From the IMG/VR virus record IMGVR_UViG_3300028920_000031: a stretch of DNA of 64,000 nucleotides; one strand, given 5' to 3'. The stretch is from an uncultured virus (IMG/VR IMGVR_UViG_3300028920_000031) (taxonomy: Duplodnaviria; Heunggongvirae; Uroviricota; Caudoviricetes). A program made the translations under genes and the position numbers. Shown one piece after another: positions 1 to 64,000 of the stretch; within the stretch, counting starts at the first letter, position 1, and each line of letters starts with the position of its first letter. The notes under the pieces are model-generated. The model did not search any database. It was given only the letters and a program-made list of their open reading frames with translations, and had not been told where the DNA came from.

Positions 1-448
1 GGGCCACGGCCGCGTGCCAATGCACGTCATGTCCGCAGCTCAGCAGTGCGACTCCACGCTGGTTTCCGACATGGAGAGCACGGACAGGGAAATCATGGAG
101 CTTCTCGACAACCAGTTCAAGAGATCCGAAGCGATAGTGCGGGAGCACTCCTGCTTCTGTGCCGACGTTGCCGAGCGGCTCAGGGTTTCGGGAAGCCTGT
201 CGTCGGAAGAGATATCGGCGATTGCGGACGCCTACGGCGTGCAGGCCGACGTCGTCGGCTCCGACTTCACCTTCGTCGGGCCGTATTCGAAGATGCTCTC
301 CCAATTCCTCAAGAGCCAAGGTGTCGAATCCGACGGGGAATCCGCCGTCGTGGTCGAAGGGGACGCCATCCGCGAAATTGCGGACGAGCCCGAAGAAATC
401 GCGGCACATTCCCCCAAGAAGAAGCGGAAGCGGAGAAAGGACGGCTGA
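1..448 (+). CDS. C-terminal part of FtsH/peptidase M41-like protein (5' truncated by window)
   Basis: DREIMELLDNQFKRSEAIVREH...VAERLRVSGSLSSEEI resembles the M41 C-terminal helices; frame is open to the window edge. Confidence 0.5.
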   Translation, partial: GHGRVPMHVMSAAQQCDSTLVSDMESTDREIMELLDNQFKRSEAIVREHSCFCADVAERLRVSGSLSSEEISAIADAYGVQADVVGSDFTFVGPYSKMLSQFLKSQGVESDGESAVVVEGDAIREIADEPEEIAAHSPKKKRKRRKDG

Positions 449-449
449 C

Positions 450-2000
450 ATGGAACTTGAATTTATGGAAAAGGCGAACAAGACTACCTCCCTGCAAGAC
501 CAGGTGTCGGCACTGATAGAGAATTCGGAGAGCGAAGTTTGCCGGGCGGAACCGTGCGAAGGGGAGTCCGCCGACGGTTTTCTGGCCAATTTCTTCCGCG
601 GCATGGGAGGTCCGTCGTTTGTCATAGGCGCGGCCGAAGTCGTGCTTTCCAACGCCGGCAGGCTCATGCCCGACAACAAGAGGTATCAGACGGCAGTCAG
701 GGTGGCGAGAGGGGTCATTCCCGCCGCGACGCTCGGATACAAGGTCTACAGCGCCTTCAAGTTCGCGAGCGAGATGTCGGCCCCGAAAGAGGAAAGCCCC
801 TACGCCAGGCGCCGCAGGATCGCAAAGGAGCTGCTGGGACTGTCAGACGGGGAGGACGCCCCGTACCTGCGCGACCACGAGATGGAACTTGGCGAAATTG
901 TCGTGGCATGGCTCTTGGAACTGCCCGAAACCGAGACCCTCCGCATTCTCGGCGTGCATCCCGAAGACGACGCGGAAAAGGTCGTGACCGCGCTTGGAAT
1001 GGGCTACCACCTCGTCAAGGCGTCCCTAAAGGACGTCGGCGAAGTGGTGTTCAGAATGAGGTCGAGCTATATTAGCTCGCTGAAGTCGATAGAGATATAC
1101 AGGCCCGAATCGATAAGTCCGGTTGACGTCTTCACGGCGGTCATGAAGGCATTTCTTGAGAGCAGGGAAATAGAAAATACGGTGATTCAGATGGACGGCT
1201 TCCGGATGTCGAGTCCGCCTCGGCCCTCTCTGGGCTTCACGCCGACGCAGCTGTCGGACGACATGGTCGTCGAGATTCGAAACTGCATCTCCAGAGAACG
1301 CAGGCGCACCTACGCCATGATCGGCGAGCCGGGATGCGGAAAAAGCACGGTGGCGCTCAAGATTCAGGACCTGTTCAGGGAAATTCCCGTCATCGTGATA
1401 AACCTTGCGGAATCCAGCCACATCAGGGACATAGCCCCTGCGTACATGCTGGCAAGATCGGTGTCCCCCGCAATCGTCATCCTCGAGGACATAGACCAGC
1501 TCGACCTTCGGAGCAAGTCGTCCGCGTCCTTGGGAGTGCTCATCGAAATTTTGGACTCCACGAAAATGTTGAGGTCCGTCATCACGATAATGACGCTCAA
1601 CGAGCCCGACAAGGTACATCCCAGCCTGATGGACCGCCGCGGCCGCATCGACCGCATCCTGCGGTTCGGACCGCCAAAAACAGACGCGGAAGTGCGGGAA
1701 GTCCTGCAAGTCTGGAGCAGGGAGCTGTTCGACACGGAGCTTCCCGAGGTCGGGCGGGATTTCTACGACGACATCCTTCGGGAAAAGCTGAATCATGCCG
1801 ACATCAGGGAACTTGTCGAACAGTGCAAGATCAGCGAAGACCGCATTACGGAAGCGGCCCTTCGCAAGGCCCTCGAAAAGCTTCAGCGGTCCAAGAGGGA
1901 TCTGCAGGAATTCATCAGGCTCAGACGGCGCGACCCTTGGGAAGATCTCCGGATCGACGACGAGCTGTCCGAAGCCTCCTGCGAAAGTGCATGTAGGTAG
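450..2000 (+). CDS. AAA+ ATPase
   Basis: Walker A GEPGCGKS, Walker B IVILEDID, SRH TLNEPDKVHPSLMDRRGRIDR. Confidence 0.85.
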   Translation: MELEFMEKANKTTSLQDQVSALIENSESEVCRAEPCEGESADGFLANFFRGMGGPSFVIGAAEVVLSNAGRLMPDNKRYQTAVRVARGVIPAATLGYKVYSAFKFASEMSAPKEESPYARRRRIAKELLGLSDGEDAPYLRDHEMELGEIVVAWLLELPETETLRILGVHPEDDAEKVVTALGMGYHLVKASLKDVGEVVFRMRSSYISSLKSIEIYRPESISPVDVFTAVMKAFLESREIENTVIQMDGFRMSSPPRPSLGFTPTQLSDDMVVEIRNCISRERRRTYAMIGEPGCGKSTVALKIQDLFREIPVIVINLAESSHIRDIAPAYMLARSVSPAIVILEDIDQLDLRSKSSASLGVLIEILDSTKMLRSVITIMTLNEPDKVHPSLMDRRGRIDRILRFGPPKTDAEVREVLQVWSRELFDTELPEVGRDFYDDILREKLNHADIRELVEQCKISEDRITEAALRKALEKLQRSKRDLQEFIRLRRRDPWEDLRIDDELSEASCESACR

Positions 2001-2013
2001 CGGAGACCTGGGC

Positions 2014-2412
2014 GTGAAGTCAGTCAATCAAACTATAACGGAAGAGGAGGGCAACTGCTTCGAGGCATCCATTGCCTCGATCCTCGAAATTCCGATCGAG
2101 CAAGTGCCCGACTTCCAATCGACAAACGATGCCGGCCCCTGGATGGACGAGTTTAACGAATGGCTTCGGCTGTTCGGGCTGCAGGCGGTGCATTTGGAGC
2201 CGGCGGAAAGAAACATGGAGCTTGTGAGAGATTGTTGCTGCGAGGCCACCATCAGATCTCCTAGAATGTACTGGCTGTATCATAGCGTGGTGGTGAAAAA
2301 CGGTGTCGTGATACACGACCCGCATCCGTCAAAGGAATCGCTCGGCAAAGCCGAAAAGCTCATTGCGGTGCTCGCGTTCGTCGCGATCGATCCCGCAAAG
2401 GAAAGAGAATGA
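2014..2412 (+). CDS. Papain/C39 peptidase-like phage protein
   Basis: Q..GNCFEASIASIL, YHSVV, IHDP (Cys-His-Asp order); GTG start after GGAG. Confidence 0.5.
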   Translation: MKSVNQTITEEEGNCFEASIASILEIPIEQVPDFQSTNDAGPWMDEFNEWLRLFGLQAVHLEPAERNMELVRDCCCEATIRSPRMYWLYHSVVVKNGVVIHDPHPSKESLGKAEKLIAVLAFVAIDPAKERE

Positions 2413-3152
2413 GACTGTATTTCGCCCATAACTTCGACAACAGGCGCGAGTTCCGCGAATGGGAACTGGAATTCGAAGAGCGCACTGGCGTTGAGCTGCT
2501 CAATCCGTTTTACGACGCGCCGGAAAAAAAAGAACAGATGGAGCTGCTCGATTCCGAAGAGCAAACCTCAGAACAGCGGCTCAACGAACTTCGTGCGCGG
2601 ACTTTTGACGAGTGCTGCGACATCGTCTATGCCGATCTCGCCAGGCTTGCCTACTGTGACGGACTCTTCACTATCATCGAGAGCGTGAGTTTCGGCACGA
2701 CATGCGAGATCTGCGACTGCAGGGCGTCGGCCAAGCCCGTATTCGTCGTCAGCGAAAAGCATCAATTTCATCCCTGGCTCCGGGTGTATGCCACCCAGAT
2801 CTGGCCGGATCTCAGAAATTTCGAGTTGTCGATTAGAAACGGCGAGCTGGAATGCCCGGACTGGACAAAGGGCAAGCCTCCCGTCAGCCTCGGAAGCCCG
2901 CAAGCCGGACATCAGGCGCCATCCCCCGGATTGTGGAGAGGCGTGGAATGCCCGAAATGCGAAAGCACGAACTGGTATCCGCAACCCGACGAAGACGAAA
3001 TCGATCTCAGCGGCATCGACGTAGAAGCACTGAGATGCTGGGCCTGCAAGCACGAATTCTTCGTCTGCGACCCCGACTTGTTGGGGTACAGTCAGGATAC
3101 GCCCATGAGTCAGGTCATCGTGGACGACGGAGCCGAGACTCCAGGAGCGTAG
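2409..3152 (+). CDS. Nucleoside 2-deoxyribosyltransferase-like domain with C-terminal zinc ribbon
   Basis: RLYFAH, LLNPF, DLARLAYCDG, SFGTTCEI; CPKC...CWAC. Confidence 0.65.
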   Translation: MRLYFAHNFDNRREFREWELEFEERTGVELLNPFYDAPEKKEQMELLDSEEQTSEQRLNELRARTFDECCDIVYADLARLAYCDGLFTIIESVSFGTTCEICDCRASAKPVFVVSEKHQFHPWLRVYATQIWPDLRNFELSIRNGELECPDWTKGKPPVSLGSPQAGHQAPSPGLWRGVECPKCESTNWYPQPDEDEIDLSGIDVEALRCWACKHEFFVCDPDLLGYSQDTPMSQVIVDDGAETPGA

Positions 3153-3155
3153 AAA

Positions 3156-4154
3156 ATGCAAAGATACAAAAACAGGGAAACCGGGCAGGTGTTCGCGTGC
3201 AGGCAGTGGAAAGGCGACGAGAAAGACCCCCATGCCGCCCATTCGGCGTCGGATCCCGAAAAAAAGTGCCCGAAATGCGGCCGTTCCCAAAAAAGCCATG
3301 GCATCTTCGGAGATGGCACGTCGAAAATGACGGCGTGTCCCGGCAGCTGGATTGTTTTTCCCGAAACCGGCGTTTCTCCTCCCGCAGTCTACGGTGAAAC
3401 CATGTTCAGCAAGGCATTCGAGAAGCTACCCGAGCCGCCCTCCGAAAAACAGGACCTGCAGGTAACGGCCGACAACTATGTGCAGCATGTATTGCGGACG
3501 GCCCACAACGACATCGAAGCTGTCAGGGAAAGACTGCAGGATCCGAGAGTACTCGACCTCCTACACGCCTCGATCGGCATGGGCACCGAAGCCGGGGAGA
3601 TGCTCGACGTCTTGAAGAAACACATCTGGTATGGCAAGCCGATCGACTGGGCGAACGTCGTCGAGGAGCTGGGAGATATTTCTTGGTATGTCGGGCTTGG
3701 CTGCCATGCGGCGCAGACCCCCCTGCAGGACGCCTTGGAAAAGAACGTCAGGAAGCTCGACCTCAGATACAAGAAAGGCTTTTCGGAAACCCGGGCAAGG
3801 GACAGGGACCTCGAAGCCGAAAGAGCCATTTTCGAATATTTTGCCACGTCCGACCAGAAAGCGGACGGATACGGCACATGCGACCACTGCGGGCTGGCGC
3901 GGCCGAGAGCCGTGCTTGAAGACGACGGAAACGGACTTCGCATCTGCGACCGCTGTCTCGAAAATCTGGCGATGTGCCCGACCTGCAACGGGCAAGGGCA
4001 CTATATCAAGAGCTCGGACAGCACCGGGACTTTCGGCGGCACCTGCGAATACTGTAGCGGTAGCGGCTGGGTAAAGAAGGAGTATCTCTGCGAGCACGGG
4101 GAATTCGAGGAAATCTGTCCGTTTTGCCATCCCGAAGAGGAGGAGAAAAGCTGA
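3156..4154 (+). CDS. MazG-like NTP pyrophosphohydrolase fused to zinc fingers
   Basis: LLHASIGMGTEAGEMLDVLKK...EELGDISWY; CPTCNGQG/CEYCSGSG repeats. Confidence 0.8.
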   Translation: MQRYKNRETGQVFACRQWKGDEKDPHAAHSASDPEKKCPKCGRSQKSHGIFGDGTSKMTACPGSWIVFPETGVSPPAVYGETMFSKAFEKLPEPPSEKQDLQVTADNYVQHVLRTAHNDIEAVRERLQDPRVLDLLHASIGMGTEAGEMLDVLKKHIWYGKPIDWANVVEELGDISWYVGLGCHAAQTPLQDALEKNVRKLDLRYKKGFSETRARDRDLEAERAIFEYFATSDQKADGYGTCDHCGLARPRAVLEDDGNGLRICDRCLENLAMCPTCNGQGHYIKSSDSTGTFGGTCEYCSGSGWVKKEYLCEHGEFEEICPFCHPEEEEKS

Positions 4155-4165
4155 CCTCGGAATTA
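4137..4165 (+). promoter_or_regulatory. Class II promoter-like motif GAGG-N19-GAATTA
   Basis: Same bipartite motif and 19-bp spacer as five other sites. Confidence 0.45.
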
Positions 4166-4178
4166 TAGCGAAACGGAG

Positions 4179-5072
4179 ATGTTCCATATGTCCTACGTCT
4201 ACAATGTCAAGGAAATCATGCCCGTCCGATGCCGGGCGAATTTCGATATCCAAGTTCTCAACGACCGGGGCGAACAGCTCTGGCGCGGCAGCGGTACGAT
4301 AGAGAGGGACCGGCAATCAGGGGGCAAGCCCGAATTCGTCGGCGATGCCCACATTCAGCATCTCTACGTCACAAAAATGCGGCAGAAAGCACCGGGTACA
4401 TATTTCAGCATTGAATTCCGCGAGCCGACGCTCAGGAAGGCAAAGAACAGGATGATCAGGGAAATCGGGACCGCGCTGATTCCGCTCGTGGAACGGCAAG
4501 AAGGGCAGGACATCGAATTCTCGGAGCCTTGGGCGCCGGCACCGCGGGCCTTGGAACCCCCCAATCCCGACTCGATTCGCAACCGGGGCGTCGAGTTTCC
4601 GCCGTATCCTCCCGGCATGGGGCCTCCCGAGGAGGACAAAACCGAAAAATCGCGACGCCTCAACACTCTTGGCCCGGGCAACGCAAGGGCCGACGATCCA
4701 GGACCCGACTGGGACAGCCCCTACAATACCGGCAATCCGCAGGTGAGGGGCGAACCGGCAGTCGGGTGGCTGCCCAGAGCCGGATTCGTGGGACAGACAA
4801 TCCTGACTCCGAAAATGGCCGAAGCCAAAATGGGAGGCAGCGTCGAAGAGGATGCCAAGAAGCTCTATCGGCGAGTCCTCGAGGAAACCGACGACTGGAA
4901 TTCCTGGGGCGTCTACGAGCTCTTCCCCGACGCCAACAGCCATCAGGCTCTTGCCGCCGCCAAATACGTTGTCGGACAGATGCGGGAAAACTACGCCGAA
5001 CAATACGAACCCGAATGGTGGTGGCTGATAGAAGAACGCCTGCGCCCGATGGTGCTTGCGAACCTTATCTGA
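4179..5072 (+). CDS. Hypothetical protein
   Basis: 297-aa ORF with GGAG RBS. Confidence 0.7.
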   Translation: MFHMSYVYNVKEIMPVRCRANFDIQVLNDRGEQLWRGSGTIERDRQSGGKPEFVGDAHIQHLYVTKMRQKAPGTYFSIEFREPTLRKAKNRMIREIGTALIPLVERQEGQDIEFSEPWAPAPRALEPPNPDSIRNRGVEFPPYPPGMGPPEEDKTEKSRRLNTLGPGNARADDPGPDWDSPYNTGNPQVRGEPAVGWLPRAGFVGQTILTPKMAEAKMGGSVEEDAKKLYRRVLEETDDWNSWGVYELFPDANSHQALAAAKYVVGQMRENYAEQYEPEWWWLIEERLRPMVLANLI

Positions 5073-5116
5073 ATTTCGTCTCGTTGTACAATGTCAGTAC
5101 AAAGGAGCAGGTCAAC

Positions 5117-5362
5117 ATGGTATTCGAGCTTCCAAGCGGAATTCGTATAGCATCCGTGGTTCTCGAGCAAGAGCCCGATTCGTGCGAAACCCCCAATGAC
5201 ATCCAAGAACTTTCCATTCGCATGGACGACGCCGGCGAAGGACATTTCTGCCGACTGTCCACCGAAAGATGGAGCGTTGACGATCCGGACGCCTTCGCCA
5301 AAATGCTTCGACAGCTGGCGGCTCAATGCGACGCTTGGACAGAAGAAGCCTTGAACAGGTGA
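5117..5362 (+). CDS. Hypothetical protein
   Basis: AAGGAG RBS, MVFELPSG start. Confidence 0.65.
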   Translation: MVFELPSGIRIASVVLEQEPDSCETPNDIQELSIRMDDAGEGHFCRLSTERWSVDDPDAFAKMLRQLAAQCDAWTEEALNR

Positions 5363-5366
5363 AACG

Positions 5367-6161
5367 ATGGGAAAGCCTGAGTCCGATCTCTGCGAGTGGT
5401 TCATGGCGGCGGCGCGCGAAAAGGGCTGGACGTGCTATCCCGAGACTTCGGACTGGGACATCCTGCTCGTTCGCGACGACATTCAGGTCGGCGTCCAAGC
5501 CAAGATGACTCCGAACGTCAAATTGCTGAAACAGTGTCTCCCAGACAGGCTGAGATGGAGCACGTCGATGCTGGCACATCCCGAAAAGTTCAGAGGTTAT
5601 GTCACGGGCCCGAACTTCAGAGTGGCTCTCGTCCCTCTGAAGGGGAAGGCGAAAAGCCTCGAAAATTTCGAGTTCGTGGCCAAGACGCTGGGCATCTGGG
5701 TCGTCGAAAAAAACAATTCGAAATCAAAAAAAATGAACGAGCGATACGATTTCGGCATCGGCATCCTCGAAGACCAGAAGCATATGGACGCCTATGACTG
5801 GAAGCCGATGAAAAAGTGCTGGATCCCCGATGTCGTGCCCGACGTCGAGGCCGGCGTCAAGTCCCCCGTGTCCCTGACCCGCTGGAAACAGTCCGCCATG
5901 CGGCTAATTGCGAGGGCTCGAGTCCGCGGATATGTCACGTCCAAGGACGCCAAGGAACTCGGCGTGAGCATGGAACGGTTCGTCGCAAGGTTTAGCGCGA
6001 ACCATGAGCCCTGGATGAAATTTGCGGGCAAACAAGGCAGGTTCCACAAGTACGCCCTGCAGGGCGAAGATCCCGAGAGGCCCGACAAGCAGATGCCGGA
6101 GGCATACAAGTTTTTCTTGGAAGAGGCCAGAAAAGAAAGCGAGGAAATCGATGGCGTTTAG
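5367..6161 (+). CDS. Hypothetical phage protein (possible PD-(D/E)xK-like N-terminus)
   Basis: YPETSDWDILLVR...GVQAK. Confidence 0.6.
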   Translation: MGKPESDLCEWFMAAAREKGWTCYPETSDWDILLVRDDIQVGVQAKMTPNVKLLKQCLPDRLRWSTSMLAHPEKFRGYVTGPNFRVALVPLKGKAKSLENFEFVAKTLGIWVVEKNNSKSKKMNERYDFGIGILEDQKHMDAYDWKPMKKCWIPDVVPDVEAGVKSPVSLTRWKQSAMRLIARARVRGYVTSKDAKELGVSMERFVARFSANHEPWMKFAGKQGRFHKYALQGEDPERPDKQMPEAYKFFLEEARKESEEIDGV

Positions 6162-7455
6162 GGAAAAAGTCGAGAAGAAAAAGGCCAAAGTAGGCGTGGT
6201 CGGCCTCGGATATGTGGGACTTCCTCTCCTGCTCGAATTCGCCGAAGCCGGATTCGTCGTTTTCGGCATTGACATTGACCTGAACAAGGCGGTGAGCCTT
6301 CAGGACGGGAAATCGTATATCAGGCACATATCCTCTGAAAAGATCAGCAGGCTGATCAGGGAAAATGACAAAGCGACCACCTCGGTTGATTTCGCATTCG
6401 CAAATGCCTGTGACGCACTGCTGATCTGTGTCCCGACCCCGCTGTCTGATCACAGGGAGCCGGAGCTTTCATACATCAGGTCGACTGCGGAACTGATCGG
6501 GCCCCATATGCGGGAAGGACAGCTCATCTGCCTTGAGTCTACGACATACCCCGGCACGACTGAAGACGTCCTGATTCCCATCTTGGAAGAAAAATCCGGT
6601 CTGAAAGCCGGACTTGACTTCATGGTCGCCTATTCGCCGGAAAGGGAAGATCCCAACAACAAGAAATATTCGACGTCCACGATTCCGAAGGTTGTCGGCG
6701 GCATCGACGGGGCCTCGCTCGACTGCGCCAGAGCGCTCTACGACGCCGTGATCTGCGAAACTGTTCCTGTGTCGTCGTGCAGGGCTGCAGAGGCGACGAA
6801 GCTGATGGAAAACATCTTCAGGAGCGTAAACATCGCGCTGGTCAACGAGATGAAGACCGTGCTCGCCGCAATGGACATCGACGTCTGGGAAGTCATCGAG
6901 GCCGCCAAGACGAAGCCCTTCGGCTATATGCCGTTCTATCCAGGCCCTGGATTAGGCGGGCACTGCATCCCCATCGACCCCTTCTACCTGACCTGGAAAG
7001 CCCGCGAGTACGGCCTGAGCACGAGATTCATCGAGCTCGCCGGCGAAATCAATACCGCGATGCCGCGCCAGGTGGCCCTCCAGACGATGCTCGCCGCCAA
7101 CGCCAAGGGCATGACGATCCGCGGCGCCAAGGTCCTGATTGTGGGCCTTGCATACAAGAAGAACACCGACGACGACCGCGAAAGCCCGGCGTACGCCCTC
7201 TGGGAACAGTTCGAACAGGTCGGAGCCGAAGTCTCCTACTACGACCCGCTCTGTCCAGAAGTCAGGCACTCGCGGCAGAACGCTGATCTCTGCGGGAGAA
7301 AATCCGTGTCCTATGCAGATGTCAGGGATTTCGACGTCGCAGTGATCTCGACGGCCCACGACTGCGTCGACCACGACGTCATCGCGGAACTGGTCCCCTT
7401 GGTAATCGACACCCGCAACGCGTGCAAGCTCGCGCACAACGTAGTGAAGGCATAG
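6151..7455 (+). CDS. Nucleotide-sugar dehydrogenase (UDP-glucose/GDP-mannose dehydrogenase family, WbpA/WecC-like)
   Basis: GVVGLGYVG, ICVPTP, LESTTYPGTT, AYSPER, GPGLGGHCIPIDP, GLAYKKNTDDDRESP. Confidence 0.95.
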   Translation: MAFREKVEKKKAKVGVVGLGYVGLPLLLEFAEAGFVVFGIDIDLNKAVSLQDGKSYIRHISSEKISRLIRENDKATTSVDFAFANACDALLICVPTPLSDHREPELSYIRSTAELIGPHMREGQLICLESTTYPGTTEDVLIPILEEKSGLKAGLDFMVAYSPEREDPNNKKYSTSTIPKVVGGIDGASLDCARALYDAVICETVPVSSCRAAEATKLMENIFRSVNIALVNEMKTVLAAMDIDVWEVIEAAKTKPFGYMPFYPGPGLGGHCIPIDPFYLTWKAREYGLSTRFIELAGEINTAMPRQVALQTMLAANAKGMTIRGAKVLIVGLAYKKNTDDDRESPAYALWEQFEQVGAEVSYYDPLCPEVRHSRQNADLCGRKSVSYADVRDFDVAVISTAHDCVDHDVIAELVPLVIDTRNACKLAHNVVKA

Positions 7456-7457
7456 CG

Positions 7458-7868
7458 ATGACAGGATTTTCCCAGGAATGGTCGCTCAGGGCCGCCTCCG
7501 GCAACGAAAAGGATCTTCACGGATCCGAGGAAGAAGGCTGGATCGGCGTCGATCTCGACGGAACGCTAGCCGAATATCACGGCTGGAAAGGACCGGAACA
7601 CATCGGCAAGGCAATCCCGAAAATGGTCGACCGGGTTAAGCAATGGCTCGAAGAGGGCAAGGACGTCAGGATCATGACGGCCCGGGTCGCCCCCGGCAAG
7701 GGAGATGCGGAAAAATACCGCGAACGCATAGAGGAATGGGTCGAAAAGACGTTCGGCCGCGAACTGCCCGTCACGCACGAGAAGGATCGCGAAATGCTCG
7801 AGCTCTGGGACGATCGCGTGGTTCAAGTCGTTCCGAACACCGGCGAGCGAGCGGACGGCAAAGACTAA
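7458..7868 (+). CDS. Small HAD-family phosphatase (phage PNKP/nucleotidase-like)
   Basis: IGVDLDGTL, IMTAR, K, LWDDR motifs I-IV. Confidence 0.8.
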   Translation: MTGFSQEWSLRAASGNEKDLHGSEEEGWIGVDLDGTLAEYHGWKGPEHIGKAIPKMVDRVKQWLEEGKDVRIMTARVAPGKGDAEKYRERIEEWVEKTFGRELPVTHEKDREMLELWDDRVVQVVPNTGERADGKD

Positions 7869-7889
7869 AAGGGGCGGACCCGGACCGGT

Positions 7890-8498
7890 TCAGCCGAGCT
7901 TTGAAAGCGACTTGACGTCGTCCGAAGAGATCCTGCCCTTGGCGATCCATTCCTTGACGTCTGAAAACGAGAACTGCACCATGCGCTCGCCGGCATAGTC
8001 GGCATAGCGGAGCTTCATCGTCTTGGGGTCGTGCCTTGGCGCCCAGTCGGGATCGGCTTCCATCTCCACGAGCTTCTCGGGGTCGCCGCAGGCATACAGC
8101 GTCTTGATCGGCGGATAAGCCACCGCAGTTATGTTCGCCCGTACTTCTTCTTCGCCCGCCGGGGTCCAAAAAGCCGAATATCCCTCGGTTCCGGCCCACA
8201 TGTCGTCGGCCGGCAATGCCGTGACCTCGCTGTCAAATTCGTCGACTGCGGCGACTGCCGACGCGACCTTCCACAGAATTTCTCCCACTTCCTTGGCAGG
8301 CGGTGGAGCGTCGTCTTCGCGCTCCATGAAGGGGGACAGCTCGACATCGATCAGGGCGTCGATACCGCCCACGTCGCCCGTCCTGGCCACCTCCCTGAGA
8401 CACTTCTGCAGTTCGGCGGCCTGTTCCAGCCTTTCGGACACGGAAATGTCTTTTCCAATAGTGAGCCTGATCGCTGTCATGATAATCTCCTTTGGCAT
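7890..8498 (-). CDS. Hypothetical protein
   Basis: 202-aa ORF. Confidence 0.6.
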   Translation of the reverse strand: MPKEIIMTAIRLTIGKDISVSERLEQAAELQKCLREVARTGDVGGIDALIDVELSPFMEREDDAPPPAKEVGEILWKVASAVAAVDEFDSEVTALPADDMWAGTEGYSAFWTPAGEEEVRANITAVAYPPIKTLYACGDPEKLVEMEADPDWAPRHDPKTMKLRYADYAGERMVQFSFSDVKEWIAKGRISSDDVKSLSKLG

Positions 8499-8628
8499 TT
8501 AGGTTAATATGGAGCGAATAGGGTCCGATTCAAGTCCGCTGGGCCGATTAGGCCCCCGGCCATCCGAGTCTTGCGAGAAAGCTCGCCAGCTCCTCTTCCT
8601 GCCTTCCGAGCTCTTCAAACAGCCGATA

Positions 8629-9159
8629 TCATTCTTCGTCTCCGGAGCTGGCCGCCACGGAGACGGCGGACGGATTGTAGATGACGACGCCCTCGAAAGA
8701 CCTGTCCGCGAGGCCGTCGATCCCCGCGCGAACCATGATTCGGTCGAAGCCGTCCAGGCTGACGAGACCCCCGTTTTTCGATATCTTCGCGTATTCGCCC
8801 CAGTCGGCGGCGTCGCGGAGGTCGAATATTCGTGCCGCGGGCGAGATGCGCACCGCCAGTACGGCGCCTCGGGCATCCTCTTCCGCCCAGTCCGCGTAGT
8901 TGGACAGGGCGAGAGAGGCGTCGGGAGTGGTGTAGAAGCCCCTGCCGAAATACCCCTTGGTCGACTTCGACTGGTCGACGCCCCTGGCGGCTATGTCCTC
9001 GGCGCCGGCAACTGACGTGCCGTGAAAGACCACGCGCCCCGCCCACTCTCCCGGAGAGACCGACGACATCGGAGCCGACCATTCGGCGACAAGGGCGTCG
9101 AACGACGCCCCCGCCGTCCGGGGCAGAGACAGGGTCCATTCTGGGGAAAACGATATCAT
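8629..9159 (-). CDS. ADP-ribosyltransferase-like protein (H-Y-E/PARP-like)
   Basis: VFHGT, YFGRGFYTT...NYA, FEGVVIYNP. Confidence 0.7.
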   Translation of the reverse strand: MISFSPEWTLSLPRTAGASFDALVAEWSAPMSSVSPGEWAGRVVFHGTSVAGAEDIAARGVDQSKSTKGYFGRGFYTTPDASLALSNYADWAEEDARGAVLAVRISPAARIFDLRDAADWGEYAKISKNGGLVSLDGFDRIMVRAGIDGLADRSFEGVVIYNPSAVSVAASSGDEE

Positions 9160-9165
9160 GCGCTA

Positions 9166-9194
9166 TTATTCCGCACACGGACAAAAATGCCCTG
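9166..9194 (-). promoter_or_regulatory. Class II promoter-like motif CAGG-N19-GAATAA
   Basis: Immediately upstream of the ART gene. Confidence 0.5.
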
Positions 9195-9266
9195 TTTCCG
9201 CGGGAACGGCTTGACATCGGAAGGACAGGTGCCATATTGCGGTATTGCGGAAAGAAATGAGTCGCT

Positions 9267-9312
9267 GTCAACCACCCACGACTGAAGCCGTGGGCTTTCT
9301 GGTGCGAAGATC
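9267..9312. mobile_element. Solo IS200/IS605-type end hairpin (minimal element or scar)
   Basis: GTCAACCACCCACGACTGAAGCCGTGGGCTT, near-identical to 14095-14125. Confidence 0.65.
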
Positions 9313-9315
9313 GTA

Positions 9316-9471
9316 ATGGTAATGATCACGAAAGAGCAATGCGGAACTCTGTCCACGGCCCTCGACGAGAGCGAAGACGAATTCCAGGAAATGGCATCCG
9401 AAATCTACGAGACGGCTCCGAAATTCAAAATTGTCAACTATGTGGCAATACCCGAATGGGAAAAGCTGTGA
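9316..9471 (+). CDS. Small hypothetical protein
   Basis: 51-aa ORF overlapping next gene by GTGA. Confidence 0.45.
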   Translation: MVMITKEQCGTLSTALDESEDEFQEMASEIYETAPKFKIVNYVAIPEWEKL

Positions 9472-9866
9472 GCGAATGGAAAGCAGAAAGGACGCTGGGC
9501 CCGATATTCGTGGTGAGCAACGGATCCGTGCCCATGATCGTCTTCATGATGCTGAGCTCGAATTCGCCGACCTGCGAACTTGCGGACGCCGCGGCCGAAG
9601 TCATGAACGACGGCCCGAACCGGAACTGGTGCGGCCGCTCCCTGTCCGAATGGCTGTCCGGCTGCGAGAGAGGCGGAAGCTGCGAATATCTCGACGGGCA
9701 GGGCAATTCGATCATGTTCGGCGTCGGCGAATGGGTCGAGGCGGAGGCCGGCGCTGAAAAATCGTTCTCCGTCCACTGCACTGGCAAGGAGATAGAGCAG
9801 GGAGAGGCCCTGGAGCGTGAATTCCTCACCAGGATCGGCCTCGGGGAAATTGCCGAAGAACCATAG
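9468..9866 (+). CDS. Hypothetical protein
   Basis: GTG start coupled to upstream stop. Confidence 0.55.
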   Translation: MSEWKAERTLGPIFVVSNGSVPMIVFMMLSSNSPTCELADAAAEVMNDGPNRNWCGRSLSEWLSGCERGGSCEYLDGQGNSIMFGVGEWVEAEAGAEKSFSVHCTGKEIEQGEALEREFLTRIGLGEIAEEP

Positions 9867-10019
9867 GAGAACAGAAATGCCCAGAACCGCGACGGAAAAG
9901 AAGCTGACCTCTGGAAAATATGTCGAATATCTCTGCGATTCCTACGGAAGCGGCAGATCAGGTGCCGATCTTGAGCACCTCGACGAATTCCAAGAGCGCG
10001 ACAGAAAAAGGACTGAACC

Positions 10020-10949
10020 ATGAAGATCACTGGAAACGACCTCCTGGACAAAAACGCCTGCGCCGCAGGCGTCGCCTTCTATCTCCACAACCGCCTGCAG
10101 GATGTCGACTGGGATGTCGTCAAGAAAATCGAACTGACTGCCGGCGCGCCTCGAGAATATGCCGAGTGGCTGTGCAGCAAGTTCGGCTTGACCATGAACA
10201 TCAAAACTGCCGACGGACGCGAGGCAAGCTATGAAAACGGCCACCAGACGCACTCCCGCGACTCGAACGGCCTCGAGACATGGCGGGAATACGACGCCGA
10301 CGGCAAGTTGACTCACTTCCGCAATTCGGACGGCTACGAGGAATGGCGGGAATACGACGCCGACGGCAACCAGACGCATTTCCGCGACTCGGACGGCTCC
10401 GAGACATGGCGGGAATACGACGCCGACGGCCACCAGACGCATTTCCGCGACTCGGACGGCTACGAGTGGTGGCGGGAATACGACGCCGACGGCAAGTTGA
10501 CTCACTTCCGCAATTCGGACGGCTACGAGGAATGGCGGGAATACGACGCCGACGGCAACCAGACGCATTTCCGCGACTCGAACGGCTACGAGGAATGGCG
10601 GGAATACGACGCCGACGGCCATGAGACGCACTCCTGTGCCTCGAACGGCTACGAGACATGGCAGGAATACGATGCCGACGGCAATCAGACGCACTACCGC
10701 AATTCGGACGGCTACGAGGAATGGCGGGAATACGACGCCGACGGCAACCAGACGCACTTCCGCAAATCGAACGACTACGAGGAATGGCGGAGATACGACG
10801 CCGATGGCAATCAGACGCACTACCGCAATTCGGACGGCTACGAACGGTGGCGGGAATACGACGGCGGAATCCTGATCTCGGCAACCGTCAAGGGATACGA
10901 GCCCGAAACCCTGGACGATTCCGTCCTGGAGCAGCTGGGAATAAAATAA
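10020..10949 (+). CDS. Tandem-repeat (YD/MORN-like) protein
   Basis: About 10 copies of 21-aa WREYDADG(N/K/H)QTHFRxSxGYEE. Confidence 0.85.
   Translation: MKITGNDLLDKNACAAGVAFYLHNRLQDVDWDVVKKIELTAGAPREYAEWLCSKFGLTMNIKTADGREASYENGHQTHSRDSNGLETWREYDADGKLTHFRNSDGYEEWREYDADGNQTHFRDSDGSETWREYDADGHQTHFRDSDGYEWWREYDADGKLTHFRNSDGYEEWREYDADGNQTHFRDSNGYEEWREYDADGHETHSCASNGYETWQEYDADGNQTHYRNSDGYEEWREYDADGNQTHFRKSNDYEEWRRYDADGNQTHYRNSDGYERWREYDGGILISATVKGYEPETLDDSVLEQLGIK
10230..10863 (+). repeat. Coding tandem repeat, 63-bp unit x ~10
   Basis: TGGCGGGAATACGAC-like starts every 63 bp from 10281 to 10848. Confidence 0.95.
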
Positions 10950-11025
10950 GCTAGGCGGCACGCCTAGAAATTCGGCGGACGGGCTTGAATTCCGCACGTT
11001 GAGCCAACTCGAAGAGAAAACAAAA

Positions 11026-11217
11026 ATGAGCAAGCAAGTCAAGATAACCGCGGAGGAATTCGAATCCTGGGACGATTTCAACAAGGGCTACGCCGTCTAC
11101 ATGATGGGTGCCCGCAAGGACCAGCCGAATATCCCCGAGAAGTACGATTGCGACTCCGAAGAGTATCATAGGGGGCAGCGGCAGGCAATGATCGACGTCG
11201 TGGACTCGGAGGGCTGA
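11026..11217 (+). CDS. Small hypothetical protein
   Basis: ORF with purine-rich RBS. Confidence 0.55.
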   Translation: MSKQVKITAEEFESWDDFNKGYAVYMMGARKDQPNIPEKYDCDSEEYHRGQRQAMIDVVDSEG

Positions 11218-11219
11218 AC

Positions 11220-11975
11220 ATGAACTGGAAAGACGAACAGCTTCTCGATCCCGACGACTGGCAATCCCGGTACCATGAGATGCCCGAATATTGCAGGCGG
11301 ATCGTCGACGGCGAGACGATCATTCACGGAGGCGAGCGCGTCAGCGCTATCATTGGCAGGAATGAGGGGCTCGGCTGGTTCGTCGTGGGCTGGGACGCCG
11401 TCGACACAGAAAAGAGGGTGATTTGGTCGGAGAAATGGACGGTTATCGATTACAGCCGTGACGAACCGAACAAACCCGAAGACCCCTATAGCTGCGACGA
11501 ATGCGAATTCAAAGATGACTGCCGGAATGCCCACGGCGAGGAATACCCGGCTGTCATCGGCACTCATTTATGCAAAAAATCCTGGGTTTCCGGCACGGTC
11601 TGCTCCCAAATGAAGAACAACGCTAAACATCGCACCTATACGGTCGGGGAGTGGCGGCGCGACGAGCTGAAGGCATACAGGGCCGACATCTTCGTCGCCG
11701 GCGACCTCGACACCTGCACCAGGGTCTGCCGCGAGGAATGCTTCAGGAAAGGCCTCTGCGTCACCGTGGAGCCGTGCAACTACGTCTACACCGGCGGCGC
11801 CGAGAGAGGCGTCAGGGTCGGGCTGATCCAGTATCCGCCGTTTCCGAACTCCGAAGACGACATATTTGAACGGGCCGTGAACCTCGGAAAAAAGCTGGCC
11901 GAGGCGAATTGTCAGTGGTCCTATACCGTATGCGCCACCGACAGACACGTCTTCTGCTCGAGGAGAAGGAGCTGA
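11220..11975 (+). CDS. Hypothetical phage protein
   Basis: 251-aa ORF. Confidence 0.65.
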   Translation: MNWKDEQLLDPDDWQSRYHEMPEYCRRIVDGETIIHGGERVSAIIGRNEGLGWFVVGWDAVDTEKRVIWSEKWTVIDYSRDEPNKPEDPYSCDECEFKDDCRNAHGEEYPAVIGTHLCKKSWVSGTVCSQMKNNAKHRTYTVGEWRRDELKAYRADIFVAGDLDTCTRVCREECFRKGLCVTVEPCNYVYTGGAERGVRVGLIQYPPFPNSEDDIFERAVNLGKKLAEANCQWSYTVCATDRHVFCSRRRS

Positions 11976-11984
11976 CGACCGCAA

Positions 11985-12467
11985 TCAGTTCCCATTCGGA
12001 GAACAGATAGGCGCCGACCTCCAGTCGTCTTCCGCCAATTTCCCGGAATAGAGCTTCCAATTCCAGTCCTTGTCGGGGGCCCAATAGCCGGAAACCGCAG
12101 GCTCCGTCCAGAGAAAACGGCCGTAGTCTGCGGATTTCGACAGGAGATGGGCCCTGTAGGCCGAATGGATCGCAGGATCCCCGAACCAAGAAGGCTCCTC
12201 TCCTTCAAGCTGAAGGCATTCAAATTCTGCGGGGTCGGCGTGCCCCGCATCGTCCCGGCGATGCCCCCAGCACTCCCTCCAGAACTCCAGAAGGCAGGCC
12301 TCGTGGCCCGACCAGAGCCTGGTGACGCAATGGTTGGCCCAGCCTGGCGAAAGCCCTAGAAGGGCCTTGAGCACTTGGCGGCACTCCCAAGTCTGGGACC
12401 GCAGTCGCTTCGGATCGAGAGTCTGGGCGGACTTGGCAAGGTCGGCATATGGAAGAAAAGTTTGCAT
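11985..12467 (-). CDS. Pyrimidine-dimer DNA glycosylase family (MSMEG_6728-like)
   Basis: MQTFLPY..SAQTLD.KRL..Q..E..Q.L..GWANH...W.GHE. Confidence 0.8.
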   Translation of the reverse strand: MQTFLPYADLAKSAQTLDPKRLRSQTWECRQVLKALLGLSPGWANHCVTRLWSGHEACLLEFWRECWGHRRDDAGHADPAEFECLQLEGEEPSWFGDPAIHSAYRAHLLSKSADYGRFLWTEPAVSGYWAPDKDWNWKLYSGKLAEDDWRSAPICSPNGN

Positions 12468-12515
12468 ATCGGACTTTAACATCGAAATTCCCGATGTCAA
12501 GCCGAATCCGCGGTT

Positions 12516-12719
12516 CTAGCCCTCTAGCAACTCGCGCAGGCGCTCCCTAGAACTCTCGGAGAGAAGCTTCCAGCTGTCCGCCAATGCTTCAACGAGATCG
12601 TCGGGAGAAACGGCTTCCAGTTTTGCCACTACATATCTGCCGCCCGTTGTCGCGGCGACGCGCAGGCACGGCAGCCTGATATCCACGTTTCCGTCCGAAT
12701 TCGGCTCGTATCCGTCCAT
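12516..12719 (-). CDS. Small hypothetical protein
   Basis: GGAGG RBS. Confidence 0.5.
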   Translation of the reverse strand: MDGYEPNSDGNVDIRLPCLRVAATTGGRYVVAKLEAVSPDDLVEALADSWKLLSESSRERLRELLEG

Positions 12720-12785
12720 CGCGAACCTCCTGCAGTCTCATACCGGGAAACCTCCCCGAAAACCTCGCGCGTACGCGGGCGAGGG

Positions 12786-12813
12786 CAGGAAAATCCGCCG
12801 GGAACCGGGAATA
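12786..12813 (+). promoter_or_regulatory. Class II promoter-like motif CAGG-N19-GAATA
   Basis: Directly upstream of the MSWLTRYA gene. Confidence 0.5.
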
Positions 12814-12820
12814 CCGGGAC

Positions 12821-13165
12821 ATGAGCTGGCTCACCAGATACGCGACTTCCGACCCCGCCGCCCTCGCCGAGGCCATACGCGGCGCCGGCGGAGAGATCAG
12901 GGGAGGCGACGCAGTCCTCTACCACATGACCGCCCCCGAAACCGCGGAAAAGATCGTCCGCGAGCAGGAGATGGTCGGCGAGGAGGACGGGCTCTTCTTC
13001 TCCACGAAGCCATTCGGGCAGGGCGGCTACGGCGACGCGGCTGTCAGGACGCTCGTCCCCCTGAGACTGCTGGAAATAGACGACGACTTCGGAGACGAGC
13101 TGCATCTCAGGATGTCCGTCCGCCCCGGGGACAGGATCTCCGTCCGGGCCGAAGACGTTGTATAA
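12821..13165 (+). CDS. MSWxxRY-tagged small ART-like protein
   Basis: N-term MSWLTRYA; VLYHMT, GLFFST, YG. Confidence 0.65.
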   Translation: MSWLTRYATSDPAALAEAIRGAGGEIRGGDAVLYHMTAPETAEKIVREQEMVGEEDGLFFSTKPFGQGGYGDAAVRTLVPLRLLEIDDDFGDELHLRMSVRPGDRISVRAEDVV

Positions 13166-13240
13166 TACATCCTGCGGGAAAGATCCACATATTGACGCCC
13201 GCGACGAACACCACCACCAACGAACACAAGAGGCGTCATA

Positions 13241-14113
13241 ATGTCCTACGAAAAGCCGTTGTCCGTATATTCGGACGACCCCGTCTGCTCCGCAACCACC
13301 CTCGGGAACACCGTCGTCGGAATACTCTTCGACAAGACCGGGGCGCAGATCCGCCAGGCCCTCGAGGCCCGCATCGCCGCCGTCCGCGAAGAAGAGGAGA
13401 AATACCGCGGCCTCGCCGAACCCCTCAGAAAGCTCCTGAAAAAGAAGGAAGAGGAGATCGTCGCGGCCGAAGCCCGCGAAAAGGAGAGGGCCCGCCTCAG
13501 GACCGCCGCCCTCGAAGCCGACCGCGACAAGCTTGCCGCGGCCCGCGAGAAGCGCGAAGAGATCCTCAGGGCCGAAGACAAGAGAGTCGACAAGGTCGCG
13601 AAGGCGCTTGACCGCGCCGCTGAAAAGTTCGACGAGGAAACCACCGCCGAGCTCGAGCTGTTCGAGAAGTCCTTCCGCGAAGGATGGGGCGAGATCGAGG
13701 AGGGATGCGAGGCGATCCGCTCGTTCGAGTCCGAAAAACGCTGGGAACAGCCCGAAGAGAAGACTCGCGCCTACTCCAGCTCCATGAGCTCCTGCTCCAA
13801 AGGGGCCAGCTCCGGCCGCGGGGAATCCCGGGAGTCCCTGTCCAGCGCCGACTACAATTCCGGCGTCCGCAGCAGGACCTCGGAAGGCGAAAAGCTCCTC
13901 TCCGTCAGCGGCCGCCTGCGCGAGATCTACAGCCGCCACCTGACCCTCTTCGAGAAGGCCAAAGCCCGCGCTGACGAGCTCCGCAACGAAAGACGCAAGC
14001 TCGAGCTCATCTCCCGCAACGTCGACGACGAGAGGGCCTACAAGCTCGACATGAACAAGCTCTCGGCCTTCGGGTTCGAGGACATCGAGGAAGAGTCAAC
14101 TACCCACGACTGA
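13241..14113 (+). CDS. Coiled-coil hypothetical protein; last codons supplied by the inserted element
   Basis: E/K/R-rich heptads; STTHD* lies inside the IS end. Confidence 0.75.
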   Translation: MSYEKPLSVYSDDPVCSATTLGNTVVGILFDKTGAQIRQALEARIAAVREEEEKYRGLAEPLRKLLKKKEEEIVAAEAREKERARLRTAALEADRDKLAAAREKREEILRAEDKRVDKVAKALDRAAEKFDEETTAELELFEKSFREGWGEIEEGCEAIRSFESEKRWEQPEEKTRAYSSSMSSCSKGASSGRGESRESLSSADYNSGVRSRTSEGEKLLSVSGRLREIYSRHLTLFEKAKARADELRNERRKLELISRNVDDERAYKLDMNKLSAFGFEDIEEESTTHD

Positions 14114-14419
14114 AGCCGTGGGCTTGTGCCTTGAGCGCCCTTCGGGCGCCCCGCACGATGGGCTGGTTGGCGGCAGCCCTCGCCGATGTCCGCTGGACTC
14201 GGCGAATTTCGGCTGCCGTCACGGCCTGAAACCGTTTGGCTCTCTTGGAGAGTGTCTTATGGCTCGGACAACCGAAAATGCCCTGAAGGTTTTACCTTCT
14301 GCCGGATTTTGCAGAAGAACCTCATACCTTGTCAAAGATCAACATCGACTATTATACAACAAAAGGAGGCGGCAATTCCTCCCACGGCTGAAGCCGTGGG
14401 TTTCCTTGCCGAAATTCTC
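14095..14419 (-). mobile_element. Non-autonomous IS200/IS605 element (PATE/MITE-like) with TnpB-type right end, no transposase or nuclease ORF
   Basis: Subterminal hairpins CCCACG(A/G)CTGAAGCCGTGGG at both ends; minus strand ends ...GGGCTGCCGCCAACCAGCCCATCGTG...GTGGGTAGTTGAC; flanked by ATGA. Confidence 0.8.
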
Positions 14420-14608
14420 ATGATGCAGACAACGCTCTCCAAAAACGCTCCCATGGTGCTCGCAGATCCCGAAACTGGAGAAGACCTCGTGGCTGACAGC
14501 CCCGCGGAACACGACGGCAAGGATCTCGTGTTCACCGGCCGCAACCCAAGGACCGGCTCGCGGTGGAGGTTCAGGCTCGGCATCGAGGAAATCGGCGAAG
14601 ACGAATAG
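14420..14608 (+). CDS. Small hypothetical protein
   Basis: MMQTTLSK start at the element junction. Confidence 0.55.
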   Translation: MMQTTLSKNAPMVLADPETGEDLVADSPAEHDGKDLVFTGRNPRTGSRWRFRLGIEEIGEDE

Positions 14609-14616
14609 GCCTGATG

Positions 14617-14645
14617 CAGGGAATCTCCGGAATTCGAGGGAAATA
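14617..14645 (+). promoter_or_regulatory. Class II promoter-like motif CAGG-N19-GAAATA
   Basis: Upstream of the IKTA-leader gene pair. Confidence 0.5.
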
Positions 14646-14681
14646 GTCAGGGAAATCCCAAGAATAACGGAGATTCCCCTC

Positions 14682-15056
14682 ATGCAGATCAAGACAGCCA
14701 ACGGGAAGCAGAAGCTTGCGATCTCCCGCGCCGAATGGGAGTCCATCGGCAAGACCGCCGGATGGTACGACGAAGATGTCGAAAGAATCGAGGGCAGAAT
14801 CGCGAAAGTCAAAAAAGAAGTTGCGGACATCGTTGCCGAAGCCGTCGTCTTCATCGACACGAATGCGGGAGCCAGCTCCGGGCTCAAATGGGACGAGAAG
14901 CTCAGGGCCAACCCCGCAATGGCCGCTGCCGACGCCGCTGGCAAGGAGCTCGAGAAGACACTCGCCGAAGGCTTCGAAAAGGTCATGGAAGAGGTCAGGA
15001 AGACCAACGAGAGGGGCTACATCGGATACGAGGGCCGCTCTCCCGAGATGCAGTAG
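14682..15056 (+). CDS. IKTA-leader family protein
   Basis: MQIKTANGKQKLAISRAEWESIGKTAGW. Confidence 0.75.
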   Translation: MQIKTANGKQKLAISRAEWESIGKTAGWYDEDVERIEGRIAKVKKEVADIVAEAVVFIDTNAGASSGLKWDEKLRANPAMAAADAAGKELEKTLAEGFEKVMEEVRKTNERGYIGYEGRSPEMQ

Positions 15057-15065
15057 GAAACGACC

Positions 15066-15335
15066 ATGCGCATCAAGACGGCGAATGGAGGGCGGACTCT
15101 CTTCCTGACCAAGAAGGAGTGGCTCGCCATCGGCAAGAAGGCGGGGTGGAGCCGAGACGGCAAAAAAGTCAAGGGACTCAGGGAAAACGCGCGATTCTAC
15201 GATCCCCGCACGGACGAGGAAGGCACGCTGGTCACCCGCGCGCATCACGGAACGACCCTCTGGATGATGCTCTACGACTCCGGCGAAATCCAGGAACTGA
15301 CGGTCTCGGACCTGAAGAGGATAGAGAATATCTGA
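15066..15335 (+). CDS. IKTA-leader family protein
   Basis: MRIKTANGGRTLFLTKKEWLAIGKKAGW. Confidence 0.75.
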   Translation: MRIKTANGGRTLFLTKKEWLAIGKKAGWSRDGKKVKGLRENARFYDPRTDEEGTLVTRAHHGTTLWMMLYDSGEIQELTVSDLKRIENI

Positions 15336-15336
15336 C

Positions 15337-15636
15337 TTAGTCCAGCTCGCCCCACGACACCAGCTCCGGCTCCTCCGGAAACGCATCCTCGACCTCTTGG
15401 CGCGTCGGAATCCTCCCGAAGTCCCTGATCAGATGGAGTCTTGCCGCTTCTACGGCGTCTTCGCCGAAAAGCCTCCGCACCTCAGTCAGCGCCTCGACGT
15501 GGTGCCGCCACCGCCTGTGGTTGATGTTCAGCTTGCCGTCCACGCACGCCAGCCCGTCAAGCCAGGCATGAACCTCGTTGAAGTCGCGGCCCAGCTTCTC
15601 CAGGCATTCGGCACAATGTTCGGCCCTAGAAGACAT
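15337..15636 (-). CDS. His-rich putative metal-binding protein (DUF6915-like)
   Basis: EH...VHAWLD...HRRWRHH...LHLIRD. Confidence 0.55.
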   Translation of the reverse strand: MSSRAEHCAECLEKLGRDFNEVHAWLDGLACVDGKLNINHRRWRHHVEALTEVRRLFGEDAVEAARLHLIRDFGRIPTRQEVEDAFPEEPELVSWGELD

Positions 15637-17758
15637 CTTTCCGGCATTCCGCGGCCGTGACGCTCCGCTCCAGCCACGACGACGCCCGCAACCTGTACTT
15701 CTTCGATCTTTCGCCGCTTTCAACAGTGTCGGCGATCCAAAGATACGCCTCCCATACGCGCCTGGCGTCCATCACCTCTCTTCCCGAGGCTCCGGCGGCC
15801 TTCCGTTCCTCGTAGATTTTCCTGGCTTCCGACGCTCGCCTGGCAATCTCGGGAAGGAATTGCCTCGCCGCCGTTCCGATGCCCGCCATGATCGACGACA
15901 TCGTTTTGACGGACGGCACCAGGCTCGCCTTTCCGATCGAGCCGGACAGGGCGACCTCCTCCTCGACAGGCATCCACTCCGATACCAGCCTCGATACCAG
16001 GGCCGCCGTTTCCGGGAGGTCCGAATGGGCGTCGGCTAGAGCTCTGCCGGCGGCCAGTAAATATCTGGACGGCCAGCTCTCGTCCGTCTCCGTAAGCAAT
16101 CCGTCGGAATCGGGCAGTCTCTCGACGGGCCCGTTCTCGTAGAGCGCAATGGCCGCGGCAACTATCTCGGACACCGCCTTAGGAGGCGGCTGGTGATCCT
16201 CGCTCCAGATGTCGAAGGCGTGCGAAGCCGAAAGGAACCTCAGGGCGTCGTGCAGAAAAGACAGCGCTTGGTGCGGAGCGAGTGTCGTCGATATCGACAC
16301 CACATTGGCGGCCGCCGCAGCTGCGTCCTCCGCAAGCTCGGATCTCAACATGTCCTTTTCCCGCCCCTCGGGGAGGTTCGATACGTAGCGGACAGCCGCC
16401 TTCGCGTCGTAGTCGGCCAGATCTTCCATGGATGCGATGTCTGGATACTTGAGAATCAGCTCGGCCAGAGCTCTCCCCCACGAGAATTTCCGCTCTTTCG
16501 CCCTTTCAGAATACTTCCGCACCAGTTCGGCGGCCTGTTCCGCAGAAATGGATTCCGCAGGCATCGCGGCTAGCGCTGTCAGCGCTTCCAGCCTAGCTTG
16601 GTCGTCGTGGAAGTGCACCACTTTTTCGATTTCCGCCGGCGGCTCGACATACTCGTCGAACTCGTCCGTCTCCAGCCACTCGCCGCCATAGTAGTCCCGC
16701 CACGAATCGTCGTAGTACCGGTCCGAAATGTAGTTTTTGGCCTCCTCTTCCGTCGCAAATTCCGCGACGATTCGCTCTTCGTCGCTTTCCCGCGATCCGG
16801 CTTCGTCCGGAATCCTGCTGACGACCCGGTAACGGGTATATTCGCTCTCGTCTATGCCCTCCATTGCCAGCTCGTAGAGCTGTTGCGGGTCAGTCGGCAG
16901 AATGACCTCCGAACTTCCGAAGGTGTCGCTGTATTTCCCGCCTATGCGTCTGTACACTCCAGGCGGAATCGCCCCCTGCCTGTCGTCCAGCCATTTTCGC
17001 ACAGCCTCCGCGAAGCCCTCGACATGCTGTCCGTAGACGCTGTCCTCGGCCATCGCGACATTGTTGCCGGCCATGTCTTGAAAACGCTTGATATGGATCC
17101 TGGCAAGAGGATTTTCTATGTACCGGTCGCCCTCCCGCACTGCATAGGCTACCAAGCTGCCCGCCTCCGCTTCGCGGCGGGCGTCGCCGGCATAGCCGCC
17201 CCCCTCCTGGTCCATGCACGACGTCCAGTCCCTGCCCGTCGACATGTTGAGAATGTCCTCGGGCTCGCGGGACACCACCATGTAGACGCGGTCGCGATGT
17301 TTGGCCTGCCTCGCCGGGGAATTCACGTACCATTTCTGCAGCTTCGACAGCCACGCCTCGGACTCCCTCAGCTCTGCCTCCAGACCGTCTCTGACGAGTT
17401 CAGCGCGGGCTTCGTCCTCCTCGGAAATCTCGGCAATCCGTTTCTCCGTCTCAGATCTCAGACGCGCCGCCTCGTCCGCCACCGACCTGGCAAGAGCCTT
17501 CCCTATACGGATCTTCCTGCCCCCCGGAGACGCGGCCAGCCCGGCAACGTAGTCCTTGGCATCCAGAGAATATCCGTGCTCGCGAAGCGTCCAGATCACG
17601 TCTTCGTCTTCGCGCGAAAGCGAAGGCTCCCCGTCCGCGCCGCTGATCTCGACATAGTCCCTTGTCTTCCCCGGAGGGAAATAGGATGCGAACGGGGCTT
17701 CCGCGCTTCCGAAGAAGCGCAGCTTGGGACGCGCGGCATATCTCCTAAGCCAGCTCAT
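15626..17758 (-). CDS. MSWxxRY-tagged large phage protein
   Basis: MSWLRRYA; internal SREPEDILNMSTGRDWTSCM...LVAY...ARI motif. Confidence 0.8.
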   Translation of the reverse strand: MSWLRRYAARPKLRFFGSAEAPFASYFPPGKTRDYVEISGADGEPSLSREDEDVIWTLREHGYSLDAKDYVAGLAASPGGRKIRIGKALARSVADEAARLRSETEKRIAEISEEDEARAELVRDGLEAELRESEAWLSKLQKWYVNSPARQAKHRDRVYMVVSREPEDILNMSTGRDWTSCMDQEGGGYAGDARREAEAGSLVAYAVREGDRYIENPLARIHIKRFQDMAGNNVAMAEDSVYGQHVEGFAEAVRKWLDDRQGAIPPGVYRRIGGKYSDTFGSSEVILPTDPQQLYELAMEGIDESEYTRYRVVSRIPDEAGSRESDEERIVAEFATEEEAKNYISDRYYDDSWRDYYGGEWLETDEFDEYVEPPAEIEKVVHFHDDQARLEALTALAAMPAESISAEQAAELVRKYSERAKERKFSWGRALAELILKYPDIASMEDLADYDAKAAVRYVSNLPEGREKDMLRSELAEDAAAAAANVVSISTTLAPHQALSFLHDALRFLSASHAFDIWSEDHQPPPKAVSEIVAAAIALYENGPVERLPDSDGLLTETDESWPSRYLLAAGRALADAHSDLPETAALVSRLVSEWMPVEEEVALSGSIGKASLVPSVKTMSSIMAGIGTAARQFLPEIARRASEARKIYEERKAAGASGREVMDARRVWEAYLWIADTVESGERSKKYRLRASSWLERSVTAAECRKDVF

Positions 17759-17765
17759 TTCAGTG

Positions 17766-18029
17766 TCATTCGCCGTCCTCCGGCGACTCTCCTTCCTGCG
17801 GAGGCATGCAGGCCAGGACCAGGAGGTCGCCGACCCTGAATGTCTTCGTGAGAAGCGGCTCGTTGCGCTCGATGAGCAGCGGGGTTGCCAGGTCGTTGAT
17901 TAGATAGAGGTCGCCCTTGTAGACGTACGGCCAGAAGCCCGAGGCCTTCAAGCCCGGATTCTGTTCCAGCACGGACCGGCATGCCGCCAAGATCTTGTCG
18001 TTCTGTTCCATCAGCTGTTCGATCTGCAT
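17766..18029 (-). CDS. Hypothetical protein
   Basis: AGGAG RBS. Confidence 0.6.
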   Translation of the reverse strand: MQIEQLMEQNDKILAACRSVLEQNPGLKASGFWPYVYKGDLYLINDLATPLLIERNEPLLTKTFRVGDLLVLACMPPQEGESPEDGE

Positions 18030-18081
18030 TTTCTTCTCCTTGCATTCAGAAGCGCGACAATCGCTTCAGCCGCATGTCGAG

Positions 18082-18453
18082 TCATCCGCGTTGTTTGATT
18101 TTCGAAGTCGTCATGATGTCGCAGACGTGCTCCACGACCTTCTTGAACCTGGCGCGCATCGCTTCGCCGGGATCGGCGCCGCCCTGAGACAGGAGCGCGG
18201 CTTCAACCTCCGTGAACATGTTGCCGTCGTCCTCCATCGGACCCCAAAGATACGCGAAGCTGATGTAATGCTGGCCCCGAGGGCCGCCCAGCAATTCGGT
18301 AGCCTGCATCTCCATCCAGTTCAGCAGCTTCTCCGGATCGGCCGCGCCCGTCACAACTGCGCCGAAAGGAGTGTCGGGATCAAAGGCGTCGATCGTCTCG
18401 TAGGTGTGAGTGTCGATCTCCGAAGCTGAGGAATAGCACCTGAACCAAGTCAT
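18082..18453 (-). CDS. Tagged (MTWFRCYS) hypothetical protein
   Basis: Variant of the N-terminal tag. Confidence 0.65.
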   Translation of the reverse strand: MTWFRCYSSASEIDTHTYETIDAFDPDTPFGAVVTGAADPEKLLNWMEMQATELLGGPRGQHYISFAYLWGPMEDDGNMFTEVEAALLSQGGADPGEAMRARFKKVVEHVCDIMTTSKIKQRG

Positions 18454-18454
18454 G

Positions 18455-19168
18455 TCAATACCTCATGTCCGGATTCGACGAGTCGAATCTCTGCTCCAGC
18501 GGAATCGGATTCCCGGCATCGTCATAGGTAGCGGGCGCCGCAGACTTGATCTGCCAAGGCTCGAAAACCAGGATTTCCTCGGCCCAGGACTCGATCGGGC
18601 CCGAGGTATCGGCATCCTCCGATGTCACCACCACCGCATCCTGCCCCCGGCTCCCCGCCAACTCCGAAAGATAGGGGTCCGTAATCCCGACGTAGCGGTA
18701 GACCAGCGGATTCCGGATCATCAGGTACACCGGATATACCTCGCCCTTCAGCGTCTCGTCGAGCTCCTCGCGATTCTGCCGCCAGCGTTTCTCGATCTCC
18801 CTTAACTCCTGTTCCTGCTCGTCCGTGATCTTGCCGCGGCGGTGGTCGATGCTGACGTACATGATGCTAGTGCCGAACTCCTCGGCCTTCCGCTCCCATT
18901 CCTGCCAGAGCCTCTCGTCCTCCTCGTCGAGCTCCTTTACCGCCTGCACGCGATAGTTCTCGGCAATCCCCCGTGAGGGCGTGAAGTAGACGCCCGACTT
19001 CCCCCAGTCGCTCGTCCGTATCGTTCCCAGCAGCGACGGATCGAAGAACGTCAGGCCCTCTGCCGCGCTCCCGTGGTAGACCGGGCCGACATTGTAGCCC
19101 GCGGCCTTTGCCGCGGCCTTCACCTCCGCAGGGGTCGGGCCCTTCGCATACCTCTCCATCCAGCTCAT
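18455..19168 (-). CDS. Tagged ART-PolyVal-like ADP-ribosyltransferase
   Basis: MSWMERYA; PVYHGS, GVYFT..AENY, VYPVYLMIRNPL, EILVFEPWQIKS, DDAGNPIPLEQRF..DMRY tail. Confidence 0.8.
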   Translation of the reverse strand: MSWMERYAKGPTPAEVKAAAKAAGYNVGPVYHGSAAEGLTFFDPSLLGTIRTSDWGKSGVYFTPSRGIAENYRVQAVKELDEEDERLWQEWERKAEEFGTSIMYVSIDHRRGKITDEQEQELREIEKRWRQNREELDETLKGEVYPVYLMIRNPLVYRYVGITDPYLSELAGSRGQDAVVVTSEDADTSGPIESWAEEILVFEPWQIKSAAPATYDDAGNPIPLEQRFDSSNPDMRY

Positions 19169-19737
19169 GCGCGCCTCCCGGCTCCAGGGGCGGCTCCCAC
19201 GACCTCGATCTCGGGAAGTGGCTCTTCCCCCGACCACTCCGGCACCGACTCGACAGTTCCGCCGGGAAAGAGGAGTTTCTGCCTCACCAGTTGCCTCTTG
19301 AGGCACTCCAGGTCGCCTTCGAGAAGACAGTGTATCGAGCCGTCCGACGCATATTCCGCCGGGGAAAGAAACGCCCTCACTCTGCGACGGGAAGCCCAGT
19401 CCAGCAGCGAGCCGGCCAGAAGCTTTCTGAAACCCTCGGGGAACGCCGCCTCGACAGCGAGGACGACTTCGGAAATTGGCTCTCCGCGGTCAAACGCCCT
19501 CTTGGCCGACGCCAAGGCGAAGGTCCCTCCCGCGGTCTCCTCCTCGAAGGACGAAAGGCGGTTCAGCGCCTCCGAAAGCCAGCGGACGAAACCCCTGTCC
19601 CCGACCAGGCGGTGGACGGCGTGCGAGATCTCGACGGTCTCGTAGGAACCGGGGTCCGCGGCCATGCTCCACAGAAGGTCCCGCGCCGGAGGCTCGAACC
19701 TCAGGGGATCCGCGGCATATCTCGTCATCCAGTTCAT
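19165..19737 (-). CDS. Tagged (MNWMTRYA) hypothetical protein
   Basis: ATGA-coupled in the operon. Confidence 0.7.
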   Translation of the reverse strand: MNWMTRYAADPLRFEPPARDLLWSMAADPGSYETVEISHAVHRLVGDRGFVRWLSEALNRLSSFEEETAGGTFALASAKRAFDRGEPISEVVLAVEAAFPEGFRKLLAGSLLDWASRRRVRAFLSPAEYASDGSIHCLLEGDLECLKRQLVRQKLLFPGGTVESVPEWSGEEPLPEIEVVGAAPGAGRRA

Positions 19738-20198
19738 CGCCACTCCTCCACCAGCCTGTCGAACTCCTCGCGGCCGCCGGAAAGAGCCATGGAGGCCACC
19801 GGCCTGACGTCCGTCTGCCTGTCTATCTCCTCGGCCGTCAGGTTCGAAGCCCAGTAGTCGTTGTACGCCATGTAAACTTCCGGCGGCCACTTCCGCCCCC
19901 CGGACAGCGACGTCGACGGACCCTTGTACTGGAACTCGCCCGTGGAGGCCAGCTCGACATGTTCGAGAGGCAGCTCCACCCGGATCACCACGTCTCCGTA
20001 GGAGTCGGCGCCGAGATTGCCCGTGGCGTCCGTTCCCGACTCGACCGCCGAGAGAAAGTCGCCGTAGCGCAGGTCCCGCAAGACCTCCCTGGAAACGTTG
20101 CCGCCCCGGTAGAGCACGACCTTGCCGCCCCGAACCTCGGCCCCGTGTTGCCTGAAGAGGTCGGCCTTCGATATCGCATAGCGCAGGAACCAGCTCAT
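19734..20198 (-). CDS. Tagged ART-like protein (R-type)
   Basis: MSWFLRYA; VLYRG, YGDFLS, SYG.V, GEFQY. Confidence 0.65.
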   Translation of the reverse strand: MSWFLRYAISKADLFRQHGAEVRGGKVVLYRGGNVSREVLRDLRYGDFLSAVESGTDATGNLGADSYGDVVIRVELPLEHVELASTGEFQYKGPSTSLSGGRKWPPEVYMAYNDYWASNLTAEEIDRQTDVRPVASMALSGGREEFDRLVEEWR

Positions 20199-20848
20199 CG
20201 CCACTCCTCCTGCGAGATTATCTTCACCGCCGACGGGTCCACGACCAGATAGGAGTCCTTTCCGCGGTTCTCCACGTCGTTGCGGTAGACGAAGCCGGAA
20301 ACGCCCCGCGAAATCAGCATCTCCGTGAGGGCGTCCCACTCCTCCCCGACGCGGCCGCTCCGCGCGAGAGTCCAGATCCGGTCCTTCTCCTCCGGGGCCA
20401 GGGCGATCTCGTCCGGCAGGTTCGCGATCACGTCCCTGAGGCTCCAGAGCCCGAGGTCCGGCATCCTGTAGAACGGCGGCCGCAGCCACGCCTCCGTCAG
20501 CATCGCCTCCGGCGGATCCGCGTACTCCGCCGACTGCAGGGCCTCGACCTCCCCGGCTTCCCGGGCGTCGGACTCCGTCGGATAGGTCTCGAAACTGTCC
20601 GTTCCCAGAAGTTCGTAGCCCCACTCCCCCGATTCTTCGTCGTAGACCGTCTCCACCGTCGAAAGCACCGAGTCCGCGATCCCCGAGCCCCCCACGCGCT
20701 CCTCGGCCGCCTCGCGCGTCCCGAAATGCGTCCAAGGCTCGATCTCCGACTCTCCGCCCAGGCCGAAGTCCCCGGCGTGGTAGACCGGGCCTATCGTGAA
20801 GCCCCGAGAGGCAGAAGAATCGTCAGAATATCGGGTGAACCAGCTCAT
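20195..20848 (-). CDS. Tagged ART-PolyVal-like protein
   Basis: MSWFTRYS; PVYHAG, THFGT.EAA, GFVYRNDVE..SYLVVDP. Confidence 0.7.
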   Translation of the reverse strand: MSWFTRYSDDSSASRGFTIGPVYHAGDFGLGGESEIEPWTHFGTREAAEERVGGSGIADSVLSTVETVYDEESGEWGYELLGTDSFETYPTESDAREAGEVEALQSAEYADPPEAMLTEAWLRPPFYRMPDLGLWSLRDVIANLPDEIALAPEEKDRIWTLARSGRVGEEWDALTEMLISRGVSGFVYRNDVENRGKDSYLVVDPSAVKIISQEEWR

Positions 20849-20855
20849 AGGATAA

Positions 20856-20884
20856 TTATACGCCGGGAACGTCCCCTGAACCTG
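20856..20884 (-). promoter_or_regulatory. Class II promoter-like motif CAGG-N19-GTATAA
   Basis: Heads the tagged-gene operon. Confidence 0.55.
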
Positions 20885-20989
20885 CTCGGGCGGCGGCGCA
20901 ATTCCTGTTTTCGCGAAGCGAAACCGCCGCCGGCCAAAAAAAATTCCGGCCGAGGCTTGAATTCGGCTCCTCGGGCGACATATTAGGGC

Positions 20990-21706
20990 ATGATAGCGGA
21001 TTTCCCGAAAATCTATTGTCCGTTCATACGGAAAATCTTCCGGGTAGACGAGGACGACTGGCGGGAGCGCGGCAGTCGGCTGCAGCTCAGATCCCCGGAG
21101 GCATACCTTGCCGTGGACGCCGTCAATCCCGGATATGAATGGGTATTCGACCACCCCGACACCTTCGCGGTCGAAAAGCTGGATGGCTCCAACGTCAAGA
21201 TCCTCGCCGAAAACGGGAGGATTGCCGCGGCCCGCAACAGGACGAACGACATCGACCTCCTTAAAATCGGGTCCGGAAAGATGTTCCTCGCAGAAGGAAT
21301 CCTTCTCGCCGCCGCCAAGGGCAGGCTGCAGCCCGACGGAATTCAGGCGGGAGAAGTCGTCGGACCCAAGCTCCAGGGAAACCCGTATCATCTGCTCGTG
21401 CACGAATGGTACCCGTTCGACCTCGCCGCCGAGCAGCTGAGATACAAGTCGTTCCACAAGCACGACAGGACCTTCGACAACTGGAGCTCGTGGTTCAGGG
21501 ATTATCTCTTCTCCCTGTTCTACAGGAAAAACCGCCCCAGGCTCCCGGACGCCCCTGAAAGCGTAATGGCGGAAGGAGTCGTCTTCTACAACCTCGCCAG
21601 AAAGGCCGAAGGCAAGACTTGGATGGCGAAGCTGAGACGGGACATGTTCGACTGGTACTACGAGGGAATCAAGATCCCGGAATACGACAAGGGCGCTAGC
21701 GCGTGA
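20990..21706 (+). CDS. RNA ligase (nucleotidyltransferase family)
   Basis: Motif I EKLDGSN, GEVVGPKLQGNP, EGVVF, MAKLR. Confidence 0.8.
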   Translation: MIADFPKIYCPFIRKIFRVDEDDWRERGSRLQLRSPEAYLAVDAVNPGYEWVFDHPDTFAVEKLDGSNVKILAENGRIAAARNRTNDIDLLKIGSGKMFLAEGILLAAAKGRLQPDGIQAGEVVGPKLQGNPYHLLVHEWYPFDLAAEQLRYKSFHKHDRTFDNWSSWFRDYLFSLFYRKNRPRLPDAPESVMAEGVVFYNLARKAEGKTWMAKLRRDMFDWYYEGIKIPEYDKGASA

Positions 21707-22326
21707 ATCAGAAAGAGAGCAAGAAGAGAGAGGCCTACTACGCCGACGAGACCGCCCTGCCGCCGGAATGCGACTGCATGTGCCCGTTCAGGCCCTGCTT
21801 CAGCAAGTACGAGAACAAGGGCAGCTTCTCGCCCGGAAGAGGCTACACCTCATACTCCGAGACGTTCCGGCCGGCATGCGGAACCAGGCTGTCAAGGGGA
21901 TGCCCGGCGTGGAGAGGAAAGCCGGACGACAGGGTCGATATCCGCCGAGCGCTGGAAACGGCCGCAGAACAGCTGGAAGCCGAAAAGCGCAGGCCGCGGA
22001 CGGCAAGGGAGAAAAAGCTGCACCGGCGGGCGCTGGACATCGTGAAGGCCGCCGCAAGGCTCGCGGGCATGAGGAAGCAGCATGCCGAATTGACCAGAAT
22101 GTGGCACAGGACCTCCGAGCTCCTGCCGCGCCAAACTCCCGGTGCCAAGGCCTTCGTCCTCATGTGGTCGGCGGGATGGGCTGCCCATGTCTACGGAATG
22201 TTCACGAACAGGGACGACGGCATTTTCGAGTGGGCGTCGTACGATCCTGTCGAAGACAGGTTCCACGACTGGCCGGAAGTGCCGGAATGGTGGTGCGAAG
22301 TAGAGCGGCCCGAGGCACCAGCCTAA
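21703..22326 (+). CDS. Hypothetical Cys-rich protein
   Basis: GTGA-coupled ORF. Confidence 0.6.
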   Translation: MNQKESKKREAYYADETALPPECDCMCPFRPCFSKYENKGSFSPGRGYTSYSETFRPACGTRLSRGCPAWRGKPDDRVDIRRALETAAEQLEAEKRRPRTAREKKLHRRALDIVKAAARLAGMRKQHAELTRMWHRTSELLPRQTPGAKAFVLMWSAGWAAHVYGMFTNRDDGIFEWASYDPVEDRFHDWPEVPEWWCEVERPEAPA

Positions 22327-22496
22327 TTCTGCCGCCAAGAATCTCCGCTTCCGGCCGGCAGCGAAACATTTGAGTTTCACAAGGCGAAACCGCTACCGGG
22401 CATGCGGTGTTCCGCATGAATCAGATCCGCGGGCTCGAACGCCTGCCACGCTTCCGCCCTCGCGTCGATTCGGCAGAAGTTCTGCGCGGCTCGAGT

Positions 22497-22721
22497 TCAT
22501 TGGGCTTCATCGGGCGATTTTTCGGCCTTCTCCTCGGTCTTCTTCTCGGGCCCCTCCCAGACACGTTCGATTGAAGGCTTCAAACCTTCGTCCTGCGCCT
22601 TTTTCGCTATGATGCATCCTCCGATCAGGAGTCCGCCCACGACGAGCACGATGACGAAAACGACAAAGATGATAATGCCGGCGGCGATAAGTTCAATCAG
22701 AGTGAACGGCTTCTTCTTCAT
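22497..22721 (-). CDS. Small prepilin-type N-methylation membrane protein
   Basis: MKKKPFTLIELI followed by a hydrophobic helix; own promoter at 22777. Confidence 0.75.
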   Translation of the reverse strand: MKKKPFTLIELIAAGIIIFVVFVIVLVVGGLLIGGCIIAKKAQDEGLKPSIERVWEGPEKKTEEKAEKSPDEAQ

Positions 22722-22826
22722 GATATGCTCCAAATAAGTAATGTTGAATGGAGCAATATAGCATGAATGACGGCAATGTCAAGCGGATTATTCCGCCAAG
22801 CTGGAAATGCGGCGGACCGGCATCGG

Positions 22827-23216
22827 CTAGTCCATCCACTCCACGTCCTCCAGCGGAACCTCCAGGCCCGCCAGATCGTGCGTGCAGTCCTCCAGGAACC
22901 TCGCGGTCCCGCCGTTCACGAGGCTGTGGCAGACGTGCTCCTCGGGAGGGTCGACGCGCTCCCCCGCCGCGATCCGCCCGATTTCCTCTTCCGTGACGTC
23001 TCTGCGGCCCCGAGTCCTGATGCTGGGCTTCAGCGTCGGCGCCTCGACGTCCCCGTTCCAAGTCCAGCGCGCGGACTCCCGGCGGGAACCCCGCGTGATC
23101 ACCGGCAGGATCCGGCGGGGCAGCGGACCCGGCATCTGCAAGGCAACGTGCGTGGCCTCCCCGGGCTCGCACCTCGAGTAGGCTCCGTCCTCGAGTCTCA
23201 GGGGGAGGGCCTTCAT
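22827..23216 (-). CDS. DUF6527-like protein
   Basis: WTWNGDVEAPTLKPSI...CHSLV..G..FLEDCTH.LAG. Confidence 0.65.
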   Translation of the reverse strand: MKALPLRLEDGAYSRCEPGEATHVALQMPGPLPRRILPVITRGSRRESARWTWNGDVEAPTLKPSIRTRGRRDVTEEEIGRIAAGERVDPPEEHVCHSLVNGGTARFLEDCTHDLAGLEVPLEDVEWMD

Positions 23217-23479
23217 TCGGTCCGTTCGAAATAGACGCGGCGATTCGTCTTGACGTCGTGTCCGATATAGACGCCTTCCCCCAAATATTCCTTGACGTTC
23301 ACGGTACGGCCGTCGACTTTGACGAGAGTTCCGGGATCGAGCTCTTCTTTGTCCTGCTTCGATACGGAGGGTCTGTTGCGCCTGAGACGGCTCCATCCGG
23401 CTCTCTTGCCAATGTCCAGCCATTCGGACTTGGACATGATGATCTTTTTCCTGCCGTTCGATGCCGTCTTGATATGCAT
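23213..23479 (-). CDS. IKTA-leader family protein
   Basis: MHIKTASNGRKKIIMSKSEWLDIGKRAGW. Confidence 0.75.
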   Translation of the reverse strand: MHIKTASNGRKKIIMSKSEWLDIGKRAGWSRLRRNRPSVSKQDKEELDPGTLVKVDGRTVNVKEYLGEGVYIGHDVKTNRRVYFERTE

Positions 23480-23518
23480 GATGGCGTTACCGATGTCGTT
23501 CAAGTGGTTTCAACTGAA

Positions 23519-23547
23519 TTATACAAGATCTTCGAAGGAGTTTCCTT
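23519..23547 (-). promoter_or_regulatory. Class II promoter-like motif AAGG-N19-GTATAA
   Basis: Upstream of the IKTA gene. Confidence 0.55.
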
Positions 23548-23559
23548 CACAGGGCCACT

Positions 23560-23770
23560 GGGGAACCCCTCCCCTGAAAACACCCCCCCTTGTTGCCTAA
23601 AAACGCGGCAATGCCCTGAATCTCGGCAATGCCTGTTTGGGGAACCCCTTTAGAAAAAACCTGTTCACTGAAATGGCGATGGGGAACCCCCTGAAAAATA
23701 AAGGGGGGGCGCCTAGCCCTTGGGGGAACCCCCCCGCTAGAAAAAGACCCTTTCATTTTTATAGGGGTTT
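23560..23770. repeat. Non-coding GGGGAACCCC x4 with A-tracts
   Basis: Copies at 23560, 23639, 23681, 23723. Confidence 0.85.
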
Positions 23771-24415
23771 TTGCCTGTGCCGCGCACACTTCAACCCCGT
23801 CCGTTGCCGTATGCACCGCTGCCCGCCGGCGTCAGTTCGGCCACTTCCCCAGGTCCTCCTTCGGTTTTCGGCTGATGCGCACGCCAAGCGTCTGCAGCAT
23901 GGCTGGGGATGTGGCATGCAGTGGGCAAGGAGGGCTTGAAGATGCTGGGCGGTCTGGAGGTCGGAGCGTCGGGACGCCATGCGTGCGGGGCATGTAAAAA
24001 GCTCCGCCTTGTAACGGAGGCTCGAAAGCTGGAAAGCTCGGATGTCGCTCTTCTCAATCTTGCCGCGTGTCAAGCATGAACTGTGCGGCGTGGCAGAAGA
24101 TCGCGTCGTTGCGGCGTCGCTTGCCGCCAACTTGGTTCTGGGGGACGCGCCGCGCCGTCGTTGCCGTGCAGGTCAGACGAGGCCGGTCTCTGGTTCGCGA
24201 GCGGATCGACGGCCCGGTTCAGGCGCTCACTCCAAGGAATCCGGTAGCAGTATGCAGACAGGCGACAAGCTGCGGGCGTCCTGTGCGGGCCTCGGGGGTC
24301 GGGTCGGGTCCAGAGCACGGGTGCGGTCGTCTTCGTCCCTGTGCGGCGGTTCTGCGTCCTCCTGCGGGCATTCTCGTTCTTCGGGTCTGGTCGGGGCGTA
24401 TGGCGGGGCGTGGGC

Positions 24416-24450
24416 AAAAGAAAAGCCCCTGCCCGATGTCGGGCAGGGGC
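24416..24450 (-). terminator. Intrinsic terminator
   Basis: GCCCCTGCCCGA..TCGGGCAGGGGC hairpin plus U-tract; paralogous copy near 26417-26453. Confidence 0.75.
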
Positions 24451-24466
24451 GGGAGGCTTGGGAGGC

Positions 24467-25168
24467 TTACGCCTGCTGTTCGCGGGGTTCCTCGCGGGAT
24501 TCCTCGCGGTCGGCTTCGGCGATCTCTCCGCCTTCGACTTCGGCGAGAACTTCGTATTCCTCGCCGTTGTGGCGGAAGGCTACGAGCGACTCCAGCTTGT
24601 AGACGCGGGGGACAGTCAGAACGTCAACTTCCTTTTCTGTGACGTTGCCGTTGTCGTCAGTCACCTTAATCGTGAGCGTTTTCACTGTGACCTTGGACTC
24701 TTGCAGACCTTCAATGTCGTCCTTGGCGATGGGGTTGCCGTCAAGGGTGTAGCGGACGGTTGGCCTCAGTTTCTTGTCGATGCTCGGCTTGCCCGATTTC
24801 GGATAGTAGACGTTGATATACCGTGCGTCCGTTTCCCCGTGACGGATAACGGCACCTTTGAGGCGTTCGCCGCATCCGTTCCACAGACCTTCAATGCGTG
24901 TCGGCACGACCTCGATTTGCTCGGAGGTGAGGTCAAAACCTTCGTTCTCGCGGTACTGCTTGAACGCCTTGTTTTCGATGATGGTTTTGAAAGTGACCTT
25001 CTCGCCGCAGAATATCCGTGCCGTGGTGTGTTTGACAACGCGACCTTGGTGCGGGTTGCTCTTGCCTTTGCTGAGGCGGGGCACCGTGGTGGTGGTGATG
25101 CCGACAAATGCACAGCCTTGGATGCTGGCGAAGATTTCTTCGGCTTGCTGGCGGGTGATGGTCTGCAT
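24467..25168 (-). CDS. Hypothetical protein (duplication unit 1)
   Basis: Promoter plus AAAGGAG RBS; C-term EVEGGEI shared with 26482-27243. Confidence 0.8.
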   Translation of the reverse strand: MQTITRQQAEEIFASIQGCAFVGITTTTVPRLSKGKSNPHQGRVVKHTTARIFCGEKVTFKTIIENKAFKQYRENEGFDLTSEQIEVVPTRIEGLWNGCGERLKGAVIRHGETDARYINVYYPKSGKPSIDKKLRPTVRYTLDGNPIAKDDIEGLQESKVTVKTLTIKVTDDNGNVTEKEVDVLTVPRVYKLESLVAFRHNGEEYEVLAEVEGGEIAEADREESREEPREQQA

Positions 25169-25449
25169 GGGGTCTCCTTTGTCGGGTTGTTGGTTACTGG
25201 TGCCAATGTAGCATACATAATATGTATGTCAAGCCAACTTGGAAAGAAATTCCGAAAAAATCGAGGTTCTGGCTCAGTCGGGATTCTGGGGAACGCACAC
25301 TCCAAGCAGGCGGTCTGGAGGCGTCAGGGCGTCATGGGGCGGATGCCCACTCCAAGCATTTTCGTTGTCGTGTGCGGTTTCGGCGGGATCTGACGGCCGA
25401 CCGTGCCGTCTTTTTGGACGGCTCTGGTCGGTGTCGTTGCGGCCCGGTT

Positions 25450-25703
25450 TCAGATCTCTTCGGTCTCTTTGTCGTCGAGATCTTCGCGGCTTTCGGGATC
25501 TTCGAGGTCTTCGAGATCGAAGTCGCCCTCTTCGAGTTCGTTTCCGAATGCCTCGATGTTGCAGCCGTCGAGATAGAAGGTCGCCCCCTCGTCTTCCACG
25601 CGCCTGCCGAATACGTTCTCGTCCTCGCTGACGGCGATGTCGCCGTCTCGCTTGTCGGATTCCGCCAGCCCGATCCTTCCGAACAGTTTTTTGTTGCGGG
25701 CAT
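25450..25703 (-). pseudogene. Acidic protein paralog, frameshifted at an A-run
   Basis: MPATK in one frame, KLFGR...YLDG.. in another; intact paralog at 27569-27811. Confidence 0.55.
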
Positions 25704-26481
25704 GTCCCTTCTCCTTCTGCCGGGCGTTCTTCTGCCGGATTTCGGCGGTCATGCACTGCGTCCCTCGTCGGGCAATGTCGCCTCTGGTCAAGCAGTGGCA
25801 AGCGGAGGCCAGCCTAATTTGCATTGAAGTGTGCGCAAGAGGTGTCCGGCCGCCTCGATTTCGCGCTGCCGGCGGTGTCGGATCCACGGGTTCCGACCTC
25901 AAAAACAGTGGGGTAGACAAAGCTCAGGAGGTGGTTAAGGCTCGGCCCCGGGCGGTGCGCACTTCAAGAAATCGGGGAGGCCTTTGGGGTCCCGGGTCTT
26001 GCAGTATGCGCGTGAGGCATATTCCGGGTGTGGCCGTGCTGGCCGTCAGGCGCCCCCGATCGACAGGGGCTGCTCGTGCAGGCACGGAGCGCGTCAGCGG
26101 GCGTCGCAGGCATCCAGTGCGTGTCTGCGGGCATTCAGTGGGCGAGCGCAGGCATTCAGTGGGCGGGAAGAGCAAAAGAGGGCGGCCTCGCTTGACAGCC
26201 TGGCCGCCAGGATCGACGGCCCGGTCCAGGCGCCCACTCCAAGGAATCCGGTAGCAGTGTGCAGACGAGCGGCGGCCCACGCAGACTTCGGGGTTCGGGG
26301 TTCGGGGTAGGGCAAGGCTGTGGCAACTCCCGCTTGCGTTCCTGTACGGCGTGTCTGCGTCCTTCTGCGGGGGTGTTTCCGCGATTCGAGTCGCAGGGTT
26401 TTTTGCGGGACGTGGGCAAAAGAAAAGCCCCTGCCCGACATTGGGGCAGGGGCAACGTCCTTTCGGGCGTCTGACGCCCTG

Positions 26482-27243
26482 CTATGCGTTCTGCGTGGCG
26501 GGTTCCGCAACTTCGGCGGGAGCGGTTTCGCTTTCGCGGATTTCTCCGCCCTCGACCTCGGGAACGTGGACGATTTCGTAAATCCTGTTGTCGTAGCAGA
26601 ACCGCACCACGTTGTTCAGCGTGAAGTCGCGGCAGAATACGGCGTCTTCCGTCGCCACTCCCTGCGAGGCGGCTTGTGCCTGCCGCTTCTGTCGCCTTGC
26701 CTCGGGCCAGTCGCCAAGGCTCATGATGCATTTGACCCGCTCGAACTCGACGGGGTTTCCGTCCATGTCCTGCAATTCGCTTTCCACGTGGACGCACGAT
26801 TTCTGATTCAGGCGAATCTGCAAGTAGAACTTGCCGTTGCGTTTTTCGGGGTTCGCGTGGACGTAGACGAGCGGCGAGCCGTTGTACCGCACTGCCCACG
26901 AATGGGGACGCTCGGGGTAGTCGGCTTCAAGTCCCGCACGTTCGCGGGCGTTGTCCACCGCCTTTTTGAAGCTGTCCATTGAACGGATGCTCAGGCGGCT
27001 GAAACGGCGGAGAATTCCCGAAGGAACCACTGTGCTGGCGGGAATTTTGGCGTTGTTTTCGTCGAGTACGTCATCGCGTTTCTGCCTGCCGTTGCAGGAG
27101 TAGGGTTCGCCCTTGACGGTCTTGACGGTCGTGACGGTCGTGTGGGCTTCCAGCCACCCGAGCAGGTTGAGCCTGATGGAGGGTTGACAAAGGATGTCGG
27201 CGGCGCCTCTCGGCGTGATTTGGATTGTGTCTTGGTTCGGCAT
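26482..27243 (-). CDS. Hypothetical protein (duplication unit 2)
   Basis: Promoter plus RBS; distant paralog of 24467-25168. Confidence 0.8.
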   Translation of the reverse strand: MPNQDTIQITPRGAADILCQPSIRLNLLGWLEAHTTVTTVKTVKGEPYSCNGRQKRDDVLDENNAKIPASTVVPSGILRRFSRLSIRSMDSFKKAVDNARERAGLEADYPERPHSWAVRYNGSPLVYVHANPEKRNGKFYLQIRLNQKSCVHVESELQDMDGNPVEFERVKCIMSLGDWPEARRQKRQAQAASQGVATEDAVFCRDFTLNNVVRFCYDNRIYEIVHVPEVEGGEIRESETAPAEVAEPATQNA

Positions 27244-27568
27244 TCGGAGTCTCCTTTTTGGCGGGTTAACTTTAAGTTAAGTTCTACTGTACGGTAGCAC
27301 GTCAACACGTAATGTCAAGCCAATTTGGAGAAATGGGGCATTTTTTTTGGAAAGGGTGCGGCGGGTGATGCGGACGGCATTCGTCGGAGTCGGCGCGGTC
27401 GGCGGCGGCGGTGTTTCCGCCTGCGCCAGGCGTTGCTTGTTCGCGGTTTCCGGTCTGGATGGCGCCGACGCCAAAGATCGGAGTTGCAGTTGGCGCGGAC
27501 GCGATTGGCGACGAGGCCGCCGGGCGAAGCATGTGAACAGGCTTTCGCACGGATCTGACTTGGATATT

Positions 27569-27811
27569 TCAGTTCCGGCCGTCAACGGCAAAGCCGTTCT
27601 CGTCCTCTTCGTCGAAGTCGTCCTCTTCGAGTTCGTCGCCGAACGCCTCGGCATCGTAGCCGTCGAGGTAGGGGATCACTCCTCCTTCTTCGTCCACGCA
27701 CCTGCCGAAGTCGTCGTCTTTGTCTTCGTCGTCTTCGTCGTTCAACATGTCTTCCCACGTGTCGGGCTCTTCGTCCTCGACCCTGCCGAACAGTTTCCGC
27801 ATTGCAGGCAT
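27569..27811 (-). CDS. Small highly acidic protein (possible DNA mimic)
   Basis: D/E-rich 80 aa, AAAGGAG RBS. Confidence 0.7.
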   Translation of the reverse strand: MPAMRKLFGRVEDEEPDTWEDMLNDEDDEDKDDDFGRCVDEEGGVIPYLDGYDAEAFGDELEEDDFDEEDENGFAVDGRN

Positions 27812-28612
27812 TGATTCCGCTCCTTTGTGCCGGGTTCGCCTCTTACGGATTGCGGCGGTCCGCGCAGGGCCGCCCCTCGTAAAAGGAATATGTGCGGCAG
27901 AATCGGAGATTGCAAGCGAAAGTCAAGCCAATTTCCCTTAAAGTGTGCGCGAGAGGTGGCATCTGGGTATCCAGCCAGGAGACTCTCCTGGCTGTTTTGG
28001 CGGGCGGCCATCGTTGCCGCACGAGGCGGAGTCTGCCTCGGAGTCGGACTGTCCGCGACTGCATCGGCGCTTGTCACAGCGGGTTGTCGGACGACCAGCT
28101 CGGCCAGCTCGGCCAGCGCTCACTCCAAGATATCGGGAGACTTGGAGGCTTGGCGTGAGCGCAGAGGGCATTTCCCGGCTTCGGCCAGGCGAGCAGCTCG
28201 GCGATTCCGTTGCGCGGATGTCGCCGGCGTCGCGGGCGGGCGCGGGCATTCAGTGGGCGGGCGCGGGCATTCGGTGGGCGGGAAGGACAAGGAGGGGAAC
28301 CTTGCCCGGCAGCCCGGCAGGCGATGTTCCGTCGCGCATGGAGATGTCGGGCGGCCGGAAGAAAAACGAGTCCCGCGGTGCTTAGGCCGCAGGACTCGCA
28401 TCGGGGGGATGGGTTGTGTATCTAGCTTATTATACTGCAGGACATCTGCGATTCAAGCGGTTTCGCGAAAAAAAACGAGCCCCCTTCCGCAGGGGGCTCT
28501 ACCCGTTTGGAGACTGAGGCCGCTAGGGGCCTCTCGAAGTCTGTTTAGTCGGCATTGTCGGCGCAAGACGTGCCGAACTGCATGTTCCACTTGAGGGTTG
28601 TCAGCATGCCGC

Positions 28613-28855
28613 TCATGACCGCTCCCAGCGTTTGGCCAGAATCGCCTTGGTCTGTTCCTCGGTGGCGACGGCGATGGACGGCGGCGGCGTGTTGGAGACG
28701 TCGAAGCCGCAGACGGCATCGATAGTCGCGAGCACGACGGGCCGGGGTGTGACGAGACCGTGCCTTTCGGCGCGGTACTGCGAGACGGCTTCGGGGAACA
28801 AGGCGATGCCTTTGTCTCGGAGTCTCTGGAGGTCTGCTTCGCTTCTGATCTTCAT
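28613..28855 (-). CDS. Hypothetical protein
   Basis: Promoter cassette plus RBS. Confidence 0.7.
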   Translation of the reverse strand: MKIRSEADLQRLRDKGIALFPEAVSQYRAERHGLVTPRPVVLATIDAVCGFDVSNTPPPSIAVATEEQTKAILAKRWERS

Positions 28856-28899
28856 TTCGGGTCTCCTTTGCCGGGGTTTACGCGCAACGTGGCATGTAT

Positions 28900-29478
28900 T
28901 CAGTGGACGTCAAGCCAATTAACCCTGCATTTCCAGCAGTACTTCTCCTTGTTGTTTTTCCTGTCGAGGTGGACTTCCAACTTCGTGCCGCATGTCGGGC
29001 ACAGGGAAACTGGCGATTGCCGCATCCGCTTCTCGTCCTTTCTTTTCGCCTCGTACCGTGCCGCCAGCGTCTCCAACTGTCCGAGGCCCAGTTTTTCAAG
29101 TCTTTCCCTCAGTTTCCAAGGATGTCCGGCGTATTGGGGAAGCATTGCTTTGACGGCATCGTCGACGAGCTTTTTGCGGCGTCTCCGTTCCCGTCGTTTC
29201 TCCGTTCTGGCCATGGCGGCGGCTTCCCTTTCCTGCAGTTCTTGCCTTTTGGCTTCCCATTCCCGCGTTTCGGCTTCTCGCATTGCATCTTCGAGCGACT
29301 GCAGGTCTTCCTTCGGCTTGGCCTCCGCGACGATCTTCGGCGGCGGCATCTTCTCGAACTCGCCCTGAAGGGTGGAGACGTAGCCCCATCGTTCTTCGTC
29401 GGGATCGGTGCTCACTACAAGCCTCTGTCCGTCCGAGACGTGCTTGAAATACGTGTCCAGCGGCAGATAGGGGTTCAT
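28900..29478 (-). CDS. Hypothetical protein with C-terminal zinc ribbon
   Basis: CPTC...CWKC. Confidence 0.65.
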   Translation of the reverse strand: MNPYLPLDTYFKHVSDGQRLVVSTDPDEERWGYVSTLQGEFEKMPPPKIVAEAKPKEDLQSLEDAMREAETREWEAKRQELQEREAAAMARTEKRRERRRRKKLVDDAVKAMLPQYAGHPWKLRERLEKLGLGQLETLAARYEAKRKDEKRMRQSPVSLCPTCGTKLEVHLDRKNNKEKYCWKCRVNWLDVH

Positions 29479-30344
29479 GCGTATGCCTCCTGCATTTCCA
29501 ATGCCTCTTGGAAGTATTCGGATTCGGAACATTCGGTATGGTTCGGGGTCATGCTGTAGAAATCGCTCCATATGCTGTCGGCGATCTTGAGCCGCTTGCA
29601 TCCGCACTGCCAGACGGCGGCGTCGGCGGCGACGAAGACGCCTTCGCATACGCACCTGTCCTCGGCGTAGTCGTAGTCCTTGGCCCGTCCTCGGGCGGCG
29701 ATGCTGGTAACGGTTCGGTGGCCCTTCATGGTCGGGGGCGGATAGAGGTCGCTGGGGCTTCTCGGCGGCTGGAGTTCGCAGGACTTCATTTCCCAGAACG
29801 ATTCCAGCAGGCTTTCCGAATCTATTTCTTCGGGTTCGCGTCCGTCGTACTCGGCTTCTTCCGCCTCGTATGCCATGGCGTCCTCCATCCATGCGGTTTC
29901 GTCGTATCCGAGGGCTTCCGCGACGCATTTCGGGACGTGTCGGAGACCCTTCAGTCCGCACAGGTTCTTCGGCATGAACGCCTCTACCACTTCCCATTCT
30001 ACGGGGTCGTGCCATTCGTCTTGGCTGAGTTCCGCGCCAATGACGCGCGTTTCGGCGAGCCACGCCAGAGCCAATGCGTCTTCCGTCCGCTTGCCGTTGG
30101 TGACGATGAAAACCCATGTTTCCATGACATTCTTGTACTGTTCGATGGCGTATGCCATGATTTCCCAGAACTGCGGGTGCAGGGTGGGTTCGCCGCCGCC
30201 GATGGTTAGCGAGTCTTCGTGGTCGACGGCCTCGTCTATGGCCTTCTTCGCGTCTTCGAGGCTGATGTCCGTGCCTTTCGAGTTGCAGGCGAAGGCACAG
30301 TGTTCGCAGGACATGTTGCATCGGGTGGTAATTTGGAGGTACAT
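29475..30344 (-). CDS. Radical SAM protein
   Basis: CNMSCEHC, GGGEPTLHP, VTNG. Confidence 0.9.
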   Translation of the reverse strand: MYLQITTRCNMSCEHCAFACNSKGTDISLEDAKKAIDEAVDHEDSLTIGGGEPTLHPQFWEIMAYAIEQYKNVMETWVFIVTNGKRTEDALALAWLAETRVIGAELSQDEWHDPVEWEVVEAFMPKNLCGLKGLRHVPKCVAEALGYDETAWMEDAMAYEAEEAEYDGREPEEIDSESLLESFWEMKSCELQPPRSPSDLYPPPTMKGHRTVTSIAARGRAKDYDYAEDRCVCEGVFVAADAAVWQCGCKRLKIADSIWSDFYSMTPNHTECSESEYFQEALEMQEAYA

Positions 30345-30600
30345 TCTCAGGTCTCCTTCGGGGTATGTCCTGACTATAGCATATTACATTTGGATGTCAA
30401 GCCAATATGGGAGATTTTCCGAGCTTTTCAGCCGGAAGCCGGAGACTGGTTCGGCACGGGGCTGCCGGAGGCGCCCACTTCAAGGGATTTGGTAGGCGTG
30501 TGCACGTCCCTCGACGGCCCTGGATTCCGACATGCTGCCTTCGGGCACGAAAGAGGCCCCGTCCTTTCAGGCGGGGCCTCGGGTGCAGGTCGGGATTGTT

Positions 30601-31269
30601 CTAGGCGTTTTCGAGCTTCATGTAGCCCGTGCGGACGCGGAGCTGGACGGCGTGGGGATAGGGGTGGCCTTCGCTGTGCATGACCAGCCACCGCCACGCC
30701 TCTTGGTCGGCAGTCTTGGCCCATTTCTCCGCGTTGGCGTCGAAAAGCCCCCATTCGCTGGAGCGGGGATGGATGCCGCGCAGTTGCTCGCGGTCCCTGC
30801 CCTTCCTGACGTAGTCGAGGATGCGGTCGCCGAAATTGCCGTCTTCGTAGTGGGTTTTCACGATGTCGGCCGCCATCGCCAGCCCGTGGTGCAGGACGGC
30901 GTCTACGTCGATGGGTTTGTCTGGCGGCGTCGGAACGCCTTCGCCGACTGCCAGCACCTGAACGAAGTCGTGGGAGGCGTCCGACATGTAGAGTCCGATG
31001 GCGTCGTAGGCGTACTCGGGACTGAGTTCTTCGGGCACTCCTTCGGCATCGTGGCGGAGACTTGGATTGTCGCGTTCGTCGCCGATTTCCGCGTCGAAGA
31101 TCCATTCGTCGTTCCATGCGAGTTCGCCGAAGACGATTTCCTGTCCCTGCGACTCGAACTGCCGCAAGATCTTGTTGAAGGGCTCTACGGCCTCCCGCAC
31201 CTGCTCGAAGTTGACGTTGCCTAGGGTGATCAGGAGGTTTGCGACCGCCTTAGCGGTGTCGAGGTCCAT
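30601..31269 (-). CDS. Hypothetical protein
   Basis: Promoter cassette plus RBS. Confidence 0.75.
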   Translation of the reverse strand: MDLDTAKAVANLLITLGNVNFEQVREAVEPFNKILRQFESQGQEIVFGELAWNDEWIFDAEIGDERDNPSLRHDAEGVPEELSPEYAYDAIGLYMSDASHDFVQVLAVGEGVPTPPDKPIDVDAVLHHGLAMAADIVKTHYEDGNFGDRILDYVRKGRDREQLRGIHPRSSEWGLFDANAEKWAKTADQEAWRWLVMHSEGHPYPHAVQLRVRTGYMKLENA

Positions 31270-31492
31270 GGCCTGTCTCCTTTGCTGGGGTTAACGTAAT
31301 GTAGCACGCATTCAGTGGGTGTCAAGCCTTTTGCAGAGATCCTCGCCAGGAATTCAGCCAGGCCGCTTTCTTGCGGCATGGCGGCGCCCACTTGAAGCGG
31401 TCTCTTGATCGTGCGCGTGCTCTTCCGCCGCGCAAAAGAAGCGAGGCCCCGTCCATGTCTGGAGGGGGCCTCTGTAGGGGCTGGAGGATTGT

Positions 31493-31864
31493 TCAGATGC
31501 TGTATCGCAGACGCGGAGACGAGTTGACGGTCTTCTTGAATTCCTCGGTGTCGGCCTCGACGATGCGACGCCATTCCTCGACCTGCCTGCGGGAAGGTCC
31601 GAAGTAGCCGCTGTTCTCGCGGCAGATGTTGTCGGCCACGACGGTTCTGTCGTCTTCGCAGAGCACACCGATACCGTTGAGTTCGGGTCCGATTATTCCG
31701 CCGGCGTTGTAGGCTCCGTAGATCACGACTCTGTAGTGACGTCCTTCGTGTTCGACGAGGGCTTCGGCATTGACGAATTGAAGGGGGCCGGCCTTGCCCT
31801 CTCCCCGCACTCCCTGCACTGGCTCCGTCCTGATTTCCGGTGCGGCCTTGGTTTTGGTTTTCAC
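31493..31864 (-). CDS. Hypothetical protein
   Basis: AAGGAG RBS. Confidence 0.65.
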   Translation of the reverse strand: MKTKTKAAPEIRTEPVQGVRGEGKAGPLQFVNAEALVEHEGRHYRVVIYGAYNAGGIIGPELNGIGVLCEDDRTVVADNICRENSGYFGPSRRQVEEWRRIVEADTEEFKKTVNSSPRLRYSI

Positions 31865-31900
31865 TGCGTCGTCTCCTTGTTCGGGATGTTTCTTTTCAGG

Positions 31901-32074
31901 CTATTTCGAGTCCACAACCTCCCAGTCGGTGATTTCGGCGTCTTCGATGCCGGCGTTGTCGTCGAGGCTGGCGACGAAGTTGTGGTCCATGTTTTCCAAG
32001 ACGTCTGAGATTTCTTCGCCTTCGTCCATGCTGATGACGGCCCTGACTTCGATCTTGACATAGGCTTTTCTCAT
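31901..32074 (-). CDS. Small acidic hypothetical protein
   Basis: MRKAYVKIEV, GAGG RBS. Confidence 0.55.
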   Translation of the reverse strand: MRKAYVKIEVRAVISMDEGEEISDVLENMDHNFVASLDDNAGIEDAEITDWEVVDSK

Positions 32075-32243
32075 TGGCAATCCTCGTCGGGGTTGTGAGT
32101 TGAGTCTTTCGGCACGGTCTGTCTTCTTTGTCGGGGTTTAACGTATCTTAGCACGTTTCATTCGGATGTCAAGCCGATTTGGAAGAGATTCCGGACATGT
32201 GCCTGCAGGCATTCAGTGGGCGGGCACGAGCATTCAGTGGGGT

Positions 32244-32771
32244 TTACTGGAAACGCTCGTTGAGGATTTCCTCAACCTGTTCGCCGTACTTCTCGTCGAG
32301 GTAGGGCTTGACGCGGGGGTCGGAGAACGGGGCTTTGAGCCGACGCCATTGCCCTTTCCCGTCTCCTTTGAGACGGAATACGGTTTCGTTCCTGCACCAC
32401 CGCTTGTACTGACGGTTTTCTTCGAACTCGCCGACAAGAGTTCCGATGTAAGTTCCGACGCCGTGACGTTGGGGGCCTTCGGAATACTCCCACTCGAAGG
32501 TTTGCGTATCGACGAACTCGGCGAACTTTTTCTGCTCGGGGGTGCCGCTGTAGGTACAGACGCCGCCGTTGTGGTTGTGGACGCTGACCTGCACTTTGGG
32601 TTGTTTCCTGTCGAGCCACTCAATGCTGATGTCTCCGCCGTCGCCAGCTTCGAACACGGTGGCGACACGTTTGTTGTCGCGGTATAGGGTGCAGGTGTAG
32701 GCGCCATTGGGTCCGAATTCTCTGCTGGGGCCTGTCTTGAGGTTCTTGATCTCGTAGCGGGGCTTGCTCAT
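32244..32771 (-). CDS. Hypothetical protein
   Basis: Promoter cassette plus RBS. Confidence 0.75.
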   Translation of the reverse strand: MSKPRYEIKNLKTGPSREFGPNGAYTCTLYRDNKRVATVFEAGDGGDISIEWLDRKQPKVQVSVHNHNGGVCTYSGTPEQKKFAEFVDTQTFEWEYSEGPQRHGVGTYIGTLVGEFEENRQYKRWCRNETVFRLKGDGKGQWRRLKAPFSDPRVKPYLDEKYGEQVEEILNERFQ

Positions 32772-32959
32772 CTCGGTCTTCTCCGTCGGGGTTTGTCTTG
32801 AATGGGCTGATGTCGATAACTTAGCATTCGAGTTACAGATGTCAAGCCAATTCGGGAATTTTTGGAACTGAATTCGTGTCGTCGGATTTGGCGTCGTCTG
32901 GCCTTGTCAGGGGTCTGGGTCTGGATTTGGCATTGCCTCGTTCCGTTTGAGGCTAGCCA

Positions 32960-32996
32960 AATTGTCCCCTCTTGTCGTAGACAAGAGGGGACAATT
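32960..32996. repeat. Perfect 17-bp inverted repeat with 3-nt loop
   Basis: AATTGTCCCCTCTTGTC-GTA-GACAAGAGGGGACAATT. Confidence 0.9.
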
Positions 32997-33487
32997 CACC
33001 GAAACGGCGCGCACGTCAAGGAAAACAGAGCAGAAATGTTTGTAGTGCGCGCCGATTGAGGGAAGGGTGCGCTTTTAAACTCCAGTTTAAATCTTGCCTC
33101 ACGGCCCAGAATCGCAACATTTTCATTATCAAACTGTTAACGCTCCATTAAAGGGCAGCCGCGCATTCGCCGCGCATTCTTGCGCACGTTCTGGGACGGC
33201 CACATCAGCCAGCTGCGCGTTCTGGGATGGCCACATCATGTGGGTGCTTGGTCGCTGCCGTTTCGGGATCGAAGCCGTGTCAGGCTTGAGATGACCATAG
33301 GGCGGCGCGAATGTGCCCCATTCCCGGAATTGGCCTCGATGCGGATTAAGATGTAGCTACTAGGAAGACAGGGGTGCACAACAGCGAGCTTGCAACCTCG
33401 CCTTCAGCCGTTCTTGTTCTTCTTCGGCTTCTTCCGGCCTGGCGGCCCTGGCATTTCGTTTCCGGCGCCCACTTCAAACATCTTCCC

Positions 33488-33892
33488 TCAGACTCGCAGG
33501 ACGGACGCGAAGTCGTCTGCCCGCCCCGTGGTCTGCCGCAGCAGGAAAACGCCCGTAGACGGCGTTTCCGGGCCGTATGCGTGGAATTCGCTGGGCATCT
33601 CGGGCCTGATCGTCAGGTTGGTGCCTTCGTACAGGGGAATGCCCCATATCGCGTCCCTGCCGTCTCCTGCAGGCTTGACGTCCGGCAGCGGGTCGGATTC
33701 AGTCCAGTCGCCCTGGATGCGCCCCGTCATGTGGCTGAGGAACTGGTCCGCCCCATACGACGCGGACTGCCGGTTGATGGCGTCGGAGGACGCCTCGATT
33801 CCGGCCGGAACCAGCGACATGACTCCGACCAGCGCGACCATGATTATGACCAGCGAAATGACTATCTCCACCATGTTGAACGCGCGCTTCAT
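33488..33892 (-). CDS. Prepilin/pseudopilin-like protein (Verru_Chthon cassette B-like leader)
   Basis: MKRAFNMVEIVISLVIIMVALVGVMSLVPAG. Confidence 0.7.
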   Translation of the reverse strand: MKRAFNMVEIVISLVIIMVALVGVMSLVPAGIEASSDAINRQSASYGADQFLSHMTGRIQGDWTESDPLPDVKPAGDGRDAIWGIPLYEGTNLTIRPEMPSEFHAYGPETPSTGVFLLRQTTGRADDFASVLRV

Positions 33893-34038
33893 CTCTCTTC
33901 CCTCCTGTTGCTCTTGTCTCCGCTCCATTCAGCCATGCCGAATATCACGGCTTTCCTTCCTCCCCTCACCTCCGTTCGCGGAACCAGATCCTCGAACTTG
34001 ATGGGGTGTTCCCTCTTCCTCTCCCTCTTCTGCTTCAT
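33889..34038 (-). CDS. Small peptide
   Basis: IKFEDLVPRTEVRGG; ATGA-coupled to the pilin gene. Confidence 0.5.
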   Translation of the reverse strand: MKQKRERKREHPIKFEDLVPRTEVRGGRKAVIFGMAEWSGDKSNRREER

Positions 34039-34360
34039 CTTCCGCACCTCCCGGTTTCCTTCATGGAGCTTGTCCCGCGCCAAACCCCGCTGCATCCCGG
34101 GAGGGGTCCGGGGGCGTTCCGGACCGGGACATCCGCCGGTTCGATCCGGCGCCGCGGTGTCCCGTATCGGGGCCGCGCCCACTCCAAGCGTCGGAGTAGC
34201 CGTGGGCGCGGCCCAGCAGCCTCCTGGATCGGCCGGGCGGCCTTGGACGGGCGCGGCGGGCGCAGGCATTCAGTGGGCGGGCGCAGGCATTCAGTGGGCG
34301 GGCACGAAAAAGCCCCCGCCGGGAGGGACGGGGACCGGAGGCACGTAGGGGAGGCATCTC

Positions 34361-34837
34361 CTACGACTTGGTTTCTCTCTCCTCTATGCGTTTGCGGAGG
34401 TTCTCCACGCCTTCGGGGGTGAGGCGGTAGGGTGCAACCCGTTCCTTGATCTGTTCGAGCGTCATGCCCGAAGCCAGCAGGTATTCGAGCTGTGCCCTCG
34501 ATCCGCGATTGTTGATGGCCGTGGCCTCTTCGGACTTCATGTCGTGTACGAGATCGTCGAGCAGGAACTCGTGGAATCCTTCGGCTGCGGCCTCCAGTTC
34601 TGCGGCGGGGATGTCGTTGCCGTCCTCGTCGTTGAGGCCCTGATAGCCCTCCAGACGGTAGAGGTCGTCCCAGCTCGCTCCGCAGGCGTTGCAGTTGACC
34701 GTTATGGAGATGACGGTGTAGGTCGGGTCGAGGGTGTCGGAATCGAGGCGTTCGGCCTCGATCTCCTGGCTCCCGCAAGCAGGGCATTGCTGCCCCTTGT
34801 GCTTGACGGCGTACTCGTGGTCGGTGAGGGGTTTCAT
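34361..34837 (-). CDS. Zinc-ribbon hypothetical protein
   Basis: CPACGS...CNACG. Confidence 0.7.
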   Translation of the reverse strand: MKPLTDHEYAVKHKGQQCPACGSQEIEAERLDSDTLDPTYTVISITVNCNACGASWDDLYRLEGYQGLNDEDGNDIPAAELEAAAEGFHEFLLDDLVHDMKSEEATAINNRGSRAQLEYLLASGMTLEQIKERVAPYRLTPEGVENLRKRIEERETKS

Positions 34838-34865
34838 GGCTTTTCCTTTGTTGGGGTTTCGGTCT

Positions 34866-35078
34866 TCATATCAGTAGCTCCTTGTCTCTGAAGGCTTGGC
34901 CCGGCGATACTTCGAGGTAGCGGACGTCTTCCTTGTATTCTTCGAGGTAGCCAGCCGGGGAACCGTACTGATTGGCGTGCTTGGCCCATGCTTCGGCGAG
35001 CTTCTCGTCGGCCTGTTCGACGGTTTCGCCTGCGGCCATGAACTCGAAGTTCGGTGTCTCGAAAAAGGCGATAATCAT
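34866..35078 (-). CDS. Small hypothetical protein
   Basis: MIIAFFETP, coupled to upstream gene. Confidence 0.55.
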   Translation of the reverse strand: MIIAFFETPNFEFMAAGETVEQADEKLAEAWAKHANQYGSPAGYLEEYKEDVRYLEVSPGQAFRDKELLI

Positions 35079-35389
35079 GAGAACATCTCCGATGTGCTGT
35101 AGGCGTTGTCCTCGTCGGCGGCCATCTCGCGGAAGCCCATGGGCATACAGCGGTAACGGACGCCGTCCACTTCGACGATGTCGCCGACGCTGAGACTGCG
35201 GCAGTGGTGGATCGTGTTGTACCAGCCGGGATCGTTCTTGGAGGGGTTCTCGCCGACGACGTTGAATCCCGCGAACATCATCTCGCAGGCGTCGAGCGCG
35301 GTGGGGGCCTCGACCTCGCCGACGTCGAACACCTGCTCTTCGTGCTCTCTCCAGTCGGGGCGGACGGGGTAGATGACTCTGACTTTCAT
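35075..35389 (-). CDS. YodL-like protein
   Basis: F..FN...RSLSVGDIVEVDG..Y.C..GF. Confidence 0.65.
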   Translation of the reverse strand: MKVRVIYPVRPDWREHEEQVFDVGEVEAPTALDACEMMFAGFNVVGENPSKNDPGWYNTIHHCRSLSVGDIVEVDGVRYRCMPMGFREMAADEDNAYSTSEMFS

Positions 35390-35547
35390 TGCCGTCTCCT
35401 TTGTCGGGGTTCAACGTACCTTAGCACGTATCGCTCGGATGTCAAGCCAATTCGAGAAAAACAGAGATTGTTTCAGACAGTGAGGCCCCGCCTAAATGGT
35501 CGGGGCCTCTTGCCGTGTCGGGAAAATACGGGAAGCGTCGGGAAAAG

Positions 35548-35769
35548 CTACTCGAACTCGCGATACTCTTCGGGCGTGTCCTTGAAAAGTTCGTCATAGC
35601 CGCCGAAATAGTCCGTCACAGTGTTGACGATCTCCCCGATGATGTCGGAGTCGCAGTCCTTGGTCGGATTGTAGAACTCGGTTCCGTCCCTTTCTTCTTC
35701 GAGGAACAGGAGGTCGCGGATTCGCTTCATGGCCTTGTCGCAGTTCTGGCATTCGTGAGAAGTTTTCAT
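35548..35769 (-). CDS. Hypothetical protein
   Basis: Promoter cassette plus RBS. Confidence 0.7.
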   Translation of the reverse strand: MKTSHECQNCDKAMKRIRDLLFLEEERDGTEFYNPTKDCDSDIIGEIVNTVTDYFGGYDELFKDTPEEYREFE

Positions 35770-35830
35770 TGCCGTCTCCTTTGTCGGTGTTTAACGCACC
35801 TTAGCGCGTCTCACTCGAATGTCAAGCCAA

Positions 35831-36031
35831 TTAGCGGGAATTTTGCATCTTTTTCAGCTTGTCGAGTTCCTCTTTCAGCCTGTCCCGCTCCTCGAACAAG
35901 GCGTTGACCATGAAACTCAGGGGCTTGGAATAGTCTTTTACAGGCCTGGATTCGCCCAGCGACCATTCGTCTGCGAGCTGTTTCAGGGCCGAAACGGCTT
36001 TCTTCTTGAGCACAGCGTCGCGGTCAGGCAT
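35831..36031 (-). CDS. Small hypothetical protein
   Basis: GAGGAG RBS. Confidence 0.6.
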   Translation of the reverse strand: MPDRDAVLKKKAVSALKQLADEWSLGESRPVKDYSKPLSFMVNALFEERDRLKEELDKLKKMQNSR

Positions 36032-37239
36032 CTGTCTCCTCTTCGGCCAGGATTTCGTTCGCGACCCTCTCTCCGATGTCGCGCATGATCCTGTCCCGCT
36101 TGCGGTCGAGGTCGCTGTAGTAGAGAGCCCTGAGATAGTAGGCGGTCTCCGATCTTCAGCATGACATGGGACGCGCTCCAGCAGGTCTTGTCCTGTATGG
36201 CTACGGCGTAAAGCTCCCCCTGCTGCGCGTATTCCTGAAGAGCCAGAGCGAAGTACCAGCAGTAGCCCTCTTGCCAGTTTCCCAGATAGGAAGTGTACTC
36301 GTCGGCGATCTTGAGGAGCCTGTTGTCCTTGCCCGCCTTCTTGGCGATTTGTTCGAGCAGGTGTCTTATACCGTCAATCTAGCATATCTCTTCTGGATGT
36401 CAAGCCAAACAGGGAAAAAAAAGAGATGGCTATGCGTCGTACCTCTTCTCGAACTCCTCTGGCTTCATCCTGCACGGCGTCTTTTCCGGGACGCCCCCGT
36501 CGATCCACTTGCAGCAGATCTTCGCCCCCTTCTCCCAAAACACCCAGCGGCTCCCGTCGGCCTTCAGGGTGCATGGCCTGGTTCCGGCGTTGATCTCCTC
36601 GGATGTGGGCTCGTTCTTCTTCATGCCGTAATATACGCCGGGCCGTCCCGGTTTCAAGCTCAGGTGCTGCAGCTGCGCTTTCGACCCGGATCCAGGAGCG
36701 CTTAGCAGCTTACGCTGCCTGTTGATTTTCAAGGACTTGTGGATTTGCACGGCCAGGCCGGGTCGAAAGCGCATTTTGCGCTGCCGGCGCAGCCAGGGAG
36801 GCGCGCACGTTAAGGCTTCACGAGGCGATTCGGTTGGCGTGCGCACCTCCCCGGGCCGCCTTCAGGATGAGGTGACCAAGTCCATAATGCCGGATACGGG
36901 ATTTTCCCTGTGTCGCAACTACTTGAATCCAGCAGAGGTACAAGACCAGGCCTGTATCGGCCAGTTATGGACCTTGACGGGAGAGGATAAGATTTCTTCT
37001 CCCGGGATAGGATTTCTTCTCCTGGCTCGGGAGGGGCAAAGAAAACGGGGCCTGGCGCATCCGGGCGCCAAGCCCCTTAACCGACCTGCACCCTCAATAT
37101 GGATCTGGCTTGAGGGCGTTCAATAGCCGCAAATGAAGTTTTCTAGGGAACGCGCGTGCGCGGGCGGGCGCGAGCGGGCGCAAAAGAAGGAGGCCCCGCC
37201 TAAATGACGGGGCCTCGCCTAGTGTGGATAAGAAGCTGT

Positions 37240-37686
37240 CTAGGGAGCCATCTGCGTCATCGCCCAGTCCTTGAATCCGTAGATGCAGGGGCTCATGACC
37301 GGGACGTCGCTGTGCTTCTGGACGCAGCGGAACTGGACGACGTTGCCGGGACTGACGACGATCTCCTGCAGTTCCAGACGCGCTTCGGTCCAGCCCCGCT
37401 CTGCTCCCTCGGGAAGGATCTTGAACTCTTCAAACGGGCCGTCGTCGAACTCGCAGAGGTCTTCTTGACGGTAGCACTCGAAGCCGTAGAAGGAGAACCG
37501 CAGCTCGCTGGCGTCCAGGTCCACGACGCCGACTCGCTCGAACAGCTCGATCCGCCGAAGGATCTGCTCTACGGATTCCGGTCCGAGCTCGACCACCATG
37601 ATGTCCGGGCTCGGATTGTCTTCTTCGTCGAAGCTCGCGAGGTTGAAGAGGTCGCTGTGGCTCCGGTTCTGGCAGACAATTTTCAT
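37240..37686 (-). CDS. Hypothetical protein, paralog A
   Basis: MKIVC...ELRFSFYGF. Confidence 0.75.
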   Translation of the reverse strand: MKIVCQNRSHSDLFNLASFDEEDNPSPDIMVVELGPESVEQILRRIELFERVGVVDLDASELRFSFYGFECYRQEDLCEFDDGPFEEFKILPEGAERGWTEARLELQEIVVSPGNVVQFRCVQKHSDVPVMSPCIYGFKDWAMTQMAP

Positions 37687-38460
37687 GTTGTCTCTCCTTT
37701 GCTGGGGTTCAACGTACATTAGCACGTCTCAATCGGATGTCAAGCCAATTCGAGCTTTTTCGCCGCCTTCAGCCAGGATTTCCTGTCCCGGGACTTCCGC
37801 AACTTCTCCCTGACGAGGGTCTCGTGCTGCCTGAGCCACGCTTCGGGCATCTCGTGCAGCTCCTTGCGGATCTCGGTTCCGTCCCCCTTGACGATCCTGA
37901 CGTGCGGGTTGCTGGAGTCCGGTCCCATGACGGCGATCTTGACGCCCCCCTTGTCGAAGATGTCGGGGAACTCGTTTTCCAGGGCGAGGGAGACCTGGAG
38001 TTGGCCCGGATCCAGGAGTGGTCAGTAGCTTACGCTGTTTATTTATTTGCAAGCACTTGCGGCATCAGGTGCCAGTTTTCGATCTGCACTGATCGAAGCT
38101 CGGGCCGAGGCGCGACCGGCGCAACCGGGAGGCGCACACTTTAAGGCCTCGCAAGGGGGTTTGATTGGCGTGCGCGCCTCGAACTTCGCTCGGTCTGATG
38201 CCGGACTCGGCGGAAGAGGATAAGATTTCTTCTGCAAGAACAAGATTCCTTCTCCTGCTCCGCAGAGAAAAGAAAACGGGGCCTGACGCATCCGGGCGCC
38301 AAGCCCCTTGACCGACCTGCATATTCAATATGGATCTAGGCACGAAGGCTTCAAGAGCCAGAAAAGAAGTTTTCTAGGGAACGCGCGTACGCCCGGGCGC
38401 GAAAACAAGAGAAAACCCCGCCTAAATGACGGGGCTTTCCCTACTAGTGTGGATAAAATT

Positions 38461-38892
38461 TCAGGTTTCCAAATCCAACAACTCGACGCCTCGCAGGATT
38501 GGGCTTATGATCCACGACATAGGCATATTGTTCTGCTCGCAACAGAACTGAATGACGCTGCCGGATTTCAGAGAAATTTCTTGCAACGCGATTCGCGCTC
38601 GCGTCCAGTCGAGCTCGGTTCCTTCGGGCAGGATCTTGAATCCGGGGAACGGACTGTCCTCGAACTCGTCGATTTTTTTGCGGCCGTAGCATTTGAAGCC
38701 ATAGTATGAGAACCGCAGCTCTCTGATGACATTATTGGAGTCCGATACCTCGATCCGATGGAACAGTTCGATCTTCTCCATGATTTGGCGGATCGTTTCG
38801 GGGTAGAGATCAATCACCATGATTGCGGGAAAGGGCCTGTCGTCTTTGTCGATGTTCTCAGGATCGAACCAGGTCTTGCAGACAATTTTCAT
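38461..38892 (-). CDS. Hypothetical protein, paralog B
   Basis: MKIVC...ELRFSYYGF. Confidence 0.75.
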   Translation of the reverse strand: MKIVCKTWFDPENIDKDDRPFPAIMVIDLYPETIRQIMEKIELFHRIEVSDSNNVIRELRFSYYGFKCYGRKKIDEFEDSPFPGFKILPEGTELDWTRARIALQEISLKSGSVIQFCCEQNNMPMSWIISPILRGVELLDLET

Positions 38893-39025
38893 GTCGTCCC
38901 TTCTTCGTTGGAATCTACGCATAACATAGCATACATTCAGTGGGTGTCAAGCCAATCTGAAAAAATGGGTTCCACCGCGTCGACGGAGCCCTGACCCTCT
39001 CTGGGAGATGAAATCTATTCCCTCT

Positions 39026-39322
39026 CTAGTCCTCCCTGGAGTTCAGGCGCCTGTAGGCTTCCTTGCAGACGCCTTGGATGACGGGATTCTTGGAGTGTGC
39101 CACGCTGGTTTCAAGGCCGTGCCGCACCTTCGACTTGTTGTACGTCTTGTCGAACCAGCCTGCCTCTTCCTTGTCAAAGACATTGATCTGTCTGGCGATG
39201 GCCGTCATTGCGATCTCGGCTCCCCAGAGCACGAATTTGTCCTCGGGGTTGTCTCTGGCCACCGCACGCGCCGTCGGTTCGTCCAGAATGGCCCGGACCG
39301 CTTTTTCGATAAGATGTTTCAT
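39026..39322 (-). CDS. Hypothetical protein
   Basis: Coupled ORF. Confidence 0.6.
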   Translation of the reverse strand: MKHLIEKAVRAILDEPTARAVARDNPEDKFVLWGAEIAMTAIARQINVFDKEEAGWFDKTYNKSKVRHGLETSVAHSKNPVIQGVCKEAYRRLNSRED

Positions 39323-39696
39323 TTTGTCGCCCTCAGCCGTTCGTCCCAGCAGTTGCAGCATACCGAGCCGTCTTGGTGATAGCCCGCGATCTCGTAGTCG
39401 GGTTTGGCCACGCCGCAGAACTTGCAGACGAGCTTCGGAGCGTTCACAACCCCGTCAACGGCGTTCCAGATTTGGTCGTTGGTGATGCCGCGATCCGCGC
39501 TGTAGTACTTGGCCAAGCGGTACATGACGACATTCACTTGCGTGTCGTCAAGCTCGACTTCTTCGCCTTCTTCGTCTTCGTATCCGCAACGGATGTCGTC
39601 GGCGTCCCAGACATCCAGAAGCAGGGGATAGGCGCCCTCTTCCATGCTCTCGATGAATTTCAGGGCTTCTTCTTTGGTTTTGCAGTGCTGAGGCAT
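39319..39696 (-). CDS. Hypothetical protein with zinc finger
   Basis: CKFC...CCNC. Confidence 0.65.
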   Translation of the reverse strand: MPQHCKTKEEALKFIESMEEGAYPLLLDVWDADDIRCGYEDEEGEEVELDDTQVNVVMYRLAKYYSADRGITNDQIWNAVDGVVNAPKLVCKFCGVAKPDYEIAGYHQDGSVCCNCWDERLRATK

Positions 39697-39893
39697 CAGT
39701 TTTCCTCCAAGGTTTCAACGCTCTCGATCTCGTAGTCGACCAGCTTGCAGCCTGCGACGTCGTTCCAATCGAAGTCGCCCGCAGCCTCGTGCAGGGTTTG
39801 TTCGATTTGGTCTTTGGAACTGTTGTCGGGAACTTCCACCTCGAATGAGTGCGCTCGGGTTTCCGTCCTGTTCATGATTCCCTTGACTTTCAT
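39696..39893 (-). CDS. Small hypothetical protein
   Basis: AAGGAG RBS. Confidence 0.6.
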   Translation of the reverse strand: MKVKGIMNRTETRAHSFEVEVPDNSSKDQIEQTLHEAAGDFDWNDVAGCKLVDYEIESVETLEEN

Positions 39894-40282
39894 CTGCCGT
39901 CTCCTTGCCGGGGTTTCAGAGCGTAGTTGCGGATCTCTTCGGGAGAAAGATCTTGGAGATCGACAGAGGGATGGTTCAGATCGTTGAGATATCCCAGCGT
40001 GCCAGGCGGGTAGTGTCCGTTGTCGACGAAGTAGTTGGTCGTGCGGATTGTGCCGTCGAAGTCGAACGTCAGAGCGATCATTGAGCCGTCCGCGAACTCT
40101 GCCCAACGGCGGGCGCAGATGCCCAGAGGTCCGCTGAGCTTTTTGAGCTTGGTGCCCCAGCGACGGGCGAGCCACGCTGCAAAGCTGGAAATAACCTGGT
40201 TCGAGTTTGGATAGGAGCCGTATTCCGTCACGCGCTTGTCGGACTTGTCGATGGCTCTCTTGATTGCCGTTGAAGTCTTCAC
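39890..40282 (-). CDS. Hypothetical protein
   Basis: Promoter cassette. Confidence 0.6.
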   Translation of the reverse strand: MKTSTAIKRAIDKSDKRVTEYGSYPNSNQVISSFAAWLARRWGTKLKKLSGPLGICARRWAEFADGSMIALTFDFDGTIRTTNYFVDNGHYPPGTLGYLNDLNHPSVDLQDLSPEEIRNYALKPRQGDGR

Positions 40283-40531
40283 AGCTCATTCTCCTTTGCC
40301 GGGGTTTTTGGCTTACGGTCTCAATATAGCATGTCTTGTCCCAATGTCAAGCCAATTGGGCAAAAAAATCGAGCCCCCGGCGAAGGGGCTCGTTATACGG
40401 ATTTCGCTGCGGATGGGAGACGTTATCTTCGACAACTTCCGCGTAGTCGCCGTGAGAGTCCGGCTGAAAAGCCGGAGAGGGCCGTCGGCACGTCTCCTTT
40501 CACCGATTTCAAGTCGGCCCCCACAATAAAT

Positions 40532-40933
40532 CTATGCGTCAGAATCCAGCCCGAGCTTCGTGCAAAGATCGCGGTACTGCTCGATCCGGACGTCGGCCCA
40601 ATTGTCGAGGTCGTTGTCGCCTCTGTCGGGAAAATTCCTGAGATCTCCGATGATGGCGTGGACGGCGGCAATCAGCAACTCGCGCTCGTCACGGGTGGTC
40701 AGCAGCTCGAACGCCTTGGCCGTCCGCTTCTCGTCGAATTCCCGGGTTTTGCCGCCATGGCCGCATTTGCGGCACTGCATATGGCTGTTCTCGTCCCACT
40801 CCTGGTCGCCGCACTTGGCTTCCGTCAAGTCGGTCTCGAAGTAGTCCTCGTCGTACTCGTCCTGCAACAGGCGGGCATCGGTCAGCACCGTGATGTCGAG
40901 GTTCGTGCTTCCGCATTTTGGACAACGATACAT
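40532..40933 (-). CDS. Zinc-ribbon hypothetical protein
   Basis: CPKCGS...CRKCG. Confidence 0.7.
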   Translation of the reverse strand: MYRCPKCGSTNLDITVLTDARLLQDEYDEDYFETDLTEAKCGDQEWDENSHMQCRKCGHGGKTREFDEKRTAKAFELLTTRDERELLIAAVHAIIGDLRNFPDRGDNDLDNWADVRIEQYRDLCTKLGLDSDA

Positions 40934-41247
40934 GGCACGCTCCTTTGCCTAGGTTTGTCGTTTACACCCTTAACTTAGCATGTTTCCCTTTGATGTCAAG
41001 CCAATTCGGCAAAAACGATGCCGTTTCAGTTTCGAGGGTTCTTAACGTCGGTCAGGCAAGCCCCTTGTGCCGCAACCGCCTATTCAGCCGGACAACTTGC
41101 AGGCGTTTTTCAAGTTCGGCCGGACGAATGGCGATAGAACGGGTCGGGTGGTCCGGCCAAGACAGAAGAACCGCATCAAAGATGTGAGGCAGGCGGACAA
41201 AAGCCTCCGTTGAGCAGTCGATTCTTCCACTTGTGTCCGATCTGTCT

Positions 41248-41679
41248 TCAATCATCGCCGGCTCCGCAGCGCTTCCGTTCCTCGCCCGGGATTCTTGGTT
41301 CGGCGAGTTCGGGGTCGTCATGGATATTGCCGGCAACGGAACAATCCTCGCTCCACAGATCCAAGCCGTCTTCCGCTATCGCGCTTCCCGACAACCGCAC
41401 AGCCCACCGATAGCGGTCCCAAAAGACGATAAATGCCGCCTCGTCGTCAGAAAGTCGGTCTCCCGCGAAAATGAGTTTGCCGTTGCGGTCTCTTTGGCCA
41501 GTGCATTGGCCTACCGTCTTGGGGTCGACCCTGTGACTCTTCCGGCCAAGTCCGTCTTTCCAACAAGAAATGAAGCTGAGATATGGGCCGACAAATAAAA
41601 AGCCGGTTACCCACGCACCTTCCATTTTTTCGCCGTCGTCATCAGCGATTTTGCCGCGAAACAAATATCGGTCTTCCAT
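41248..41679 (-). CDS. YopX family protein
   Basis: FRGK..WVTG..VDPKTVGQCTG.RDRNGKLIF.GD..GNIHDDPEL. Confidence 0.85.
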   Translation of the reverse strand: MEDRYLFRGKIADDDGEKMEGAWVTGFLFVGPYLSFISCWKDGLGRKSHRVDPKTVGQCTGQRDRNGKLIFAGDRLSDDEAAFIVFWDRYRWAVRLSGSAIAEDGLDLWSEDCSVAGNIHDDPELAEPRIPGEERKRCGAGDD

Positions 41680-41818
41680 CAAACAACCCTTCTGTTGGCG
41701 CGATAAATCCGGTTCAGCAGCAGGCGTATTTTCGGCAATTCGACATCATACGCGCGGCGAACCGTCCGTCGCGCTCTATTCGCCATGCGGTCAGCCAAGT
41801 CGACATCGTCTTTCATTT

Positions 41819-42118
41819 TCATCGGCCGCTTTCCCCTTCCTCGGTCGTTTCTTCGTCCAGAGAGAGATGGCGGTGATGTATGGCGTAGATTCGCCTGTTT
41901 TGGGCGTGTTCAATTCCGAGAGCTCCAAACGAACCCGCCTCTGCGGGCCAAACAACCTTTCCGCGCCACTTGTCGTTCGCCTTTTCTACTACCACAAAGG
42001 TGTCCTTGGGAAACAATTCCCCTATGGCTTTGGCCAAGTTTTTTTGCGCATGGAACAGGTCGTTTTCACAGTCCCAGATTGCTTGTCTCAAGCAAGACGG
42101 TTTGGTTTTGTCTTCCAT
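41819..42118 (-). CDS. Hypothetical protein
   Basis: ORF in operon. Confidence 0.55.
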   Translation of the reverse strand: MEDKTKPSCLRQAIWDCENDLFHAQKNLAKAIGELFPKDTFVVVEKANDKWRGKVVWPAEAGSFGALGIEHAQNRRIYAIHHRHLSLDEETTEEGESGR

Positions 42119-42146
42119 CAGTTCTCTTGCCGCATAGGCGGCTTGC

Positions 42147-42407
42147 CTACGATTTCCTGGATGCCAGCACTTCGGCGTGGGTGATCTCCTCGGCCGTGGC
42201 CAGACGGTCGACGTCCTCGGAGTCGAACTCTTCGACGTTTCCGCTGGCTACAGCTCGCCCGCGAATCTTGGTGCTGGCGGCGCGGACTTCGCAACCGGCT
42301 CCGCCTTCGCAGAAGACCACCAGGCGTCCGTCGGGAATGTCCGCCGGATACCGGTCGCGCTTCAAAACGATGTACTTGCAGGTCAGGTCGCTGTTTAGAG
42401 GATTCAT
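42147..42407 (-). CDS. Hypothetical protein
   Basis: Promoter plus GAGG RBS. Confidence 0.65.
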   Translation of the reverse strand: MNPLNSDLTCKYIVLKRDRYPADIPDGRLVVFCEGGAGCEVRAASTKIRGRAVASGNVEEFDSEDVDRLATAEEITHAEVLASRKS

Positions 42408-42660
42408 GATTTTCACCTCGTTTCTTTCGGCGGGATTCTCCCGCCTTCTACCCGTACTGTAGCACATATCTTCGAGATGTCAAGCCGCTTCGGGAATTCG
42501 AGACCTTGGCCGGCGGATCCGGGGGAGCTGGCCGACGGGAGACCCGTGCACACTCCAACAGGGGGGGTAGGCGTGGGCGCCGCTCCCCGGACGCGGCCCG
42601 GGCAGCAGGAAGGCGGCCTCCTTGCGAAGGCCGCCTTCCGCGCCGGGGAGGCTGGGGCCG

Positions 42661-42951
42661 CTACAGCGGAACGACAGACTCGACCTCGTAATCGGCATCG
42701 TATTCGGCAGGAAACTCGACGTCGGCCGCCTTCTCGAGAGCCAGCGCCTCGGCCTCGCTCTCGCTCGCCGCCCTGACCCTGACCGTGGCCGACCTCGTGG
42801 CCGTGCGAAGGATCTCGACCTCGTACTCGGAGACCTGAAGCTCCTTCACGCAGTCGGTCTCGATGTCGACGTCGAAGTGGATCCAGACATAGCCGCGCTT
42901 CCTGGCCTCCTTCATGAGATCGAGAAGCTCGGGATCGATGCCGCTCGTCAC
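42661..42951 (-). CDS. Hypothetical protein
   Basis: GGAGG RBS. Confidence 0.6.
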   Translation of the reverse strand: MTSGIDPELLDLMKEARKRGYVWIHFDVDIETDCVKELQVSEYEVEILRTATRSATVRVRAASESEAEALALEKAADVEFPAEYDADYEVESVVPL

Positions 42952-42972
42952 GACCTCCTCGACGACGACCTC

Positions 42973-43134
42973 CTAGGGCAGCTCGCCTTCGGGCACCCAG
43001 ACGAGACAGGCCAGCTCGTTCTTCATTTTGCAGCATGTCAGCTTCTCAAGCTCGGCGAAGTCGGTGTTCGGCAGGGAGTCGGTTCCGACAAACCAGGTTC
43101 TTTCCGTGTTGTCCTTGATCAGTTCGGGGTTCAT
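42973..43134 (-). CDS. Small hypothetical protein
   Basis: ATGA-coupled. Confidence 0.5.
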   Translation of the reverse strand: MNPELIKDNTERTWFVGTDSLPNTDFAELEKLTCCKMKNELACLVWVPEGELP

Positions 43135-43853
43135 TTCAGCTCCTCCAGTCTTTCGGGCAGCATCGTTGCCACCCAGTTCCAGTATCCGCGAGTCGTCTTG
43201 TCGGCCATGATGGCCCGCTGCCACTCCGACTTCGGGGCCAGCGGATGCTCGCCGCCGTGGCGCCGCTCGAGCTCCTCGGCGTCGGCCCAGCCGTCGGACA
43301 TGTCCCAGGTCTTGCCGCAGTCGTGGCATTCCCACTCGAAATCCTGCAAGTGGGCGAAGTTGCGCGATCCGCAGTACGCGCATTCAGTGGGCGGCTCGCT
43401 CTCGGCCAGTTCCTCGGGCGTGAGCACCCGCTCCTTTTCCACGAACTTCCAGCACTGGACATAGGCTCCGTCCTCTCCGATGCTTACCTCGCAGTCGGGA
43501 TCGAACTCCAGGTCGCCGTCCAGGCGGCAGACATCCTTCGTCCAGTCGCGGTACCGCTCCTCGAGCTTGGCCTCGGGGCCGGGCTCGGCCGTCGCGGCAA
43601 GCTTCCTGGCTTCCTCGAGCTCGTCTTCCTCGAGAACGGCTTCCAGATAGCCGGCGTCGCCCTCGGAAACGCCGAAGTTGACGGTGCCGACGTAGGTCTT
43701 GCCGTCCTCGCCGAGGAAGATGATCTCTCCCATGATGTCCTGCGCATACGCCTTGTTCATCGCGCGGCCGGCGGCATCCATCAGGGCGTCGAGATCCTCG
43801 CAGTAGCCCGATACGCCGTGGTGTCCGTCCCGCAGCCATTTCAGAATCTTCAT
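43131..43853 (-). CDS. Hypothetical protein with zinc ribbon
   Basis: Promoter cassette; CAYC...CHDC. Confidence 0.75.
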   Translation of the reverse strand: MKILKWLRDGHHGVSGYCEDLDALMDAAGRAMNKAYAQDIMGEIIFLGEDGKTYVGTVNFGVSEGDAGYLEAVLEEDELEEARKLAATAEPGPEAKLEERYRDWTKDVCRLDGDLEFDPDCEVSIGEDGAYVQCWKFVEKERVLTPEELAESEPPTECAYCGSRNFAHLQDFEWECHDCGKTWDMSDGWADAEELERRHGGEHPLAPKSEWQRAIMADKTTRGYWNWVATMLPERLEELK

Positions 43854-43999
43854 GATGCTTCTCCTTTGTTGGGGTTCACCACGAATATAGCACAGATCTT
43901 TTGGATGTCAAGCCAAACGGAAAAAAAATGGGGAGCGGCAAGAACCCCTTCAGCCGCTCCCCGCTTCCCGGGGCCAAAGGAAAACTCCGGGAAGTGCAG

Positions 44000-44076
44000 T
44001 GGCGCGCCGGGCGGGATTCGAACCCGCGACACGGGAGGTTAAAGCTCCCTGCTCTAGCCAGCTAAACTACCGGCGC
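44000..44076 (-). tRNA. tRNA-Sup, anticodon UUA (ochre suppressor), encoded CCA
   Basis: GCGCCGG TA GTTT AGCTGGCTA GAGC A GGGAG CTTTAAC CTCCC GTGTC GCGGG TTCGAAT CCCGC CCGGCGC G CCA: full cloverleaf. Confidence 0.9.
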
Positions 44077-44115
44077 ATGCCGTATTATGGATCTGAAGAT
44101 CTCTCCTTCCAGTTC

Positions 44116-45801
44116 TCATCTCGAGATTTCCTCTGCCGGCCGCGCGGCCGCCGGCTCTTCCTCGGCGCACACTCCAAGCATGCTGGCGTCGGGAAGCTCG
44201 CTGGTTCTGGGCACGGGACATACTGCAGTCGGTCTCGTGGTCCGCCTGGCGGGACTGGCCAAGGCAGCCACGCGCCTGACCTGCTCGGCCAGCTCGGGAT
44301 CCTCGATCCGGGTCTCGGCCAGCCTATCCAGCAGTTCGGCCACTTCGTGCGGCACCGGCAGCGGAGCCGGACTGAGCCACTCCGGAAAGCTCAAGTCGCC
44401 GGCCACTTGGCATCGCGGCTCCTCGCCGACGAGCTTGGCCTCCACCCAGCTCCTGGCTGTCTCGCCACAAGACCTGATTCCTCCGGTGCTGAACACCGCG
44501 GACCGGCCTGCGGCCAGATTCTCGCGAGCCAGCTCGCACAGGGACTCCCAGTCTGTCTCGCCAGGTCTGCCGAATGCAGCCGCCGCGTTGTAGATCCCGG
44601 GAGAGCGCTCCACGAGCAGGAAAAGCGCGGCGGCCCAGCCGCTCAAGGCGCGCACTTCAAGAGGGACGAGCACTTCGCCTTCGAGGCCGGCCAAGTCCGC
44701 GGGCGGCATCCGCCCCGGGGCGAATTCAGGCTTTATCCGCTCAATCCACTGCAGCGCCTCGGGTTCGATGTCCTGGTCGGCCGCCCATTCCAGGAACTCC
44801 GCAGGGACCAACACCTTTTTCGGGGCCGAAAACTCGATGACGGTGACGTCGTCTCCCCAGCCCGCCCCGAGCCTGAGACGGACCACCGGGAAGAAGCCGT
44901 GATCGGCATAGACGGCCGCGGCAGCCAGCACGTCGGCCAGCATTGCGCGCTCGCTGGATCCGGGCATCTCGAGACGCTCGCCGTCGCAGTTCACGCTCGC
45001 TCCTCGCAACGCGTATTCGCCAGCTACGGGCTCGATACGGGGAGCGTCCATCTGCGGCTGCGCATTCAGTGTGGAGCCGGACAGTTCGCTGCTCAAGTCG
45101 ACTAGCGGCCGCAACAGTTCGGCTTCCTCCGGATGTTCGGCTCCGAACTGGCGGAGGCGGAGTGTGAAATCGCTTGGAGTGATCCCCAAAATTGTTCTGT
45201 TCAGCAATTCGTCTCCTTTTGCGAAAATCAGATGAACATCGACCCGACTCTCGTTGTCCATGGTCTCAAGATGCGTCCGAACCAAATCGCGCAGGTCCCG
45301 GGAATCTGATGTGGGAGTCGACGACGTGCAGTTGTATTCAGAATCAGTTCGCAAGTCTACGGAAAAGCCCTGAAGTCTTTCGCCGGCCGATGCCCTCTCC
45401 CGGAGATATTCCATGGTGCGAGGAATCGCGGCAGCGAACCGTTGACGTTCATCGAGCTCGTCAAACCACACCCGATCTGCAACAAGCCCCTCGAACAGCT
45501 GGGATCTCGTCGAAAAATTCAGTCGCAGACCGCGTACCAGGCCGGCAGCAGCGTCGAGACGAAGCTCGCACCTGGGATCCAGTAGTTCGGCGCGCACGCC
45601 AAAATAGCTCGTCTTCAAGGTCTCCAACAGTATTGCATCAAAAGGCCCGCGAACAAGTCGCTGTTCTTGATGGCCGCTTATGGCGTCGCGCGTGTACAGC
45701 TCCCAGTTCGGCGACGCGGGGCGGGCGACGGCCAAGCAGACTTCGCCGCGAAGAAGCAGTTCGAATAACATCGGCTCAGGCATCGACAAGTTTCTCTGCA
45801 T
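44116..45801 (-). CDS. Hypothetical protein
   Basis: 561-aa ORF, no recognised motif. Confidence 0.65.
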   Translation of the reverse strand: MQRNLSMPEPMLFELLLRGEVCLAVARPASPNWELYTRDAISGHQEQRLVRGPFDAILLETLKTSYFGVRAELLDPRCELRLDAAAGLVRGLRLNFSTRSQLFEGLVADRVWFDELDERQRFAAAIPRTMEYLRERASAGERLQGFSVDLRTDSEYNCTSSTPTSDSRDLRDLVRTHLETMDNESRVDVHLIFAKGDELLNRTILGITPSDFTLRLRQFGAEHPEEAELLRPLVDLSSELSGSTLNAQPQMDAPRIEPVAGEYALRGASVNCDGERLEMPGSSERAMLADVLAAAAVYADHGFFPVVRLRLGAGWGDDVTVIEFSAPKKVLVPAEFLEWAADQDIEPEALQWIERIKPEFAPGRMPPADLAGLEGEVLVPLEVRALSGWAAALFLLVERSPGIYNAAAAFGRPGETDWESLCELARENLAAGRSAVFSTGGIRSCGETARSWVEAKLVGEEPRCQVAGDLSFPEWLSPAPLPVPHEVAELLDRLAETRIEDPELAEQVRRVAALASPARRTTRPTAVCPVPRTSELPDASMLGVCAEEEPAAARPAEEISR

Positions 45802-46009
45802 CCGGGTATTCTCGCAACAGCACTTCCCAGCTGGGATACGGATCCTTGTTCACGTTGTCTCCGCGGCCGCGAACTTTCATCGGCCTCAAGATGTAGAGGC
45901 CACCTCCTCCCAGTTGCGGAGAACTGACCACGTCATGCGGGATCCCGCGGATGCTCACGGTGCCGACGACGGCCGACTTGACTCTGGCTCCTGCCTTTCC
46001 GCTTGCCAT
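45776..46009 (-). CDS. Small hypothetical protein
   Basis: AAGGAG RBS. Confidence 0.55.
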   Translation of the reverse strand: MASGKAGARVKSAVVGTVSIRGIPHDVVSSPQLGGGGLYILRPMKVRGRGDNVNKDPYPSWEVLLREYPDAEKLVDA

Positions 46010-46022
46010 GACTGACTCCTTT

Positions 46023-46454
46023 CTAGAGCTTGAGGTTTTGAGCGGAAATGACCCGCTCCGCCTCAAGCTCCTTCGTGTTTATGCCGGCATCCAACTGAGC
46101 CAGCAAATTGTCGCTGCGAATCTTCTGATTTTCCAGCTGCTCCCGGAGTTCCTTCAGCATCTTCTCCACGAGTTTTCTGGCGTCCTCGGACGTGGAGGCG
46201 AAGCCCGAACGGCGAAAGGGGCAGTCGTTCCGGCGGTCTATCTCCATCATCGAGGCGCGAGTCGCGTAGAGGTCTCCGAGATTTTTGTAGTGGACGACGA
46301 CCCGGCTCTTTTTCCAGGTTGCGGGAAATTTCTCGATCTTGGCAATGATCTTGCCCTTCTGGGTCTCGCCTACGGTCGCCTCGTAAACCGGATGTCGCCC
46401 GGGTTCGGGTCCGTATTCAGTGGGCGTCCGCTCGCATTCAGTGGAAGAGCTCAT
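46023..46454 (-). CDS. Hypothetical protein
   Basis: Coupled ORF. Confidence 0.6.
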   Translation of the reverse strand: MSSSTECERTPTEYGPEPGRHPVYEATVGETQKGKIIAKIEKFPATWKKSRVVVHYKNLGDLYATRASMMEIDRRNDCPFRRSGFASTSEDARKLVEKMLKELREQLENQKIRSDNLLAQLDAGINTKELEAERVISAQNLKL

Positions 46455-46684
46455 GAGGCTGACGCGGGTACGGACGTGACATACAGCCCGTCTTGGTCCC
46501 GCTCCGTTTCGACTCCCAGAGCGCTGAGGGCGCGGAGGACGTCGTCGTGTTCGGCGTCGTCCAGCTCGTCGTACCACTGCTCATCATCGAGGACGTACGT
46601 GCCCGCGACCAGCGCCTTGAATTGGAGGCATTCGGGCAACCGGCGCTGCCCATAGCTGTCAGTATAGTGGGATTTGAGTTGCAT
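46451..46684 (-). CDS. Small hypothetical protein
   Basis: AAGGAG RBS. Confidence 0.6.
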   Translation of the reverse strand: MQLKSHYTDSYGQRRLPECLQFKALVAGTYVLDDEQWYDELDDAEHDDVLRALSALGVETERDQDGLYVTSVPASAS

Positions 46685-46719
46685 CTCTCGTTCTCCTTGG
46701 GGGTTTGGGGCTGTGATGC

Positions 46720-46905
46720 TCATATTCCCAGCCTATCGCCTATCTCCAGACACTCCCAGCACCCCGGAAACGGGCCATGTTTCCATTCGGCGCGAAGCTT
46801 GCGGTTGAGGGCGACGGCGCGTTTGACGCCAGCCAGAGTGCCGCCGCACCATTCCCGTGCGTGTTTCCGCTGGGCCTTCGTGAGTTTTTTCTGCCACTTC
46901 GTCAT
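46720..46905 (-). CDS. Small hypothetical protein
   Basis: MTKWQKK...CWEC. Confidence 0.55.
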   Translation of the reverse strand: MTKWQKKLTKAQRKHAREWCGGTLAGVKRAVALNRKLRAEWKHGPFPGCWECLEIGDRLGI

Positions 46906-46937
46906 ATCGGGTTTTCCTTGGGTTCGGTTTGACTGGC

Positions 46938-47471
46938 CTATGACGTAGTAGTTGCCGCCTCTTCGGCAAGCCGCTGAAGGTTTTCGCACGTGACGGAGAA
47001 TTCGAATTCGCCGACCCAGAACCTGAGTGCGCCGTCCTCGTGTGCGCACGGGAACTCTTCGAGCTGGCCAGTGACCAGTCCGTCCAGGATCTCGGCCACC
47101 CTCTTCTCGAGCTCTTCGGAGATCTCGCGACGCACGCGGGAGGCTGCGTCCATCTCCTCGCGATGCTTCGCCATCTCCTCGCGGTACTTGTCGACCGCGG
47201 CGTCGAAATCCTCGGGGGATCCGCATTTCGCGCAGAGCTTGAGACCGCCCTTGAAGAAGTATGAACGACGTCTCTTGTGTTCGCCGCTCACAAACTCGTC
47301 GCTGGGGCCCTCTTCGCCGGAGGTGTCGACGGAGTAGTGGTAGCTGCCCCGGGAGCCCAGCGTCCTGCCGCAACGGCAGTCGTAGTCCGAGTCGTCCTCG
47401 GCGTTCTGGGCGTCCGAGATGTGAATGACGCCCGATTTCGTCACGATTAGCAGTGGCCATGGCCTGCTCAT
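46938..47471 (-). CDS. Hypothetical protein
   Basis: Coupled ORF. Confidence 0.6.
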   Translation of the reverse strand: MSRPWPLLIVTKSGVIHISDAQNAEDDSDYDCRCGRTLGSRGSYHYSVDTSGEEGPSDEFVSGEHKRRRSYFFKGGLKLCAKCGSPEDFDAAVDKYREEMAKHREEMDAASRVRREISEELEKRVAEILDGLVTGQLEEFPCAHEDGALRFWVGEFEFSVTCENLQRLAEEAATTTS

Positions 47472-48175
47472 TTGTGCTTCCCCTTCTGTTTCGCGTTCAT
47501 CTTGACCGTGTCGAAGCTTATCCTGCCGCGGTTCTTCTTCACCAAGCTCTTGGCAAAGCAGTCCACGCAATTGTAGGGGCAGTGCCCGCTCGAACTCAGG
47601 TTGACTTCGTGGATCGGGAGGTCGACGCCGAAGGTGAGCTTCGAACAGTTCCCGCAGTCGGGACAGCCTCCGCCCTTCTCGTCGCAGAACTTGACGTCCA
47701 GCCTCCATGCCTTCGCCCGCGCCTTGATCCAACGAATGGCTGACCGCTTTCCCTGCGAGGTGAGGCGGAAAAAATTGCGAATCCACGCGTAGTGATTGCG
47801 CGACTCTTCATCCAGGAAGCGGTCCCGCGTCTTCTTCGACTTCATCCTGAACAGGGTCATCAAAGGCGTGAAGCCGTTCAGGCTGCAGTATTCGAAGCAT
47901 TGCTCGAGGGCCGCCTTCCCGATCGGGGAATGCACGTACTTGATGCGTACGCAGGCGACGTCCGACAGATCTCCCTTGAGCGGGGCTTGGTCCGTCACGT
48001 TCGGGTTGAGCGTGACTACCACGGGCACGCCGAGAGCCCTCAGACGTGTGTTGCGATGGGAATTGACAAACACGTAGCGATAGCTTTCCTGCAGCTCCCG
48101 AACCTGTTCGATTTCCGCGTCCGTGTAGTTGAAGTTGTTGAGGGTTGCCACTCTGACGATTCTGTCGGTCTTCAT
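47468..48175 (-). CDS. Cys-rich (possible Fe-S) hypothetical protein
   Basis: CDEKGGGCPDCGNC and CPYNCVDC (CX3CX2C near the C-terminus). Confidence 0.7.
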   Translation of the reverse strand: MKTDRIVRVATLNNFNYTDAEIEQVRELQESYRYVFVNSHRNTRLRALGVPVVVTLNPNVTDQAPLKGDLSDVACVRIKYVHSPIGKAALEQCFEYCSLNGFTPLMTLFRMKSKKTRDRFLDEESRNHYAWIRNFFRLTSQGKRSAIRWIKARAKAWRLDVKFCDEKGGGCPDCGNCSKLTFGVDLPIHEVNLSSSGHCPYNCVDCFAKSLVKKNRGRISFDTVKMNAKQKGKHK

Positions 48176-48253
48176 CTCGGTCTCCTTTGCAAGGCCTTAG
48201 GGGGTTCGCCTTTACCGTAACTTAGCATGCGTCCTGCGAATGTCAAGCCAATA

Positions 48254-48754
48254 TCAGGAATATTTCTCCTCGTTCTTATCGCGGGCTGTGATCTGTGTGC
48301 GACGATTGTCGTCGATCATCAACACGGGACCGTCGGGGGCATCGTTGCACTGTTCGTGGCCCGTCAAGACATCGTCACACGTCCAAGCAACGCCAAAGGC
48401 GTAAGCCGGGCCCGCGCCGCCGTAAACGCGGCGGAAAACCCGACATAGGACGACGATGTCGTATCGATCGACGGGGCCGAACATGCCTTGGGCCGGCGGC
48501 AGCCCCAAGACCTGACGAGAGGCGCGATACACCAGTCGAAACGCGCCGTCGACGACGGTCGGCGTGCCAGACGACAGAGTGGCCGCCGGGAACGTGACAC
48601 CCATACATGGCAGACTATGTGGCATCTGGTCGATGACGTAGGGACCCAGCAGGTGCCGCGTTGCGGCGTCAATTGTCAGATATTGGCGATAGTCGCCTTC
48701 GCCTTCTTCATGCGGAGCTTCGAGGAATAACTGATGACTGGCGGCGTAGTTCAT
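48254..48754 (-). CDS. Hypothetical protein
   Basis: Promoter cassette. Confidence 0.6.
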   Translation of the reverse strand: MNYAASHQLFLEAPHEEGEGDYRQYLTIDAATRHLLGPYVIDQMPHSLPCMGVTFPAATLSSGTPTVVDGAFRLVYRASRQVLGLPPAQGMFGPVDRYDIVVLCRVFRRVYGGAGPAYAFGVAWTCDDVLTGHEQCNDAPDGPVLMIDDNRRTQITARDKNEEKYS

Positions 48755-48826
48755 GGTCCGTTCTTTCGTTGGAGGGCTCATCTTTACGTATAGCTTAGCA
48801 CAAATCCTTCGGATGTCAAGCCAATA

Positions 48827-49405
48827 TCAGGAATGTTTTTCCTCGTCCTCTTCGTCTTCCTCGCACACGATGCATTGGCAGTCGGATTCGAAGTCGTCGG
48901 ACTCGAAAGGAAAGTCGTGCCTGTAGTCGTGATCCGCCCCGAAAGCGCTGACGCCGACGGCCACAATTTCGTCGTGAGCCCTGCGCGGCACCGTCTCCCA
49001 ATGATGGGACTGCAGCACGGGAGCTATGTACTCGAAGTAGCCGACTTCGATCACGTCGCCATGGCGTTCGTATCTGATCCTCCCCTCTAGGGAGTGGCGG
49101 GCAACGTAAGCCTCGAGCTTCTTCTCGTAGATCTCCAGGGTCCAGTCGTTTTTCGGGCCGCGGTTGAATCCCTCGAACTGAAGGAATTTGACCGTTTCTT
49201 CATGCATCGCCCCTTCAATCAGAACGCTGTCCCCGTCGCGAACGATTCGAGCCGAATCGTTTATCGTCCGACTTGGAGTTTTCAGCGTGTAGTAGCGGAC
49301 TGTGATGTCCGCCCATTTGTCCATGGCCTTGCCCCACAGGAAAAGGTCCATCTCCGGATCCATGCCCCTGGCTGCCAGAAGCTCTTTCATGTCCTTAACC
49401 TTCAT
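48827..49405 (-). CDS. Hypothetical protein
   Basis: 192-aa ORF. Confidence 0.65.
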   Translation of the reverse strand: MKVKDMKELLAARGMDPEMDLFLWGKAMDKWADITVRYYTLKTPSRTINDSARIVRDGDSVLIEGAMHEETVKFLQFEGFNRGPKNDWTLEIYEKKLEAYVARHSLEGRIRYERHGDVIEVGYFEYIAPVLQSHHWETVPRRAHDEIVAVGVSAFGADHDYRHDFPFESDDFESDCQCIVCEEDEEDEEKHS

Positions 49406-49604
49406 GGCCTGTTTCCCCGGATTCGAGATGATTGAGATAGTTTTTCCATTCGCGGTCCACTTCGCTCGGAAGAACTGCCGCCGCGACGCAGTAGATGCCG
49501 CCGAACTGGTTCTTCCTGGAAATGTCGAATACGCTGACGGAGTTCAGGGGATCCATCGCCGCAGGACGGACTCCCTTCCTGGGATTGGAACTGGATGATT
49601 TCAT
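49395..49604 (-). CDS. Small hypothetical protein
   Basis: Promoter plus AAAGGAG. Confidence 0.6.
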   Translation of the reverse strand: MKSSSSNPRKGVRPAAMDPLNSVSVFDISRKNQFGGIYCVAAAVLPSEVDREWKNYLNHLESGETGHEG

Positions 49605-49812
49605 CGCCGCTCTCCTTTGCTTGGATTACCTAAACCTAGCACGATAATCACAAATGTCAAGCCAATTTGACTAATTTTCCCGCCTCCCAATTCCTTGGGC
49701 TTCCAGCACCCTCTCTTTAAAAAAATGGAACTTTTTTGCAAAACGCCCTTGTATACCCAAGCGATTGGGTTATTGTATGCATAGAAACAAAACCAAACCT
49801 AGGAGATCTGAA

Positions 49813-50820
49813 ATGCAAATGATCGTCAAAATCGAAATCACTCACCGCAAGGCCGAAACCAACATCACGCCATGGGGCGTGTACAAACACGAATTTCCCG
49901 CTGCTGACAGTGCCGTCGACGAGCTGGTCGAGCGCTTCGCCGACCAAGAAGATGCAGTGTTCTGCGCACAGTGTCATACGCGAGATGGCTGGCATCACTC
50001 CGTGCATCGAGTCCCGGACGTAGAGGAGGCGTGGTTCGTCGAGCACACGTGGCAGGACGGATGTGGTTTCGGCAGCAAACATCTGTCGCGTGCGGCTGCT
50101 GAACAGGCCGCCGAGAAAGCGACTGAGAAGATTGGGCGGATCGAGATTTATGGCAGCGAATATGATACTGTCGTGGTTCGGCCAGCGGCCAAAAACAAAT
50201 GGACGGCGGCGCGCGGCATCGGCAGTCATACCACGCATATACCAGGATCGCACGCGACCCGCGAGGATGCGGAAATTGCCGGCGTCCAGGCGTGTCGACA
50301 GGCATGGAATGAGGCGTGCGACTACTGGACCGCTATCGCCGAGGACTACGGCATCGAGGCTCATATCACGTTCGGGATGCGGCGTGCAAAGCCGGAAATC
50401 ACGGTAAAATACCCCGAGACCGGTCAGAGCGCGTGGGATTGCCGCGACCGCGAATTGTGTTCTGCTGCGGCAGAAATGGGACGGAAGGGCGGCCAAAAGA
50501 AAGGCGGCAAAAAGGCTGAAGCCAGCCGCAAAAACGGTAAAAAGGGCGGATCGAAAGGGGGATACCGCATTGAGCATCTGAACCTCGACGGGCAGGGCGA
50601 AAAGCGTGTCCGCGTCTATGACATGCCTGCCGCCGGCGACTACTGGGCGGCCGTCACAAACGTTGCCTGCCCGGTATGCGGCGAAGGCGTGCTGGAGTGG
50701 GCGGAGGCCGGATACGTTCCGGGCTACCGCATCTGTTCTGGCTGCGGCCGGCACTATGTGGCTGCTGGCACGGCTGCGGCGCCATGTGTCCGATTGATTG
50801 GTGGTCGCCAGAGACGGTAG
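49813..50820 (+). CDS. Mosaic phage protein with KGG-repeat segment and zinc ribbon
   Basis: AAAEMGRKGG...ASRKNGKKGG; CPVC...CSGC; AGGAG RBS; terminator follows. Confidence 0.75.
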   Translation: MQMIVKIEITHRKAETNITPWGVYKHEFPAADSAVDELVERFADQEDAVFCAQCHTRDGWHHSVHRVPDVEEAWFVEHTWQDGCGFGSKHLSRAAAEQAAEKATEKIGRIEIYGSEYDTVVVRPAAKNKWTAARGIGSHTTHIPGSHATREDAEIAGVQACRQAWNEACDYWTAIAEDYGIEAHITFGMRRAKPEITVKYPETGQSAWDCRDRELCSAAAEMGRKGGQKKGGKKAEASRKNGKKGGSKGGYRIEHLNLDGQGEKRVRVYDMPAAGDYWAAVTNVACPVCGEGVLEWAEAGYVPGYRICSGCGRHYVAAGTAAAPCVRLIGGRQRR

Positions 50821-50836
50821 TCCCGCATGACTCCTG

Positions 50837-50868
50837 CGCCCTCCGTGAAAACGGGGGGCGTTTTTTTT
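50837..50868 (+). terminator. Intrinsic terminator
   Basis: CGCCCTCCGT-GAAA-ACGGGGGGCG plus T8. Confidence 0.75.
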
Positions 50869-51100
50869 GTGGGGCGGAATTAGCCTGTGACAACACGAGC
50901 ATTTTGCCGACGAGGCGAACGGCAAATAGATCTAATGAGCCATTTATGAGCCATTTGCGGGATGTGCGGCATTGTCATTGGCGATGAAGGGTCTCGAGGT
51001 CGTCGGCGCGGATGGCGGTCTAGTTGGCCGGCCCCTGGCGCGCACTTCAAGCAAAAAGGCCGCCTTGAGGCGGCCTGATGAACGGTTCGACGTCGAAAGC

Positions 51101-51973
51101 TCAGATGATCTCGGGAAGATCCCTGTTGGCATAGAACCGGATGGTTTTCAGCTCCCTTCCCGTCCGCCAGGAATTCCAAGCGTGAATGATCGTCCCGATG
51201 TTTTTGTGGCAGGCCAGATGCGTCCTGTTCTCGGCGGTCAGAAGATAGGCTCGAAGCGGAATGACGGGATTGCCGACCTGCAAATGGGCGCCGGTCAGAA
51301 GCTGCATGTAGAATTCCTCGGCTGCGGAGGCGTCCTTCTTCAGAAACAGATAGAAGCAAAGAGCGGCTTCCTTGCGGCCTCGAATGCGGTCGAGGCTTCT
51401 TTTTATCTCCAAGACGCGGTCGATGAGCTCGCGGTCGCGCTCGAGAATCTCCAGACACTCGTTCTCGGTCGGCTTGACCGCGTTCCAATGTCCCTCGGGA
51501 TTGTTTTCATACTGCCAGATCAGCTTCAGAAGAGCGCTCCTCGACGACGTGTTTGTCTCGTCCATGAAGGTCAGGGTGTCGCGAAGACAGCGGGGAGCGT
51601 TGTGGTCGATGACCTGCTGAACCTTCACCGGCCAGCCGACGCTTTTCATCACGGGAATTGAAATACCCGTGTCGACAACGGCCTGACATCTGTGCTGCCC
51701 GTCGATCAGGCGACCGAGACGATCGAACACGATGGGATTCGGACTCAGGGTATAGGTGTCCTGACTGAGATTGCGCTTGATGTACTCCAGATGGCCGGAA
51801 CGAATCTTGCGGTTCGGAGCCATCAGCTTCAGATACTTCGCGGCCCGTTCCGGAGTAAGCGTTATCTTGGAGACGGAAATTACTTCGGACATTTCCTCGG
51901 GAAGGCCTGCAGATGCATCCGCAATCTCCCCGCCCTCGGTTTTCGTAGTCGTGGCAACTGAAGCCTTTTTCAT
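51101..51973 (-). CDS. ParB/DGQHR-type phage protein
   Basis: ITLTPERA..NRKIR..PIVFD..G.LIDGQHR. Confidence 0.75.
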   Translation of the reverse strand: MKKASVATTTKTEGGEIADASAGLPEEMSEVISVSKITLTPERAAKYLKLMAPNRKIRSGHLEYIKRNLSQDTYTLSPNPIVFDRLGRLIDGQHRCQAVVDTGISIPVMKSVGWPVKVQQVIDHNAPRCLRDTLTFMDETNTSSRSALLKLIWQYENNPEGHWNAVKPTENECLEILERDRELIDRVLEIKRSLDRIRGRKEAALCFYLFLKKDASAAEEFYMQLLTGAHLQVGNPVIPLRAYLLTAENRTHLACHKNIGTIIHAWNSWRTGRELKTIRFYANRDLPEII

Positions 51974-52126
51974 CTAAGTCTCTCCTTTTGAATATTGAAA
52001 ACCTGATTCAATATGCTCTCCGTCTTCTGGAAATCAAGCCCGCCCCCGAAAAAAACCGAAATCCCCGCGCACTTCAAGCAAAAAAGGCCGCCGGGCTTTT
52101 GCCCGACGGCCCGGATTCTCCCAAGC

Positions 52127-52474
52127 TCAGAACATGGAAGACGTCTCGATCCCCAGCTCGTTCGCCGCCTTGCCCAGCTGGTTGATCCGCATCCCGGATC
52201 CCTCCGGCCACTCCAGCGCGTTCTGCAGGCGCCGCCAAGCTCGGCGTTCCGCTGCCAGGTTTTCCTCGCACCAGATATATGCGTCTTGCAGCCGACAGCG
52301 ATATTCCTCGTCTTCCACCGCCCGCTGCTGCATGTCCGCCACCGCCGAACCGGCGACGGCATTGACGAAGACCGCTTCCGCTTCCGAGCCGTCGAGGCCG
52401 AACCTCGAGGCGACGTCCGCCTTGGCGCGGCCGACAACAGCTCCGATCTCGTTCTCTACGGCTGGCCAGTCCAT
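52127..52474 (-). CDS. Hypothetical protein
   Basis: AAGGA RBS. Confidence 0.6.
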   Translation of the reverse strand: MDWPAVENEIGAVVGRAKADVASRFGLDGSEAEAVFVNAVAGSAVADMQQRAVEDEEYRCRLQDAYIWCEENLAAERRAWRRLQNALEWPEGSGMRINQLGKAANELGIETSSMF

Positions 52475-52629
52475 GACTGCTTCCTTTCTTGCTTTTCCGC
52501 ATACCTGGGAGACGTCCGCCCCCGCTTGCGGCTGGCCTTGAGACGCTTCAGCTCGCGTCTCGTGATCGTTCCTGCTCGCTCCTTGTGCTCAAGCTCAAGT
52601 CGCTGCTGCTCTGTCATTGCCTCTCTCCG

Positions 52630-52854
52630 CTACAGTTTGAAGACGCTTAGGAGGCCGTTCGGCACGACCTGGATGCGCCCGAGTTCGTTGACGACCTTCG
52701 AATGTCCGGAACCGGCAGGCTCCAGAAAAATGCAGTCGAAGGTCCCCGCCCGGGCCGAAAAGCCCAGGTTGATGGCAAGGTCGAAGGCCAGCTCGCCGGA
52801 GTTCCGCCGCAGGACGGCTCCCGTCGGGACCTTCTCGTAGAGATTGCTCTTCAT
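52630..52854 (-). CDS. Small hypothetical protein
   Basis: Promoter plus RBS. Confidence 0.6.
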   Translation of the reverse strand: MKSNLYEKVPTGAVLRRNSGELAFDLAINLGFSARAGTFDCIFLEPAGSGHSKVVNELGRIQVVPNGLLSVFKL

Positions 52855-52925
52855 CTCGGAAACTCCTTTCCGTTGTAAGAGCAATATAGCATATATTCAG
52901 TGCGTGTCAAGCCATGTCGCGACAT

Positions 52926-53789
52926 TCAGGCATAGACGCCGCTTACCCAGTTCCGAAGCTCCCTGAAACTCGAGGGAACCGTCCCTCTGGCAGACAGCAG
53001 CTCGTGCAGCCGCATCAGGCCGGCATAGGCCTCGCCCCTGTCGCCCTCGAACGGGCGGGACGTCTCGATCTGCCACAGCAGGGCGTCGCCCCTCTGTTCG
53101 GCCGGGCCGACATGGGGGGCGAAACCCAGAAGAGCCTCTTCCGTCGCAGACCTGGATTCCTCGTCCCAGTTCGAAAGGGCGACGTACGTCCCGCCTGCGA
53201 ACTCCCCTATCGCCACCCCGGGACGGCGCTCCTCCGCGCCGACTCCAACAGCCGAGGTAGACGTGCGCGCCGGGCCGGTCAACCCGGCAGTCCGGCCGCG
53301 GCCCCGGCCTCCCGCCGATGCCGTCGGATACAGCCGCCTCCCCTCCACAAGTTCCCATTTCTCCCCGCACGACGGGCAAACCAGATATTGGACGCCGTAA
53401 CCACCCGCCGTCTCCAAATCCCTGCCGCCGGCGGCAGCCCAGTCCATCGCCGCGCCGCAGTCCGGACACAGCGGCAAACCATCGGAATCGAACTTGGCTC
53501 CCTCCCCGGAACCGTATCCGGCAGGACCCTCGAACAGGCTCTCGTCGGCGGAAGCCACAGGACCCGCAAGAATCGCGCGAGGACAGCAGGGACCCAGCGC
53601 GGCATGCTCCCCGCCCTCCACAAGAATGTCCGAACCCGGTTTTACGGCCCGGGCGTCGGCCGCGTACATCCAGAACATCCGGCCGCCGGCTGCCCGCACT
53701 ACCGCGCAGTTTCCCGCGGCATGCACCTGCTTGGCCATGACACGCTCCATTCCCCCGCTCATGCAGCTCGATTCGGTATGGATCGGCAT
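52926..53789 (-). CDS. Hypothetical protein with zinc ribbon
   Basis: CPDC...CPSC. Confidence 0.55.
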   Translation of the reverse strand: MPIHTESSCMSGGMERVMAKQVHAAGNCAVVRAAGGRMFWMYAADARAVKPGSDILVEGGEHAALGPCCPRAILAGPVASADESLFEGPAGYGSGEGAKFDSDGLPLCPDCGAAMDWAAAGGRDLETAGGYGVQYLVCPSCGEKWELVEGRRLYPTASAGGRGRGRTAGLTGPARTSTSAVGVGAEERRPGVAIGEFAGGTYVALSNWDEESRSATEEALLGFAPHVGPAEQRGDALLWQIETSRPFEGDRGEAYAGLMRLHELLSARGTVPSSFRELRNWVSGVYA

Positions 53790-54120
53790 CTCTTTTAAGC
53801 CTCCGCGTTGTCCGGGGCCGGCAAACGGCCCGAAAACATTCTACAGCGAAAGCGCGGGAAATACCTCTCCGAATCAAGACCGGGCCGACTCGTCCGCCGA
53901 CAGCCCCGGGCGCGCACGCCAACGAGGCCGCATGAAATGCGGCAGGCGCGCAGAACTGAAAAAAGTCCCGCGGCCGTGACTCGGCGCGCGGGACCATCGG
54001 AGGGGAGGCTCGAACCGGCGCGCGGAACCCGGGCCGAAACCTCGCATTCAGTGCGCGCCGAAAGACATTCAGTGCGCGGCTATTTGGAGGAACTTGCCCT
54101 CTCGCTTCTGCGATGCAGGA

Positions 54121-54312
54121 CTAATCAACGATCCAGCCTGATTGTCTGATAAGGACGTAGTGATCACTGACAGAATCTCGAACATCCTTCAGAGTATCAT
54201 CCACATCGTCGATGACAACTCCCTCTTCCTTTGCGTCCATCAGGACTTTCCTCATGTCGACGGTTCCGTCTGCAATCAGCAGACGAGCGTCATCGGTTTC
54301 AACCACTTGCAT
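54121..54312 (-). CDS. Small hypothetical protein
   Basis: AGGAG RBS. Confidence 0.55.
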   Translation of the reverse strand: MQVVETDDARLLIADGTVDMRKVLMDAKEEGVVIDDVDDTLKDVRDSVSDHYVLIRQSGWIVD

Positions 54313-54406
54313 GACACTCTCCTAGTAATGATTTGGATTGTCCATTCGTGTTCGCAGCTCGTCAGCCTCGGCATCGAGATCGTTGAGGTCCGACTTGCTT
54401 GCAGGC

Positions 54407-55705
54407 TCAGTCGTCGAAAAGCGCTCCGAAGTTGTGGCGCCGGCCGGTATGCACCGTTGCGGAACCCCGCTTCTCCGTGCCGCCCGTGGCTCCGAACTCG
54501 TCGGGCTTCTCGTCGAACAGCTGCCCGTAAGCGCGGTTGCTTTCCCGCTCGATCCGCTCCGAACCGACGACAGGCTTGCCGTCTTCATACGAAGCCCCGG
54601 CGCTGACAGTGTCCAGATCGGACTGCCAGGCCATCATGCGGGACGCCGCCGTCAGCATGGCATGCTCGTTTTCGATCCCGCCGGCCGAAGAGGCGACTAT
54701 TCCGGGACAGCCGCCGCGGGATTCGATCTCCTTGCAGATCTCGGCAATCGAGTGAAGCAGCCGTTTCGCCTCCAGCTCTTCCGCGCGCAGGACGGGACCG
54801 CTGCACTCCCTGGCGCTCGCGGCAAGACGGCCGGCATGGCAGAATTCCAGCTGGAGAAGACGGCCGAGACGCTGGCCGAAAGGAGAATCGCACAGCTCGG
54901 CCTGGCGCAGAGCAAAGCTCGCAAGCGAGGAAACATGCGACAGATAGCGTCCTTCGGAAGGAACATGTCCGCTGCCGTACCACAGCTTTGTCGCGGCACG
55001 GCGCATATGGCCGTCAAGAGACCGCACGCTGACCTGTGTCTCGAAAAGATCTTCTTCGCCTGCGTCGCGAAGAAGATCGAGAATGCGCGTCGCATCGGAG
55101 GCCGGAATGATGTCGTGTCCGTTTTCGCCAGCCTGCAGGATCGCGGCTTCGGCCTCGACGCACGCGCGGTCGAAGCCGGCAAAGTCGATGTCGCGGCCGT
55201 GTCCGACGCCGGAAAGCGCCACCCTGTCGGTAGCTTTGGCGCAGGCGATGAGAAACCGCCTGAAATCAGGCGGCAGGGAACATTCAGTGCTCGCCTTTTC
55301 CAGCTCGGAAAACAGCGCGGGAAGGTCGCGGTCGCGCCCGATAAACGCTTCGGCCGCCAGAGACGCTTCTTCACGGCTCATTCCCCGGGCCGAAAACCAG
55401 TCCGTTGCCTCGGACATGCGAATCTCGTCGGAAGAGGTGGCCGCCAAATACAGGAGATCCTTTGCAAGAGATTCGTCTGACAGCAGTTCTGCCGTTTTCG
55501 CCGGCCAGCCGGAACTGGCGTTTTCGGCGTTTTCGGCCTCCATCTGCAAGTGAATCTGACTGAGCCGGCGCGGATCGAGATCCGCGATCTTTTTCCGCCT
55601 GACACGGAAGAAACGGGCGTCGTTGGTGGCGATGTTGCGGGCTGTGGCTGTGAAGGCGGAAGCGATACGGAGCCGCCTTGCAGTTTCTTCATTCATTTGG
55701 TTCAT
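54407..55705 (-). CDS. Hypothetical protein
   Basis: 432-aa ORF. Confidence 0.65.
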   Translation of the reverse strand: MNQMNEETARRLRIASAFTATARNIATNDARFFRVRRKKIADLDPRRLSQIHLQMEAENAENASSGWPAKTAELLSDESLAKDLLYLAATSSDEIRMSEATDWFSARGMSREEASLAAEAFIGRDRDLPALFSELEKASTECSLPPDFRRFLIACAKATDRVALSGVGHGRDIDFAGFDRACVEAEAAILQAGENGHDIIPASDATRILDLLRDAGEEDLFETQVSVRSLDGHMRRAATKLWYGSGHVPSEGRYLSHVSSLASFALRQAELCDSPFGQRLGRLLQLEFCHAGRLAASARECSGPVLRAEELEAKRLLHSIAEICKEIESRGGCPGIVASSAGGIENEHAMLTAASRMMAWQSDLDTVSAGASYEDGKPVVGSERIERESNRAYGQLFDEKPDEFGATGGTEKRGSATVHTGRRHNFGALFDD

Positions 55706-56114
55706 TGGTTTTCTCCGCGGTTGCAGTCTCTGAAAGATCTTTCCTGATCATGTCCATCAGTTCAGTGATGGCGATCGATGCGGCCGTCTGCCTGGCGGCG
55801 AGCATGCCATGCTTGGCCAGTGTCACACGGGTCGAACCCGGATGACCCCTGCCAAGGCTTCGGTCCATGCCGATGGCCATTTGCGAGTAATCCCAGAGAA
55901 TGTCCTCGAACCTCTGCTGCATCGCGATGAGGATGCGGGGGGACGGACTCTGGCAGGGATCATGGACTTCGCCCACGGACTCGTGGTCGGCAGGCTTGTC
56001 TTCGGCTTTGTCGTCGACAATTTCGTACATTGCGTCCTCGCCGGTGCTTTCATGCTCGTGGGCGGTGTCGGCGGCGGCGGTCAAGTTCCGAATCAGGTCT
56101 TCTTCGTCGCTCAT
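55689..56114 (-). CDS. Hypothetical protein
   Basis: Promoter at 56173 plus GAGG. Confidence 0.65.
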   Translation of the reverse strand: MSDEEDLIRNLTAAADTAHEHESTGEDAMYEIVDDKAEDKPADHESVGEVHDPCQSPSPRILIAMQQRFEDILWDYSQMAIGMDRSLGRGHPGSTRVTLAKHGMLAARQTAASIAITELMDMIRKDLSETATAEKTNEPNE

Positions 56115-56257
56115 GTCGTCAGCCTCAAATAGTTCACTGGTTGACAAGGAACATATACGTTCGTCTCGCGGATGTCAAGCCGTTTTTCGCAATTCCCTGC
56201 TTCGATGACGTAGATCGTGGCCGTTTTGATCATTTTGCCTAAATTTGAGATTTGGGC

Positions 56258-56285
56258 TTGACAATCAAATTTATTATGCTACATT
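56258..56285 (+). promoter_or_regulatory. Class I promoter on + strand with no downstream ORF
   Basis: TTGACA-N16(..ATGC)-TACATT. Confidence 0.65.
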
Positions 56286-56379
56286 GCCAGATTTGAATGG
56301 CCGCGGCGCTGATATAATGTACAGGGTCCTAACATTCAGTGCACACCCCTGAACGCCCCTGGACGGTCCTAAACGCCCC

Positions 56380-56442
56380 TTGCCGCGTTCCCTGGCAAAG
56401 TTAGCTGTAATCCAGCCTCGGCGTTGCCGAGAAACTGGGCAA
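56380..56442. repeat. 63-bp double-palindrome repeat, copy 1 (degenerate)
   Basis: TTGCC-N9-GGCAA + AGTTAGCTGTAATCCAGCCTC + palindrome. Confidence 0.85.
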
Positions 56443-56448
56443 TATGCA

Positions 56449-58353
56449 TCAAGCTCTCTCCCAGTTTCTGAAGCAGTACATTTCCATCCACTGCCCCTTG
56501 ATGCCCTGGTATGGCTGGTAGAATAGGAGTTCGGGGTCGAGGGTCGCGAAGGGGAAGTCTCCGAACTCGTAGTCGACGTCCCTCCAGCCGAACCTGTCTA
56601 CCTGCTTGACGGTGACCGCCACCAGCGCCTCGGGGTTGTCCCTGAGGGCAGCTTCGGTCGCGAGGACGTGCGAGGAGGTCAGGGTGCCGTTGTAGTCGAG
56701 ATGCACGGCATTGAACTCCGGGAGCTCGATATCCCGCTGGCCGAGCAGCAGGTCGTCTATGTCTGCCTTCACCACCGGGATGACGCCTCCGACCTCTCCC
56801 CGCTGGAACAGCCGCTTGAAGAATGCCCTGAGCCTTTTTGCCTTCTTCCTCTCGACGCCCAGGCAGTCCGGGTAGTCGAAGTCGAATCCGTTCTCGATCA
56901 GGGCGTGGATCTCCCTGCCGTTTCCCGGGAGGCTGAGGAATCTGAGGTCGAAGTAGCCGAGATCCTGGAGCTCTTCCTGGAACATCTCGCAGGCTTCGAC
57001 CTTGCCGGCGGTCTCGTAGGGCCAGAGCTTCTTCGTCCAGATGTCGAAGAATTTTGTCACGAAGAACTTAGAAGGTTGTTTTTCGCGTCCGGCACAGCAT
57101 GCGCATCTCGTTCCTAATTTGCCTCTCGCGCGGACTGTAGCCCACCATTCGTGTCCGCACGTGTGGCATCGCCACATGACCTTTTTACAGCTTCCCGAGA
57201 CGTAATCTGACGGTTTTTTCTGATTGTCGGGATGCCAGTCTTTAACCAGCTCGGGAAAATCAAGGGAGAAATTCCGCGTATCGGTTGCTATCCTGCCGCA
57301 GCAGGAAATGCAACGGTGATACTTGCCATATTTCGTGTCGTGGCAGATTCTTGCTCCAGCAGTGCCCGTCCATTCATACCCGCATTTATGGCATCTCCAT
57401 TTTACCTTCTTGCTGCTTTTCGGCGTAATGTCCGCGGGGGAGAAGTCGTTGTCGGGGTGCCAGTCCTTGACCAGTTCCGGGTGCGAACGGGCGAAATTGT
57501 TGTCAGGCGTTGCGACTTTTCCCGCGCAGGCCGGACAACTGCCGCTTTTGCTTCCCGACGCATTTGTTCTCGAGTTCGGAGATGTTTCCCAGGCATGTCC
57601 GCACTTATGGCATTTCCACTTGACAAGGGCGGTGCTTCCGTATGTGATTTCTTTCGGGTCTACCTCGTTCTCGGGGGCCCAGTCCTTCATTATTTCCGGG
57701 TGTGTTTCACAGATGTTATTGAATTCTGTGGCGACACGCCCGGAACAGCTTGAACAGCAATATGTGTAGTAGGGAGCGGCGATCCATTCGTAGGTGCAGA
57801 CGGGACATTTCCATTTGGCCTTTTGGTTGCTTTTCCTGGTGACCTCGTACGGGCTTTTTTTGTTGTCGGGATGCCAGAGTTTCGCCAGTTCAGGGTCGCT
57901 TACCGCCAAGTTGTTGGTGGGGGTGGCGACTCTGCCTGAGCATGCCGGGCAGCCATTTCCGCGGACCCTGTCTTTCGGAGCGGCTCGCCATGCATGCTGG
58001 CATATGCGACACTTCCACTTTACCCGCCTGCCGCTCCCGGGGGTTATTTGCGTCGCCTTTATCCTGTTGTCGGGATGCCATTCTTCTGCAAGGTACGGCT
58101 CGGCCACCTTCAGATTGAAGGAATTGCTGGCGACCCTCCCGATACATGCGGCACATCCGCTCCCCTTCCAGCTCCTGTTTGAAACGCTCGTTTTCCATTC
58201 GTGTCCCTTGTCGCATCTCCACCACACTCTTTTACCGGAGTACGGCGTCACGTCCGTCGGCTTCAGGTCTCCGTTCTTCGTCGGATGCCATTCCGCGGCG
58301 ACCTCGGGGAATTCGGTCTGGAGGTTGTATTCTGGCGTGGCTCTGCGTCCCAT
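56449..58353 (-). CDS. Multi zinc-ribbon (DUF4379-like) repeat protein with putative methyltransferase-like C-terminal domain
   Basis: About 6 repeats of P.L..EWHP.N...W.C..C.HEW...CP.C; C-term FLSLPG..LGVE..DI..FNAVHLDYNG. Confidence 0.8.
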   Translation of the reverse strand: MGRRATPEYNLQTEFPEVAAEWHPTKNGDLKPTDVTPYSGKRVWWRCDKGHEWKTSVSNRSWKGSGCAACIGRVASNSFNLKVAEPYLAEEWHPDNRIKATQITPGSGRRVKWKCRICQHAWRAAPKDRVRGNGCPACSGRVATPTNNLAVSDPELAKLWHPDNKKSPYEVTRKSNQKAKWKCPVCTYEWIAAPYYTYCCSSCSGRVATEFNNICETHPEIMKDWAPENEVDPKEITYGSTALVKWKCHKCGHAWETSPNSRTNASGSKSGSCPACAGKVATPDNNFARSHPELVKDWHPDNDFSPADITPKSSKKVKWRCHKCGYEWTGTAGARICHDTKYGKYHRCISCCGRIATDTRNFSLDFPELVKDWHPDNQKKPSDYVSGSCKKVMWRCHTCGHEWWATVRARGKLGTRCACCAGREKQPSKFFVTKFFDIWTKKLWPYETAGKVEACEMFQEELQDLGYFDLRFLSLPGNGREIHALIENGFDFDYPDCLGVERKKAKRLRAFFKRLFQRGEVGGVIPVVKADIDDLLLGQRDIELPEFNAVHLDYNGTLTSSHVLATEAALRDNPEALVAVTVKQVDRFGWRDVDYEFGDFPFATLDPELLFYQPYQGIKGQWMEMYCFRNWERA

Positions 58354-58961
58354 TATCTCTCCTTTTTCTTCCCCTCGTCGACGGGCGCCCCTTTCTCGCA
58401 GTCTTCGGTTTTTCTAGAGTACTGTTCGTCGATCTGCTTCAATGTCTTTTTCAGCCACTCCGGCATACGCCATTGTCCGTGATATGTCGTATCGAGTCCG
58501 CACCCCGGACATTTGACCCTAACTGTCTCGCTCGCCTCTCCTCTGTAGACTTTCCGCTTCCACTTGCCGTTGACGCGTGTATAGTGCCGGTCTACGTGTT
58601 GCCGTTCTTCTCTCTCGATCTTTGCCCGGGAGTGGTCACACGCGGGGAATTGCCTATCTCCATAGCCCGGTTCTTCTTTCCAGCCTACAGGTATGTAGTA
58701 GCAGGGCACGGACTCCTGTTGCCCCCACTCGACCCTGAGTTCGGCCGCGTTCTTTTTTGGCGGATAGTTGGCGATATCGAGATGGCAGACGAGAAGTGTT
58801 CCGTTTTGGTGTTCTACCCGGATCATCACGCATCCGTTCTTTGGTGCGATCGGCTCTTTGACGACGATGCCTGGTTTTGAAACGAGACCTGCTCCAGCGG
58901 ATTTGAGGAGCAGTACGACCGCCTGTCCGACCTTGAGTTTCTTGGCGTCTCTCTTTTTCAT
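58353..58961 (-). CDS. Hypothetical protein
   Basis: Promoter plus GGAGG; TAATG coupling. Confidence 0.7.
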   Translation of the reverse strand: MKKRDAKKLKVGQAVVLLLKSAGAGLVSKPGIVVKEPIAPKNGCVMIRVEHQNGTLLVCHLDIANYPPKKNAAELRVEWGQQESVPCYYIPVGWKEEPGYGDRQFPACDHSRAKIEREERQHVDRHYTRVNGKWKRKVYRGEASETVRVKCPGCGLDTTYHGQWRMPEWLKKTLKQIDEQYSRKTEDCEKGAPVDEGKKKER

Positions 58962-59015
58962 GCCTCCCTTCACTCGCCCTACGATAGCACGCCTTGTTCC
59001 GATGTCAAGTCGATG

Positions 59016-59078
59016 TTGCCGAGTTTCTCGGCAAAGTTAGCTGTAATCCAGCCTCGGCGTTGCCGAGAAACTGGGCAA
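59016..59078. repeat. 63-bp double-palindrome repeat, copy 2
   Basis: TTGCCGAGTTTCTCGGCAA-25 nt-TTGCCGAGAAACTGGGCAA. Confidence 0.95.
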
Positions 59079-59086
59079 TCAGGAGT

Positions 59087-59836
59087 TCATGCGTTTTCGA
59101 GCATTTCCCTGACTTTGTCGAGGTGTGCCCGGTCCTGCGGCTTGCCGCAGGTGTTCAGCTTCACGAACAGGCGCAGTATTTGTTCGCGCGTCGGGTTCTC
59201 GATCTCGGCAACCGAAACGATGTAGTTGTCGAAATGGCTTTGATCGCGGACCGTCATCTGGTGATAGGTCAGCCCTCGATACTCGAAACGGCCCTCGTAG
59301 AACTCGCACAAGGCGCTTAGGCGCTGTTTGCCGTCGACAATCTCGTACATCACGTCCTCGCTGTAGCCGCGATGCGCGAAGGTGAATTTGCCGATGTCGA
59401 CGTGCGTATAGATCGAGTGGATCAGGGCCACCTTGTCTTCGTGGTCCCAGACCAGTTCGCGCTGGTAGTCCGGCTCCATGTCGACGCCGAAGTGATAGTA
59501 CATGCCCAGGACGCCGCGAATGTCGCGTTGGCTGAAGCGCAAAAGGAGATCGTCGCGGTAGCTGAGCACCTTGGTGTCTTTCGGGATTGTCGGGCTCACG
59601 TCGCACCAGGCGACATAGACTTCGCCTTTGTCGACGAGAGTCTTGCCGCGCTTTTCCTGCTCGCTCATGCGGTGCACCTTCAGCACACGGCCCTCTTCGA
59701 GCACTTCAAGGACGCGCGTGTGCTGCCAGCCTCCATAGCGCACCGCCTCTCCCGGTTTGTATAGGATTGTCGGTTCGGGGATGTGTTCGTCCATCGTCGC
59801 ACTGTATTCGGGGGTTTTCGCCTTTTTGCGTTTCAT
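59087..59836 (-). CDS. DUF262 (GmrSD N-terminal/ParB-like) domain protein
   Basis: PDYQRELVW..LIHSI..EIVDGKQRL..FVKLN. Confidence 0.85.
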   Translation of the reverse strand: MKRKKAKTPEYSATMDEHIPEPTILYKPGEAVRYGGWQHTRVLEVLEEGRVLKVHRMSEQEKRGKTLVDKGEVYVAWCDVSPTIPKDTKVLSYRDDLLLRFSQRDIRGVLGMYYHFGVDMEPDYQRELVWDHEDKVALIHSIYTHVDIGKFTFAHRGYSEDVMYEIVDGKQRLSALCEFYEGRFEYRGLTYHQMTVRDQSHFDNYIVSVAEIENPTREQILRLFVKLNTCGKPQDRAHLDKVREMLENA

Positions 59837-59895
59837 TCCGCTAGTTCCTTTCTTTTCCGTACTATAGCATGTCTTTCATACATGTCAAGCCAATA

Positions 59896-59958
59896 TTGCC
59901 GAGTTTCTCGGCAAAGTTAGCTGTAATCCAGCCTCAACGTTGCCGAGATTCTCGGCAA
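59896..59958. repeat. 63-bp double-palindrome repeat, copy 3
   Basis: Two perfect TTGCCGAG-N3-CTCGGCAA palindromes. Confidence 0.95.
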
Positions 59959-60305
59959 TCCGCAGTTTCCGCCTCCATTCGTCCCAGCTTGTAGGCCAAG
60001 AGGCCCAGGGTCATTGTCAGCACATAAAGGGTTGTACAATTGTCGAGCACCATATGCCCGACGTCGCTCATGGCTTTTCTTGCCTCGACGGAATCCGTTC
60101 CGTTCTCCTCTATTGTCTTCAGGACTTCTTCCAGCCTTTCAGCGGCTGTTTCTACGGGCACGACGAGTTCGGCCCCCTCAAGGTAGTCCATGACAGTTGC
60201 CATGACATCCTTTACGCTTTCCGCGTGATTCGCAACAGTTTGGGCAAGATCTTCGGCCCGGCTGAACATGGCATGGCATTTCAGAGTGATTTCGGAATCG
60301 GTCAT
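59934..60305 (-). CDS. Hypothetical protein
   Basis: Ends ETADCRESRQR inside the repeat. Confidence 0.65.
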   Translation of the reverse strand: MTDSEITLKCHAMFSRAEDLAQTVANHAESVKDVMATVMDYLEGAELVVPVETAAERLEEVLKTIEENGTDSVEARKAMSDVGHMVLDNCTTLYVLTMTLGLLAYKLGRMEAETADCRESRQR

Positions 60306-60420
60306 TTGCTTTCCCGTCCGGATTTGCCGACGCTCTTTTGTCGGTCCGTTCGTTGCGTCGCGCCTTGTTCCTTCTTTCCGCAGGACGGCTGTGTCGCCGT
60401 CGGGGAGGTCGAGCCGGCGT

Positions 60421-60807
60421 CTAGATTTCGATCTCTTCGTCCGTTCGCAGCCTTGAGGCTTCCTTCAAGACTTCGAGCTCCTCTTCTGCAAGAGGGGAGT
60501 CGTCGACTGGCTCGGACGAGATCAGGGCGGTTAGAGTGATTTCCTGTCCGGCTTCAGGCGCCGTTCCGCCTATAAACCATTCTTTTCTGTAAGCTTGCCT
60601 CAGGGGTTTGCCGTCGATCTCGAAAACAATAAACACCTTGTCCTCGGTCACCTGGGTCACCTCTCCCGCCAGGGAGTCAATGGCATGGACTCTTTCTTCA
60701 CGCCTGTCCGTCAAAGTTGCCAGCAGTTCGGAAAGCGCCTTCAATTGCTGTGCAATTACAGCAAGCATTCTTTTCTCGACGCAGGTTTGCGGATCTGTAT
60801 CTTCCAT
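60421..60807 (-). CDS. Hypothetical protein
   Basis: 128-aa ORF. Confidence 0.6.
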   Translation of the reverse strand: MEDTDPQTCVEKRMLAVIAQQLKALSELLATLTDRREERVHAIDSLAGEVTQVTEDKVFIVFEIDGKPLRQAYRKEWFIGGTAPEAGQEITLTALISSEPVDDSPLAEEELEVLKEASRLRTDEEIEI

Positions 60808-60825
60808 GTCGGCTTCCTGTCTGTT

Positions 60826-60888
60826 TTGCCGAGTTTCTCGGCAAAGTTAGCTGTAATCCAGCCTCAGCGTTGCCGAGATTCTCGGCAA
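60826..60888. repeat. 63-bp double-palindrome repeat, copy 4
   Basis: As copy 3. Confidence 0.95.
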
Positions 60889-62015
60889 TTCGCAGTTTCC
60901 TCGCCTTGGCGTCCTTCGTGGCGTTGCGGGTAGTTGTCCGTTCCTGTTTTCTTTATGCCGAGATCTTCGCGCTTTTCTTTCAATCGTTGGATTTCTTTCA
61001 TCAGTACGCGATCGAGCTTTTTCTTGTTACTCCATCCGATCTTGGCATTGGGTTTCCTGACATGATAGACGATATTTCTTCCGATCTCAGCCAGCTTGGC
61101 CAGCTCTGCCAGTCGTTTCAGGGAGCTTCCGAGTTCCAGCGCTTTTGCGACGAGCCGCCTGGTTTCGTCTCCCGCCATGCGCGTTCCCGGGAACTTGATG
61201 TCTTTGCCGATTTTGTGGACGTATGCGGTGGAGATTCGAAGCATTTCGGCTATTTCCGCAATCGAATGGTTTTTGGCGAGTTTCTCGACTCTTTTTCTGT
61301 AGATCGACGCCTTTCTGGAGGGAATGCCGCGATTTTTGAGCGTCGTCCGCACTTGGCTGATGCTGCAGTTCGTCGCGGCGGCGATATTGCGGAGTTCTTC
61401 CAGTCCCTCCGTTCTTCTCCTGACGATGTCTTCCTGCACGTCCGCAGGGATTGTTCGCCGGGAATTTTTCGGGGGCGGGTCGAAGAGTCTTTCGTGTATG
61501 CTGACGATGTTTTTCAGGGATGTTTTGACAGTTTCCGGCCTGCCGACGTATTCGGCGGCTTTCACGACGGAGGGCTTGACTCGATATTTCCTGCAGTAGT
61601 TCAGGATTCTTTTTTTGAGTTCGTCGGTCGGGAATGTGCCGTCAATACCGTATTTCCCGATGATCTGGACTCCTCGTTCGCAGCAGATTCCGTGATCCTT
61701 GCAGATTCGGGTCAGCGACTTCTTGGCTTCGAGGAATTCGACGGCGATGTTCCGGTCTCGCTTCCCGTTTTTCGTTTTTCCCGGCTTTTCCGGTTTTCTC
61801 GGAAGGGACTCGTTTTTTTCGAGAATGAGCCGGATGCAGATTCTGGTGGCCTTGTTGAGTCGGCGGCCTGCCACGGCTCTTTCGACAGTTTGCGGCGCCA
61901 GCCCGTATTTTTCCCCGATTCTCGAGATGACAACGTCTTTTCTGCGGCAGTATTCCGCCAGTTTTTCCCTGTCTGCGGCAGTCAGCGGGGCTCGTCCGCG
62001 AATTTCGTCGGGCAT
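60864..62015 (-). CDS. Basic multi-HTH DNA-binding protein
   Basis: Several HTH-like segments (LRNIAAATNCSISQV, SIAEIAEMLRISTAYV). Confidence 0.7.
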   Translation of the reverse strand: MPDEIRGRAPLTAADREKLAEYCRRKDVVISRIGEKYGLAPQTVERAVAGRRLNKATRICIRLILEKNESLPRKPEKPGKTKNGKRDRNIAVEFLEAKKSLTRICKDHGICCERGVQIIGKYGIDGTFPTDELKKRILNYCRKYRVKPSVVKAAEYVGRPETVKTSLKNIVSIHERLFDPPPKNSRRTIPADVQEDIVRRRTEGLEELRNIAAATNCSISQVRTTLKNRGIPSRKASIYRKRVEKLAKNHSIAEIAEMLRISTAYVHKIGKDIKFPGTRMAGDETRRLVAKALELGSSLKRLAELAKLAEIGRNIVYHVRKPNAKIGWSNKKKLDRVLMKEIQRLKEKREDLGIKKTGTDNYPQRHEGRQGEETANCRESRQR

Positions 62016-62123
62016 GTCGTTCTCCTTGTATGCCCTACGATAGCATGTCATTCATGAATGTCAAGCCCTTTTCGCCGTTTTTCGGATGAACGCGGTTGTT
62101 GAGCCGCGTTGTGCGTTCGCCGT

Positions 62124-62708
62124 TCAATCTTTCGGTCCCGCCGCCCTGAACGAGACGTAGAGCGTGGCCTTCTTGGTTTTCGTGAACGCTCCGTCGAATT
62201 CTTCTCGGGAGACGTTTCCCAGCTCGGCCTGCTTCTTGATGGTTTCCAGGTCTGGCGACCCGACGCTCGCGATATGCGGCTCGAGCGCCTTTTCAAGGCC
62301 GTCCCACTTCGCCGCCTTCTTCTTGTCGAACTTCAGGATGCTTGCATACCGGTTTCCGAGCCTGGATCTCAGCTTTTCTTCGTCGTATTCGATGATTTCG
62401 GAGAGCCTCAGCCTGAGGACCGCCTTTTCTCCTCCGATCCTGACGGTTGCGGTTTTTCCTCCGGCTTCGAGCACGGCGACCCTGATTTCTTCCCTGAGCT
62501 GTTTTCTTTCCGCCTCGAGCTTCTTTTTCTCCTCGCTGACGGCATTGAGTTCGAACTCGGTTTTTCTGAGTTCCATGCACCGTTCTCGGAGGCTTTCGTC
62601 TTTGTCGAGCATTTCCGGCGCGTCAGACGACATCGTCCGGGATGCTTCGTTGTCGAGTTCGTCCGCGATCATCTTCGTCTCTTGCGTCGAATGTGGTTCG
62701 TCAGTCAT
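62124..62708 (-). CDS. Hypothetical coiled-coil phage protein
   Basis: 194-aa ORF. Confidence 0.7.
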   Translation of the reverse strand: MTDEPHSTQETKMIADELDNEASRTMSSDAPEMLDKDESLRERCMELRKTEFELNAVSEEKKKLEAERKQLREEIRVAVLEAGGKTATVRIGGEKAVLRLRLSEIIEYDEEKLRSRLGNRYASILKFDKKKAAKWDGLEKALEPHIASVGSPDLETIKKQAELGNVSREEFDGAFTKTKKATLYVSFRAAGPKD

Positions 62709-62985
62709 GTTGAGCCTCGGTTTTCGTTGGACGGATTATGCCAAGCTGTTTACAAACCTGCGCGGCCATGTCTCTCGCCCCTTTTTCGTCAATTTGCTCA
62801 AAGGCTGCCTCGGCTTTGTCCCAGCTTGCGTCCGTGTCGTCCTCCCATTGCAGGGCGCAGGAGCATACTCCCAGCTCTTCCGGGGAGAAAAACACCCGTA
62901 TTTCCGGGTTGCCGTCTTCGCCGGCGTCGATCTTCACCAGCACCTGATCTTTGTCCGTTCCGTACAATTTTGCAAACATCGTCAT
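62701..62985 (-). CDS. Hypothetical phage protein
   Basis: MFAKLY..QVLVKID; GGGAG RBS. Confidence 0.65.
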   Translation of the reverse strand: MTMFAKLYGTDKDQVLVKIDAGEDGNPEIRVFFSPEELGVCSCALQWEDDTDASWDKAEAAFEQIDEKGARDMAAQVCKQLGIIRPTKTEAQHD

Positions 62986-63068
62986 TCTCCCTTTTGCTTT
63001 TCGTTTTTCAATCGGAACAAGGCACTTTGCACTATTGTCGTTCCGCCGAAACATCAGTTTCGGCATTG

Positions 63069-63260
63069 TCACAAAGAATTTTCGTCAATCTTCTTGGCCT
63101 GTCTAATTAGCGAAATCATTGTTCTCCGCTGATTGGGCGGCAAGCGATCATTGCGCCAAGAAACCCCATCTTTGTCTCGCTTCTCGAAAAAGCCTCTCAT
63201 GGTCTTTGTGAGCCTTTCAATTTTTGCGTATTCGTGTTTCAATTCGTATTTCCTTTTCAT
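63069..63260 (-). CDS. Small hypothetical protein
   Basis: ATGA-coupled. Confidence 0.5.
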   Translation of the reverse strand: MKRKYELKHEYAKIERLTKTMRGFFEKRDKDGVSWRNDRLPPNQRRTMISLIRQAKKIDENSL

Positions 63261-63742
63261 TGCGGTTGTTCTGCGACGCTTTCCGCATTGCGGTCGAGGA
63301 CCTTCTGCAGGTAGAGGTCGAGGCCTTCGCGCACAGCCCATTTGGATGTTGCAAGTTCGGGGCACTTCCTGAGGTTGGCGAGCCAGTCGCCGAAGAATTT
63401 CCTGGTGAGTTTCGATTCCTTCTCGCAGGTGCCGTCCGGAAACAGCGCCTGTGCGACGACAGCGCTGCCGACCGCCTTTTGCCGAGGCGTTCGCTCCTTT
63501 GGGGCGTAGAGTTCGTGTACGGCGCGCTCAGCGGCGAGCCAGTTCTGTTTCGCTGTTTTCTTTTCGTCCTTCAGCCTTGTTGCGGCGATTCTGACGATTT
63601 CGGCCATGAGGTCGACGGCCATGTCGGGGTTCGCCTCGACGGCCTTGGCGCACAGGGTGAACAGGTCCTCCCGAAGTTCCCGTTCATTGTCCCGGTTCAG
63701 GAATTCGCGGATTCTCTTCTGTCTTTCAATGTATTTTTCCAT
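63257..63742 (-). CDS. Hypothetical protein (start uncertain)
   Basis: GGAG upstream of MEKYIER. Confidence 0.6.
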   Translation of the reverse strand: MEKYIERQKRIREFLNRDNERELREDLFTLCAKAVEANPDMAVDLMAEIVRIAATRLKDEKKTAKQNWLAAERAVHELYAPKERTPRQKAVGSAVVAQALFPDGTCEKESKLTRKFFGDWLANLRKCPELATSKWAVREGLDLYLQKVLDRNAESVAEQPQ

Positions 63743-64000
63743 GTCTTGTCCGGCTCCATTTTCGGACACGGGACGAATCTGATTCATTCCGGGGACGGCC
63801 GGAATTTTGCAGGTTCCTTGTAGCATGTGTCGGCATTGCGTTTCGGCCTTCCTTTGGCATCCAGGATTTCGAATTTGCGGGGTTGCAGAGAGACGCGCTT
63901 GCCCAGCAACATGCTGGCGATTTTTTCCGCCTCTCTCGAGGCTTCTTCGCGATCGTCCCTGCTGGCGAGGATGCATTCTTGCCCTCCCGAGGTGACCGCT

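Follow-up and report, generated by a model that had tools for sequence, protein, structure and literature searches.

Classical ochre suppressors are laboratory mutants, each one step away from a sense tRNA, in which the identity of the parent is kept; in Escherichia coli, supG and supL are derived from tRNA-Lys, supB from tRNA-Gln and supC from tRNA-Tyr. The psu suppressors of T4, which include a UAG suppressor, are of the same kind. Suppressor tRNAs have further been described in the genomes of uncultivated and cultivated phages. A tRNA that reads TAA (TTG to TTA) occurs in a crAss-like phage in which no reassignment is detected, and another crAss-like genome gained a suppressor and began to accumulate in-frame TAG codons in conserved genes; the same work puts forward a model of suppressor pre-emergence followed by the accumulation of in-frame stops (Yutin et al, 2021, PMC7886860). 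Among jumbo phages, the cultivated Klebsiella phage phiKp24 (MW394391), which uses the standard code, is reported to encode a tRNA-Sup-TTA of 'arginine identity' (PMC8386662), the Bacillus megaphage G a tRNA Sup:UUA (PMC12484599), and the Xanthomonas phage XacN1 two CUA suppressors, for which in-silico read-through of all 18 amber stops by the authors revealed no target (PMC5852040). In the available part of a 2026 survey of jumbo phages, suppressors are treated only alongside recoding (PMC13037316). Orphan suppressors therefore recur in jumbo phages with a standard code (phiKp24, G, XacN1), and the available parts of these reports give no purpose for any of them.

The locus described here lies in a 64-kb stretch of phage DNA (the window, meaning the whole of the 64,000 nt analysed) from a contig of 162,907 nt, at least 99 kb of which lie outside it. 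Orphan suppressors in standard-code phages are already published, and the UUA tRNA of the window adds another. As in the crAss-like cases described, an orphan UUA tRNA is paired with one in-frame TAG that relatives lack. The crAss-like suppressor is, as described, a one-step tRNA-Gln mutant from a single genome of a Bacteroidota phage, whereas the window tRNA is of arginine type, two steps from UCU, has lost A20, is old enough to recur with compensatory changes in a distantly related phage, and belongs to a jumbo-phage-like genome of 59% GC. The resemblance to phiKp24 consists of a UUA-anticodon tRNA with a link to arginine in a standard-code jumbo phage; no client gene is reported in the available part of the phiKp24 description, whereas the window holds a candidate. 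The Sup-TTA of phiKp24 was rejected as a homologue, as it is 85 nt long, scores 26.8 bits against the Rfam model (below the cut-off) and aligns poorly with the window tRNA. With G and XacN1 the window shares an orphan suppressor in a standard-code jumbo phage; the suppressors of these two phages are described within large tRNA sets, whereas that of the window is the only tRNA in 64 kb and, unlike theirs, comes with a candidate target in the form of a TAG-interrupted domain. From its UUA anticodon, the tRNA would be expected to behave as the classical ochre suppressors do, with reading of UAA, weaker reading of UAG, low-efficiency competition with release factors and rescue of nonsense mutants. 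Unlike them, it is natural and conserved, and the identity marks of its parent (Arg) are gone.

The locus offers comparative evidence of selection on the UUA anticodon (a syntenic, conserved gene with compensatory changes), a natural contrast of tRNA presence and absence between sibling phages, and a specific nearby gene, changed from TGG to TAG, whose rescue by the tRNA is conceivable. If the link to this gene is true, an 'orphan' suppressor would have an identifiable client, served by a UUA tRNA working by wobble on UAG, and code change by the route 'suppressor first, stops accumulate later' would have a direct natural example; if it fails, the locus is one more well-documented orphan suppressor. 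An arginine-type body devoid of the arginine identity marks also provides a modest but testable instance of a switch in tRNA identity.

The UUA tRNA and its amino-acid identity

The sole tRNA called by ARAGORN in the 64-kb window is a 77-nt gene at 44000–44076 on the minus strand, typed as 'tRNA-Stop' with anticodon tta (ochre type); the anticodon occupies positions 35–37 of the gene, at 44040–44042(-). The Rfam model RF00005 matches it over its full length with 59.7 bits (gathering threshold 29, E = 2.2e-10). An earlier note, made from the letters alone, had described an intact minus-strand cloverleaf with a UUA anticodon, and the ARAGORN call, the Rfam score and the sequence itself agree with that description. 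The acceptor stem has 7 bp (GCGCCGG/CCGGCGC), the D arm a 9-nt loop with C at position 20, and the anticodon stem GGGAG/CTCCC closes a canonical 7-nt loop, C-U-UUA-A-C, with U33 and A37; a 5-nt variable loop, a consensus T arm, G73 and an encoded CCA complete the molecule. The thermodynamic fold by itself does not stand out (z = -1.75), a common situation with tRNAs; the case for the gene is carried by the covariance model and the comparative data.

The sequence was compared with a Logan contig of 42,049 nt from X1, the run from which the window probably stems; at a depth of about 66, this contig shows 0 differences from the window over 42600–45900. It derives from the same data as the window and thus provides depth and a re-assembly, not an independent confirmation. 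At such a depth, the absence of differences argues against an assembly slip at the tRNA, the error in the anticodon bases that the earlier note had considered. Near-identical flanks occur on fragmentary contigs of runs X2/X3 and X4, from two other studies. One low-depth contig of run X2, from another study, bears a variant allele of the tRNA with six changes among the differences listed: a G:C to C:G swap at pair 28:44, two GU pairs turned into Watson-Crick pairs, a 1-nt deletion in the D loop and one change in the variable loop. Among these listed differences, none affects the anticodon.

The body of the tRNA points to arginine. Its top full-length phage matches are tRNA-Arg(UCU) genes, those of Xoo-sp13 (77.9%), G, PA5oct and D479, and the tRNA-Lys(UUU) genes of VCPH and 7t3 are also among the top matches. 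The VCPH tRNA-Lys(UUU) is 76.6% identical and has the same 5' arm of the anticodon stem, but G73, C38 and the 3' half of the window tRNA are arginine-like. Bacterial tRNAs that share this 3' half (variable loop, T arm, 3' acceptor strand, G73 and CCA) are tRNA-Arg(CCG) in four cases out of four. In the joint alignment, position 20 is A in all five Arg tRNAs, C in the window and U in the homologous tRNA of a distant relative (locus L005, discussed below); position 35 is U in both UUA tRNAs, which also have a derived U11 in common. The Arg/Lys-like body with C20 read by the earlier note is thus borne out by the phage tRNA-Arg(UCU) and tRNA-Lys(UUU) matches, the tRNA-Arg(CCG) 3' half and the alignment. 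Judged by these comparisons, the body descends from an arginine-type tRNA and is most like phage tRNA-Arg(UCU).

Descent and charging are distinct matters. A20 and C35 are the main identity elements of ArgRS according to work in E. coli, U34 and U35 are identity marks for LysRS, and U35 and G73 for GlnRS. Since A20 and C35 are both lost, the window tRNA is not classed as an arginine acceptor, and its U34/U35 (LysRS) and U35/G73 (GlnRS) would make lysine or glutamine the likeliest residue carried under these identity rules. A suppressor of the supG/supL type has a tRNA-Lys body with A73 and lies one step from UUU.

Conservation and surroundings of the tRNA locus

The tRNA follows a gene of 561 aa (44116–45801(-)), which ends with TGA 39 nt before it. 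The promoter scan found no promoter-like site between the two, which are probably co-transcribed according to this layout. On the 3' side of the tRNA, two hairpins occupy 43921–43994(-) (fold -42.1 kcal/mol, z = -4.07; also found by the terminator scan); the second, at 43962–43930, is followed by a run of eight T (43928–43921) and resembles an intrinsic terminator at the end of the tRNA transcript. Next comes a sigma-70-like promoter of the downstream operon, TTGACA-16-TATATT at 43884–43911(-), with 11 of 12 consensus positions and a TG before the -10 box, and then a gene for a zinc-ribbon-like protein of 240 aa (CxxC...CxxC) at 43131–43853(-), which served as the synteny anchor.

Relatives of the tRNA were sought by an exact-pattern scan with the anticodon masked, which gave 0 matches in viral_contigs and 0 in metagenome_contigs; the 240-aa protein has no relative in viral_contigs, and tblastn of the 561-aa protein against phages returned no match. 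Related loci were fetched by means of the 240-aa neighbour protein and fall into two informative classes, represented by L005 on the one hand and by L003 and L004 on the other.

L005 is a distant relative. Its homologue of the 240-aa protein is 44% identical, and the 799-aa ORF that precedes its tRNA resembles the C-terminal part of the 561-aa protein (26% over 138 aa, E = 4e-8). It possesses a tRNA(tta) placed and oriented like that of the window, with an Rfam score of 70.3 bits, within a common order of upstream ORF, short spacer, tRNA, hairpin terminator, TTGACA promoter and next gene. Of the 77 positions, 15 differ between these tRNAs; 12 of the 15 lie in stems, and pairing is kept at every one of the 12: five of the 21 pairs are changed on both sides and two have switched between GU and Watson-Crick. 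Pairing holds in 100% of cells, as against 40–57% when the partners are slid; this covariation is based on two complete sequences and on one allele deduced from listed differences, and the two-sequence count was equalled in 16 of 500 shuffles, which makes a weak control. UUA, A37, C38, G73 and CCA are identical in both tRNAs. From these comparisons, the UUA tRNA is not a fresh accident and appears as a gene conserved under selection, its anticodon included. The two anticodon changes and the loss of A20, which are common to both copies, indicate an old and maintained state.

L003 and L004, by contrast with L005, are close siblings of the window (95%, 91% and 86% nucleotide identity over three blocks) in which no tRNA was found by ARAGORN, nor by cmscan at E <= 1. 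The window segment 44149–43981 (167 nt, with the tRNA inside) is replaced in them by 68 unrelated nucleotides, and the terminator, promoter and RBS downstream of it are retained. Since L005 has the tRNA, its loss in the lineage of L003 and L004 is the simpler reading. Absence from close siblings makes the tRNA an accessory gene, and a dispensable one: as judged from these genomes, the phage can live without it.

The terminator hairpin is present in L003, L004 and L005, with a covarying stem, and the TTGACA promoter is likewise kept in all three. The loop of this hairpin, TGAAGGGGTTC (43930–43962(-) in the window, about 3860–3895 in L005), is kept while the stem covaries between window and L005; in L003 (about 7890–7925) and L004 the loop sequence is TGAAAGGATTC. 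The loop motif CTGAAGGGGTTC has 10 matches in the window at up to 2 mismatches, as against 7.0 expected, with no excess over chance. A mere terminator would hardly be expected to keep its loop, which may correspond to a protein-binding or processing site. The promoter region (43884–43928(-)) has a second match about 6.2 kb away in the X1 contig, with 8 differences over 45 nt, which suggests a reused phage promoter element.

Variation at the locus extends to the upstream gene. The middle of the 561-aa protein is swapped between the window (45018–45590(-), 572 nt) and L003 (6091–6930, 839 nt): the sibling protein P0002 (637 aa) covers only 56% of the 561-aa query, and the flanks of the swap are 91–95% identical. 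On this comparison, the middle is a hypervariable cassette adjoining the tRNA indel. L003 (end 8861) and L004 (end 4413), which come from different samples, terminate at the same point, about 100 nt past a 252-aa gene, at which their resemblance to the window has already been lost; this common end point is probably a strain-variable breakpoint.

Stop codon usage and explanations for the tRNA

The window has a GC content of 54–64% along its length (59% for the contig) and is densely packed with small genes, 80 of which were called on codon bias. A profile scan of 78 window proteins against PHROGs and Pfam gave few matches, namely an AAA ATPase, a MazG-like protein, a UDP-glucose dehydrogenase, a radical SAM protein, YopX, GmrSD_N, HNH/treble-clef and ART-PolyVal. 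It returned no head, packaging, tail, other structural or lysis family. When a 710-aa protein of the window was compared with phages by tblastn, its distant matches were all in jumbo phages (RsoM2USA, Lu11, Atu_ph07, HRDY3 and Erwinia phages). We take the window to be a segment of a novel phage of jumbo or at least large size.

Of the 80 gene calls, 49 end in TGA, 22 in TAG and 9 in TAA. The in-frame extension past TAA scores as non-coding in eight of the nine TAA-ended genes, the ninth extension having only 9 codons. A six-frame scan of the 64 kb for coding-like segments joined by a single stop found 0 junctions for TAA, four for TAG and one for TGA; under a relaxed threshold TAA remained at 0, and the sole addition was a marginal TAG junction at 19643(+) (scores 2.8/2.8). 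The TAG junctions at 3150(+), 15054(+) and 31903(-) and the TGA junction at 4152(+) were rejected as read-through, as the genes on either side are adjacent genes of the usual kind, each provided with an RBS and a start; this leaves a single genuine case of TAG inside a coding segment. Non-coding extensions and the lack of TAA-split coding segments indicate that TAA is here a terminator and not a reassigned codon; neither many in-frame stops nor a stop lost as terminator is seen within the 64-kb window. TAA and TAG act as ordinary terminators in the window, where the code is standard. The earlier note had named TAA a genuine stop, and it does end the ORFs at 7422–7868(+), 24467–25168(-) and 58353–58973(-), the last with the TAATG coupling that the note had placed at 58353: its stop overlaps the ATG of the gene at 56449–58353. 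Its further view, that the whole genome is not recoded, holds for the window, where TAA ends nine of 80 genes and interrupts no coding segment; no late or structural gene is recognisable in it, and the stop-usage count likewise concerns the window only.

We propose, with moderate confidence, that the gene encodes a working nonsense-suppressor tRNA, in a phage whose code is otherwise standard. The tRNA would form the end of the upstream operon transcript, from which it would be processed (a search for RNA runs containing this stretch returned none), and it would be charged by a host synthetase other than ArgRS, most likely that for lysine or glutamine. Once charged, it would compete with release factors at UAA, and also at UAG by U:G wobble, with partial read-through as the outcome.

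It could be argued that the tRNA instead serves a reassignment of TAA and/or TAG confined to late or structural genes outside the window, in the manner of recoded phages such as the crAss-like and Lak phages. This is in line with the gene content, as 0 of 78 window proteins match head, packaging, tail or lysis PHROGs, the window seems to hold early and accessory genes only with at least 99 kb of contig beyond it, and one in-frame TAG is already present (client codon 54); moreover, cases in which only late genes are recoded have been documented (PMC7886860). We nevertheless judge it unlikely, given that TAA ends nine and TAG 22 of the 80 genes, with non-coding extensions and 0 TAA-split coding segments. 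No release factor or aminoacyl-tRNA synthetase was matched among the 78 window proteins (PHROGs and Pfam, window only), so that the search for such genes suggested by the earlier note came out negative there, and siblings at 86–95% nucleotide identity without the tRNA are hard to square with dependence on it. To our knowledge, reassignment of TAA has not been reported in phages.

The stop usage bears also on the idea that the tRNA acts mainly on the host, where read-through of UAA and UAG stops would degrade host proteins, including those of defence. Such a role has been suggested for crAss-like phages with a recoded genome (PMC7886860) and mentioned as possible in the case of phiKp24 (PMC8386662). 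As 49 of the 80 phage genes end in TGA, which a UUA tRNA does not read, the phage itself would be little affected; on the other hand, the 31 genes out of 80 that end in TAA or TAG mean that the phage is not insulated from the tRNA. We regard a mainly host-directed role as improbable, and it is in any case compatible with the suppressor explanation proposed above. Interference with host termination and a decoy against anticodon nucleases had both been named by the earlier note, and neither gained support from the analysis.

Decoding itself may be doubted, the tRNA being then a decoy or inhibitor of a host anticodon nuclease, or a tRNA-shaped regulatory RNA. The loss of both classical ArgRS marks means that it may be poorly charged, and the window has weak matches to an RNA ligase and to a polynucleotide-kinase PHROG, families that T4 uses in tRNA repair. 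The ligase match, at 20990–21706(+), reaches 25.5 bits with Pfam for a cut-off of 27; the kinase PHROG match, at 7422–7868(+), has E = 1.5e-7, and ncbifam gives for the same product nothing but a sub-threshold HAD-IIIA hydrolase (22.6 bits, cut-off 44.6). With the ligase below threshold and the kinase-like match read as a sub-threshold hydrolase, the two do not suffice for a tRNA-repair pair. A UUA that stays exact across 15 substitutions elsewhere, together with the 7-nt loop, U33, A37 and CCA, fits decoding better, and we know of no anticodon nuclease that targets a UUA loop; a non-decoding role thus appears very unlikely. Least credible of all is a functionless by-product, an Arg-type phage tRNA with a mutated anticodon carried neutrally, as the close siblings without tRNA and the 0 TAA-dependent genes in the window might suggest, for pairing is kept at 12 of 12 stem substitutions relative to L005 with the same anticodon while flanking proteins are only 26–44% identical, the X2 allele contains a compensated pair, and the two anticodon changes and the A20 loss are common to the window and L005 copies.

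A candidate client gene and other genes of the window

The one genuine in-frame TAG lies in a DUF5983-like gene of 157 codons at 42661–43134(-), 1 kb downstream of the tRNA and on the same strand. It starts at the ATG at 43134, which overlaps the preceding stop (ATGA), and runs for 53 codons, the TAG (codon 54, 42973–42975(-)) and then 103 codons in frame. When read through the TAG, the product has one Pfam DUF5983_C match over residues 32–109, corresponding to positions 4–81 of the 90 in the profile; the read-through protein reaches 28.7 bits for a cut-off of 27, as against 25.5 bits for the part after the TAG on its own and no match for the part before it. Two uninterrupted 157-aa relatives, P0009 (85%) and P0010 (83%), have Trp at codon 54, so that the TAG is one transition away from the TGG of the relatives. 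The DUF5983 domain is also continuous within protein P0006 of L005. A full HMMER search with the client protein retrieved 62 relatives at E <= 1e-3, and all 16 aligned homologues are continuous across the TAG site, which lies in a variable linker. The AlphaFold model built on the client alignment has a single alpha/beta domain across the site (pLDDT 82–92 over residues 1–95), with the TAG at the start of helix 51–64. No PDB fold match was found at E <= 0.001 (best 0.15), and ncbifam gave no match for the client protein or for the flanking proteins.

Signs of decay after the TAG were sought in the form of a second stop, a frameshift or a branch longer than those of the relatives, and none was present: the client branch downstream of the TAG measures 0.053 substitutions per site, as against 0.073 and 0.121 in the relatives. 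The TAG allele occurs in two studies, with 0 differences in the X1 contig and in an X4 contig that covers 42936–43130; these two define its scope, as no contig of X2 or X3 lies over 42600–43380. A GTG at 42951 is a possible restart for the second half of the gene, and it is preceded by GAGGAG at a distance of only 3 nt. A tie between the TGG allele and the tRNA-less lineage was considered and abandoned, as L003 and L004 diverge after the 252-aa gene and end before the client gene. No in-frame stop occurs in L003 or in the 6.8 kb of L005, which has the tRNA, and the in-frame stops of locus L008 were dismissed as read-through, being ordinary gene junctions.

With 0 TAA-split coding segments in the 64-kb window, the sole candidate client carries UAG and not the cognate UAA. 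UUA tRNAs are reported to read UAA and also UAG through U:G wobble (PMC10553269). We hypothesise that the client gene is rescued by the UUA tRNA, the two forming a natural suppressor/nonsense pair; the link is circumstantial and we rate it clearly below an even chance. Read-through of the codon-54 TAG into the full 157-aa DUF5983-like protein would be the most speculative step of the mechanism, and the case would then follow the path 'suppressor first, in-frame stops later' proposed for code change in phages. A single interrupted gene among about 80 might also have acquired its nonsense mutation recently and independently of the tRNA, being a gene that the phage can spare. The conditional read-through suggested by the earlier note has hence found one circumstantial candidate, at UAG, and no UAA-interrupted gene in the window. 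At the evolutionary level, it can be surmised, tentatively and with more doubt than belief, that an old Arg-derived tRNA switched its anticodon (from UCU-like to UUA) and its aminoacylation identity, was kept by a clade of high-GC jumbo phages, and now permits, or is required for, the expression of a UAG client, as a first step of code change.

The client gene has other particular features. The 240-aa zinc-ribbon protein (43131–43853) and the DUF5983-like protein (42661–43134) are fused in L005 into P0006 (328 aa, 4732–5718), and the distant homologues P0012, P0022 and P0025 have the same RHGG...YW.WV tail; the fusion and the common tail make the zinc-ribbon and DUF5983 parts look like shuffled modules of one system.

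Elsewhere in the window, a 634-aa protein (56449–58353(-)) contains six DUF4379 treble-clef zinc-finger repeats (Pfam E = 3.3e-85) and matches HNH-endonuclease PHROGs; its gene is translationally coupled, by the TAATG mentioned above, to an upstream gene of 206 aa. An ART-PolyVal ADP-ribosyltransferase domain is encoded at 18455–19306(-) (Pfam, 44.9 bits) and a GmrSD_N domain protein at 59087–59836(-) (Pfam, 64.3 bits), both of which, by their domains, are possible host-takeover or anti-defence genes. Finally, a 309-aa protein at 10020–10949(+), with RHS-repeat and EF-hand-like matches, has a coding score per codon above that of every other gene called in the window.
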